Source of the DNA: Camelus ferus | Lineage: Eukaryota | Reading direction: 5' to 3' | Length of the DNA stretch: 64,000 nucleotides | Assembly: GCF_009834535.1 (NCBI RefSeq) | Contig: NC_045696.1 | Location: forward strand, 61,134,001 to 61,198,000 | Part shown: positions 1 through 64,000 of the stretch, one piece after another | Numbering within the stretch: position 1 is the first letter of the stretch | Layout: the number at the start of each line of letters is the position of its first letter | Notes under the pieces: generated by a model | The model's input: only the letters and a program-made list of their open reading frames with translations | Told to the model about the DNA's origin: nothing | The model's database searches: none | Program-made: the position numbers and the translations under genes

Positions 1-3000
1 GCGGTCCCCCACTTAAAATCCAGAGCTTTCTACTTTGCTTTTTCTTGTTAACTGGGAATAGAGTGAATTCTGTTGGTTTTTAACATCATGTAGGGTCCTG
101 AGCTCAGGATGACTCCGTTTTAACAAACCTTAGCAAGCAGTTTCCCGGGGCACTGCCGCCTTACATTTGCCCACAGGCCTAGGAGTAGGTGAGGCACAAA
201 GCCCACAGGCTGCACGTAGGATCAACAAAACTGTTTTCATGTTCATTTCTTTTACAATCAGAAGGGAAAAAGTCATTGCAAAAATAATAAATATGTAATC
301 ATGAATCCAGCCTTGACTGCAGTAATCCAACACAGTCATAAAATGTAATTTTTATTTTATTTCATTTTGGCAGAGGAAGGGGCACAGGAAGGCAAAAGTG
401 CCTAGGGCCCATGAAAGTCATTGTGTTGACTCTTTTCTGGATGGTTTCCACAAAAGTCTAGACCCAGTGATAAAGAGGTAAGTGTAGTGGTAGCAGTTCA
501 TAGATGACAATCAAAGTTCATTTTATATTATTTCACGTATCTTATACTGATTTTTCTCCCCGAAAACTATCTTTAACTGTTAAAAAATCACAGAGCTAAC
601 TTCTTTTTTATTCAACCTTTATGTTGACACTAAATTTTTCTGATACAATCTTACTGAGATAAAATAATGAATCCAGTTTTAACAAATCTTCAGTATTTGA
701 TTCTTTACTGAGATGGTGTTAGCTCCATTTATCAAGAGATGTTCTCTTATGTAATATGAACATCAAGGCTAAGACACTGCTCCTTCTTTGAAACGAGCTC
801 TTTTCTCCAAGGTGATAATTGCCAGTTTCAAAATACTTAATCAAAAGCGGAGGGTTTTCATGATTAGCAAAATTTAAAAACTCAGAGCATTAATAAGGTT
901 AATATTTAGAAGAAAGTGCTTCTCTAGGAGGTAGAGGGCTCTGACATATACATTCAGGGCCTCAAATTTAAACTTGTCAACTACATACACTAGTTTTTAA
1001 AAAATCCTATAAAGTGAATGTGCTTTTCAAATGAAAAGGCATCAGCAATTTTTTTTCAAGGAATTTAGAATAAAATTAAATTTTAATATTTTTTATTGGA
1101 TTTCAAGTGGCCAGTCTTTCCACTTGAGACTGCCCTGAGAGATACAAAAAGATGAAGACAGGTTCCTTTACTGGAGAATGAACAGTACCCGTGCAGAAGA
1201 AGACCACTCAGTCCCATGGCCTGGAGTGCACTCCTGGTTTGCCAGGCAGCACTGAGGCTAAATTAGCCCGAAGTTGGGTCTGGTCAATAAAACGTGTGCC
1301 TGGTCAGAGGTTTAGACATGCCTGGAGGGAAGCGTAAAAAAAATTCTACAATAGGGGATGGAGGTGCATGATTTCCACAGAGTGAGGCACCTGATTAGGG
1401 CTGCTTCATATATATATTTTTTTAACCTCAGGAATATAACTACTTATAGCTGTCTTCCTTATGAAGAAGAAGGCAAGGTTAAACTAGAATGGTGACCAGA
1501 CTGTTTTAAATTCCATGGTGGGAGGGAGTATTAACTCTTTCAACCTGACTTATAGCATTTTCTTTAAAGCAAATTAAATTTCTACCTTAAAAATTTTTTA
1601 ACATTTGTCCCTATCTAGCAGAAACCTAATGAGTGAATGCACATACTCTAGCCCTGGTCACATCATAACATTATGTTAATTTAATTGATCACACCAATTT
1701 TTTTTCAATTTCTTTGCCAGGCAGAATGTTTAAACGCCAGCTTGTTTTATTTAAAATAATTGACTGCACTCACTAGCTGCAGACAAAGCCTCAGTCAGCC
1801 AGTAGAGCGTACCCACCTTCTTAAATTTATCTTTAAGGTCCTTGAATCTTCTAAACCAAGAAGAAACCAAGAAACCTTGAGGGGTTTTTTTTCCCCTTAG
1901 GAACTGATTCTTTTTGGTTTTTAATAGCTCTCTAGCTGTTTTCAAAAAATTTTTTTAACCTCTGTGTGCACAACTAGTTGAAGGAATGTAGTTCACAGTG
2001 AGACAAACTCCCAGAGAATCTGGGTTTGAGTACAGTTCCAGGAGTTGACTAGATTCCCACCACTTTCTCTTCTTAAGAAAGCGATTTAGACTTTCAAGTG
2101 AGTGAGAATGACTATGAGTCAGCTCTAATTTATCAAAAAGAAAATGACTCACTTGTAAGTTTCTATACTTTATTAATAGTAACTAATTACAGGTGACACA
2201 CTTCTAAGCTGGTGGGGACAAATGCACGAGCTAAGTTGTAGAGCTGTGCTAGAAAGTCCTTGGGTTCTTATTTAACCCAAAACGACTCTGCTTCAGCTTT
2301 AAAAGGGGACTTCCTTTACTCAGAATTATGAGCAGATTTGTTTATAAGACTCCAAATACTATTCCTGCTTTCTCCTCAGTAAAGTTTCAAAACTCGGATT
2401 CTCTAGATAAGGTGTAGATTGGGAAACAGACACTATGCAATTATTATTAAGCTTGTTTCATTTTCCTTAGAACATAAATAAAAGCAATGCTCTGTCACCA
2501 GGCTGTGAATCACTAGGCAGAAGCTATTTACATGCCAAACTTACTAAACTTATTATAGGTTTTTGGCAATTAACATCTTTTCAGGACCTGCATCACCTTT
2601 GTTTAAAATCAATATCAGCGGCAAAATTTCATGATTGCATAGTCCAATTTTTTTAAGTAAAGATTTTTGCTTGTTTGTTTATAAAAGTAGTATAGTTCCA
2701 TTTTCAGCAACAGGGCAGAAGAGAGAAAGCCTTTAACTACAAAACCTGCAAATGCCAGAGGACGTGTAATAAATGTTTCCTGAATGCAGAACCAAGATCA
2801 GAAGAAAGAAAGGGAGACATTCAGGAGTGAAGGAGTTGAAAAACTAAGGTAAATAAGTGCTTTCGCAAGATTTGTAGATTTCTGAGATCTAGAGTTTGGG
2901 ATTTAAGGGCTGTCTGGGAAAGGAGACATAATCTTAGATCAGGACACTGTAAATTGAATATCTTCTGCATAAAGCTAAAACCCTCAGTGAAAATGCGGCC

Positions 3001-3049
3001 TAGAAAAATCAAAAAGAAAAAAGAAAAAAGAAAAAAGAAAGCTGAGTGA

Positions 3050-4940
3050 AAGATATAATTAAGAACAGAACTTAGTGATAGGAAAAGAACTGAAAACAGG
3101 ATTACTTACTGTAAAAGTTGGTTTTCTGAAGATAAAATAGATACACTCCTAGCAGAAAGAAGGAAATAATAAAGATTACAGCAAAGATAAATAAAATAAA
3201 AAATAGAAAAACAGTAGAGAGAATCAATGAAACCAAAAGTTGATTCTTTGAAAAGATCCAAAATTGACAAACTTTTAGCTAGATGGACTAAGGGGGAAAA
3301 AAAAAGACTCATATTATGAAAACCAGAAATGAAAATGAGGACAATACTACTGATTCTACAAAAATTAAAAAGATTCTAAGTGATTACTATGAACAATTAT
3401 ACACTGACACACTGGATAACTAAGATAAAATGATCAATGTGCCTCCTAGACATGAAAGCGCTATCAAGACAATCATGAAGAAATAGAAAATCCAAATAGA
3501 TCTAAAACTTGTAAGGAGATGGAACCAACAAAGAAAAACCCTGGCCCTCATGGCCTTACTGCTGAATTCTACCAAACACTTGAAGAACTAACACCAAACA
3601 TCAAACTTTTCCAATAAATTAAGCACTTTCTAACTCATTCTTTTAGGTGAGCATTACCCTGATACCAAACCCAGACAAAGACACTATAAGAAAAGAAAAC
3701 TACATCCCTTATAACAATATTCCTTATGAAAACTAATGCAAAAATCCTCAACAAAACAGTAGCAAGTCGAATTCAGCAGCATATTGAAAGGATTATACAC
3801 TATGACCAAGTCAGATTTATTCCTGGAATACAATGATGATTCAGCACACAAAACCCAATCATTGTAACATACCACATGAGCAGAATTAAGGGGGGAAAAT
3901 GACATGATCATCGCAACTGATACAGAAAAAGCATTTGACAAAATTCAGTAACACTTTCACGATAAAAACACTCAACAAACTAGGAGTAGAAGGAAACTAC
4001 CTCAATGTAATGAAAGTCATGTATGAAATTCAGGTGTGAAAGTCCCACAGCAAATACCACACTCATTGGTGAAGCACTGCAAATGTTTTCTCTAAGATCA
4101 GGAAAAAATCCAGGATGTCCACTTTTCTCCACTTCTATTCAACATAGTACTGAAAGTTCTAGTCAAATCAATAATGCAAGAAAAAGAAATAAGAGGCATC
4201 CAAACTGGAAAGGAAGAAGTAAAATCATCTCTGTTTGCAGGTGAGGATATGGGGAAATTGGAACCCTTGTACAGATTGGAGCCCTGTTGGTGGGAACGTA
4301 AAATTTTGTAGTCAGTATGGCAGGAATGGTATGGCATTTCCTTAAAAAATTAAGAAGAGAATTACTGTATGATCCAGCAAGTCCACTTTTGGATGTATAT
4401 CCAAAAGAACTGAAATACATTGAAGAGGTATTTGTATACCCATGTTCATAGCAGCATTACTTCATAATAGCTAAAACATGGGAGCACTCAAGTGTCCATT
4501 AGTAGATGAACGGATAACCAAATGTGGTCTTATAAGTACAATGGAATATTATTCAGCCTAAAAAGGAACAAAATCTGAACATATGCCACAACATGGATGA
4601 ATCTTGATGACAATTTGCTAAGTGAAATTAGCTAAGTCACAAAAAGACAAACGTTGTATGACTTCACAAATATGAAGTACTTGAACACTAGTCAAAATCA
4701 CTAAGACAAAAAGTAGAATGGTGGTTGCCCAGGGCTTGGGGGAAGAGGGAAATGGGAAGCTATTGTTTAATGAGTACAGAGTTTCAGTTTTACAGATGAA
4801 AAGAGTTCTAGAGATGTACAGTGGTGACAGGACCACAACATTATGAATGTATTTAATGTCACAGGACTGTACACTTAAAAACAGTTACGACGGTAAATTT
4901 TACGTACGCATATTTTACCACAATTTAAAAAATCGAAAAG
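3050..4940 (+). mobile_element. Old L1 (ORF2 fragment joined to an L1M 3' end)
   Basis: Typical ORF2 sequence (accaaaagttgattctttgaaaagatc, aaagcatttgacaaaattc) breaking at TTTGCAG (4240) into the ORF2 end/3'UTR (gtgaggatatggggaaattggaaccc...). Confidence 0.9.
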
Positions 4941-4979
4941 AAAAATGAATTGAGGAAAAAATAAGAAACTGAATATAAA

Positions 4980-5960
4980 CTATTTTAAATTGAATCATCA
5001 GTTAAAAGGAGAAAAAGCCCATCCCTCACAAAAGTTAGGTCAAGGTGATTTTATAGGCAATTTTACCAGATAGTCAAGAAATAGATAATTTCAATTTTAT
5101 ACAACCTCTTCCAGGGTTTAGTAAAAGAGGAAATGCTCCACAACTAATTTAGTTAGATTGGTCTAAAACCAAAACACAAATAATAATAATAATAAGAAAG
5201 GAAAACAACAAAGCAATAAATCTCAGTAATATATAGATGGAAACGTCTTACACACAATATTAGCCAGTCAAATTCAATATTTGATTTATAAAAAATACAT
5301 CATGATTACATCAGAAATACAAGAATAATATGAAACTGCTTTTAATGTAAATCACCATATAAACAGAAGGAAGGGAAAACATGATCATCACAACAGATAC
5401 AGGAAAAAAATTGGGTAAAATTCAATACTCACCCCTGTTAAAATTTCTAGCAAACTAAAAACAGAAATTAATTCCCTTAACCTGCTAAACAATATCAATA
5501 AAACCCTATAGTAAACATCATACTTAAATATTGGAAATTGGAAATATTTCCTTTCAAATTCAGAAGGAGTCCAAGATGCCAGCAGTAACTACTTGTATTC
5601 GACATTATGCTTGTAGTCTAGCCAGTGCAACAAAATGAGAAAAGTAAACAAAGATATGAAGGTATAGAGAAGTTCTTTTTGGTATGGAAGGGAAGAAACA
5701 AACTTGTGATTATTTGCAGATGATTTATTTGTTTATATAGAAAACCTCTTTAAATTTATAAATCTTTAGTAAAGTTTTACATTTATGATCAAAACTTTTA
5801 AAATAACTGCATTCCCATACATTAGCAAAAAAAAAAAAATTTTAATTATAGTGTTTATGATAGTGACAAATATAAAGTACCTAAGAATAAATCTAACAAA
5901 AGATGTGCTTAATCTTTGTGGACAAAGTTAAACAATATTAAAATATATTAAAGAAGATAT
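4980..5960 (+). mobile_element. Highly diverged L1 (L1ME-like) ORF2 fragment
   Basis: A-rich ORF2 relic including tttgcagatgat (FADD) near 5713. Confidence 0.75.
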
Positions 5961-6132
5961 ACTCATTATATTAAAAGTTGTAAAATATAGATCATTGAAA
6001 AACCAAAACCCCACGGTCTCACTATGCAGACAACTACATTGTTATGTATCTTCTAGGATTTTTTCCTATGCTTTAAAAAAGATTTAGTTCAAGTTACCTA
6101 GTATATAGGACTTTGCATCCTTTTAAAAACTT

Positions 6133-6584
6133 TACCAGGTATCAGTAGCATTTCTTCCTGCTTTTAAAAAGTTTGTAAATACAGCCTGAAGAAAGACAAA
6201 TTCTTTCTGTCTTGGATGGTGGTTCTTTCTCTTCCTCCTTTTGTAGGTGTGGAGGTGTTGGCTCAGTGGGACTGGGCCGCCAAAGGTCAACAGCAAGATC
6301 TTGGGTGTTGTGTGTAAATACTGCTTGCTGCATTCCGGAGGCCCCCTTTCCTGACAAAGCCATTCCCTCAGACTGAAAACTCCCACTGTTGCCATCCCCA
6401 TTTCCCTACAAACAGCAGCAGCACAGGGGCAGGCCTCTCTCCTAGAGGACTTCCTCCCAGGGGTCCTGCTGTAAACACCTATCTGTGAGATGAGGAGCGC
6501 TCACCATCGTGTGCACTCTACTGCTTCTGTGCTTGTTTTTCCTTAATAAACCTTACTTTATGTTTGTTCCATGTGTTGCCAGTA

Positions 6585-6585
<1 letters not shown>
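6133..6585 (+). mobile_element. Solo ERVL LTR (LTR41-like)
   Basis: 5' end resembles LTR41 as recalled; internal TATA-like gtaaata and AATAAA at 6545; sits within an L1ME relic. Confidence 0.6.

Positions 6586-6587
<2 letters not shown>

Positions 6588-6657
<70 letters not shown>
6588..6657. repeat. (GT)n(GA)n compound microsatellite
   Basis: Seen directly. Confidence 0.98.
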
Positions 6658-6658
<1 letters not shown>

Positions 6659-7446
6659 TATGTGCCCCTTATGAAACACTGGACATTGTCTTTCTACATT
6701 AAATAATACTCCATCACTGGGAAAGCCCATAAATAACTAACTGTTGGACATTTAGGCTGTTTCCCGTGCTTTGCTATAATAAATAAAGCCTTGATGTATA
6801 ATATTTTGTTTTGGTTTCATTATTTCAGCTCATTTCCTCGACATAAATCTCTGTAAGTGGGATTGCTGCTTAATGCTGTTATAAAAGTTTTTACATCATT
6901 CACACATACTGCCTAATTTCTCTGCAGAGAGGTCATGCCAATTCACAGCCCCAGTCAGTTTATGAGACAGTTAATGTTTCCCAATACCCTCTCCCTTTGA
7001 GAAAAATCTCGGCTTGGCAGTACTAATTTTAAATCTTGTCAAACAAGACTGTGTCCTTCTGAATCATTGTTTAAAGCCCTTGCTAATTGTGGGCTGAGTT
7101 GATCAGAGCCTCCTGCTCCAGCGTATCGGGAGGCTAGTGAGCCCCTTCACGCCGACGATGTAGGTTTATTTTGTAGGGGAGGAGGCGCAGTCTTAACAAG
7201 GCTCTAAATCTGGCGGTCTTGTTGTTAGAAGGAAGAGATTAGCGTTAGTTACATCAAAACTACGGTATTGTATTTGTCTTTCACCACCATTTAAGTAATA
7301 AATCTTAAGCTGCTTCTTCAATGGATTATTTAGCTATTTATGAAAACAGTTTGCAGGTAACCCAGACTAGTAAACTTGAGTAGGTTATTCTCAGGCAAGA
7401 AATCCTATGGCGGGGCAGGGCTATAGAGAAGTTCTTTTTGGTAAGA

Positions 7447-7617
7447 AAGTGGTTCCCAAAAGATAGGGTGCATCTGAATCCCGGCGGGAGCTTGTCAGAA
7501 TACATTCTGGGCTTTAACGCTCACCCGGATACCCCAGGTATGGGGCGGGATCCCGGAATCTGCCTTTTAACACACGCCCACAGTGACTCTATGGACCACA
7601 TTTTAAGAAACACTGCT
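7447..7617. mobile_element. MER5-type hAT-Charlie MITE
   Basis: agtggttcccaaa ... ttaagaaacactg termini; ggaatctgccttttaaca core. Confidence 0.75.
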
Positions 7618-7724
7618 CTTAAAAGTTTTTCATAAGCTAAAACCACCTTACTGAAGTTGTGAGGCACAGGAACGCAGGGTCTCGACCAAGCTTTGTTTTA
7701 AACAATATTCTCAGCCTTATTCTT

Positions 7725-7794
7725 CTTTATTTATTTCTATTGAATTATAGCCAGTTTACAATGTTGTGTCAATTTCTGGTGTACAGCACATCCC
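7725..7794 (-). mobile_element. Severely 5'-truncated L1 3' tip
   Basis: tattgaattatagccagtttacaatgttgtgtcaatttctggtgtacagc; TSD cagYcttattctt. Confidence 0.8.
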
Positions 7795-7959
7795 CAGTCT
7801 TATTCTTGTTACTCAAGCTTTGTTGGAATGAACTGACTGTGTCTTTTAGCAGAACGCGTGGCAGCCCTTTCGGTTTTCGTCAGATTGTTAGACAAAGGAA
7901 GCCTAACATTCTCACCCTGGCCAAATACAGAACCTATCTGCAAAGCAGAGAACTAAGGA

Positions 7960-8169
7960 TTTGACTGTGAAGAGTCCATATTTGAGAGAAACAGGGTTTT
8001 CCCACCCCTCCCCTCCTTTCTCTGTGACACGCCATCTTCCACTTTACGGAAAACACCAAAGCCATCTAACTTGATCTCCTTCGATGTCCAGGACCCTCTC
8101 CAGCAGGAAATGTCTGTCTTCACCATGCACTTTATCCTGCCCTCAAAGAAAGGCTACATCTTCACTGAA

Positions 8170-8200
<31 letters not shown>

Positions 8201-9425
8201 TGTGCGCCCCTGTCTGCCCCACTCCCTCCTGGGATGGCTGAGTCTGTCGCTTGTCTCCGTCGAAGAGTCTCTTTCTGCTTTGCTCCTTCTCTCCCACTGA
8301 CAATCATATTTAGGTCTTTCTTGACCTAAAATAAAAGTCTTTCGTTCCTATTGTGTCCTCTGTATCCCTATCTTTTGTTTCACCCACGAGCATCCTGAAA
8401 GAGGGGTCTTGTCTACAGCCATACCACCCTGAGCATGCCCCATCCCGTCTGAAAGAGGGGTCTCCACTCCCCACTTCTTCCTTTGTCATCATCTACTCTT
8501 TACACTTTCTTCCAGCTTAATCACCTCACAGAAAACGCTTTTCCCAAAAGTTACCCCAAATCTCCTTCCTAAGCACCAAAACCAATTTTCTTCTCAGTTC
8601 CTATTAATTTCTGAAAAATGTGGCACCATTCACTCATTCATTCAACAAATATTTCTTGAGCATCCACCTCAATATTCTCTCCTTGACCAGCGTCCCCTTG
8701 GTATTTGCACAGTGCTGCCCTCCTGGAGGCTGAAGGATTCTTCTCCGCACAACACTTTCCCTGTTCCTTCTGTTCCCTTGGCCTCTTCCCAGCTCCCAAG
8801 GAAGTCGAGCTTCTGGGGGTCACATCTCGAGCCCTTTCCCTCTCCCTCTGCACTTTCTCTCTGGCTAAATTGTTGCATCTCTTTTCACACCTCACACATG
8901 TACAATTCTCCCCTGACTTCACATCTATTTTCCAGACTCACCTTTCCAGCCATTTCCTGGCTGGCCTGTCAAATGCAACACATCCATGTCGAACTTTCTC
9001 TCAAACTATTTCATCTACCTTCCTTATGTTAATTGTAACCTCAGTCCCCCAGATACTCAAACCAGAAACCCGAGTCATCTTTGATTCCTTCCTCTTCCTT
9101 GTTGCCAACAACATAGTTTGGCACCAACTGCTGTTCCTCCCACCGATTTCTCCCACGTGGTCAGTTGTCCCCTGTGCTGTGTTATCCTCATCACTCGAAC
9201 TGTTGCAGCCGCCTCTTTTTTTGGGGGGGGGGGGATTAGATTTACTTATTTATTTATTTTTAATGCAGGTACTGGGGATTGAACTCAGGACACTAAGCAC
9301 ACACTCTACCACTTGAGCTATACCATCCCCGTCGCCCTGCAGCTGCCTCTTAACTGCTCTTCCTGACCCCTCGATTTCCTACCCTGCCTCAGCTTGCACA
9401 CACCGCTGCCAGCTTGATCTTCCGC
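7960..9425 (+). mobile_element. Fragmented L2 (with (AC)n at about 8170-8197 and a SINE inside)
   Basis: L2 hallmarks such as ccagaaacccgagtcatctttgattccttcctc. Confidence 0.6.
9218..9330 (-). mobile_element. tRNA-Ala-derived camelid SINE (Vic-1-like)
   Basis: Reverse of ggggatggtatagctcaagtggtagag...gttcaatccccagtacc; TSD tgcagcYgcctctt. Confidence 0.85.
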
Positions 9426-9429
9426 TCTG

Positions 9430-9884
9430 GGGACCAGGAAGGAGAGTTTCTTCTAGCCCCTCCGTAGCAGCGATCACTTTAGAAAGTGCTGGATTGCCTG
9501 CCCTAGGAGGCAACTGCTTGGATCCTAAGGGCCTGGGTCTAACTTTTTTCAGAGCCATGGAGACTGGTGGCTGGAATTGTTCCTGTCATCCTCTCACGAC
9601 GGATAAGGAAACCAAGGTCCTGAAACATGGGTCCTCAGAGCGAGGCCATGAGGAGCTGGCTGAGAAGAGTGTTTGAGTCTTGTCAGTGGGTCTGTCTGCA
9701 CTGAGAATGGTTTCTGTAGCCGGGAATGCCCATTACCAAGGCATTTCTACCCTGAAGGCGGTTTCTGTGGGAGACACTGTCTTCACTTCGAGTTCCCGAG
9801 TGTCAACGGACTTGTGATTAATTGACCTACGCTGCTGGGAGTAGGAATTTCTTTCATACTTCTCTCACCAAACACATTTTGACT
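9430..9884 (-). pseudogene. Probable third decayed S/T-rich exon, truncated against an L2 fragment
   Basis: Acceptor ttttattatttacag| at 9885; translations SQNVFGERSMKEIPTPSSVGQLITSPLTLG, VKTVSPTETAF, FPATETILSADRPTDKTQTLFSASSS, MTGTIPATSLHGS; separated from the previous exon by a 280-bp MIR-containing intron. Confidence 0.5.
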
Positions 9885-9929
9885 CTGTAAATAATAAAAA
9901 TTTTGATGCTTTATGGCTTTTCTTAGTTA

Positions 9930-10060
9930 ATAGTACCCCCGTTTCACAGATGAGGAAACTGAGATTTGGAGAGGCTGCCTTGCCCAGTATTGCATATCTT
10001 GTCAGTGATGGGCTGGGGCTCAAAGGTAAGAAAAACCCAAGACCTGGAAGGTGTGAGCTA
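9930..10060 (-). mobile_element. MIR
   Basis: Core cccgtttcacagatgaggaaactgag. Confidence 0.85.
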
Positions 10061-10164
10061 TTGCTCAGCTGCAGCACTGTCACTGAGTGCCTGGCCTCTC
10101 CACATTTTATGCTCTTCTAACCCTACCTCAAGGGAACTAAAGTAAAGGATGGTGACTAACTTGC

Positions 10165-12398
10165 CCTGAGTTCTTGGCCTATCACATGCAGGGTGGTCTC
10201 AGCCTGGGGACGAGTCTGACACATTTTCAGGGGCAAGTGACATCAGGCTATTTCTCCCAATTTCCTTGGTGTCTCCTTATCTGTGACGACGTCAGAGTGA
10301 GTTGTAATGGCGGTTGACCCCTTGTGGGGACCAGACTGCAGTCAGAAGACACATGTGTGGTATCACGTAAAATGGATCGTTTTAAAGACGTTCTTCCAGA
10401 GAAGGCACCTGCATCTAGGGATGGGGAGGGCACCAGAGCTGGCACCAAGGTGGGGCATCCCTCACTCTGAGTTCTGGAAGTCTCCATGGATGTCTCTGCT
10501 CCCACTGCAGTCAGAGAGCCGTGTCTGGGGGAGAAGTCCAGCCGTTGTCTTGGGCCTCCCAGGGCTGCAGGGGCGGCCAGTGTGATGCTGTTGCTCCTGC
10601 ATGGCCCTCTGGTGACTCCACAGGTATGAGGACGTGATGGGTGTGTTGTTGACTCAGGTGAAGGAGTGGTGGCATAGGTGGTGACGGGAGACAGCGTTCC
10701 CACAGAGTGCTGAAGTCACTCTCTGAAGAGCAAACAAAGCCTGGGTCTCGCTTGTGTATATGTGGGCAGAGGTTTATTCTTAATGCCTAGTTTGTTTGTC
10801 TTGAGTTATTTCTGGAACCAGAGGTGAGAAACCCGTAAGCCTTGTCATCCACCAAGTTTCACTTTTCTGCTGTTATTTCCTGATTTGCAGTGATTTCCCC
10901 AGGCTGTGCCGAGGGCAGTGTACAGTCAGGGAAAACACCCAACTGCAAGGATAAATTTGAAGAGAAAACTGACTCCCAGGTGGGCAGCGGGTGCCCTGAA
11001 AGGTGTGAAGAAGCTGGAGGAAAGAGGCAGAGCCACCAGTCTTGCCATCCTACGTGGGAGCCACAGGCCTCCTGTGTGTGTGTTAGTCTCGGTATCGGGT
11101 CAGAACCCCCTCCTCATCAGGTGCAGCTTCACCCCCTCTCACAGAGGAGGAAGGAGGTTATAGGAACTGTTGCTCACGCGCAGCTGGGTCTGCGCTTCCC
11201 AGGACCAAGGATGAAGACTGCGGTCCTCTCAGAAATTCTTGGTGACCAAAGGCTGACATTTCTGAGAGGTTCCTGGGCTGTGGGTGATTTCAGGCTTCTG
11301 CCCCTCTGTGGTCAGTGTTTGGGAGCTGCACCTCAGGGATGATTGGTTGGTGTTAGATGATGGATGTGATGGTTATTGGAGCCCCTGCTGTAGGAGCTGT
11401 GATGGATGACAACGGAGGTGGTGTCTGTGGTTTGTGGTTTCCTGCTGTTATTTTAGAGGAAATAGAAACTGTGACCAGTGTTGTGTCCGCTGGGTATTTT
11501 TCCTCCATTTTTCCTAGAATTCAAGATGAGGAAAGACGCTAACTCAAAATGCCCTTAGGATAACTGATCTCGCGGTATCTCCAGCAACTGGAATGACGGA
11601 TGGCGCACAGGAATTACTCCACAGACATCTGCTGGGTGAATGAACTCATGTATCCCTGTCCTCTGGTCTTTGGCTCTTCCAGCTGAGGTTGGAGACAGGG
11701 TGACAATGCACCTATTTCTTCTGTAACTGTCACGTTGGTCCAGGGATGGTCCCGAGGCCAAGAGGAGGCCAGCATGATGATTGCAGCCGAGGTGGTGTGA
11801 ACACCACTGCAGCAGAAGGTAGCCAAACTCCTGAGGGCCACCCTAGGCGGGGAGGGTGTGCCTGCCTTGATGGGGCCAGGGAGACACGATCTCCAAAACC
11901 AAGATGGTGGAGGCTGGAGGTGGAACTTCCGAGGAGAGGAGGGCGTGGAGGAAAAGGCAAGTTGGAGCTGTGCTGGTGAGCATATGATCAATGCTGGGGT
12001 TTTTTGTTACGCTTCTTGGGCGTAGTTCTAGGTCTTCTGGGGTTATCACCAGGGTAACCTTGGTGCTGCCACATCAGATGCTGGGAGAAATTAAATCAAA
12101 TGACCTGTGGCGGTATCAAAGGTGAAGAAATGGTGGGTCGATAGGCATTGTTTGTGGTGTGACTTCAGTGGGTACAGTTGGAAAGGAGAGATAAGGTTCT
12201 TGCTTTGGAGCCAGCTGTGAACGATGAATTCTAAATGAATTTCCTTGGTGTTATTAACCGAATGTTTCGTGGTCAGCTCAAAGGAGGTGGCCCCACTTAC
12301 TGATGAGGAAAAGGAAGAAAGGCTTGAGAAAGCTGTAATGACGCCAGTGACTTTTCCAGTACTCTGATTCCTCTGAACACAGGTCAGCTGGTTCTTAA
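10165..12398 (-). pseudogene. Decayed 2.2-kb Ser/Thr/Pro-rich (mucin-type, MUC16-N-terminus-like) exon
   Basis: Acceptor cttcattctcttctcccccaag| at 12399. The phase-1 frame is open for 101 codons (VKNQLTCVQRNQSTGKVTGVITAFSSLSSFSSSVSGATSFELTTKHSVNNTKEIHLE...). Further S/T/P-rich pieces occur in shifting frames (FPTVPTEVTPQT, LLSSEVPPPASTI, TPPPLSSITAPTAGAPITITS, GTLSPVTTYATTPSPESTT, GAETSMETSRT..PSPSLDAGAFSGRTS). It ends at AGG|GCAAGT (10164). Many stops and frameshifts; no interspersed repeat recognised inside. Confidence 0.65.
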
Positions 12399-12569
12399 CT
12401 TGGGGGAGAAGAGAATGAAGCTGGATAGCAATATCATATCAACTATTGTGATTTGGTGTTTGTCGTTTTTAACTGTGATTCCAGACAGATGTAGTAGACA
12501 GATGTAGACAGATGATGCCCCCAACAAAGTCCTTTCTGAGCCCGACAGGACAAGCAATGGAGACAAGGC

Positions 12570-13585
12570 CATGGAGTGGTTAAGAATGTGTATTCCACAG
12601 TCAAACTGATCACCATTTGCTGTATGATTTGGGCAAGCTACCTGGGGTCCTTATCTATAAAAGTGTGGAGATGGCAGATAATAATAATACGAGTTGGATA
12701 ATGTATGTAAAATGCTTAACTCGATATGTAAACTTAATAAATGGTACCATGTGCTGCCTGTTATCTTGGTCTCTACAAACTTCTGAGATCCTGTCAAAGG
12801 CAGCAATCCCTGTGACTGTGTCCTCTTTACGGCAGAACCTCTGCTTGCTGCTGTTTTCACAGCTCTCCACCTGCTTCCCAGAGCTCCACGGCTACCCCCG
12901 GGCCAAGCCACAGCACCTTCTGCCTGGACTCCCGCAGTCAGCTCCTAACTGGTTTCCATTTCACTCTTGCCACCTTCCAATCCATTTTCCACCACAATAT
13001 CCAGGGCAACCATTCCAAACTTCAAATCTGATCACGTCACTCCTTTACCTGAAACTCCTTACTGTCTGGTCTGCCCCTCTCAGTTCCTTAAACTCCACAA
13101 TCCAGTCCCTGGCTTATAAGCCATGCATCATCTAGACCTGTCTACCTCTTTCAGGTCCTCCAAAGGCTCATCAAGATCTTTCCTTGGTCGGCGCATCTTC
13201 CCCTACCTGGCTCCTGCTCCCCACCCCTGAAGTGCACCTCGCTTACTACTCAGCCTTTGGTCTCAGCTCGCATGTACAGCACTTCCTCAGAGAGGCCCTT
13301 GTGGACTCACTAATCTACATGAAGTTTCCCTGTTTTATTCTCATTGTAATGCTTGTTCAACATAACACCACACTTGTGGCGGGGAATTTTTCTGTAATTA
13401 TTTCCTGTCTCTCTGTATACCAGATCTGAGCTCTAGGAGGCTGGGCCCCAGTCTGTTCCATTCTTCACTGTCTTCACACAGTGTTGCCCCAGAACAATGT
13501 CAGGCACATAGGAGACACTCCTTAAATAGTTGTTTAATTAACAAATGTATGAATGAATGAATGAATGAATGAATGAATGAGTGAA
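12570..13585 (+). mobile_element. MIR followed by an L2 3' end with (GAAT)n tail
   Basis: tgatttgggcaag/cttatctataaaa; tctgatcacgtcactcctt; caggcacatagg...aaatgtatgaatgaatgaatg. Confidence 0.8.
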
Positions 13586-16500
13586 TATCGCAGGTGTGAG
13601 TGCTTCTGTTCTTCCCCCATTGATGAGCCAGGCTTGTGTGCTGCAGTGCAAACCAGTGCTGACCAAGGTGTCAGGGAACCTGCCTTCTAAGCCCAACTGC
13701 CCTGCTTTTGGGGACCTTGGGGGCCATGGGACCTGACACAAGCTTTGGAGGCAGGAACCATGACTTCGTTATCTTCGTGCCCAGAGCACTTGGCACAAGC
13801 AAGTGAATAAATACTCCACGCTCCTTCTGATTCTGAATTCCCCCAAGCCCACTGTCAACAGGACTTTGGGAACTCAAACTGCAGTTTTAGTTGGAGGCAT
13901 CTATACAGAACATAGATGCCTATGCAGACTTTAAAGATGCAGACGTGGAGGACTGAGCTGCCTGCCACGCAAGCCAGTGCCCTCTGTATAAGCATGGCCA
14001 CGACTATAGAGGCCTGTGAGCAAACACGACGCCCAGTTCCTGGGGCCGCTTTGAAGTCTCAAGGAAAACGTTGACTATTTAAACCTCTATGAAGTGCTGA
14101 CAAATTGAGTTCAACACAAGTCCTCGGCGCTGTGCTGGGAACGGGGACACGACAACGACTAAGTGTCTGTTTGCCATGAATTCAGTCTGGCAGAAGGGGA
14201 AAGTTTGGAACTAGGGAGAGAGATGGCCTGGAAATTCTTCAGTCCTGGCCTTGGGAGAGGTGGGTCCGCGCGCTCCGTTATGCGAAGCATTCAGCAGTGA
14301 CATGAAATCAAACAGCCACAGTAGCAAACCACTTGTCTGAGCACACAAAAGGCCAACTGCTTCTTGGCCTCTCCTGGCAATGGAGGCATGAATCGCCGGC
14401 GTGTCACACCCTGCCGGGATAGCCTCAGCCTCGGGAGCTGAGCCCAAACTGAAGGCTTGGAGGAGACTGCGCAAGGAGCCGTGCGGCCGCTGTGTCGGCA
14501 AGTGGGGCCTCTGCCCGACGGCGGGCCTGGCGTTCAGCGTCCGCTCAGCCAGAAGCCAGTGATTCTTAAAATGTGGTCCATAGACCACATTCTAAATAAA
14601 CCAAGTGTGCCCTTGCAAATCCACAGGAAGGACGGGGGTGGCTTTGTAGAGCTCATAGATCCTTGGATGAATGGGCATGCATCCGAGCCAACAGAGGTGC
14701 CCATTCCATGCTGGCTCCAGCCCTCCTGCCGGGTCTCCCGGCCCTAAATGCAGCGGTCCCTCTTTCAAACAAGAGGTTATGGCTCTTCTACTTAAACCAG
14801 ATACTGCCTTGTTTTATCTTCCCCACAATCCTATGAACTAGCTTCTTTCCATTTGACTAATTTTGCCAATTGAAGACACAGAGCTAAAGGTTCTTTTCTC
14901 ACGTCCTCTGGGCTGGTAAGTGGCAACCTTGAGAGGGGTTTACTGATGTGAAGTTCCTGCTCTTTGCTGTACATTTTGCTGAGCCATTGGCCTAAATTTG
15001 ATTGATCCTCCTGTCAGGACCCCTTGTTCAGGGATTCTCTCCTTTTGGTGTCCCCCAGCACAGGGAGGGTTTCCTGGGGCGGGACGGCGGCCTGTGAAGG
15101 TTTGGATGCCCTTGCTGGCGAGTTGCGTACGCCTGTCCCAGGCCGACACAGAGGAGAGGTTCTCTGCAAGGTGGGGTGGGAGAGCCTCCCCCTGGGCGCC
15201 CCCGAGACTGCGGATCTCCACTGTCCTGCACTTGCCACAGTCTCATGACCCCTCAGTGGTGCTCAGGGCGGTGGGTGGCCCCTCAGTTACTGGGCTACTG
15301 ATTGTATTGGAGACTAAGGCTTATTTTGATCCAGTTTCCTTGCAGAAGGTGTGGAATCAGGGCTGCCAGGCTTCCTTCTGAATCATTCCTGCTGGGAGCC
15401 ACCGGGAGGCCCCAAGTCTCTGCCGGCTCCCTGTTCAGCCCACCTCTGTCCATGCTTCTTCTCCCCTTCCTCCTTTGAGAGCCAGGGCTTTTCCCTAAGA
15501 AAGCCCTTTCCCTGCAGCACCTTCGTGGAAACCCTGAGGTTCCTCCCTCCAACCTGGGGCGGAGGCTCCAACACCTGCTCCAGGGATGATCCAAGCACAG
15601 GCGAGGGTGCTGACAGCAAGTGTGGAAACAGACCCTAGATTCCAATATAGGCAAGTCACCCATAACCCCCGATCAGGGAGCCAAGGCAACAGGACTGACC
15701 AGTTCCCACTCTCTCAGAACCCGTGCCCCAGGCAGATGTAGGGGGCTCACTTGTCCATCCCTGCGGAGACTACTGTTCCCTCCAAGGTCCTCTTACTGCT
15801 CAATCACATGCCTGGGGGGCCACTTCCCACCCCACTTCCCCCTCCTTTCCTGGCCCTGCTCCGTTCTGTGCCTTTTAACCACACACAGGACTCAGCGCTC
15901 CAGAGCAGCCCTGCACGGCTTCAGGGCCACTGTGGGGACCCCCTTCCACCTTCATGGTCCTCCTTTTGCTCACACCGCAGCACTCCCTGCCTCGGCTTCT
16001 CCTACCTACTCCCAGCCCGGTTCTGGCCCCTGCGGGCTCCTCTCCACCCACTTTCTGGCTCTTCCTGAGCTTGACAACCCAGGGCTGAGTATGCAGCTGG
16101 TATTGAACACTTTTTGTGTTGACTTTAAATCACAGAATGTCAAAACTTAGGAACTGAGGAATCCACAAAACGTCAAAACTTAGGAATCCAGAGGTCAAGC
16201 CATCTACCACCCTGCTTTTCATGTAGGGGAACTGAGGCTTGGAGAGAGATACAATATGACCTGGTCACAGGACCAGATCAGTTGGTGGCAAAGCCAAGAC
16301 TGTTCCCAGGGTCCCTAAATCCAAGGTGCCTTCCCCCCATTGCCCATGATTGTGACTCCCACAGACAGCCCTTAGTCTATTTTACCCCCAGGAATAGACC
16401 ATGAGGGGCTGGCAGCTGCAAGCTCTGAAGACTCCTTCTGGCCTCCGTTTCCTTACTGTGTGATGAGTAGGGAGGATGTGGGGGTTGGAGCCTTGTGGAG

Positions 16501-16703
16501 GTGGTGAGTGTTCTGTTTGCTCTTAACCAAGACCTTAAACATTTCCACATCTCTGGCATCGTGCCTCTTACTACCTGTAAGAGAGTGTGTTTCTTCTGAC
16601 CCACTCCCCAAGAAATGATTCCTTGGGTGAAGGCTTCCCCAGGCCTGCTGAGGAGGGGAAGGAGCTGTGATAATATCTTTGGCTTGGGGTCCTGACTCCT
16701 CAC

Positions 16704-16777
16704 CCTCTCCTGGGCCCCAGAGGCTCAGAAGACTCCGACACCCAGAAATACAGAATGAAACTTGGTTCGGGGGCCAC
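16704..16777 (-). pseudogene. Decayed first (signal-peptide) exon of a mucin-like gene
   Basis: Minus strand reads GTG GCC CCC GAA CCA AGT TTC ATT CTG TAT TTC TGG GTG, then after one frameshift AGT CTT CTG AGC CTC TGG GGC CCA GGA GAG G|gtgagg. This gives (M)APEPSFILYFWV..SLLSLWGPGE, a hydrophobic leader ending in a phase-1 GT donor at 16703. The start codon is GTG, not ATG. Confidence 0.6.
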
Positions 16778-16869
16778 AGGGGCAGCTTGGAAAGTGGTGG
16801 GGAGAGGACTGGGGGGCCCAAGTGGAACTTCTCCAAAGGGCTTTGCTTCCAGGTCCACCCCCAGCTCCC

Positions 16870-16877
16870 TATTTAAA
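16870..16877 (-). promoter_or_regulatory. TATA-like box (TTTAAATA) upstream of the mucin-like exon 1
   Basis: Only AT-rich box in a GC-rich stretch, about 95 bp upstream of the putative start codon, in the correct orientation. Confidence 0.45.
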
Positions 16878-19428
16878 GGGGAAGGAGGTGTGGGGGAGGC
16901 CAAGGCCAAGGCCAACACCAGGGCCGCAAGTTCTGCCCTGAGAGCAAATTGCCCAAGAGGAGGCTGTTAAACCCAAGATCAGAGGCAGAAGCCAACTGCC
17001 TGCACCGCAGCTGCCTTCTAGCCCCGCCGTATTTCTCCCAGCCCTGCGGCTTCTTTTCTTCCCTGGTCCCTTCCTTTCGGTCTGCCTGTCGCCTGTGATT
17101 TCCTTCTCTCTTTGTATCTACTTTCCTTCAATTCATCTATTTCTCACCTGTCTTTTCCTCTGACTTTACATCTTTCTGTAAGTTTTTCCTCTGATTCTGT
17201 TACCCAGATTTCCTGTTTTTCTGTCATTCTCTCTCCTCAACTCTCTCTCCCTCTTTCTACAGCTCTACCTGCCTGTCTCTTTTGACAAAAAAAGCCCTGG
17301 TTCCCTCAATGGGTTTCCCCAAACCAGGCCACTCCTGCCCCACTCCCCAAACCCATCTCCCTGCTTTTCTCTGTCTCTAATTCTGCTTCCTGCCTCTCTA
17401 GCCACCTCCCTCTCCCCCTCCCTCCTTCCACCTTGTCCCATTTCTGTCCATTCAGCTCTCTCTCTCTCTTTCCATGACAGGCCCCAGCTCCTTGAATGGG
17501 CTCCGTGGAGTCAGCCACCCCCAGCCCGAGAATGCTGCCTCAGGTGCATCACTTACCCAGGACCACTAGCCAAAGAAGGCAGGAACATAAGCAGCTCAGG
17601 AACATGCAGGGCACCCTTCTCCGGTGGGCCCCTCTCATGGCTCCAGAAAGAATCCCTCAAGCTCCCCAGGGCAGCTCCTCAGCACAGAAGTGGTAGTGTG
17701 AGGAGCAGAGGTGAACCTGTCCCCACCGGCCGCTGGCCTGAAACAGGTGTATTTCCCTGAGGGGCCAGAGTACCAGGGAAGAGGACAAAAGAAGGCGTGG
17801 CTCCATGCCAATCATCCTTGCCCCGTCTTTTCTTTCCTCAGTCTCCACCCCCTTTCCCCCACGAGGAAAAAATTTTAAAAGCACCAATACACCCATTGCT
17901 CTGTTCCTAGTCAGCCTGAGCCAAGTAGGGCGAGGGACAGGAAGGGCATGTAGGGGACTAGAAACCAGGACACACTGGAAACAAGAGGGCCACCCTACTG
18001 CCTGGGATACTGGGCTGCCCCTGTCTGGCAGGCACTTTGGATTGCCACAGCGGGAGCCCCTGGGTCATTTCAGAAGAGAGGGCGGGGCAGAATGGGAAAG
18101 AAAGGGCCAAGAGGGAGTGAGCTTGGGGCTGTATGAATAGGAGAAAGAGTGAAATCTGAGGGGACCCTAAGAAACATGGGAAGTGGGGGGAGCAATGTGG
18201 GTGGGAGATAGGAATCAGAAATATCCTTTTGGGGAGGAATGTTGGGCTCAGAATATCTGCTAGTCACTAGGCACAGGGCAGACCCTTGCCCAAGGGTGAA
18301 TTTCCTCTTTCCAGGAGAGGGCACATAGAGCCAGGGTTCAGAAAGCCCGAGGCAGCCTGGGAAAGTTGCTTGAGGGATGAGGGGTGGGAAGTGGGGTTGA
18401 GGGTTCGACCTGGGGAGAAGGAATTGTGACCCCACGAGGAAGTGGGGGCTGTTTCTGGAGAACTTGGAGCTCAGGTCACCCATTTTAACCTCTTGGGACT
18501 TGCAGGCGTAACCAAGAAGGGACAGGAACCCCCAACAGGGTGTGTCAGGCAGAGTCTGAAGTTGAGAGAAGGTAGCTGGTGTACTGCTGCAAAGGACAAT
18601 GGAGACCTTCCCCGGGCTTTTGCCATGGTGTAAAGCCCTGCTTCTGGTCCCTTAAGACTTGGTTCCCTGAATGTGGAGTCTGTGGGGTGATTGGTCCCAG
18701 AGCAGGGAGCTCAGGCTCTCAGAGACATGCACAGCTCAGGAAGAGAAACCAGCATTTCCACATTCCCAGGGAGAACCTGGAGTCATCCAAAGATGGCTGG
18801 ACAAGGCTCCAAAACCCTATTGGCTATTTGCTTTCTGAAGCTGAATTGCCAATTACAGCTGAAACCCCAAAACTGGACCTTAGCTATAATGCAAATACTA
18901 CAGAGAAATAGCATGGCACCCGCATCAGTCCCACAACCTCTGTATGGATGAGTTGATCCCATCCTTTCCTGGGAGCAGGAAATTCATAAAGATAAAGAGG
19001 AATTTTAAGCATAGAGCAGTGGGACAGGATACGAGGAAGCTATCACTGGAGAGGATATACATGGACAGCAAGGCCTACTTAATCATTCTTTTGCGTCAGT
19101 TCTTACTCATGATTTCTTTCTATTAACATATTGTGTGTTTTTTTGGTGACACTCTCTGGATCACAGTTTCCCAACTACAGAGGAGGAAAAAGCATTCCAG
19201 GTTTAGACCAAAGTAAGAATTGGACATCTTGTCGACCTAACACAGCTCACCTCCCACTTTCCAATGCAAGGGACACTGGAGGTGCAGAGCATTCTCCAGA
19301 GGCTTCTGTGGTGGCCAAGACTCCAGCTGGGTATCAGGCTACCTGAGCTTGAATCCCAGCTCTGCCACCCAAGGCAAGTCATAGCCTCTTTGAGACTTAT
19401 TTCCCTCATCTATAAAATAGGAATAATA

Positions 19429-19886
19429 TGTCAAAGAAAAAACAGAGTTGGACAGTAGTTAAAATAGATGAAACAGATTTTATTCATGACACCTGCAATA
19501 GTGGAAAAGGGACTTCAGTGTAGAACCAGGATTGGCTCTAAATATAGCATGGGCAAGTGGGAATTTCTAGCGAAGGAGCAGGGTAGGGGTCAGTGGACAG
19601 AAAAATACTAAGAGAAAACATCGAGGGTGAGGGGATTCTGGCTAAACCAACTGAACAGGATTCTTGGCTGAAGACAGTCCAGGGTGATCAGACATCACTG
19701 GGGGACGGTGAAGGATGAGGAATCTATGAGACATTGAGGGTCACCAGATATGGAGGATGGGGCACTCTTGCCGAACTGACGTGATGGGGCTTTTGCTAAA
19801 ACTGGATTTTACAAGGAAGTGCACAGACGGTCTAGAAGGAGGTTTAGAAGCCTGACAAAAGTTCACTCAGGCAAAAGTCTTCGTCA
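19429..19886 (-). mobile_element. Solo ERV1 LTR (MER31-like) inserted in a MIR
   Basis: TG...CA ends, 4-bp TSD AATA on both sides, MER31-like motifs (gctaaaactgg, ggggattctggctaaac). Confidence 0.85.
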
Positions 19887-21114
19887 AATAACACTTACCT
19901 AAGAGGTTATGAGACTAAATTAAGCTCAAACAGATGTGAAGACACATGTAGAGGGCACCTGGCTCCTCATTTCCTCATGACATCATCCCTGAAGGTAGAA
20001 ACAAGTGAGGGAAGCAGGGGATGGGAGGAGTCTGGAAAGTCATTCCCTAGCCCATCTGCATACCGCCGTCTTTTCCGTGTCCTTTTTGGGTTTTAGGACA
20101 TTGGCACATGTGACTTTAATTCATCTCCTTCCTGCCCACCTCCAGTCCCCTTCTCCTTTCCCTTTGAGCCCAGCCACCTCTCAACTTGCCCATTTTCCAG
20201 AGCTGGGATGCTTTTAGCTCTCTGTGACAAATGCCTCTCTTTATCTGTTTGTCCTTCCTTCTCCCCTCCCAAGGCATCTGATGGGGACAAAGAAGGGTAA
20301 GAGAGGAGGAGATGATTGGATACCCTGAGTTCTGTCTGGTGGAGAACTCCGAGGCCCACAGACTGCTGGGCTTACCCGGGGGCAGGAATCTGAAACTAAG
20401 TTGAGGTTGATATTCTGAGGTGGGGGGCGGGGAGGGGCAGAGAGCTCAGTCTGGACTTGGGGTATAAGTAAGCTGGAGCAAGGATAAGATTATGACCTTT
20501 TCACATGGAAGGAAGACATACACGCAGCTTTAACAGACTCAGCCTGGGTTCTGGGCAGCGATTTCAAGATTGTAAAAGGAGATTTCTCTTCTAAGTTACC
20601 CAAAGTAGGAAACTCTTATTTGGGAGGGGTAGGTGTTAAAATCTCTTACCTCTGTATAATTTATGTCCTGGTAGATCCTTATGCTGCTAATAAAGTTACT
20701 CCTGGTCAGACCTAAGACACCAAGACTGAGATGGGGCAGGAAGCTGGACATTTATTAATCCTCATTTATTAAATCTTGAATTAAAAGACCTGTAACTAGA
20801 GTGCCAGGCCCTGTCTATGTCCCAGTAACCCTGCAAGATATATGTCACTATCCCCGTCTCACATCTGAGAAAACTGGGTTCAGAGAGACGAACATGCACT
20901 CTCATCATTGCTGAGTCACAGTCCAGGTTGGGTGCTCAAATGGAACTGGGGAATGCTAACTGCCCTAAGTCACACTCACCCAGGCCACAGGGGAAGCCAC
21001 AAAGCTGGAATCTGAGGCTAGGTCTGCCTGGCTTCACAGCCAAAGAAGGTAATTAACACACACTGAGTGCTTGTCACATACTGGTGGGCGCTTATATGCT
21101 GAACTATTATTTCC

Positions 21115-21495
21115 CCAAGGCAGACATGGAGATGTGCCTTTAAGAATGGACTCCCTGTCCAGCTATGAGGAGAGTGGTTAGTTGGCAGCCGCCAGTCAAC
21201 TCCTTCAAGTGCACCTGAACTTTCAAGCCAAGCCCACGTTCTTCTCGTGGTGACCCTTGGGCCAATGATGGAGCATGGCAGGGGTGCAAGGACTTGGCTA
21301 GTTCCAGTCCCACAGGACTCTGTGCCCCAGAGCACCCCACAGAACCGGCAAGGACTCCGTGGCTTTGCCAGATGTGCTGGCTTCCCTGCCCAATCCTGCC
21401 TCCTCTTTTTTCCTTTCATGGGTGTTGTTCCCCAATAAATCTTTTCATTTCACTCCATCTCAGCGTTTGCTTCCAGAAGGACCCAACCTGAGACA
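21115..21495 (+). mobile_element. ERVL LTR16-like solo LTR
   Basis: cccaataaatc...ctccatctcagcgtttgcttccagaaggacccaacctgagaca terminus. Confidence 0.75.
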
Positions 21496-22639
21496 CTCAT
21501 GTGAAAGAGGATGACCATTTTACAGATACAGAGACTGACCGTCCTAGCCTGGTTTCAAACCCAGATCTGCACAATTCCAAGTTCCCTGTCCACTGCTCCA
21601 CACCCCACTGTCCAGCCAGGGGGTGTGTGGGCTCCTGCTATGCACAGTCCCTGTCCAGGAGGAGTGCATGATTTGCTAGCCAAAACAAGATTCTCATGCT
21701 GCAAAAGATACAGGCCAATGCGATAGACGCCCGGGTTGGGGGGCCTCCCCCATGACTGGACCTGCAACGGGAGTGTGCTGTGCATTGGTGTCAGGCCACC
21801 GCGGAGGAGGGAGCCGAAGTGACAAAGAGGAAGCTCTGTTCCTGAGGTCTTGGCTCCAGGCTGTGGTGGAAGCAGGGGCCCTGGAGTTTGGGCCACACAA
21901 AGGCCCCTGTGATTCTCCCAGGGCTGGGTTTCTCAGCCCCTTTCTCTAAAAATGTCCTGCATTTTCACACCAGTGAGTTCAGTTCCCTTCTCATTTTTCC
22001 TCTGAGGCAGAGGGGGGCCAGTGCCTACCCAAGCAACGTCTTCCAAGCCTGGGGTCCCCAAGGAGGAGGGGCCGTGCTGATGCACAGGCAGGGGTGAGGG
22101 TGCAGTACTGACGTGAGGCCCAGGCAAAATATATCCATTCTTCACTCAACTTTAAGGAGAAGAAAACACAGGCCTGGAAGTTAGCAGCAGCACTTACTCA
22201 GAAACCCAGCATCCAGGCCCAGATTTGCTATTTGTGACCTGTGGGTAGGCTTCCCTTTTCAAATCCTGGGGGAAAAAAAAATCTCAGCCTCTATTCTAGA
22301 AATGGAAGAGACCTCGGCACTCATGAAGTCCACCCTCCTCATTCTACCACAGAAGAGGTCCAGAGAGAAGGGCGTATCCCAGGTCCCACAGACGCAGGCC
22401 TTGTCCCCATGTCTCTAGGGCTGCTCTGCTCTGAGCTCTGTCTGCTCAGAGCACCCCAGTCACAACGGCTGCCTCTAGCCCAGTCCTTGTCCACAGGCCA
22501 CACTCAGTAAGCCCTGTCATGATGGGGACCGAATGATGACGGCCTGCCGTCTCAGACACAGTCCCAACAGGCCTCCCACATGGGTGCGGACAGAAAGCCC
22601 AGCCCAGGCCAGGCCCTAAAGAGTCTTAAAATTAAGTTT

Positions 22640-22901
22640 ACCATCACTGTTTTCTTCCCATTGTGGAAGTAACACATGCTCATTATAGCAGATACGGAAA
22701 AGACTTGAGTAGAGAGAAGAAACACACCATCAATAAGCTTGAAAAACCTCTCAATACAGATAGATTTTTAGCCTCTTCTCCAGGAATAACTCATATGCAT
22801 AGTTTTAATCTATCAATATCATAGATGAATTTGGATTCCGACTTTACCACTATTTTTTTTTAAGTATAATCGGTTTATAATGTTGGGTTAATTTCTGTGA
22901 T

Positions 22902-22949
<48 letters not shown>

Positions 22950-23340
22950 TATACATATATATACACACACACATACACACAGAAACACACACACACATAT
23001 ATATATAAAGTTTATATATATACACACACACATACACACAGACACACAGACACATATATATATATATATTCCTTTTGATTTTCTTTTTCATTATAGGCCA
23101 TTACAAGGTATTGAATATAATTCCCTGTGCTACCATGTAACTTTAAACATAAGCAATTCCTCCTGTTGTTACAAAACACTTCATGTACATGTTTTTTTAA
23201 GTATGCATAATATTCCATTGAGTGGACTGCCATCTCAATTTATTTAATTCCATTGACACTTGGGCTATTTCCTTGTTCCTAGGACAAGTAACGCAGAGAT
23301 GATTTCATATCTAAGCTCATTTCCTTAAGTTTTGCTTCAC
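22640..23340 (-). mobile_element. Old L1 relic containing a younger L1 3' end with complex (TA)n/(CA)n microsatellite (22908-23069)
   Basis: L1 3'UTR motifs (ccattataggccattacaaggtattgaatataattccctgtgc) flanking dinucleotide runs. Confidence 0.8.
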
Positions 23341-24181
23341 TGCTCTGACCTTCCTTCTCCTACAGCAGGAAGTCAATGAATGTGAATTAGTTAAGTCGAC
23401 AGGATGTAGGTGTATTCTTGGATACCTGGGGTTCATTACATTTCTAATGCTGACAGTCTAATGGTAGAGGCAAAACCAACAGTAAAATGAGACCATTACT
23501 TGGGTGAGCTGAAAATGATGGGTGGATTAAGGATTCTGCAGGTAGATTGGGAAACAGGTAGAGTCCCTCAGGAATGCCTTCCTAGGTGGTGGGGTCCCTG
23601 CCTTGATCTGTGATGACCACTGCCAGGCCTCTCCTTTGAATACCTGAGCTTGATACATAGCCCAGGTGATAGTCTAGAGAAAGGAATCCAGAAGGAATTT
23701 GAAAGAGAAAGGGGGTGGGGTGGGAGAATTTAGCCAGTGAGTCAGAACAGAACTAAAAATGGAAACAGTCCTGGAGCAAAAGCTAGATGGGGACTGAGGT
23801 CCTCTCCTCCCCTGGTCCCCAGGGAGAGGAACCTGCTGAAGCTGGAGGGGTGGGCCAGGGAGAAGGAAGGAGAGCAGAGCCAGGGAGTCCCAGCAAGCCC
23901 CAGTCCCCGGGGTACAGTGGAGGCAGCAGAACGCAAGGTCAGCCTGGCACTCCAATAGCCCTGTTACTCTGTGAACTGGGTGCCGGACACTGCCTGGCAC
24001 AGGGGATGCTGAGATGAGCAAGACACAGCCCCTGCTCTCACAGGGTCACAAGCTCGAGGGAGCTAGACATGGGGGGAGGGACATTTAATGACAAGCCCTC
24101 TAGATTTGTGGCCCTGAGGTCTGGGTATACGTTGGGCAATGGAGCAAGCTCATTGAGGGCAATCCGAGAGGATCACTTCCT

Positions 24182-24629
24182 TGTATGAGTCTCAGAGGGC
24201 TGCTGTAACAAAGTACCACAAACTTGGTGGCTTAATACAACAGAAATGTATTCTAGCCCAGCTCTGGAGGCCAGAAATCCTAAATCAAGTTGTTGGCAGA
24301 AGCGTGTTCCTGCCGAAGTCTCTAGGGAAGAATCCTTTGCTTTCTCTAACATCTGGTGGTTGCTGGCACTCTTGGCATCCTTGGCTCACAGCTGCATCCC
24401 TTCAATCTCTGCCTCCATCATCACATGGCCATCTTCTCCCCGGTGTGTCTGCGTCTATTTTCTCTTCTTATAAGGACAAAAGTCATTGGAGGACTGGGCA
24501 CGCTAATCCAGTAGGACCTCAGTTTAACTTAATTGATCGCATCTGCAAAGACTCTATTTCCAAATAAAGTCACATTCTGAGGTTTTTAGTGACATGATTT
24601 TGGGAATGGACATTTATTCAACCCAGTAC
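24182..24629 (-). mobile_element. MaLR LTR (MLT1C-like)
   Basis: gctgctgtaacaaagtaccacaaacttggtggctta...aaataaagtcacattctgagg...attcaacccagtaca. Confidence 0.9.
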
Positions 24630-24663
24630 AACCTCTTTGAAGAAGTTTGAGAAGTTAAGTATT

Positions 24664-24801
24664 GGGGAGGGTATAGGTCAGTGGTAGAGTGCATGCCTAG
24701 CATGCAAGAGGTCCTGGGTTCAATCCCCATTACCGCCATTCAAAATAAATAAATAAACAAAGGAACCTGATTACCTGTCCCCACCAAAAAAAAAAAAAAA
24801 A

Positions 24802-24833
<32 letters not shown>

Positions 24834-24836
24834 AAA
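24664..24836 (+). mobile_element. tRNA-Ala-derived camelid SINE (Vic-1-like) with A/(GAA)n tail
   Basis: ggggagggtataggtcagtggtagagtgcatgcctagcatgc...ggttcaatcccc; TSD gagaagKtaagtat. Confidence 0.9.
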
Positions 24837-27049
24837 GAGAAGGTAAGTATGGATCATTACAATAGATGACTTGGTCTCTGCAGGGAAGACTGGTAGTTGA
24901 GCCCACTTCCCCCTGTGCTGGCTCTGGAAATTCCCAACTGCCTGCCCTCGTCACCACTGAGTCACAAGCCAGGTTGAGTGACCAAGGGAAATGGGCTGGA
25001 TTAATTCCCTGATCAAACTTCCCTGGGGTGGGGGGTGGGGAGTGAGACAGTCAGCAGACCCAGGAGCTCCAGCCTGGCTGCCTCCTGCCCTGCTGAGACC
25101 ACCCTCCACTGCCCAGGAGGGCTGAAGAGAAGTGGTGAGAGCAGGGGAGAAGGGCCCCGCTGGAGCCAACCACACCTGCCTCCCCAACCGTGATATCAGC
25201 CTTGCTGTCTTGAATGTGGACTTGCTACAGCTGAGTGAAGGTATCACACTTTCTGGTTTCCTTCTGAACGTGGAAAAGAAGGGTGGGCAAGGGGTGAGGG
25301 ATAGGACAGTACACTTAAAAATGAACTACCCCTACCCTGTCCTCAGGCATTCCACAACTGGGCTTGTCAGCCAACTCCCCAGCCCCTAGAGTGACCCTCC
25401 CCACACACACCGCTCTCAAGGGTGGGGAAGGAACTCAACCCAGACATTTTCTCTTTCACTTACACAATCCCAGACTCTCCGTTGATGGGAAAAAGCGACT
25501 TCTTATCTTGTCCGCCCCCTTGAAATTACTTCTTCAGGTGCATTTAGAATGTTCACTTTCCCAGCCCTCGGTTCCTACCCACGCCCCCTGGTGCCCTGGG
25601 GAGCTGGGACCCAGGTGGGAGGAAGAAGCCAGAGGTTTAGGATGAACAAGCCTGCTCCCTACATTGCTACAGGGACTGCAAGATAAAGTTTTCAAGGAAA
25701 TGAGTTTCAGCTTCTGGCAGTCTAGAGATTGCTTTCGTCATGAGACACCAAGTCCAGAATAAACTGCCCAGGACCTGACCTCAGGTCCACGAGATAAGCC
25801 TGAGGGAGGAGGTCACCGGCTTGTTCGGGAAAGTAGGGTGTGAGTGGGGCCCATCTCTGAGCCCCTGAAGAAAGTCTGAGTGCTCCGGGGGAAAGGGAAA
25901 GGGCTTTGGAACCACCAAGGGCAAGCTGCTTCCGAGCTGAACCTCAGTCTCCCCCTCTGAACAATGGGAATAGTAATAATAATTCCTATGAGCTTAGAGC
26001 ATAGAAGGTTCTCAGCAAATGTGAGAATCTCCCACAGGGAAGGTGGACGTAGAAAGAGAGCCAAAAAGTTGTTTTAAGTGAGAGTCTAGGATTGTTCTGG
26101 GTAGAAAGGCCAGCTCATGGAAGTGAGAGGAATATAGTATGATTCTTGCTAGATGAATAACTCTGGAAGAGAGATGGGGAGGAGGGGTGGGCAGGCCTGA
26201 CCATAGGGCTTGTGAGGTTACTGTCCCCACCAGTGTCCTGGTAAACTAGGAGATGGTCAGCTGGACTAGATCAAGTGAATGGATGTTAATTATAGGCAGA
26301 TAAGCTCATTTTATGTAGTGATTATGGGAGTCGATAAATTCGTCAAGAAATATGATTCAGAGGCTGGGAGGGAGGGAGAGGGCCTGTTTGTGAGAGTGAG
26401 GTTTTGAGAATCAGAAGCAATCGTACTGAATCCATCTACTAAAAAAATATAACACACAAGGGCAGGGAAGAGGCGGGTCCTGGAAGGATATTTTTGAGGG
26501 CTTTTTTTTTGTTCTGACACTAGACTGTTTCACGGAGTAGTGAAAGCCTGCAGGCCCAGGATGCACAGATGTGCGTCAGGAGTTCAGATACAGGCTCCAG
26601 TATCTTACAGTGATTAACATATATTGTATGGTTGTTAAATTATTGTGATATGCAATATAATAGTATATATTCTTTATTCTTATTGTATTAGCCTAGTTCA
26701 AGTGTGAGATTGGCTTTCTGAAAATGCTTTAAAAATTTTCACAACTGTTATTGCCTGGGGAGCCCCTGAATGTCTGATTGCCCTTAACATGTCTGGGCGG
26801 CCGAACCCCAAACCCCTGGTCCCTTTGAGACACTTTGGCCACTGCCCTTGGTTAGTTTGCCCCTCTGCCAAGAGCAGGCACATACCTGCAAGGAACCAGC
26901 TTTCAGAGGACCCACCCCATCCCCCACCTATGCCAGCAGAGTAAAGATCATTGTACTTTGCCTAAAGGATTAAGAACATGAAACTCACGGTTCATGGGGC
27001 TCATCCCGGCCGGCCCTGTGGCCACTCCTTTTGGCACTTGTCCTCCTCC

Positions 27050-27660
27050 AAGGGCAATGAGAGGCCACTGCAGGGATTTAAGCAGGAGTGACATGATCAG
27101 ACTTTTGGTTCAAAGAGGGTAGAATCAAGTGGCAAAGGAGCAACACAAGAGGCAAAGAGATGAGAGAAGAGGCTTCATGGACTAGCCCAGGCAAGACATG
27201 ATGGTGTATGGAGAAGTACAGTGTCAGGGAGGTGGAGAAGTGCTTGGTTGGAGGGAGGTTTCGGGGATAGAACCCACAGGCTTGATGGGAGAGGTCATTC
27301 TTCTGCTCCACTTTGAGCCATGGGAAGGATGATGGTGCCAGTAACTAAGAAGGGGAACACCAGTGGAGCAGTAAGTTGGAGACATGAAGCGGGGTTTCAG
27401 GAGGAGAGGACATGAGTTCCTTTTGGGTAGGGTGACCATTTACCACTGTCCAGACCAGCACAAATTTAAAAATGAAAGGAGGCACCACTGGTGCAGTTGG
27501 GACAACGACATGAACTGAGCCTGTAGCTGGCAAATCAGACACACGGTCGTTCTCATTTGGGGACATATTGAAGTGGGAGGTATCGATGAGATACTCTGGT
27601 GAAGATATCAAATAGACAGGAGATGTACGTGCCTGAGTTTAGACGAAATTTTTGACCATA
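27050..27660 (-). mobile_element. L2 fragment interrupted by MER81-like hAT-Blackjack element (27428-27553)
   Basis: aagcaggagtgacatgatcagac; tagggtgaccat terminus. Confidence 0.7.
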
Positions 27661-29148
27661 GAGTTTTCCACCAGGAAAACAAGGGAGTTGTTTCATTCCA
27701 ATTGCTTTACGGTGTTTAGGACACGTTTTATGACTGTTGTCACTATTTGATACCATAATTTAAAAAAAAAAGAAAGAAAGAAAGAAAGAACAAACCAACG
27801 AGCATGAAACAAAACCCTTATTCTCTGGTTAGAGCCTTGCCTTCCCTCCCCACCAGCCCTCAGCAAGAACGAGAAGCAAAGGTAAAATTTACTCGTGTTT
27901 TTCTCCATGTCTGTGAGTCTGCGCTTCTGTATAAATGACCAGTGCATTAAACAAAGCAAAACAATGACTTCTTGCACACTTCTCAGGGCCCAAAGAACAG
28001 CCTTTCATCAGATGAGTGCAGAGGGTGAGGAAGGCAAAGAGAAAGTGGGGAGGCCAGGAGGGAAGTGCTGAGCAAATGTCGAGGTTTGATTCAGGCATCC
28101 AGGCCAGATCTTGAACTTCTGAACCATGGGAAAGGGCCACTGTGGGTGGAGTCCCTGGGACATAGGAACTCGTTCTGACTGAGGCAGATCAGGAGTCCAG
28201 CCCTTGTAGATGCAGCCTAGGTGTGGGGGTGGAGGGATGTAACAAGAATAAATGAGGTGGTGAAACCAGAGCTCCTACAAGGTGTTAGTAGTTTGATGCT
28301 GCCAACCTGCGAGGCACTAAGAAATGTGAGATGTACTCATAGCTGACTCACCCAAATTCTCTAGAATGCAGGTGAAATCCTTTGGGTACCTGGCTGGAAT
28401 CCAGAATGACTTCCCTGAGTGGAGGAAGCCTCAGAAAGGAGGAAAATTGCAGAGAAGAGGCTGAGGAGCATCCCAGGGGCCTGCGTTGCAAGGAGCAGCA
28501 TCTCCTGTCTCACTGTGCTGGGAGGTGAGGGTTGGGAGGGGGGCTTTGTGCAGAGGGCACTTATGTTTGGGGGTTTCCTTGGGTGGGTATTTCTGTTTTC
28601 TGCCTGGGATGGAGGCAGAGGGGAGTGAGAGAGAGAAGGTGGGTGGGGATGAGGATGTGAAAGTCTTCATCTCAGGGAGGAGGGGCTTTTTGCAGGAATA
28701 GCCTTGGCCAGGGACTCCCAGCTTCCCTCTGGTGTTTTGAGACCTCAGACCCTTCCTCCCCGGCTTTGCTGCCATCTCCTGCCCTGGCTTGCGATGCTCT
28801 GACTGTGGCCTACATCTACTTGCTGGGGAGGAGGCCCTCCTTCATGTTGCCTCCAGGGCTTCCTTCACCCTGCTGCAATCTCTTGTGTTTCCCACTCTGC
28901 CTGACTGGTCCTCACAGTGCCTCAGGGTTTGACTGAAGCTTATTCATCAGGTCTTTGCTGAGGCTCTTTCTATCCCCCCAGGCAAACCAACCATAGCTTC
29001 CTCACCTGCCCTCCTGCTAGGGGGTTTCCTAGGTGCCCAGAGCCCCAGCCTTGCCTCTCCTCCTGGTCCCTCCTGGACTGGCCTGTGCACCATGACTTTA
29101 CATTCCATTTACTGAGCTGAAAAGATAGACCTACCTGATGTCCAAAAC

Positions 29149-29771
29149 TGTGAAGGGTCTGCCATACTTTCATGGATTTAGGCAGAAGACAGGAAACTCA
29201 TGCATCAGAGACAAAGGACTTTGTGACTCCAGGTGCAGTGGGGAACCTGACCTTCATGTTCACATTGGCTTCCCTTGTCTCCGAAGTCCCATAGGGCGAT
29301 GCAGAGGCAGGCCCAAGTGGATTCTGGGACACAATGGATTTGCATCAAAGCCGAGGAACCCTTACTTTAGGGAAACCCCAATCTTTTTAAGGGACTGCAA
29401 GAAAACCTTCCCAAACTTTCCCCAGAGGTAGACATCATCGTTATTATATTGGGCTGCAAACACATTTGCCTTTTGTCCCTGAGGGAGACACTATCTCTGT
29501 CTTCCAAGGCTGTTCACACTTTATAAACACCCTTGAAAAGATAGTGTAGAACAAAAGGCTGTCAGTACTTCTGCTTCTTTTGTTTTTATGAGGGTGGAGG
29601 TAATTGGGTTTAATAATTTATTTATATTTGGAGGAGGTACTGGGGATTGAACCCAGGACCTCGTGCATGCTGAGAATGCACTCCACCACTTGATCTATAC
29701 CCTCCCCCCAGTACCTCTGCTTCTGGGACTTGCAGAAATGTGAGAGACCAATGGGGATTTATCTCCCAACA
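29149..29771 (-). mobile_element. ERVL LTR40-like solo LTR
   Basis: Reverse strand starts TGTTGGGAGA..., includes gggagacactatctctgtcttccaaggctgttc; ends CA. Confidence 0.8.
29579..29708 (-). mobile_element. Vic-1-like SINE inserted in an LTR40
   Basis: tRNA-like head on minus strand; TSD cagtacYtctgcttct at 29563-29578 and 29709-29724. Confidence 0.9.
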
Positions 29772-30066
29772 TCCAAGACTGAGGGATCCCCAAGTCTGAC
29801 TGGCTCAGCTTGTTGGCTCTTTCTCCTCCCTTGGGTTTACTGGGGAGACTCACTCAAGTGCCCTGTACTCCCTTCCCCCAGGTCTCTGTGCCCAGCACAG
29901 TGCCTGACCCCTAATGATTCTCAATATATATTTGTCAAATGGATGAATAAATACCTGGGTCTTTACAGAATTTCTGCTTTACAATGTAAAAAAATAGCTT
30001 AAATATTAAAGAAACCACAATAGAAATGACAACTAACATTTATCAAGTACTTACCACCTGCTGGCA

Positions 30067-30856
30067 CAGTCAGTTCCACTGTAACCAGAGCTGGCTTCAC
30101 GGGTATGTCCCTGTGCGGTCAGACAGGGCCTCAGGCTTAGGAGGGCACCGGGCTTGGTTTAAAGCTCTGCTGCCATCATCTCGAAATTCTTAGTTTTTTC
30201 ATTTTTTTTCACAAGGGGCCTCACGTTTTCATTTCACATTAGGCCCCACAAATTACATGGCTGGTGCTGGCTATAACACTACATACGCTTTCCTAAAATT
30301 CACAGTGCTCTGCAGAATCATGGACTGAAAAGTCACAGGGCTTATGGGGAAAATGGGGTTGGGACACAATACTCAGACTTTGTCAGTGACATATAAAAAA
30401 TATACCTAGTAAAAATGGTAGGAAGGTTTTGCACATTGAATGGTTAAGAAATACCTGACTACTACAATAAGTATGGCACTTGGCCTTGAGAGAGACTTGA
30501 GGTTGGCTTCTGAATGCGGGTGTTGGAAAAGATGTTGGCTCCTGGACGTGGCAGCTGTGTGTTATAGTGGAGGGTGGAGGGTATCAATTATCTGATGCCA
30601 GATGTGGAAGGATGTGGCTCATAGCACATGTGGTGAACTGAGGAAGCTGGAGATGTCTGCGGAGTGGCCATGTATGCGTTTTTCGTATTCCTCAGTGGCT
30701 CGGTTCAGCTGCGTGCAGTTTTCTGCTTTCACTTAGCGTTTCTCATCATTCATAAGCAAATGTAAAATTTGCAGTAGGTTCAGACTGTTCCCTCATATAT
30801 CAATCGCACTGGAACAAATTAGCATTTCTGAGACAAGCATTATAGCAGACTCTCGT
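30067..30856 (+). mobile_element. Tigger13a-like DNA transposon
   Basis: cagtcagttcc..tataac start; cacagggcttatggggaaaatggggtt; cattatagcagac end. Confidence 0.75.
30086..30269 (+). mobile_element. MER45A-like hAT-Tip100 MITE nested in the Tigger end
   Basis: cagagctggcttca...ggctggtgctg; 8-bp TSD relic actgtaac/gctataac. Confidence 0.85.
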
Positions 30857-32464
30857 GCGCTGCTCTAACGTTTACAGGAACTGACCCATAAAACCTTCTC
30901 AATTCTAACCCCGGGAGGTAGTTACTAGCAGAGATTCCCATGAGAAAGTGATGAGGACCCAGTCTAAGGGAGGGGCACGGGGAACCTCACAGAGTCTGTC
31001 CTCCTCTGTACCACACGCTAAACTCTCAAGCTTCCCAGAGAATCTGTAAACAATGAAAATTGCTGCCTTCCAAGGGCCAGCCAGCCTGGTCAGGACTGAT
31101 TGCCTAAATGGGCCCCTCACCCAGCCACCTACTTATCAATTGACAAAGAATATATAAAAATAAAAACAAAATCACTGCTCCCAGGCAAATTTTCTTCTCT
31201 CCCCTCTTTTAAAAATCCTGTTTTGCTTTTGTTCATTAACAACAGCGTATTGGCTGTTGCACCTCATACATGTAAGTAAATTATTTGCATGCAGATAACT
31301 ACCTCTATGTCTCTGAGTAGCTCAGAGGTTTAGTAACTCGTCCAGGATTTTGCAGCAAACATGGACCAGAGCCAGAATTAGAGTGCAGGTCTGTCTCTCT
31401 CCACAGCTTTTCACTCTTGCTACTCAGTGTCTTCCCACAGTGACAGAGTATCCTGGTGGAGAGGTCAAGGTAGGAAAGGCAGGTGGGGTTTGAGGGCTGG
31501 TGAGAGGACCCATCGCAGATGACAAATGGCTGTGCCTGGCCCAAGAGGCAGGACTTTGAAGGGCCTTTCTGCCCTGGAATCTTCCTGACAAGCCCATCAG
31601 GGGTGGGAGTGAGGGCACTGGGAGGAATGCAGGCCAACCCTCCTCTGTCCCACGTCGGGGGCAGAGTTGGGGTGCCAGGCTTTGTGCCCAGGAAGGAGGC
31701 ATGTGGCCCTGAGGTAGGTAGAAACTGGGCCTAATCAGGGATCTGAAAGAAGGCCAGAGGGATTGGGGCTGAGGGGGAAGGATGAGTGAAACAAGTCTAG
31801 AGAGCTGGGTAGGAGTCAGGTCCTTCAGGTAATCAAACTCTATGGGCATAAGGATCTCCTGGGGGAGCTGTTTCCAAGGCCAGCTCTGGAGCCCACCCTC
31901 CACTGAGCCTCAGCCAGAACACCTGCATTTTTATTTATTTCCCCAAGTGAGGCTGAGGAAGGTGGCCAGAAAAGGACTCTCACTTCAAGGAGTACAGATG
32001 TAGGTCTTATCAGCCATTTGAAGGATCTAGGACTTATTCTAAGTGGAGTGGAGCTGTTGAGACCAAAACCATGCAGCAGGCTGGCTGGCACAGATCTGAA
32101 CACAGTTTTGATTCCTAAACCAGAGGGACACTATCTCTTCCTAAAAGGAAGATGGAGTCATATGGGTGCACTGAGGGCTGCAGGAAGGACCCTCCAGGTG
32201 AGGGAATGGTGTCAGCCAGAATTTGCGTGGCTCAGAGGTGGGTGAGGCAAGGCAGCCACAGAGCCACTGACCTTAGCTGAGTCACGATGCTGGTCTCCTT
32301 TCCCCATTACCTTGCGGGGGCCTCACATAGTCCCAACCCAAGTGCTTTTGCATCTGAATCTCATTTTGACCTTACACATAGTGTACTGCTGTGGGGAGGG
32401 TCGACCAGAATCATTCTCCTTCTTTCCCCAATGATTACACTGAGGCTCCCCTAAGCGAAGGTGC

Positions 32465-33544
32465 TGTGAAAGTATTTCAATCTACAATGGAACCTGAGGA
32501 TATAACTTAAGGGAAACAAAACTTAAAAACTGACAGACTGATTTTTCATAAATGCCTCATTAACAGAAACTGGTAATATTGGTATTTTCTTAAATGATAG
32601 GGAGTTGCTCAGGGGTGACTTCATATCAACCTTGAGAAATTCTGCTTATGGTTTCCATAGGCATAAAGAAGAAATGGTCTCACAAAATGAACTGACTTGA
32701 GCTCTGTTGTATAACTGGACTGGTTGCATCTGCTTGGGGAATTTTCAAAGCTGGTCTCTGTTTTTTATTTCAGGAGACTCTAACTGAATCCTCTCTATAC
32801 ATTCCCTGCCCATAAACACAGGCTACCCCAACCCCTCAGCAGACTTAAATGTAGCTTGCTACAGTTTGCATGTTTTTTTTTTATTGAGTTATAGTCATTT
32901 TACAATGTCGTGTCAATTTCTGGTGTACAGCCCAATTTTAGTCATACATGAATATACATATATTCGTTTTCATATTCTTTTTCACCATGAGCTACTACAA
33001 GATCTTGAATATAATTCCCTGTGTTATATAGTATATATTTGTTTATCTATTCTATATATACCTGTCAGTATCTACAAATCTCAAACTCCCAGCCTGTCCC
33101 TTCCCACCTTCCTCCCCTCTGGCAACCACAAGTTCGTATTCTATGTCTATCAGTCTGTTTCTGTTTTATATTTAAGTTCATTTGTCCTCTTCTTCTTCTT
33201 CTTCTTTTTTAGATTCCATATATAAGTGATATCATATGGTATTTTTCTTCCTCTTTCTAGCTTACTTCACTTAGAATGACATTCTCCAGGGACATTCATG
33301 TTGCTGCAAATGGCATTATGTTGTCATTTTATGGCTGAATAGTATTCCATTGTATAAATATACCACAACTTCTTTATCCAGTCATCTGTCGATGGACGTT
33401 TAGGTTGTTTCCATGTCTTGGCTATTGTAAATAGTGCTGCTAGTTTGCATGTTTTTAATTGCAGTTCTTCTGCTATTCTGGAATAAACTCATCTTTTTGA
33501 CAATTTTGAGCTTGCCTCATTTTATCTTTTTATTTAGGTTAATA
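32465..33544 (+). mobile_element. ERV 5' LTR (interrupted by an L1 3' end)
   Basis: Direct repeat of 37060-37521; begins TG; AATAAA near its end. Confidence 0.9.
32878..33441 (-). mobile_element. Younger L1 3' end inserted into the ERV 5' LTR
   Basis: Poly-T head, L1 3'UTR sequence, TSD agtttgcatgttttt at 32863-32877 and 33442-33456. Confidence 0.9.
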
Positions 33545-33549
33545 TTCCT

Positions 33550-33567
33550 TGGCATCAGAAATTGGAT
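33550..33567 (+). other. Degenerate primer binding site (tRNA-Leu-like)
   Basis: TGGCATCAGAAATTGGAT just after the 5' LTR; 14/18 match to TGGTGTCAGAAGTGGGAT. Confidence 0.55.
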
Positions 33568-34215
33568 TCAAAGGAAATGACCTCAAAGGACAATGACTCT
33601 TGGAATTGAGCAAGGTGCCTGCACTGAACCCCTTGTGCTCATCACTTCCATGAGTTGTTCATGACTTGCAGTTTGGTGAGTCTCCTCTTGGATTCTGAGC
33701 TCCCTCCCTTTGGTTGAGCTCTCCGACTTTATGACTTTATTTGGAATCTGTTTAAAGGATTTGTCCTTTTTGGTGAGTAGTCATTTGTTTTCTTATTGGG
33801 AGCATGCTAGAATTTTGGTATAATTCCTTTGGGATTCTTGAGAGCAAAAATGAATGAATGAATGAGTAAATAAATAAGTAAATAATCAGTGGGTATGGGT
33901 CAAACAAATAAACACTACTAAGAGTACTTCCCACCTCCTGATGAGAAACTTTGTTTTCAGAGCAAGACTCCCATGAGAGCATAAACTGGTCATGGATAGG
34001 CCAGATTGACATTAGGTTGCCTGCAATTTCCGTGCAACACGGGACACCTGGTTACGGGTCGAACAACTAGGGCAAAAGGCCATCAGTCAGGAAAAAAAAA
34101 ATAAAGAGAATCCCATGAAAGGCACTCTGTGAAACCAAACACAGCTCTCACCCTGAAACAACCCCCTTCAGACTATTAAGGAATTTTCTTTTGCTTTCAA
34201 GAAACCCTCTGAGAT

Positions 34216-35500
34216 ATGTGATCCCAGTCATCTGAATGGTCTAAGGGTGGCCTTCCTTGAAACACCCCGGCTGGGTTTACATTAAAAAAAATTATGGTTT
34301 TTCCTTATGTGCATTTTTGACTAAATGGACCAACCTTACTAAAGATGACTTAGAACTTCAAGGGCCATTTGAGGAACTTTAGATCTCCCCAAACTTGTTT
34401 TTCTATGGACTAAATTAGAAGGCTGAGGCAAGAGAACTAAATAATCAGAATGGAATAGCTATTTTAATTGGTAATGAGAGGCTTCTAAAGGATTCAGAAT
34501 TCTAAAACTGCCTCTTTACAAAATACTATTTCTAAGTTAACAAAAGCAAATAAACAACTGAAAGGAGATTTTTAAAAAGCATTTGAGGCCTCTTCCTCGG
34601 CAGCACCAGCCAAGGTTTCCCATAATCTCACTGCTCCACCTTCTCTACCACCTTTGCCTTCTTCCAACCCCTTCCTTTATCTGAGCTCCTTTCTTCTCTA
34701 GTGCTGTAACCTAACCAACTGTACCTGCTAAAATTCTCTTTTGTAAAGTTAGGCCTTCTGAGGATCCTGCTAAACCTTAATTTCTTAAGTCCCATGGACC
34801 AAAGCTGAATTTAGAGCTACAGTAAAAGATTTTCCCAAAGTCACTGTGGATCCTCATAGATTTGCTGAAGAATTCAGTATTGCAATTCAACTTTATCAGC
34901 CTGACTTCTCTGATCTTTATCCATTAGTCCACATGCTTACTGGAGAAAGTTAAGCCCAGCCTTGGATGAAAACTGCTAGTTGAGAAAGCCCTGAACCATC
35001 TTTAGAATTCCAAGTAAGTCAACCACCAGCTCTTTTATATGACCAAGCTGGTACCATAGCCAAAAGGTTGCATCTTGCCATTCCAAGGACTTTCCCTAAA
35101 GTGGTAGACTAGAACAAAATTCATGCATGCACCCCAAAGCCTGCCAAATCTATTCATAATTACTACAGCAGGCTTCAAACTATTTTTAAAGAAAATTCTG
35201 GACTCCCTGTAGACATTGAATCCACTAGGGTGACCTTTAATTTAATGTTTATAAATTATTTAAACAGAGACCTACTTCTGTTAGTCAAGAGAACCCACAT
35301 AGAATGGGAAACAATATCTACCCCTGATCTTGTCAATCTAGCTAACCAATTAGCCTATGCCCTAGAAAATGATTCTAAAAGAAGGGCAAATAAAATCTAA
35401 ATCACTAAGGCCAACTAGTGGAATCTCCCAAGCAAACTCTTCCTACCATACTCTGTCATGATGGTAAACAACCTGGCCATGGAAAAGGGACTGCTACAAA
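34216..35500 (+). pseudogene. gag: ERV gag remnant (MA, CA, degenerate zinc knuckle)
   Basis: PWTKAEFRATVKDFPKVTVDPHRFAEEFSIAIQLYQPDFSDLY...IHNYYSRLQTIFKENSGLP...EWETISTPDLVNLANQL from 34792 with in-frame stops; CHDGKQPGH.(W)KRDC knuckle relic near 35454. Confidence 0.9.
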
Positions 35501-36049
35501 CTTAAAAGGTTTAGATGATTACAGCTTCCCAAGGGTCAAGGCTCAAACTCATCTCAATGATGGGGATCCAAGGAAACACAGAGACCGTTTCCCATTCTAC
35601 AATATGTCCTGGTATAGTGTTATCAGTCATAATTCCAGCTATTACCTTAAAATATTACATATCATAAAAATAACCAAATTTACTTGTTAATTGCATCATC
35701 TTGTGTGTATGTGAGCTCTCACCAGATATTTAACAATGGCTGTTTTTAAGTCTTTTGTCACTCACCATCTTCAAAGAGATCCATGGGAAAGACTCTGACA
35801 AGTACTCTAAAATGCAGGTTTCTGATGACTTTACAATCATAACACTGAGCTGGGTAAGAATTTCTAAAACTTTTATGAAACACTGATTCATAAAGCTGCT
35901 AACCCAAGATCAAGCAAAACAAGAATTAATTACATAAGAATGAATAAACTGATAAAGATGACTATATTTCTGATTATAAAACCCCCTCTTTCATTCCAGG
36001 GAAAAGAATCTGAGTAAAGGGACCCAACTATGCCTTATTCTTAGAAGAC

Positions 36050-36670
36050 ACTAGGTATTTATTTTTATGTGGAAGAAACGTATGTTCTACACTTCCCCTT
36101 AATTGGAAAAGACATTATGGGATCATTGCCCTCACCCCTATTGTTAAAATTAGAAAAACTCTTCCTTCTACTTGATCGGGGGACTTCCTCCTATCATCTT
36201 AAAAGGACATGTTGGAACTAGGAAGGTTATCCTTTTGGGTGGATGCCTACGTGTGACCCTATAGTAGATAGAAAAGGTTTGGTGCTTACTTTCCCCAGAG
36301 CCTTTTTAGTTTGGATTGGAGTAGCAGACCTTGAAAAAGCAATTCATAATCTTTCCATAATTACATCTGCCACTTTCAGTGCTTCTGTCTAAGCTTCTGA
36401 ATATGGACAAACCTTGCAGAAGCAGTCCTACAAAACTGCAGACCCTAAATCTCCTCACTACTTAGAAAGGAGAACCTGTGCCCTCCTTGGAGAAGAATGC
36501 TATTTTTATGTTGAGAAAACAACACAATAACTAAAAATAATGAAAGACAATATCAGGCTGCCAGAAGGCAGTAGGAAAAACTGGTTGAGAAGTATTTTTC
36601 AATCAACAGCTGTCATTGAGATTTGGTCCTTAGTTTAATCTTTTAATTTAAATTTCTGCTGTCTGTTAGT
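36050..36670 (+). pseudogene. env: ERV env remnant (C-terminal SU and TM)
   Basis: YLFLCG...LPLNWK; fusion-peptide-like RAFLVWIGVADLEKAIHNLS; ISD/CX6CC relic LAEAVLQNCR..LNLLT..KG.TCALLGEECYFYV near 36414-36512. Confidence 0.85.
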
Positions 36671-37059
36671 AAACAAATGTCTCCTTCTCAAATGCACATA
36701 CAAAATAAAATTCTTTTCTCTTTGAAGGCTTTCTGGAATTCAACTGACCATGAAAACTAAACTATATAACTTAGAGGGACACAACTGAGATTCTTCATTT
36801 TTCAATCCTTTTGTTATTTAAATGAGGTCAGTGAAATTCCATACCATTTCCCTTTTTTTGTGGGACAAACCACCCGAGGATGGTCTTCCTCAGCTTCATG
36901 GGAAAAGACACCTGAGGGCAACCCTCTTCAGCTCCACAGAAAATACAATACAATCTACCTTTAGAGAACTATACCTTAGACAAAAATTAACAAACAAACC
37001 TGAATAACATAATTGATCAGCAATGCTTTCTGTGAAAGATCTTGGTCAAAAGAGGAAAA

Positions 37060-37521
37060 TGTGAAAGAATTTTAATCTAAGATGGAACCTGGGGATATAA
37101 AATGGAAAACGAAATTTAAGCATTGAGAGACAGATTTTTTTGTAAATACCTCATTTACAGAAAACTGATAATATTGGAATTTTCTTAAATGATGAAGAGT
37201 TGCTTCATATCAATCTTGGGAAATTTTGCTTATGGTTTCCAGAGGCATAAAGAAATGATCCAAGTCAGGTTGGTCTCACAAAATGAGCTGAATTGAGCTT
37301 TTTTTTATATGACTGTACTGGTTTTGTCTGCTCAGGGAATTTTCAAAGCTGGTCTCCATTTATTATTGTTTTTCATTTTAGCAGACTCTAACTGAATTCT
37401 CCTCTCTTTACCTTCCTGCCCATGCATGTCCCGAATTACAATTCCTCTGCTATTCCTGAATAAATTCATCTTTTTGACAATTTTGAGCTTACCTCATTTT
37501 ACCTTTTTCTTTAGATTTATG
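37060..37521 (+). mobile_element. ERV 3' LTR
   Basis: Follows the PPT; direct repeat of the 5' LTR with many substitutions and an internal deletion of about 55 bp. Confidence 0.9.
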
Positions 37522-40002
37522 TCATTTCCTTGATGGCCTATGTTAAGTCAGTGAGTAGAAAAATGTGACTCCAGGGCCCAGTGAGGGAACAGGACTGGAT
37601 TTGTCAATGGGCAGCCAGGGTGGTCCTTGCCCGTCCCAGAGGTTATGAGATAGCAGCGAGCTCTGTTGTTACTGATCCCTCACAGGCAGGAGGCTGGGTG
37701 AAATGAGCTCTAGATTTTGACCACAGGGGTCTTCTGTGTGGGTACTGCTTTTGTTCAAGGAGGTCATGAAGATACCAAAACCTGGGCAGCCTCACCACTG
37801 TGTGACCTTGGGCAGCTTCTCCCACTCTGCACCTTGGTTTCCTATCTGTGAAATGAGGTTGGACTAGTCCATGGCTACAGTTTCTTCCAGCTCTGACACT
37901 GTCGGACTCTGAGTCTGCTTGGGTGGATCCTTGATCCTGGAGGGTGCTTGGCCTGGGCAGCAGTGACCCCAGTGCCAAGAGGAACAAGGAAGTAAAAGAA
38001 TGTTTCAAATTCAGTTTCAATCTGGGCTGTTATGAGAACTGGGTGGAGAATGGGGTGCAAGGTAGGAATGTCACAGGCAGGGAGGAAGCGGCTGTGAACT
38101 CAGGTCCCTGGGCCAGGCAGAGGAAATGGATTCCGCTGCATGGTATCCTGGCAGAGGTGAGGACGACGTAGGGGAGTCCCCAAGGGAGGACTCTTGCTGG
38201 TCTCCACAGGCCCACAAGAAGCTCCCTCTTTTCTTACAACCAGGTTGGGTCAGAGGAGCAGGACCAGGGCAGTCACTGATGAAAGGGAAGATAGGGGATG
38301 GGAGGCTCTGAGTTCTCAGCTCCCAGAGCTTTCTTGCCATCACCCAGCACCCCAGGCAGCCCCTCACCACCTGCCTGCCCCGTCTCCCCAGGTGAGAGCT
38401 CAGACCATGTGCCTCCCCTAGGGATGACCTTCATGCTCTGTCCAGCACTGCAGAGCTTCACCATGGCTGTGCAGACCCACAGCCATCTCTCGGGCTTCCC
38501 AGGCTAAGATGGTGTCTCCGTCTGGCTTGTCCTCCTGGGTTTAGCCTCAAACTGCTCTGAAACCCAGCCTGCAGCAGCCTGTTTCCTCTGCCCTCCTGTT
38601 TCTCACAACTCTCCTCTCCCCACCGCCCTGCAGGATTGGGCACCTACCAAACCTCCAGTCTGTGTCTAATCAGGCATCTCCCTGACTAATCTCCCCTCTT
38701 GTCATCCTTCTCCCTTTTCTCTCTTCTCTCCTCCTTCATGCACCTCAGGCCACTAGCTGGCCTTTTGCCCATGCTAAGGTGGCCAACCCGTGATGATCCC
38801 TTTGGCCCTCAGCAAATTTAACATTTATGAAATATCCACATTTCCTAAAGCCCATCATTCTAGAGTTGGGAGGTGCTCCATGGGAGGTGACAAGGAGCCT
38901 ACCGGCCACTTTGGTGGAGCCCATCCTCTCGGTCCAGTAGCCAAGAGTGAGGTCTTGTCCGAGCCTCAGCCTCTGGGGAAATGACTCCTGCCAACCACAT
39001 CCACTAGAGGACACTTGACATATAAACCAGAGTGCCAGTAAGTTAACTGAAAATTTAAGATAGAACTCCCAAACTGGCTGAATGCTTGAGGCCTTTTAAT
39101 TTATTCTCCCCTCTTCTGGTCTGTTTGTCTTCAGCAGGGGCTTTCCCTTTGCAAGGATTAGAACACTTGTGTCTGATAACAGGGTATTTCCTTCACAACT
39201 TCTGGGTCTCTGGAAACGTAAATTAAGTAGCTTGGTATGCCTGGAATCAAAATTAAGCAGGAGGGAAGTGTAAGGCTGCATTTCCCAAAGCAGAACACTC
39301 TTGCATGAACAATTTTCCCATACAAATGACTCATAAAGTCAAGTAAGTTTGAAAAAGGCTGCATACTTCACCCCTACCCTGGAAATTCACTATGTATGTT
39401 GGCCTAGTCAAAGCTCTGAAATGAACAATTTTACAAGAGATTTTCCAAACTTATTTGACCATGAAACTGTTTTCCCCACACTACCTAACACGCTAGATGG
39501 CTAATGCTGGGCTACTGTCAGGTACGGTTTCGGGGAAGTGCCGAGCTGGGCTCCTGTCCCCAGGGCCTCTCCCTTTCCATCAGGCTGCCCCACCTGGCTC
39601 AGCTCCTGGGCGCACTTTCTTGTTCTCCTTGTTGATCAGCCTCTGCTTTCTTTATCTGTGTTATTTGCATTGTCAGGGCTCTGACAGCCCTTCTATACCC
39701 TGATGATAGCTTGGGAGGCCTTTTTGTGTTTAAGATGACTTCTATACCAGCAACAGAGGATGAAAGTCCTGTTTAGAAGAACCAGGTTGAAGGAATTCAA
39801 GAAAAAAAACATAAACTGCAGGTGCACTGAGCTAATAAAAAAGCAGATGTCCATGAGGAATTCAGAAATGCAGGCATGAACCTGGGCTGAGTTTGGGGAT
39901 GACACCTGGGGAGACAAGAATTGCTCTGACTTACACAGTGAACAGAATCTGGATTGTAGGGGTAATCTTAGAAGAAGGGGTGAGGAGAAGCCTTGGAAAA
40001 GG

Positions 40003-40188
40003 AGAGGAAGCCAGATTTCACAAATAAAAATATAGAGCATTCAGTAAAATTTGAATTTCACATGAATAACAGATAATTTTCAAATATATCTCATATGGTA
40101 TTTGGGACATACTTATACTAAAGATTATTTGTTGTGCATGTGAAATTCAAATTTAATGGAACATCCTGTGTTTTATCTGGCAACTCTG
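40003..40188 (+). mobile_element. MER53 palindromic MITE containing a miR-1302-type sequence
   Basis: gccagatt..aaataaaaata..tttgaatttca / tgaaattcaaattt..ttttatctggcaac; ttgggacatacttatactaaa at 40102-40122. Confidence 0.9.
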
Positions 40189-41211
40189 TGCAGCAAGAAG
40201 GGGAGGCCTGGGTGGCAGGGGCAGTGAGGCTGGGGGCAGGCCTGGGGCGAGTGACAAGAAGACTGCCTGCCCCTTTGTGACAGGCAGCTGCTTGCTGTGC
40301 AGTGTGGCCAGCGACCTGGAGACCACAGTCAGTGTTCTACCGGAGGGAGGTGCCTCATGGGGGTGGACACGGGGCTAGGATCAAGGAGAGGAAGGCTCTG
40401 TCTCACATTTGGCTTGGCACAGGGACAGACAGAAAAGCAGAACTGCCTTGTACAGGGTGGAGCCCAAGAAGCCGCCAGGCAGGAAATTGGAGCAGGGTGT
40501 CAAGGGGTAGGGGGGCTGGCACAAGACCGTCTCCTCCATCCCCTGAGCACCAAAGCGTTCTCAGTGTCTGGGAGGAGCATTGAACTTGAGGGAGGTGGGA
40601 TGGGGCTTGATCCAACCTCATTACTAGACTCCAAGGAAAGGATGACTCCAGTTGACCTTGGGTCACAGATACTTGTATACGTACACGTGTACATGTGTGT
40701 GTGTATGATCTTACCTGTTACATGTTAGTTTTATCAGTCTAACTCTCAGAATCCTAGGGATACCTTATTGTTATCCTTAAAAGGGACCTCCAAGACCAGT
40801 TATTTCAGTACCCTCATGGTAGACATGAAGAAATTGAGGCCCAGAGAGGTGAAACAGCTTGTCCAGAGTCTCACAGCTGAGCCAGAACTAGAATCCCCTG
40901 CGGTAACCACAGCTCCGTCTGTTATTCTAGGTTTTCTCTCCACATTTAAGAGTTAACATTGCTGTGTCTCAGTTTCCTCATCTATAAAATGGGGACAATG
41001 ATAGTATCTCACAGGATTGTTGCAAGGATTAACTAAAATGCTATGTGATTAGAAGTGTCCATCACGGCTACCTGTTCAATAAGGGCTGGCTGTTTTTAAT
41101 TGTCATCTGTTTATGCCTGTGTTGTTTCAGTCTTTGAAAAGCTGATGCCATGACAGAATTAGACATGCAAAAGATTAACTAGAGGAAATGCCTTAGAAAG
41201 AAAAAGAGGAG

Positions 41212-41620
41212 TATATTAGTTACCCACTACTGCATAACGAATTACTCCAAAACTTCGTGGAAGTGGAAGTTAAAACAACAGACATTCATTATTTCACAGT
41301 TTCTGCAGGTCAGAAATCTGGAGAGACTGAGCTAGGTTTTTGTGGCTCAGGGCCTCTTGGGAGGTTGCAGCTGAGTTGTCAGCGTGGGTGACAGTCAGTT
41401 AAAGGCTTCCAAGCTCACTCAGGGGACTGCTGGCTGGAGGCTCCTTGCCGTGTGGGCTACAGCTGCTCAACAACAAGGCTGATGGCTTCCCCCAGAGTGA
41501 GTGATCTGAGAGAGAGAGCAACCAGGCAGAAGCTGTAGTGGCTTTTATAACCTAATCTCAGAAGTGACATGTTATCACTCGTGCTCTATTCTACTGGGCA
41601 CTCAGACTGACATAGTACAG
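41212..41620 (-). mobile_element. MaLR LTR (MLT1F/G-like)
   Basis: tattagtta..ctgcataacgaattactccaaaactt..catttcacagtttctgcaggtcag..tctcagaagtgaca. Confidence 0.8.
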
Positions 41621-41805
41621 AGGGGGAGGGGACGGCTGAGGACCGGAGTGGAGGGAGGGGGCGGGAGGAGGCACAACTGTGCTCACCACCAAGCCAGTGT
41701 CCAAAATGCCTGCAGGTGGGAGGTGCACTTTCTCTGCCTCTCCTCCCTCCTCCTCCTCTCTCTCCTTCCCTCCCCTCCTCTCCTCGCCCTTCTTCCTTCC
41801 TTTTT

Positions 41806-41944
41806 CCCTTTTTATTTTTATTTTTTGTTGGGGGAGGTAATTAGGTCTTTTTATTTATTTATTTTTAGAGGAGTTACCAGGGATTGAACCCAGGAACTCA
41901 TGCATGCTAAGCATGTGCTCTACCACTTAAGCTGTACCCTCCCC
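41806..41944 (-). mobile_element. Vic-1-like SINE
   Basis: Same tRNA-Ala head and AT-rich tail on the minus strand. Confidence 0.85.
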
Positions 41945-42200
41945 TCCCTTCCTTTTTATTTTTTCAGACAAATGCAATACACAAATGTTACAGGAAGTCT
42001 TACTTAAAGGGTGGGAAATCACATACAACCCATCTTCTTCACCTTAACACTTTTTTTCACTCCCAATTTTCTCATCTACATACACATTTTAACATAGCTG
42101 CAGCCACACCTAAGCACCAGCCTATAGAGGCATGCAGGTGGGGCCAGGCAGCCTCCAAGCAAGAGAAGAGGAGGGGACATGAGAGGCGGTTGGGTTGCAG

Positions 42201-42330
42201 CTGAGGCTGGGGTAGGGACTGAGGCTGGGATGGGACTGAGGCCGGGGTGGGACTGAGGCTGGGGTGGGACTGAGGCTGGGGTGGGACTGAGGCTGGATAG
42301 GGACTGAGGCTGGGGTGGGACTGAGGCTGG
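42201..42330 (+). repeat. G-rich 17-bp minisatellite (CTGAGGCTGGGGTGGGA) x about 7.6
   Basis: Units counted directly. Confidence 0.97.
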
Positions 42331-43859
42331 CAGCAGCACTCACAACAGCGTCTCACTGGGAGGGATCAAACATGGGGGGGCATTGCATGTAAAAAAAATT
42401 GAGTTGATTCTTCCTGGGTGCCCAGAGTGACAACTAATAATTAAAGAAGGTTTGACAGGATGAGGGAGGGAAGGGGGAAAGATGGCTCTGAGGATGTACC
42501 AGAGGAAGAAGGCCACGGAGATGGTACAGCCTGTATAATGGAGCAGAAGAGGCAGAAATGCCACAGCGAAAGACACCGAACAAGAGAAGGATTGGGGTAG
42601 GCATCAGAAACAGGCTGGTGGTCAAGGAGCTTCTGTGCCGAAGTTCTCATACCTTGGAGTCACATCACATCCAGGAAGGAGCTACATCTCTCACCCCAAT
42701 CTCCATCGACTTGCAGATGGTCGTGGGTCCTCAGGTGGAGGTGAGAGAGATGACTCGGCAGGCTTACTGACCCTGGCCGATTAACGAGGGAAAGAAAGTG
42801 CCAGGCTGATGAAAGGCAGGACACTTATCTTATCCCACAGGTGGCTCCTTAATTCCAATGACATAGTACTGTAGGACGATTTATGATTTACAATTGCTGC
42901 ATTAGTCCCAAGGACATACCCCAGTATCTCTTTCCTTGTTCTCTTTCTCCCCCTGAAGTTTCAGGTTTAGGGCTGAGCTCCATGGGAGGAAAGAGCCAAT
43001 AGGGGAAGACGACTGGCCCCACCGGCCTGGAGGGAAGATCACGATGGCAGAGTCTTCTGATCATTCTCCTGCAGCCTGATGTGGGCAGGGGGCTGTCTCC
43101 ACCAGCTACCAGGCTGACGCTCCCTGCTCCAGTGTTTTCCTCTCTGAGAAATAAAAGCAGTTCTTTTTTTTTTCACTTTGTCCCTCTGCCTCTACTGAGA
43201 ATTCTTTCTCCATTGATGGACAAGGACCCACACATTTGGGGTGCTTTCCAGTTTGGGGGTCTCTATCCCTAACAGAGTCACTGAGGAGTCACTCCTCTGC
43301 TTTGCTGCGGCAGGAGGACTAAGGAAGATGCTCGCCTCAGCCGGGGGCCTTCAGCTCCCATCCGCCCACAGTGAATGGCTGGAAAGGAGAAGGGGCCGCC
43401 CCCACTAAAGGGAAGCTGAGGGCTTACACTGGAAAAGGGGAGAGTCAGGCCATTGCTGGGAAGGGGAGATTGGAGGTGAGGAGGACCTTCTAGGGGCCTG
43501 GGGGTTGTGGGGCAGAGCAGAGGTGCCTCCCACAGGGGCCCCAGGGAGGCGCGTGGGGTGGGGCCTCCCTCAGTTGGGGGGGCCTGCTCTGTACCCGCGC
43601 TGTGCTCCATGCCCTGTGCCCTCAGAGATCCGCTGAGCCCTGCTGAGCCCTCCCTCACAATAATCCTCTGGAAGGGGACTGCTTCCTGTCCCAGCCAAGA
43701 GGAGACTGAGGCTCAGGGAAGTCTAAATCACTGCTTCCCACGGTGTGGTCCGCAGACCTGTTCTGGTCACTGTGAGGTTAGTACAGGAATTGAGAGCAGG
43801 TAACTGGAAACCTTTACAGCACTTTGACAGAGAAGTTGTCTGCTCTTGTATAATAAAAC

Positions 43860-46800
43860 AGCTTGAAAAGAATTGTGAAAAAGTCTTATGAAGAAAAATT
43901 TAAACTGTTAATGAAAGAGTTTTAAAAGTCCTGAATAAACAGGCAGACATGGTGTGTTCCCAGATGGAAAGCACTGATAGTATAAACATATTCATTCTTC
44001 CCACATTCATCTCTGCAGTTAGGATAAAAATGCTACTGTTATTATTTGGAACTTGAAAATGTGATTCTGGAGCTCATATGGAAAAATAAATTTTGAGTAA
44101 ATTGCCAGACATCAAAATGTAAAACTATAGCAACTTAAAAAAAAGTATAGTCTTGGTCCAAGAATTGGTAAACAGATCAATGTAAGGGAATAATATTAGA
44201 GAAAAATTACGGAAATTAAATGAAGATTTTTGACAATGTTGAAACTCTGGTACTAAATGAAATAATATCCCTCTGTAGTTAATACACGCGTCTCTAGGGA
44301 TGTTAATTCCACTTCATACTGCGCTGGGGAAGTCTATATTCAGGGGACCCATCAAGAAACACTCATCGAAAACAAAATTTTGAAGAAAAATTCCACAAGG
44401 AAGAAAAAAAGAGTTGTTTGCTTTGCAAGAGTGTGATTTGAAAACCAAAATACTCTTACGGAGTTTGATAAATCCCACAAATGTTTGGCTGAAATGGGAA
44501 GGGTTTGCAGACTACGGCCCACAGACCAAATCCAGCAGCAGCCTAGTTTTTTAAATAAAGTTTTATTGGAACACAGCCACACCCACTCATTTTTATACTG
44601 TCTATGGCTGCTTTCATGCCCTGATGGCAGAGTTGAGTAGTTGTGACAGAGACTGCATGGCCCTTTAAAGAAAAAGTTTGCCAACCTCTGCTTTATGTAA
44701 TTAAACTAGAATACATTAAAAGTTAGATGGAGTGTTATAATTATGCTATAATTTATTTTTAATCAGAAAAATACTCTGGGCAATCATTGTGTATTTATAA
44801 TCATAAAAATGTTGCAAATTATACCCTACAATTTGATAAATATGAAATAAACATATTATCATATAAAATGTTGGGATTAATGCTTTATATGTCTTTGGGT
44901 TTTTGTTTTCCTTTTTCTAGTAATTCTCTTTTTTTCTGTTTTTTTCTTCCAGCTTTATTGAGTTGTAACTGACATGCAGTGCTGTATAAGTTTAAGGTGT
45001 ACAGAATGACAGCATGATGACTTGACTTACATCATAAATGATTGCCACAATAAATTCAATGAACAGTCACCATCTCACATAGATACAAAAGGAAAAGAAA
45101 AAAAATATTTTTTCCTTGTAATAAGAACTCTAGGGTTTTCTCTCTTAACAACTTTTGTTTATGGTATATAGCAGTGTCAGTTATCTTTGTCATGTTGTAT
45201 ATTACATTCCTTGTACTTACTTATTTTATAACTGGAAGTTTGTCCCTTTTGACTACCTTCATCTAATTCCCCTCCCTCTGCCTCCTGCCTCCAGTAGCAA
45301 CAAATCTGATCTCTTTTTCCATGAGTTTGTTTGTTTTGCTCTTGACGTATAATTGACCTACAACACTGTGTTGGTCCCTGGCATAAAACATAATGATTCA
45401 ATGTTTCTGTACACTTCGAAATGATCACCATAGTAAGTCTAGCTGTCATCTGTCACCATACAAAGATGTTATGTAATTATTGACTGTATTCCCCACATCA
45501 TACATTTCATACCTGTGACATTTCTTTTCTGATCGGAAATTTGTGCCTCTTAATCTCCCTCACCTATTTCTCTCATGCCCCCACACCCCTTCCCTCTGGC
45601 AACCACCTGTTTGTTCTCTGTATAAATGACTCTGTTTCTGTTTAGTTATGCTTGTTCATTTTGTTTTTTAGATTCCACATATAAGTGAAATCATATAGTA
45701 TATGTCTTTGTCTGATTTATTTCACTTAGTATGATACCTTCTAGGTTTGTCCATGTTGCTGCAAATGACAAGATTTTATCCTTTTTATGGACAAGTAATA
45801 TTCCATTGTGTATGTGTCTGTGTGTGTATCACATCTTCTTTACCCATTCATCTAGTGATGGGCACTTCCTTACTTTCTGCATTTCTACAAGATGCTCCAG
45901 TTCATCTTCTATCTTTCTTGCCTGAGTCCTAGAATTAGTCATTTCTCCAAGGAGCCCAGTCTCCTTTTTACTGGAGAATAGCATTAGAAACTAAGATCTT
46001 GACACTAGTTGTGCCCACTGCTACCACAGTGTCTCTCAGCTGACAGAGCAAGGAAATACATGTATATACTAACCCACATACATACACATATTTATATTTT
46101 GTATATACCCATCTGTATCTATGTTAAGCTAAACATGAGTTTGTGCTGATATCTGAAACTCCAATCTGTTTCCACACGGATAAATCTAGCCTTCTCCCCT
46201 TGCTTACCTGTAACTTCCCACTCCACTAGGGAGGTACCTCGTTGCCACCATCACCAATTACTTAATGTCTCAATTCCAGTATACATCAGAATTGTTAATA
46301 TGTACCCCCTTGAAAAACAACTTGATATACGTTTATTTTGCCTTTAGTCTTCTACACACCACTCATTTGCAAAATTAAGTATGTCAGCACCATTTCCTCC
46401 ACCTCCTTAGTGAGATGGTTTCGTACATGTATAGCACAGTTAGACTATTTTGTTCCATTCTGCATTCTGTTGTGGGATTCCTGACCTCCTGAATGACTTT
46501 TTTTTCATTTGCACACATTAAGGTTTCCTCTTTGTGCTAAAAAGTGTTATGGGTTTTGAAGCGGAGGGGAGGGATAAATTAGGATTTTGAGATTAACATA
46601 TACACATTACTATATATAAAATAAATGAGAAGGACCTACTATATAGCACAAGGAACTATATTCAATATCTTGTAATAATGTAATAATGGAAAATAATCTG
46701 AAAAAGAATATACATACATATATATGTATATATATAGATACCTATATATCTGGATCACTTTGCTGTACACCCGAAACTAACACAACACTGTAAATCATCC

Positions 46801-46980
46801 ACATTTCAATTTAAAAAAAAGTGTTATGGGTTTGACACATGCATACTGTCATGTATTCACCATTACAACATCATACACAAGAGTTTTATTGCCCTAAAAA
46901 CCCCAGTGCTTCACCCACTCAATGCCTCCCCCCTCCCTTCCCCTTAACAACCACTGATCTTTTTACCTTTTGCAGAAAGT
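43860..46980. mobile_element. Cluster of nested L1 fragments
   Basis: L1ME-like plus-strand piece (43860-44260), minus-strand 3' ends (44930-45865, 45880-46980), and a plus-strand 3' end 46559-46820 with TSD aaaagtgttatgggttt. Confidence 0.8.
44499..44690 (+). mobile_element. MER58A
   Basis: aaataaagttttattggaacacagccac...gttgtgacagagac...aaagtttgccaacctctg. Confidence 0.9.
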
Positions 46981-48329
46981 ATTGTATTATATAAAAATAT
47001 TGACCTATCATGAATTTTTTAAAACTTTAACCTAATTCTTCAGCACAGATATTTTAAGAAGCAGTGGTCTCAACAACCAACCCAATGTCACCCACTACCC
47101 CAAGGGAGAGTGAGATTTTGAAGTCACATCTGTTTGGTTCTGAGTCCTGAGCTGGTTTCCATGTCAGTCTCTTGCTTCTCCCCTTTTCAAGCATTAAGAG
47201 GGAGTCCTCATTCTGAGCTCTGAATAGCCACTAGGAGATGATTCAGGAGCCAGCTGGACAAGATTATGGAGGAAAACAAAAGTGGACAAGCCATGGTTCC
47301 CCCAAAAAGGCCTTTTGTGGACTCAAAAAGTTGAAGGAAGAAGGAAGAAGTAAACTATGTACATGGCCCTGGGCGCTAGGTGAAGCCCATTGTATTTTGG
47401 GGGGATTCCATAGCCCGAGATGGGGACCCTCCCATATGCCAGGCCCCTACTGACTATCTAGGATACGGGACACAAAAAGACACTATCCTTCAAGAAGTTC
47501 ACACCCCTGCAGGGTATTTATCAATACATATGCAACCTGATACATTAGAAAGAGAAAACCTGAAACCATTAATGCTTTCAAAATGATAAAAACGTCAGAC
47601 TCAGGAAAAGAAATGAGTAGTAGGATTTTTTCCCACTCAAAAAAAAAAAAAAAAGTCACATGAAAAGATCAAATAATTGCATTACGTGGTAAGTAACCGA
47701 ATGACTGGAAACCTCTTGCTCCATTTGGCGAGGGGAGAGAATTGTAAGATGTGAAATAGAGAAAAGAATCTCTGTGCATAAATATCAAAGTGAGACTAAA
47801 AGCACTCGATGATTACAGTGAATGTGGGAAGGCGTTCAGATGGGATTTGGGTTTAGTTCAACCCCAGAGAAACCAACCAGTGAGTAACTCTGGGTGTTGA
47901 CACTGGGAGATCTGAGGTCCCATAGCATTGCTTCTGAAGTCACACTCTGTAACAGAAAGTCCAAGTTGTGGTGGGCTGGGTCGGCCTCGGTAGCTCTTTT
48001 TGTCAGACTGTATGTGTGGTTGGCCTCACGTGAAAATTAAAAATTTGCATCACAAAGAAGACTACCGCAAAGGGCAACCTGACCTTTGTCTCTGTGGGCA
48101 CAGACTAGGCAGCGAGCAGGGGCTCCCAAAGTAGGATGGACCAGGAGAAGGGGGGCTGCTTGAGGCTGAAGCAGCTTCTCTGTGGTTCTCTGTGTTGAGA
48201 ACTCCACCTGAGTGAGGCCTCTTTCCTGAGTTCAGTGTCACAGCCCCGGGGGTGTCTCAGACACTCCAATTTCACCTCTCCCAAAGCAGTCATTGCATCC
48301 CGAGCCGACTCTTTTCTCTTTGATTTTGT

Positions 48330-49720
48330 GTTGAGACAAAATGTATATAAGCATACAATTCATCATTCACCATTACATAAAATAATGCAAATAAATTATT
48401 TAAATTCACCCATTTTAAAGTGTGCGATTCAGTGGTTTTAGTACATTTGCAATGTTGTGCAACCATCGTTAATTCCAAATAATTTTTATCACCCCCCCAA
48501 AACGACCCTGTACCCATGAAGGAGTCACTCCCCATTACTCTCTCCCAGCCCCTAACAGCCACTCGTCTTTATGGATTTGCCTGTTCTCTGGATATTCCAC
48601 AGAAATGGAACCACACAATATGTGGTCTTCTGCATCTGACGTCTCTCACTTAGCATAAATTTTCAAGATTCATCCATGTTGTAACCCTTGTCAGTACTTC
48701 ATTTTCTTTCTGTGGCTGGAAAATATTCCATTGTATAGATACTCAAGTTTGTTTATCTCATACCTGCTCTTGTGTCTCTCTTGGGTATCTACTGAGTAGC
48801 TCCCTTCATCTAGGGTTCCAAACCCCAGATGGGGATGTCTTCCTTCATCTTTTTCTCTCATTCACCCTCATACTCCAGTCAGAGAAGACAGAAGTCTTGT
48901 CGTTTCTCTCTCTCCAAACCTCTCCTCTGTCGTCATAGACCCTCCCCCAGATCAGGACACCCTCCTCTCTCACCCCGATGATGACCCCAACCCCCTGAAC
49001 AGTCACCCTGCCTCCAACTCCATCCCTTCCATCCATTCTCCATGTCATGGTGGGAGCGGTCTTGATTTTCAGAGCTGATCAAATCTCTGCCCATCTTACA
49101 ACCCTTCCATGTCTGCCCATGGCCCTCAGGATAAAGTTCAAATTGCTCATCATGGCTTACAAATCCCCTCAGGACATGGGCCCTGCCTGGCCCTCAGCCT
49201 CATCTTGCACTTCATACTCCAGCCAACTGAACTCTGTGCTGAGACATCCAGGTTGTCCCCCAGACAAGTAGGAGCTGGTCAACCCAAAACTCACCTTGGT
49301 GGCCATTTTCCCTCTTTCTCTCTTGCCCACCCTCCAAACTGGCTTAGACCCTTCACGAGCCTCCCATGGCAGTTAGCACACTGGGTTGCTCTCATTTTTA
49401 CCTCTCTCTTAGGTGGCCACGTGGCTGACCCCACCTCCTTGTTCAAATCTCACTCAGTATCACCTCCACAGAGAGGCTTCCTTGGTGAGGCCATGACACC
49501 ACCCACCCCAGTCACTCTATCACATTTCACTTTTAACATTTACAGCTACTTGCAGTATTTTCAATGTGTTTGTCTGTTTGTTACTTATTCCCCACACTAA
49601 AATATAAACTCCCTGAGAGCAAACATCTTGCCTGTCTTATTTTCCTCTGAACCCCAACCTCAGAACAGGACCTGGCACACAGAAGGGACTCAGTAACTGT
49701 ATATACAATGATTAATATAT
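48330..49720. mobile_element. L1MB-like 3' end (minus) followed by L2 (plus)
   Basis: attcacccattttaaagtgtgcgattcagtgg; ccctcaggataaagttcaaa; cctggcacacagaagggactcagtaa. Confidence 0.8.
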
Positions 49721-50409
49721 GTTCAGTGTGAAACTAGCTTTCATTTTGTTTCTTTAAAATCACATAATGACTTTTTTTAAAGTCACAAACCTGAAGACTC
49801 TCTGCAGAAGTTAAGGGCTCATATGCCTGTGATGCTTCCAGCCCGACTCCCTCCTCTTTTAGGAAATACTTTTCACTCTGACCTTGGTGGCTGCAGGCCG
49901 CCGTGGCTCTTCTCTCACTCTGCCTGGTCCTTTGTCCACTTCTTTCCTGTTTCCTCTTCCTCTTCTTTCCCCTCCCAACTGTGGGCTTTCCCCCGCACCT
50001 GAGCCTTGGTTCTCTTCAGCATATGATGCAGCCCTTCGATGGCATCTGGGCCTCTCTGTGTAGACGGCTCACCAGTCCATACATTTGACCCTAAGTCCCC
50101 TCACGACCTGCAACCTGCAAGGTCCCACTTGGAATTCCCTTTGTGCCTTTAAACTGTGTCATGAAAGACTCCCAGCTCCCAGCAGTGAATTCCTGGGGAT
50201 TTTGTCATCTCTGCAAATACATCATGTTGAACCCTCATCAGAGCCTCTTTACGCAATTGTACATGGTGTGACCATTGGAAAGAATGAGACAGCTCCATAT
50301 GCATTCATTTGGAACAACTTCCACAATATATTACGTGGGATAAAGCAAGATGTGCAATAGTGTGAGGGCGGTGGTGTCCAGGAGAAATAGGCAAGTGACA
50401 CACACCATT

Positions 50410-50740
50410 TGACATGTTCTGATGGCCACATTAGAAGTAACAAGAAAGAGGCGAAGACCACTTTAACAATATAGTTTCTTTAACCCACTGTATCCAAAAT
50501 AGTACCATTTCACCTTAGCAATATGAAAAATTTTTTTATTGAAGTGCAGTCAGTTACAATGTGTCGATTTCTGGTGTACAGCACCATGTCGCAGGCATGC
50601 ATATACAAACATATATTCATTTGAAAAATTATTAATATTTTTCCCACACTAAGTCTTTGAAATCCAGGTGTACTTTATACTTACTGTACATCTCAGTTTG
50701 GTCACACATGTGGCTGGTGGCTGCCATACAGGACCACACA
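50410..50740. mobile_element. MER33-like element with a short L1 tip inserted (about 50533-50621)
   Basis: cactaagtctttgaaatccaggtgta; cacatgtggctggtggct; TSD tgaaaaatt. Confidence 0.75.
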
Positions 50741-52299
50741 GGCATCCCCCTTGAGGAGTATGTACGAGGCAAGCACACAGCAGGAAATGACTACACGGCA
50801 CCACTCAGAAAAGCATTCTTCACATCCTCTGTCATCTTCCCCCTTGAATGCTCTATGGGACACTGGCAACTGACCGTGAGCCACAGAACCAGTTGGGGGT
50901 CCCTCCCTGAAGTGCACACTTTAGATCCGTCGCATGGCTCTGCTTAGATGTCTCAAATGACCACCATTCTACAAAAAGTCCCCTGCCATTTATTCCCAGA
51001 GGCTGTGTTTCTCCTAAGAAACAAAGCTCCTCTCCGTCCAACCCCATTTTCATCATCTTTTGTGCAGCCACCCTAGATGTGCTTGTTCAAAATCAATCCG
51101 TCAACAAACATTCACTGAGTGCTTACTAGGTGCCAGTTGCTAGCCAGGCCCCAGGGGCATGAGACAAACCTGGCTCCTGCCTTCCTGGAGCTCCCAGTCG
51201 AGCAGGAAATCTCTTGGTGTCCCTTTTCACCCACTCCCTCTGCCTGTCTCTCTTCTCACCCTTGACCCTCTTCCTTCTTTCCCTTTGGCCTCAGGTCTGT
51301 CTCCTAGCACCCACGGGCCGGGCCATGACAAAAGGCTGCCCGGTGGCAAACCACATCCTTTCAGGTTTAGTTTCGATTTCAGAGGTCAACCAGGTCTTGC
51401 CCTCTCTAGGGAGGTTTCTGGGCATTAGTCACTTGGCTCAGGGAGCCTGGGGTGGCAGAGATGCTGGGGTCACAAGGAGGACAGGAGGAAGTCTGGTGGA
51501 GCAAGAACTTGGCTTGGGGTCTCAGCCTCTGGGCTGCTCTGTGATGACCAGAGCCAAGCTGTCCTGGAGAGACAGGAAAGTAGGGACCACAGTGGGTTTA
51601 GTTGAGGCTGGAGCTGGGTGGGGGTCCAGCAGCGCTCACAGCCAGAGGAGAGGTACTGGCTGCCCTGAGGTGTTTTGGCCTGCACTGGCTCTTCCCTCCC
51701 CTGCAAGACTGTCACAGATCAACTTGCTTCCTGCTCAGCACCATGGTGCAGACCCTCAGAACTGCTCCCTGGGGCCTTGCAGGGGCCTCCTCCTTAATCA
51801 TCCCCTAGACTCCCCACCTCTGGTTTACCCACCACCACGTTGCCCTCCGCATGACCCTTCTCGGAGGACGCCCAGCCTGCCAAGCAGCCCCGCCTAGCAC
51901 GTCACCGCGGCCTCCGAGGTGGACCGCAGTCATACCTTCCGGGTGTTTGTCCTACTAACCCATAAGCATGACCCACCACCGTGTTCACACTGCCCCACGT
52001 TCTTCCTGTTAGAGGGGCTCTTTAGGAAGATGGAGTGGGCAAAATAGAGATACTCTGAGCATAATCTTGCACCAAAGTGGCGAGGCAGTCAATACTGGCG
52101 AAAGAAACCTTTGCTGGTTTTGTGATGTGCCTTTTTGAGGCTGGACACGAAGGGCCATTTTCCTTCATTCTCTCCTCTTGCAACATGCGCCTGAAGTCTC
52201 CTCAACTCCAGCAGGAGGAAAATCTGACAGAGCCAGGACCCTGGGCTGAGGGAAGGGCCTACAAAACCCATGGAAGTATTTGTGTGGATGTGTGTAGGG

Positions 52300-52645
52300 G
52301 TGTCCTTGGGGTCAGAGCAGAAAACCTCCAGTGTCCCCAACGCCCAGACAGTGATGACCGTGGCAGAGACATTACCCCATTCCTGAAAGCACAGGCTCCA
52401 GGATTCCCTGACTGCTTTGCCGAACCTTCTGTAGACTATGTGGCGGAGGGTCTAGGATGTCCCACTTAATCTTCCTTCCCTCTCTCCTTCACTCATATTC
52501 AGGCTTGCACGGTGGCCTGGAGACTCTCCTGGTGTCTCCATCTCCCTCCTTATTTTCTCTTACACAGTCATTTCCCCAAATAAAGTCCTTGGGTTCTTTA
52601 TCTCAGCCCTTAGTGACTGCTCTCGGAGGATCTGGGACTAACGCA
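52300..52645 (+). mobile_element. LTR16-like ERVL LTR
   Basis: catttccccaaataaag...ctcggaggatctgggactaacgca terminus. Confidence 0.65.
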
Positions 52646-52721
52646 TTTATGCTGTTCATTTTTTCACACAAGTTCAGGCGCAGCCAAACCCAACTCACTG
52701 AAGAAGTGGAGCAGGACTCTA

Positions 52722-52735
52722 CCAGCAGGGGGCAG
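52722..52735 (+). promoter_or_regulatory. Candidate CTCF site
   Basis: CCAGCAGGGGGCAG, perfect match to the core CCASYAGRKGGCRS. Confidence 0.6.
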
Positions 52736-53539
52736 AGGCACACAGACAGAGGGTGCCCCTCGGCCCTCCTCCTCCACCAGGCTGACACTTCAGGAGAATG
52801 TGTTCTCTTCTCAGTCCTTTCCTCCATGGCTTTGTGTGCTCCCACGAACACCTGCCAAATGTAGCTGTCCTTCAAAGTCTCACTCAGGTCAAGTTAGTTC
52901 AAAGTGAAGGGCATGGCATCTGAGCTGAATACTGGAGCACTCCTTGATTCTTCTGGAGCCCAGATGGAAAGGGTGGGAGGGGTGGGAGAGACCCACAGAG
53001 ACACTCACTGGCACCCCTCCAATCCGAGCCTGCTGTTTGTGATGTGTTGGGGTAGACAGCCACTTGAAGTGACTCCTGAGGAAGGGGGCCTGGGGCCATG
53101 GTTCCATCTGCCCACCCTCACCACCCAAGGTTGTGAGGGCACAGGGCAGTTCAGGTGGGGGTTTCCCAGGGAGGCCCCGCTGCTCTCAGCCTCAAGTTCC
53201 TACAGTTGCCTGTGTCCAGATGGAGGGTGAGCCCTAACAAAGATTTGTTCTTTTCTGTTAAAAACAAGCCTGGCCACACCCCGGTGACTATATAACTCTC
53301 GATGAACTAAACACCTGCAAAGCAACCCAGAGAGGGGAACCTGGGCTTTGGCGACAGGCAGACTTAGTTTCAACCTTGCCTGCTCCCTCAATTCCTAGCT
53401 GTGTAAACACTGACAAATTGCTTAACATCTCTGAACTTGATTTTCTGAGCTGAGAGGAAATAACACTTACCTCCTACGCTTACTGGGAGGAGTGGATAAA
53501 TAACATGTAAAGTTCCCAGCCCAGGTTTTTCTCTAGAGG

Positions 53540-54340
53540 ACCAGTGGTTCTCTGCGAGGACAGTAATGACCCCCAGTAGACAGTCTGGGCAGTGCGGGGT
53601 GTTTTCAGTGGTCACTGTGCCAGAGGCCGCCTGTGACACAGGCAGGGGCCAGGGACCTCCAGCCCTACACAGTACAGTGATGCAAAACGAGGAAATGTCC
53701 TCTGTTCCATATGCAAGAATAGGGGAGTTCTTGCACAATTTTAAGACACATTGAAGTTTCCAGGAATGCAACTACAGGGTGAATTGAGGGAATTTTCTGT
53801 GCTTAGTTTGTCACTTTACCAAGAGTTGTTCATCGATTTAGGAAAATCTCACCACTGACAGCGCCGCCACTTAGGGTATTTGAGTGGCCTGACTCTTCTG
53901 ATGTCCTTTAAGGATGTGCTCTAGCTTTGTCCACATGCATCCCCTGGGGACCTTGCTCAGGTGCAGATTTGGATTCTAGCAGGTCTAACGTGGGGACTGA
54001 GATCTGCATGTCTCACAAGTCCCCAGGAGAGGCCAGCCTCAATGTCCTGGTGCAGTCAGTCACACATGTTCAAGCAGACAATATGCTTTCTGTTATGTTA
54101 TGCTTCCCCCTTTGTATGACTTTAGGGCATTGTTTTAGGTCGAGTTTCCTAGGAAACACTCTGGGAGGGAGATTTCCGTGCCCGTGGTTAACTGGGGCAT
54201 GTTCCCGGAAACCCCTGTGAGGGGTGGGAAAAGCAGGGTTGGGCAGAAAAAGGAGCTGAGCTATGAGGCCATCACAGCAGAGGCCTCAGGGAGCTCAAGA
54301 CCCAGATGGTCCATTCAGAGATGCAGGGGGCTGGGCTTCT
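53540..54340. mobile_element. MER20B-like, MER5-like and LTR16-like fragments
   Basis: cagtggttctc start; gagatctgcatgtctcacaagtcccc; tgttttaggtcgagtttcctaggaa. Confidence 0.6.
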
Positions 54341-54699
54341 GCTCGGACTCTAAACGATTTTGGCCAATGTTTGCCCATCCTTTAATTCATTCATTCACTC
54401 ATGTATTTATTCATTACCTTCTCACTGAGTGCCTAACCCACTCTGGGCCTCTTCCCCTCTGCGGCTGCCCCTCCACCGTGTCACCCAGCACCCAGGCCCT
54501 CGCTGACGCATCACTGGGAGAGATGCGCAGAGACGGGGGGCCAAGGAGTCTCTGGGTCAAGGAGGGGAGGGCCGGGTCCCGAGCAGGAGGCCCCGGTGGT
54601 CCCTCCACAGCAGCCTCATCCTTCCCGGGGTGTGCTGCCCCGTCCTGGGGACAATCTCCGCTTTTGCCCAGAGTCTGGGCCCTCAAGCCTCAGTCCCAA

Positions 54700-55775
54700 C
54701 CTCAGGGGAGAGCCAGGTAAGGGCCCAGGTTGGGGAACAGAGTGCTCATTTTCTGTACAAATGGACACGTGCACACTTTCTGCATTTTCCCCACTGGGAA
54801 TCTAGAAGCCTGGGTTTTCTTCCAGACTTCTCCACTAAACATCTGGGGAATCAAGATCCGTCAACGCCAAATAACTATCTAACTCATTAAAAACCACAGT
54901 TATTACAGTGGGTCTGCTTCTTTAATGTTTGGATTTCCTCTGGTTATAAAATCATGCACACAGGCATATATGATTCAGAAAGTTGAAAAATTTAAAAAAA
55001 AATTAGGAACTGAAGGTCACCCACAACTTCAGGCACTGCTAATTTAGAATGGATAATCTTCTGGGCTCTTCTCAGAGTTACAACTGAACTGCTCTCAGTA
55101 GCCACTACTACCGTCATGGCTGCATTTTCATTGAGACCTTAGCATCTGTTCCAGGAGCACGTTTTTTAGCAAATTACTTCCACCAAGTGGGGCTCTGTTG
55201 CAGCGGAGAGTCCCCCTAACCCCACACCCTCTTCTGAATCCCTCTCCTCCAGCTTCTCCACCCTGCAGAAGGAGAAACAGCCATTTATGCCAAGTGCTTT
55301 ACATTCTACATCCCGTTGAAGCTTTACAACCACCTTAAATTCATGTTTTATTATGCCCACTTTATGGATGAAAAAACTAGAGTTCAAACAGACTAAATAG
55401 TTCGGACTCTAAATAGTTCGCCAGAGATGGCAAGCAGAGAACCCAGGATTCCGGGTTCCAGCGCTCCTGCCCTCGGCACAGCAGCGTGCAGCCTGCCAGA
55501 AGCCCTCTGGGGGTTCTGGAGGCTGAAGAGGCTGAGAGGAGATTCAGGAAACATCTTCTGGTCTCGTTGTAACAACTGTGGTTTTTAGTGAATTAGATAG
55601 TTATTTGGCGTTGACGGATCTTGATTCCCCAGATGTTTAGTGGAGGAGTCTGGAAGCGAACCCACGCTTCTAGATTCCCAGTGGGGAAAATGCAGAAAGT
55701 GTGCACATGTCCATTTGTACAGAAAATGGCTACTCTGTTTCCCTGCCTGGGCCCTCACCTGGCTCTCCCCTGAGG
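54700..55775. repeat. Inverted duplication: 208-bp arms (54700-54907 and 55568-55775), 660-bp spacer
   Basis: Manual alignment: 15 mismatches in 208 bp, no indels; opposite-strand ORFs 54630-54890 and 55585-55845 give near-identical peptides. Confidence 0.97.
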
Positions 55776-55851
55776 CTTCATTGGAGGGGCTCATGCCTGT
55801 CCTGTGCTGAGAAAAGGGCTGGGCTGAGGATACGGTCAGAGGCATGGTTAA

Positions 55852-55865
55852 GCGCCCCCCAGTGG
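55852..55865 (-). promoter_or_regulatory. Candidate CTCF site
   Basis: (tgg)CCACTGGGGGGCGC(t), one mismatch to the core, CpG retained. Confidence 0.5.
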
Positions 55866-56639
55866 CCAGCTGATGCTATTATACTCGAGTCTGTTCTCAG
55901 ACACATTTGAGAGTGAACAAGGATGCTATTAACAATACACAGGAGATGGGCATAAACGGGGATGTGCAGGTAAACTGGGAGGTATGGTCACCCGGCTCAG
56001 TGGAGGCAGAGGGTGGCACAAATTCTTTTAAGGGATTGCCCAGAGTGGCCGGAACCCACAAGCTTATCCCCTCAGGTGAGCTCTGGCCAGCAGGAGAGGT
56101 TCCGGAGAGTCACGTGGCATCTTCAGTTGACTCTGACTCTCCTCGGGACTGGGCTTCCAGGACCCAGCTTGGCAGCCCCGCCTGGTGTTCATGCAGCAGG
56201 CAGCTATGTGGGTGCTGTGGTCGCCCAGATCTGAATTTGGATTTTGGTGCTGTCTCTTTCTGGTAACTTTGAGGAAATTACCTAATTTTTCTGAGCTTCC
56301 ATTTCCTTGAGTATAAAATAGGACCAATAAATTCCAGTTTGTGAGATTATTGTATGAGATAGGGTCTATGAAAGTGCCGACTGCTTAGCAGGAGCTCAAT
56401 AAAGACAGTGTTAGCCTCGGAGGCAGATTTGTATGCGATGTTAGTTAATGAAGTGACAAGGCCAACTGACTTTTCTAGGCCAGGGGAAGTCCTGGCTTGG
56501 CGTGTGGCTTTCTCCCACCTGAACTCCCTCAGGCGCACTAGGCTGGGAGGTAGATCCCCATTCTGGTCCAAGGCCTGCCGCTTGAGACTTTGAGATGTGA
56601 ATGGTGGCAGATGGATGGGGAAGAAAACCAGAACCTGAA

Positions 56640-57470
56640 GTATCATCCAACTAGCAGTGAATTTTCCTTTTCTCCTCTGGCATCTCCAGGCCTGGACTAG
56701 GACAGCTGAAACCCAGAGCTGTGGTCAGAAAGCACTCCGAAGAAACTCTACTTCTGGTCAAAGGAGCAGAAAGGGGGCTCCTGAGGGTTAGAGCGAGTGG
56801 AGAGAATCTCCTACATTTTCTATTGTTTTTTATTCTCTCCCACCCCAGATCCCCAGCAAAACTACAGCAGCAGTGGCAGCAGCTGGACAGTCACCTAAAG
56901 CCCCAACGCAGAGAACTCCTCTCTGACCAGACAATCTGCGGCCCCCAAAGTGTGGGGGAAATCGCACTGCTTCTCCCCTTCTCTCTCTGTTCCCCCTTTG
57001 CGTGGTCAGAGGATCGCTGTCATGGGAAGTGTGTGGGAGAGCAGGGAAACCGAAGCCCTGGCTTTCAAGCCAGGGAACCTGGGAACCAGAAAGTGTCAAG
57101 GAGACAGCGAAGAGGAGGAGGCTCCAGTAATCAATCCTATAACACTGTAGAGCAACTCCTGGGCTCAGTCCCAGACTGCACATGCCTGGATCTGTCCCGA
57201 AACAGCACACCAAACACCGAAGGAAAGGGACAGTCTGCCACTCAGGTCGCAAACTGGCCCCTGGGTGATCACAGGTGGGCGGGTCTGACTAGCACTACAA
57301 TCACCAGCGAAGACTTGAAAAATTGAACTGACACTGGAACCACTGCTGAGGGCAGGCCAGTAGGAACTTGTCGTAGTAAATCAACTGCTAAAATAAGCAA
57401 ACAAAAACAACATTCTCCATAGACTTTAAACAAGACTTGAGTCTCACAGCATAATATTCAACCAAAACAA
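56640..57470 (+). mobile_element. Probable 5' region of an ancient L1M element
   Basis: Resembles L1M 5'UTR relics; ends in A-rich ttgagtctcacagcataatattcaa. Confidence 0.5.
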
Positions 57471-59005
57471 AAAATTTCCCGGATGGGCACAAGGCTCGAA
57501 CGGGCCATAGACCATGGAGCGAGCACAGGCAGCCCAAGGGCTCCCCGGGTCTGAAAGGCTAGGGAGGGAGTGCGGTAAGGCCTGCGCCGAACCGGGCGGC
57601 CTTGGCCCTGGCGCCCTCGGTGCGGCTGCCCTGGGGCCTCTCTGTGTCTAAGTCTGCTCAGTCCTTCCTAGACCAGCTGCACAAGCTGCCCACTCAGAGC
57701 CTGGCTGTGCCTGCCCTCCAGCCGTGGTACTTGCTTACCCACCGCTTCTGTGAACCCCTCCATGTATAAGCTCCCACGGGGAGGGACCGTGGCTTCTCTC
57801 TTCACAGTGCTCTGCACACGGCAGCGGCAGCGGGCGCAGGAGGACTCCCCTCCAGGTAGGGCTCTGGGGGAGAAGCAAAAGTTAAGGTGGTAAGACTTCC
57901 CAGCTGGAAGCCCTGACCTGTTGACTCCCTCACAACAGCTCACTCCCATTTCAAGAGGAGAAGACTGATGCTCCTGAGAGTTTACAAGACAGGAATGAGG
58001 TTGAATGTGAGAAGCAGAGCTGGGATTTAAACTTGGGCTTCTGCTTATAACCCTGGGCCCCTTTGATGGAGAAGAGGAGAGGGACAAGGGAGAGGCGCAC
58101 AGATGGAGCTGAGGGCAGAGTTAAAGCATCCGCCTTCTCCTCCCAGGGGCAGAGCACAGAATAACTGAGGCAGCAGATAAGGACCCTCTTCCAACCCCTC
58201 CTTTACGGTCTGTGAAACTAGGATCCAGGGAAGGACAGGGACTTGCCCTGGGTCGTACAACTAGTGGCAGAAATACTGGCTTTCCTGAACTTTCTATATT
58301 TATGGAGAATTAGGTACTATAAGGCTTGTACAAGTTTCATTAAGGATTTTATTTTTAACAAAATATGCAAGTTCAAGAAAAAAGGTTCTCATATTTAGAT
58401 AGCCTTAATAAATATTTTATTAAAATAGCATGATGGGTACTGATTCTTTTTTTTTTTAATAAAGGATGCACCAGATTAAATGCAAAGCACTGAAAGGAGT
58501 TGGTTAAATAGATTTAGCACAGTTTGCTTTGGCAATAAGAATTGTGAAAAAAAAGTAGCAAAAACTTCTATATTCAAGCCAAGGAGAATGATTAAGAATA
58601 TTTTGGCACATGTACTCAATGGACTATGTTTATGAAACTGTGACGAAGTTGAGTACAGTCAAAAAAATAAAAAGCAAAAACAAGACAAACACCAAGATGT
58701 TAAACAGTGGTTGTATTCAAGTGTCAGGCTACAAATGAGCTCAAGATTCTATTTTTCTATGTTCCAGAAATTCTATAATGAGAGTGTTCTTTCAGCAAAG
58801 AAGGAAAATGTTTTATTTGGGGGAAAAAGCCACTCTTTTATTTTGGTGGGAGGACAATAGCTGGAACAATAGCTTATCTGACTTTAAGCAAGCTCTGTGC
58901 CTAGTAACCCGTTTCTCTTTTGCTCATGACTATACCTCTAACTCCTAGTACAGCGCCAAGTACACAATAGGAATGCAGGAAATATTTGTTGATGAGAAAA
59001 TAAAT

Positions 59006-59102
59006 GGGGGGAGGGTATAGCTCAGTGGTAGAGCTCATGTTTAGCATGAACTAGGTCCTGGGTTCAATCCCCAGGACCTCCCTTAAAAAAAAAAAAAAAA
59101 AA
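59006..59102 (+). mobile_element. Vic-1-like SINE (short form, head plus poly-A)
   Basis: ggggagggtatagctcagtggtagag...ggttcaatccccagg followed by an A-tract. Confidence 0.85.
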
Positions 59103-60143
59103 GATGGATGGATGGATGATATATGTGGAAATATTTAACACTTGAAATTTAAAAACACCTAGTAGAGAAATTTTTTAAAAAGTTAAAAATAAGAATTATT
59201 CCAAATGGGAACTGTGTAAATGAGACAAAGGAAACAATTGCATATTAAAGGAAGCTGTTAGCCTTCTCACCTGTGCATTAGGCTGTGGTTAAACAGAGAA
59301 TAACTATGACATGACAGTACTCACAACCCCAGGGCTTTCAGCAGCTAAACTGCTCCTCCAGCTAAACCAACATGGGCCTGACGTTGATGCTCCGCCCCTC
59401 TGCCTTCCTTCTCTGAGCAGCTCTCCCTTAGCTCCATGGCCAATGTCAACACTGAGGTTCTGAGGGGAAGCGAGTGAGAGGGGTGGGCAGTTGGCAGGCC
59501 ACGAGGAGATCTGGAGGAGATCTGGGTGCCTTCCCTCGAGGCTGAGTGGTTCCAGAGGCCCGCCCTGGACACAGGGATGCTCGCCGCCCCGAGCGGCCTC
59601 TGTGGTACTGGCCGGGCAGGATGGGACTGGGGAGGCAGTGATTTCCCCACAGTGTGTATGTCTTATGTAACTACAACTAATGTAGCCTTTCTTCTAGTTT
59701 TTTCTTTTTTTTCAATTAATGTATTCTAAGTACCCAATATTAGCCACTCAGGTATAATAACAGGCAGGGAAATGCTGGCTTAGAAAATGACGAAAGCAAA
59801 TAGGAAATCCAAGGGACACACTTTTCTGGAGCACAGAGGAGGAGTAAGATACAGGTCTGCTCTATGGAACTTAAGACCTAATTACAGAAACAAAACCATC
59901 CCCTAGGCCACCTGTCTGTCCAACGTTTCCTCTGGACTCTCCCCTGCCTCCCTGCACCCCTGTCCAACCACCATGTCCTACCACAGAGTGTGATTCCGGA
60001 TCTTTGTTCCTCCTAACCTCCCTCTTCGGTGCCTGGAAACTGCTCATCCTTTGAGGTCCCCGCATTTCTTCCATTGTGCTGCCAGGGCCCCATCCCTCTC
60101 TGTCCTGTCACAACTCTCGGCTCAGCGTATTATAAGGATTTGT

Positions 60144-60286
60144 GGGGTTAAGGGTGTAGCTCATGTGGCAGCGTGCGTGCTTAGCATGCACAAGGTCTTG
60201 GGTTCAATCCCTAGTACCTCCCCCCAAAATAAATAAACCTAATTACTGCCCCCACACAAGGTTAAATTTTTTAAAAAAGGAAAAAG
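60144..60286 (+). mobile_element. Vic-1-like SINE
   Basis: tRNA-Ala head, aaataaacctaattac tail, TSD aggatYtgtg. Confidence 0.85.
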
Positions 60287-61329
60287 AGGATCTGTGTGTG
60301 TGTGGCCACCTCCCCTCATTCACTGTGAGCCCCTAAGAGCCTAGAAACTGCTCCAGGTGGCGGCTCACATAGACAGGACCCCCGTGAATGAACCATGTGG
60401 GTAGGATTGCAGCCGTGGGCACGCAGAAGAGGCAGCCTGGGCTGGAGGGGCCGGGAAGGCCGTGGGGAAGGCGGCCCTTCACAAGGACCTCCACACAGGT
60501 GCAGAGCCAGCCTGGTGGGGACGCAAGAGCCACATATGAGGGGCTTCTCCTCCGAGAACCGGCTGTTAATGACGAACCTTTAGGGCAGAAGGTGCTGACA
60601 TGTGTGTAGGGAGAGCCAGGCTCACGTTGCAAGGTTGGAGACAGGCAGAATGCGGGATCCCTAAGGCCAGATGGTGAGAGAGGAGGCTCCAGGTCACGGG
60701 GTCAGGTACAAGGGCAGTTAGGAAAACAAAAAACCAACAAACCGGCTGAAAAATGGAAGACATGACCAACAAGCTCATTAAAAGATGCCCGACATCACTA
60801 ATCATTAGGAAAATGCAAATCAAAACCACCTTGAACCCATTAGGTTGGCTGCTATTTTAATAAATAAATACATAAACTGTATGTGTATTTTACCAAAATT
60901 TTAAAAAATTAGAAAAGAAACTATAATAGGAAGCCATTTTGCAATAAAACAAAATACAGTAGTTTAAAATAAAGCTACACTCCTATCACTAAGAAACAAT
61001 TACTTTTAATATATTAATTGAATATTCTTTTAAGGATAGTTCGATTTGCTGTGTTGTAGCCCAGTCTGTGGATGAAAAAAAATTATATTTAACCAACCCC
61101 CTATTATAGGACATTTTGATGGTTCCCAATTGTTCACTATCATAAAAGCTGTTGTGATTAAATTCCTTATATATATATTTTAATGAATTGTTTATTCAAA
61201 ACAGGGGGTTCATTAGAAGGGATGACAGTTCCCTGGGGAGGGCAGGGCAGGGAGCACAGCCCTGCAGGGAGAGGAGCAGGGCTTCCAGGAGCCAGGCAGG
61301 GCCACCCATGGCCCGCCAGCTCTTTAGGA

Positions 61330-61500
61330 TTACACTTGGAGCTGCCAAGTGTAAACACGCTTGATCATGTCTGAGGATCACCCAGGAATCCTGGTTGGAC
61401 AGAGATTCCAGTTCAGTAGGTCCAGGTAGGGCCCAGGTTCTGCATTTCTAACGGGTTCCCAGGTGATGTTGACACTGCTGGACCTCATGCCACCCTTTAA
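61330..61500. mobile_element. MER5-type MITE
   Basis: gattccagttcagtaggtccaggtagggccc..tgcatttctaacgggttcccaggtgatg. Confidence 0.8.
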
Positions 61501-62790
61501 GTTGGAAGGATAAGGATAAGGAGACCCTTAGAATGAAGGGGGAACACACAGGATGCAGCCTATGATAAGGCTGGTGATAACAGGGCTGGAGAGATTTCCC
61601 TCAGAATTTGTCCACTTTTTAAAAGTTCCACCTTGTCTCTACCTCACAAAGGCCAGTGAGAGAAGGGGATTCCGTCTGCCTTGTGTAATGAGGGAAGCCG
61701 TGCATCCTAGGGGCCATCCTGGTGGTGGCAGGAGGAATGAAGTGAGAAACTTCCAAAAGGACAGCTTCAGAGGAGGCAACTGGATCCTTGAGAACATCCC
61801 CACCTGGAGACAGTGTATTTTAATTTGACTTTTGATCGTGGAAAGGTCCATTCACCCTCAAGTAGAGTGAGCCCTCGTATTCTATCACCAGCTTCAACAA
61901 TTACCAACTCATGGCCCATTTCCTCCAACCATCTGGACTGTTCTCAACAGATCACTTCATTCAGAAATATTTTTAAACATAGCTCCAAAATAGAAGTCCT
62001 CACTTTAAAAACGTACAGGTTTTCTATTAATAAGGGAGACCAATCTTTCTGAAAAGCCATTTAGCAATGCCTGTTAAAATTGTTACAAAGCAAAAATGTT
62101 AACAAAATAATGTGTTCATAGAGACTTTCTATATTTCATTTCTAAAGAATGAAAAATATGAAGTGTTTAAATATCATTTGAGAAGATGAATTTTAAAATA
62201 TAGAAAACTGCTTGTAGTATCAAATGTTAAGTGACAAAGGCAGGTACATAGCAGTACCAGCCACTTGACCTTATTTTATAAAACCACAACACATACAACA
62301 TGTATGTGCAGAGGGAAAAAAACTGACAGAAAATATATCAAAATTTCAAGTGACTTTCTGGGTAATTTTAATTCTCTCATTGTGCTTTTCCGAATGTTTC
62401 ATTTCAACAATAAGCTCATATGAGAATCATAAAAACAGCATTTAAAAATACAGTAGTCGTGGGGGCTTACCAAAGGGCACCAGTGTTCTCCCAGGACTTT
62501 CCCCTTAGCCCACAGCATTCTCCCAGGTAGCCCAGGGCTTCTTTCCTAAATTAGGGGTTGCCTCCTTCAAAGCCCCGCACTCAGTCCCTCTTCCAAGCAT
62601 CAAATCCTAGGTAGCCCGTTTGGCTCCAGATGATTGGCAAACCTGTTCCTTCCCTTCCCAGCTTCCTTGGAATGAGTCTCTTTAAGCACCCTTGGGCCTG
62701 GGCCAGCCTCTTTTGGACTTAATTGATTTATTGGGCAATGACTTGACACAATCTTAGCCCTCCCTTCTATCTGACATTTATCCAAGAGAC

Positions 62791-62823
62791 TGCAATGTCA
62801 CACATCACCAATAGGTGGTGCTG
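62791..62823 (+). promoter_or_regulatory. Candidate extended CTCF site with upstream motif
   Basis: TGCAATGTC-N5-TCACCAATAGGTGGTGCTG; core with two mismatches plus a correctly spaced upstream module. Confidence 0.5.
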
Positions 62824-63103
62824 CCTGACACAAAAGCACTCTTGCCCAGGCGTTCTGAAGATAGATTTCAGGGAATATGATTTAAATTAATAATTGCTTG
62901 AGAGGATGTGATGACTGTGCAGACACAGCATTGCTGCATAAGGGCACAGGGACAAATTTACCACCTACCACTCCCTTCACCGCACAAGAATAGCCATTTC
63001 TATACCAAAAGTGTAGGAAGACAAAAATCTCAGAATAAAGACCATCCTTGAAATTGAGTACATTTCATTTTAAGAAAAACTCAGTTATGTGGTTCTTATT
63101 CTT

Positions 63104-63431
63104 TTTTTTAAATTTTTATTGAAGCATAATAATCAGTTTACAATATTGTGTCAATTTCTGGTGTACAGCACAATACTTCAGTCATATAGGAACATAAATA
63201 TATTCATTTTCATATTCTTTTTCACCATAAATTACAAGATATTGAATATGGTTCCCTGTGCTATACAGTATAAACTTGTTATTTATCTATTTTATATATG
63301 TTAGTATCTGCAAATCTCGAACTCCAAATTTATCCCTTTCCACCCCCTTCCCACCCTGGTAACCATAAGTTTGTTTTCTATGTCTGTGAGTCTGTTTCTA
63401 TTTATTTTCTTTAAAAAAAAAAAAAAAAAGG
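63104..63431 (-). mobile_element. Younger L1 3' end
   Basis: TSD tgtggttcttattctt at 63088-63103 and 63432-63447; same 3'UTR family as 32878-33441. Confidence 0.9.
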
Positions 63432-64000
63432 TGTGGTTCTTATTCTTATCATTTCACTGCAGGCTGGTGAAAATTTGAACCTGGACATGGACTGGCCTTC
63501 AGGAACCCCTACTCTAGCCAAGGATTCCAGGAATTGGTGGTCCCTCCTCCATTCTCCAAGTTCAAATTTCTCTAAAAATCAATGCACTTCAAATTAAGAA
63601 CACCTTTATCTTCTTTGTGTGCAGTGTGGCCCACACGCTAGACTTTTCCTCTACTCGTGGCTGCAGTAGAGCGGTGAGCCTCTTAAGCAGAGCCATTTCT
63701 CTTAGAAACACAGATCTGACTTTATTCCTCTTCTTCTCTTCTGCCATCTTCCTTTGTCTACGAAGTCACAGAACTCAGCATTTCACACCAGTAGCTTCAT
63801 GATCCAGGCCTGCCTCACTCACCAGGGCCATACGAAAGCCATTTCCAGCCCACCTCAGAAACTTAACAAAAGGTTGGATGCTAGACTTGCCAACTTCAGT
63901 ACTGAGGCCAGGCCAGTTCGCATCTCCATGCTTTGCGCATGCCATTCCCCACACCTGCAATGCTTTCATGCCCCTTCACCTTCCTGGCACATGCCTATTC

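Follow-up and report, generated by a model that had tools for sequence, protein, structure and literature searches.

The MUC4 locus and its first intron

The window analysed here, a stretch of 64,000 nucleotides from Camelus ferus (G000:C1:61134001-61198000), lies between MUC20/MUC4 and TNK2, and 200 kb around it were surveyed. In the left flank, NIDO and VWD exons (L025) and a giant tandem S/T exon (L026) belong to one gene on the minus strand, which is MUC4. On the plus strand of the same flank are two genes that, from their translations, we take to be RUBCN-like and MUC20-like. The right flank contains a tyrosine kinase that carries a Mig-6 domain and is presumably TNK2. VPS8 and EPHB3 were considered as synteny neighbours and rejected, both being 9 Mb distant. 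Frameshifts in MUC20 exon 2 (L023:~110, plus strand) and in the MUC4 tandem exon (L026, minus strand) are either real or assembly errors.

MUC4 is a membrane mucin laid out as a signal exon, a phase-1 intron, and a large PTS exon 2. Its protein is described as containing PTS, NIDO, AMOP, VWD, and EGF domains (PMC3056801), and its exon 2 is described as carrying tandem repeats (PMC3505144). The intact exon at 17557-17638 is the real first exon of this host gene, and it sits 680 bp upstream of a TATA-like box on the same strand. An untranslated region is present upstream of this signal exon. The exon was overlooked in the initial annotation, which had read positions 16877 down to 9430 of the minus strand as a free-standing fossil mucin gene with a TATA-like box, a leader, and S/T-rich exons of its own.

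Exon 2 of MUC4, the tandem PTS exon, has a phase-1 acceptor at L026:9062. Phase and position suggest that exon 1 joins this exon, and because exon 1 is intact and the exon 2 acceptor is in phase 1, intron 1 would enclose the entire finding (Table 1). The 2.2-kb stretch at the center of this study, 10165-12398, has the same strand as MUC4 and an acceptor phase equal to that of the junction between exons 1 and 2, a setting that fits a pseudoexon and lends no support to a free-standing gene.

Table 1. Coordinates of the features in the window (positions alone) and at neighbouring loci (with locus handle)
Feature	Position	Strand	Remarks
MUC4-type exon 1, coding part	17557-17638	-	intact; 82 nt, 27 codons + 1 nt; encodes a signal peptide; followed by a phase-1 donor, GTAAGT
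MUC4 intron 1, putative	1-17556, plus 939 nt past the window	-	~18.5 kb in total; from phases
TATA-like octamer TTTAAATA	16870-16877	-	read 16877-16870
Possible relic leader exon	16704-16777	-	74 nt, from GTG to a G/GTGAGG donor; two repairs needed
Donor-spanning stretch	16677-16728	-	42/59 identical to leader-exon donor L021:4394
Multi-copy repeat tail with (AATG)n	13504-13600		by copy number
Splice acceptor, strong, phase 1	12399-12421	-	18/20 pyrimidines
Probable PTS pseudoexon	10165-12398	-	sense strand A/C-rich; single copy; no Pfam match in any of six frames
Open frame of 101 codons behind the acceptor, closed by a stop	12091-12398	-	counted after the split phase-1 codon
Open S/T/P-rich frame with ETSM motif	10248-10715	-	155 codons; no homologue found
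Multi-copy short repeat	9927-10021		between the two S/T-rich segments
Small S/T-rich segment	9430-9810	-	weak acceptor, 2 stops
Somatomedin-B-like gene: TATA box and leader	L021:4276-4393	+	intact
Somatomedin-B-like gene: cysteine-rich exon	L021:9309-9548	+	stop after 80 codons, no clear donor past the cysteines

The two multi-copy repeat fragments in the intron are presumably a MIR (9927-10021) and an L2 (13504-13600), as had been proposed. The local blastn used for repeats missed most old repeats, and any argument from the stretch being free of repeats was therefore abandoned.

Structure, coding signal, and relatives of the 2.2-kb stretch

The excess of A+C on the sense strand begins near 12500 and stops near 9550, and 18 of 434 control windows exceed the A+C share of the one placed over the stretch. 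The best mucin-like path through 10165-12398 has 24% S+T and 33% S+T+P, with 6 frameshifts and 13 stops, and departs from the frame of the 12399 acceptor at about 12226. Nine of the 341 strong acceptors in the examined sequence stay open for at least 101 codons, as this acceptor does. At 10165 the donor reads GC instead of GT. No tandem or internal repeats were found in the stretch, Pfam recognized no family and no transposon domain in any of the six frames of 10150-12399, and the stretch is single-copy in the genome, so that neither mark of a transposable element was found. The earlier description of a non-repetitive, S/T/P-leaning stretch of 2.2 kb behind a phase-1 acceptor is upheld, as is the view that it is a genomic copy rather than a retrocopy. 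The further exon proposed at 9430-9810 fares less well: it is S/T-rich, in phase 0, with both of its stops in that frame and a poor pyrimidine tract before it, and it may simply prolong the dead exon instead of being one in its own right.

The coding test relies on a frameshift-tolerant path with codon frequencies taken from the MUC16 gene of this genome. The resulting score of 23 is reached by none of 60 base shuffles, 60 block shuffles, or 100 first-order simulations, and by three and none of 100 second-order simulations in two sets. With codon frequencies from MUC4 and MUC20 instead, the fit is poorer and non-significant (15/100 and 22/100 simulations). Among 450 control windows, 19 outscore the stretch; sixteen coincide with genuine exons of MUC4, MUC20, or TNK2, and the other three fall in other parts of the GC-rich TNK2 region. 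A local version of the path ranks 12067-10267 first among the mucin-codon segments of the window (score 32.5 vs 16.1 for the runner-up), and one long GC-rich stretch in L029 alone outscores it among the 16 flank loci tested. Three-base periodicity is non-significant (22/200) and weaker than in a control taken from elsewhere in the intron; the stop count of the path (18/100) and its S+T share (21/100) fall within the range of the simulations. Because the stretch had been singled out visually within 64 kb, the p values overstate the signal. With one codon model significant and the other not, the coding signal appears modest and is suggestive only.

Relatives were sought with HMMER in 1.84 billion proteins, using the frame from the 12399 acceptor, which holds 447 of the 742 path codons. 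The initial annotation had expected the gene to be still intact in other mammals; all 10 proteins matched are fragments, none longer than 227 aa, one of them a camel ab initio model and the other nine fragments of 63-227 aa with 42-62% identity. Assembled runs are the source of eight of these nine and an NCBI assembly that of the ninth; jointly they span a large part of the stretch. For six of the nine the alignment uses at least two camel frames, the homology extends beyond both proposed exon ends, and identity is 61% (68/111) in the putative mucin frame vs 60% (246/411) outside it. P0009 spans the 12399 acceptor and P0002 begins in the putative frame, and both exit that frame and terminate within about 125-152 codons. 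Judged from the alignments, the pattern would be that of a neutrally diverged orthologous intron of other mammals, and a mammalian origin of the fragments is likewise suggested. Three of the nine (P0003, P0005, and P0007) map to 10930-11142 on the minus strand, a part that could be somewhat better conserved, for example as regulatory DNA.

Among shorter proteins, the search with the 12399 frame found P0001 alone. The searches for homologues of 1305-3725 aa in this frame and of 330-2000 aa in the ETSM frame found none, each a weak negative, and the ESM Atlas returned nothing above 0.84 for the 101-codon frame. Two metagenome scans found no orthologous DNA. No intact spliced orthologue is among the matches, which cover two of the three frames, and any exons that are distant or unannotated, only thinly. 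The Camelus ferus predicted protein EPY80514.1 shares 46 identical residues with the window at 10465-10602 on the minus strand. This ab initio model fuses the piece, outside the mucin frame, to MUC4 exon 2, which is probably a prediction artefact; gene models of this kind need caution at the locus.

Taken at face value, a conservation that is the same within and outside the frame, homology past both ends, and the lack of a protein homologue in these searches are what DNA that was never coding would give, that is, old unique intronic sequence or an unrecognizable ancient repeat, in which the A/C skew mimics S, T, and P and in which acceptor, open frame, and leader arose by chance. The non-significant MUC4/MUC20 model and periodicity, and the control windows richer in A+C, point the same way. 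We consider this account rather unlikely, as against it stand the standout local score, the strong in-phase acceptor near the start of the skew, the single copy, and the absence of a Pfam match over 10150-12399.

The putative leader and the somatomedin-B-like neighbour

Upstream of the stretch, the TATA-like octamer is present as first described; it is weak as a signal, since 80 such octamers occur on the minus strand of the window. The same holds for the proposed signal-like leader exon, of which the 74-nt piece and its good donor are real. Its unrepaired frames reach best 9-residue Kyte-Doolittle means of 1.59 and 1.22, with no strong hydrophobic core, and unrepaired ATG-leader-donor look-alikes are common (59 rows in 304 kb), a frequency that also favours chance in the never-coding account. 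The start codon and signal peptide of an independent mucin are thus not in evidence here, given the GTG and the weak hydrophobicity before repair. From 9430 as far as MUC4 exon 2, no transmembrane or C-terminal exons of its own were recognized, the Pfam search spanning 10150-12399.

The donor region of the leader piece matches the leader-exon donor of a somatomedin-B-like gene, which lies on the plus strand upstream of the MUC20 leader (L022:6365), about 67 kb away, and is presumably SMBD1. This match, which spans only ~55 nt and was spotted after the fact, is the best of 1262 donors (2095 vs 1581), is reached by none of 2000 shuffles (E 3e-4), and exceeds those to the MUC4, MUC20, and MUC16 leaders (688, 1234, and 985, respectively). 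Aligned over the full exon, the two leaders are marginally similar (22/500 shuffles). A TATA-like box and a phase-1 donor are also common to both. Unlike the relic leader, the neighbour has an intact hydrophobic leader (L021:4333-4393) and a cysteine-rich exon, for which the MUC4 intron yielded neither a counterpart nor any other somatomedin-B remnant. This exon has Somatomedin_B as its three best Atlas clusters (0.89, 0.85, and 0.80; a lead only), and Pfam gave no match on it. The gene may encode a small secreted protein or be a pseudogene.

At human 3q29, SMBD1P is listed alongside MUC20 and MUC4 (PMC10170684). SUSD2, which carries somatomedin B, AMOP, and VWD domains, is reported to share a common ancestor with MUC4 (PMC6696261), and an old SMB-type 5′ end of MUC4 is therefore conceivable, if unproven. 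Together with the donor match, the box, and the shared phase, this ancestry lends itself to another account, in which the box, the leader piece, and the PTS exon are the remains of a 5′ unit in its own right, either a former promoter and start of MUC4 or a paralogue of the local mucin cluster later enclosed by MUC4 exon 1; the leader of this unit and that of the somatomedin-B-like neighbour would be related. We regard this as unlikely in view of the short, post hoc match, the marginal whole-exon alignment, the missing somatomedin-B remnant, and a leader that needs two repairs and lacks cross-species support.

Comparison with MUC16 and the likeliest reading

The initial annotation had likened the stretch to the N-terminus of MUC16 by motifs such as ETSM and had proposed a lost paralogue or partial duplicate that is intact in other mammals. 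The stretch and the N-terminal PTS region of MUC16 do have in common an S/T/P-rich, non-tandem character and a phase-1 acceptor, and the codon model that fits the stretch better is the MUC16-trained one. The MUC16 SEA array lies on C22 and the window on C1, with none of 36 genome-wide SEA matches near C1:61.1 Mb. The region compared (C22:20.00-20.04 Mb) extends from the MUC16 leader to ~1.7 kb short of the first SEA match; its exon is the camel one, partly decayed, whereas the motifs of the initial annotation referred to human MUC16. Within this region blastn, nhmmer, and tblastn found no significant match to the stretch (best tblastn E 0.085). None of seven HOXD70 DNA alignments to MUC16, MUC4, and MUC20 exons beats all shuffles, and the best one to the first giant MUC16 exon, at 10685-10456, is within the shuffle range. 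One of 30 Smith-Waterman protein comparisons, to a MUC16 exon, beats 200 shuffles, and its retest p of 0.009-0.015 is the chance expectation. Compared by blastp with the matching camel MUC16 segment, the frame with the ETSM motif gives E 0.29, and genome-wide protein searches did not return MUC16. No significant likeness to MUC4 exon 2 or MUC20 was found either. A MUC16 origin, for which no long homologue was found, is thus largely refuted and very improbable. The stretch behaves as pseudoexons do, which are known elements, and neither membership of MUC16 nor the status of an independent mucin gene is supported.

The camel MUC16 gene provides a parallel of a different sort. Its first giant PTS exon, from L039:3629 down to L038:5400 on the minus strand of C22, is interrupted in frame by stops at L039:941 and 128; the decayed tail of this exon still scores as PTS (0/100 simulations). 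The following exon begins in phase 1, so that the giant exon could be skipped. This exon may be decaying in the present genome, an assembly error being the alternative reading of the stops. A leader exon of MUC16 is seen upstream at L039:8796.

The stretch 10165-12398 is most likely a mucin-type PTS exon that has decayed and is preceded by a phase-1 acceptor. That it once belonged, perhaps down to 9430, to MUC4 itself or to its forerunner as a non-tandem PTS exon and died long ago is a proposal whose chances we judge evenly balanced. The position in MUC4 intron 1, the matching phase, the acceptor at 12399 with its open codons, the score under the MUC16-trained model, the top local score, the extent of the A+C excess, the single copy, and the broken relatives count in its favour, as does a phase-1 PTS exon in mid-decay in MUC16 of the same genome. 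The GC donor, the lack of mucin similarity, the non-significant MUC4/MUC20 model and periodicity, the unremarkable stop count and S+T share, the equal identity in and out of frame, and the homology past both ends count against it. Compared with MUC4 exon 2, the stretch is intronic, non-tandem, and broken, with no detectable similarity.

Phase 1 is found at the end of MUC4 exon 1, at the start of the pseudoexon, and at the start of the tandem exon 2. Since all junctions are in phase 1, exon 1 could bypass the dead exon and join exon 2 in frame. The tandem exon may have taken over the role of O-glycosylated domain, upon which the older exon would have been skipped, with its decay dating to about the time when the other sampled mammals branched off or earlier. 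The dead exon is now predicted to be spliced out with intron 1 and to yield no protein, and its inclusion would truncate the message at the stop after 101 codons.

Pseudoexons and unitary fossil exons in introns keep their acceptor, while their frame decays and their conservation across species is neutral. The stretch likewise has a kept acceptor, a decayed frame, and neutral conservation, and it is unusual among pseudoexons in its size (2.2 kb), its apparently great age, and the lack of an intact counterpart among the matches. No description of a fossil exon in MUC4 intron 1 was found in the titles and abstract openings searched. Such an exon would add no new protein or function, and its interest lies in being a trace of the replacement of a sugar-coated mucin domain. 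The PTS domains of mucins evolve too fast for tracing, and a dated fossil exon in MUC4 would directly record a domain swap through exon skipping. It would also link the little-studied somatomedin-B-like neighbour to the origin of MUC4.

A broader scenario, which we hold to be quite doubtful, is that MUC4 swapped its entire N-terminus early in mammals. The old promoter, leader, and non-tandem PTS exon would then be fossil in intron 1, and the somatomedin-B-like gene would be an inverted sister copy of the old 5′ end from a SUSD2-like ancestor. If this were true, then together with the decaying MUC16 exon it would make phase-1 exon skipping a general route by which membrane mucins renew their glycosylated domains.

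Elsewhere in the window, a decayed stretch resembling an LTR retroelement occupies 33500-37500, with matching ends near 32500 and 37100, seen by eye only. An inverted near-duplicate of ~200 bp is formed by 54650-54890 and 55585-55790, and a G-rich tandem array with 7.6 copies of a 17-bp unit is present at 42201-42330.
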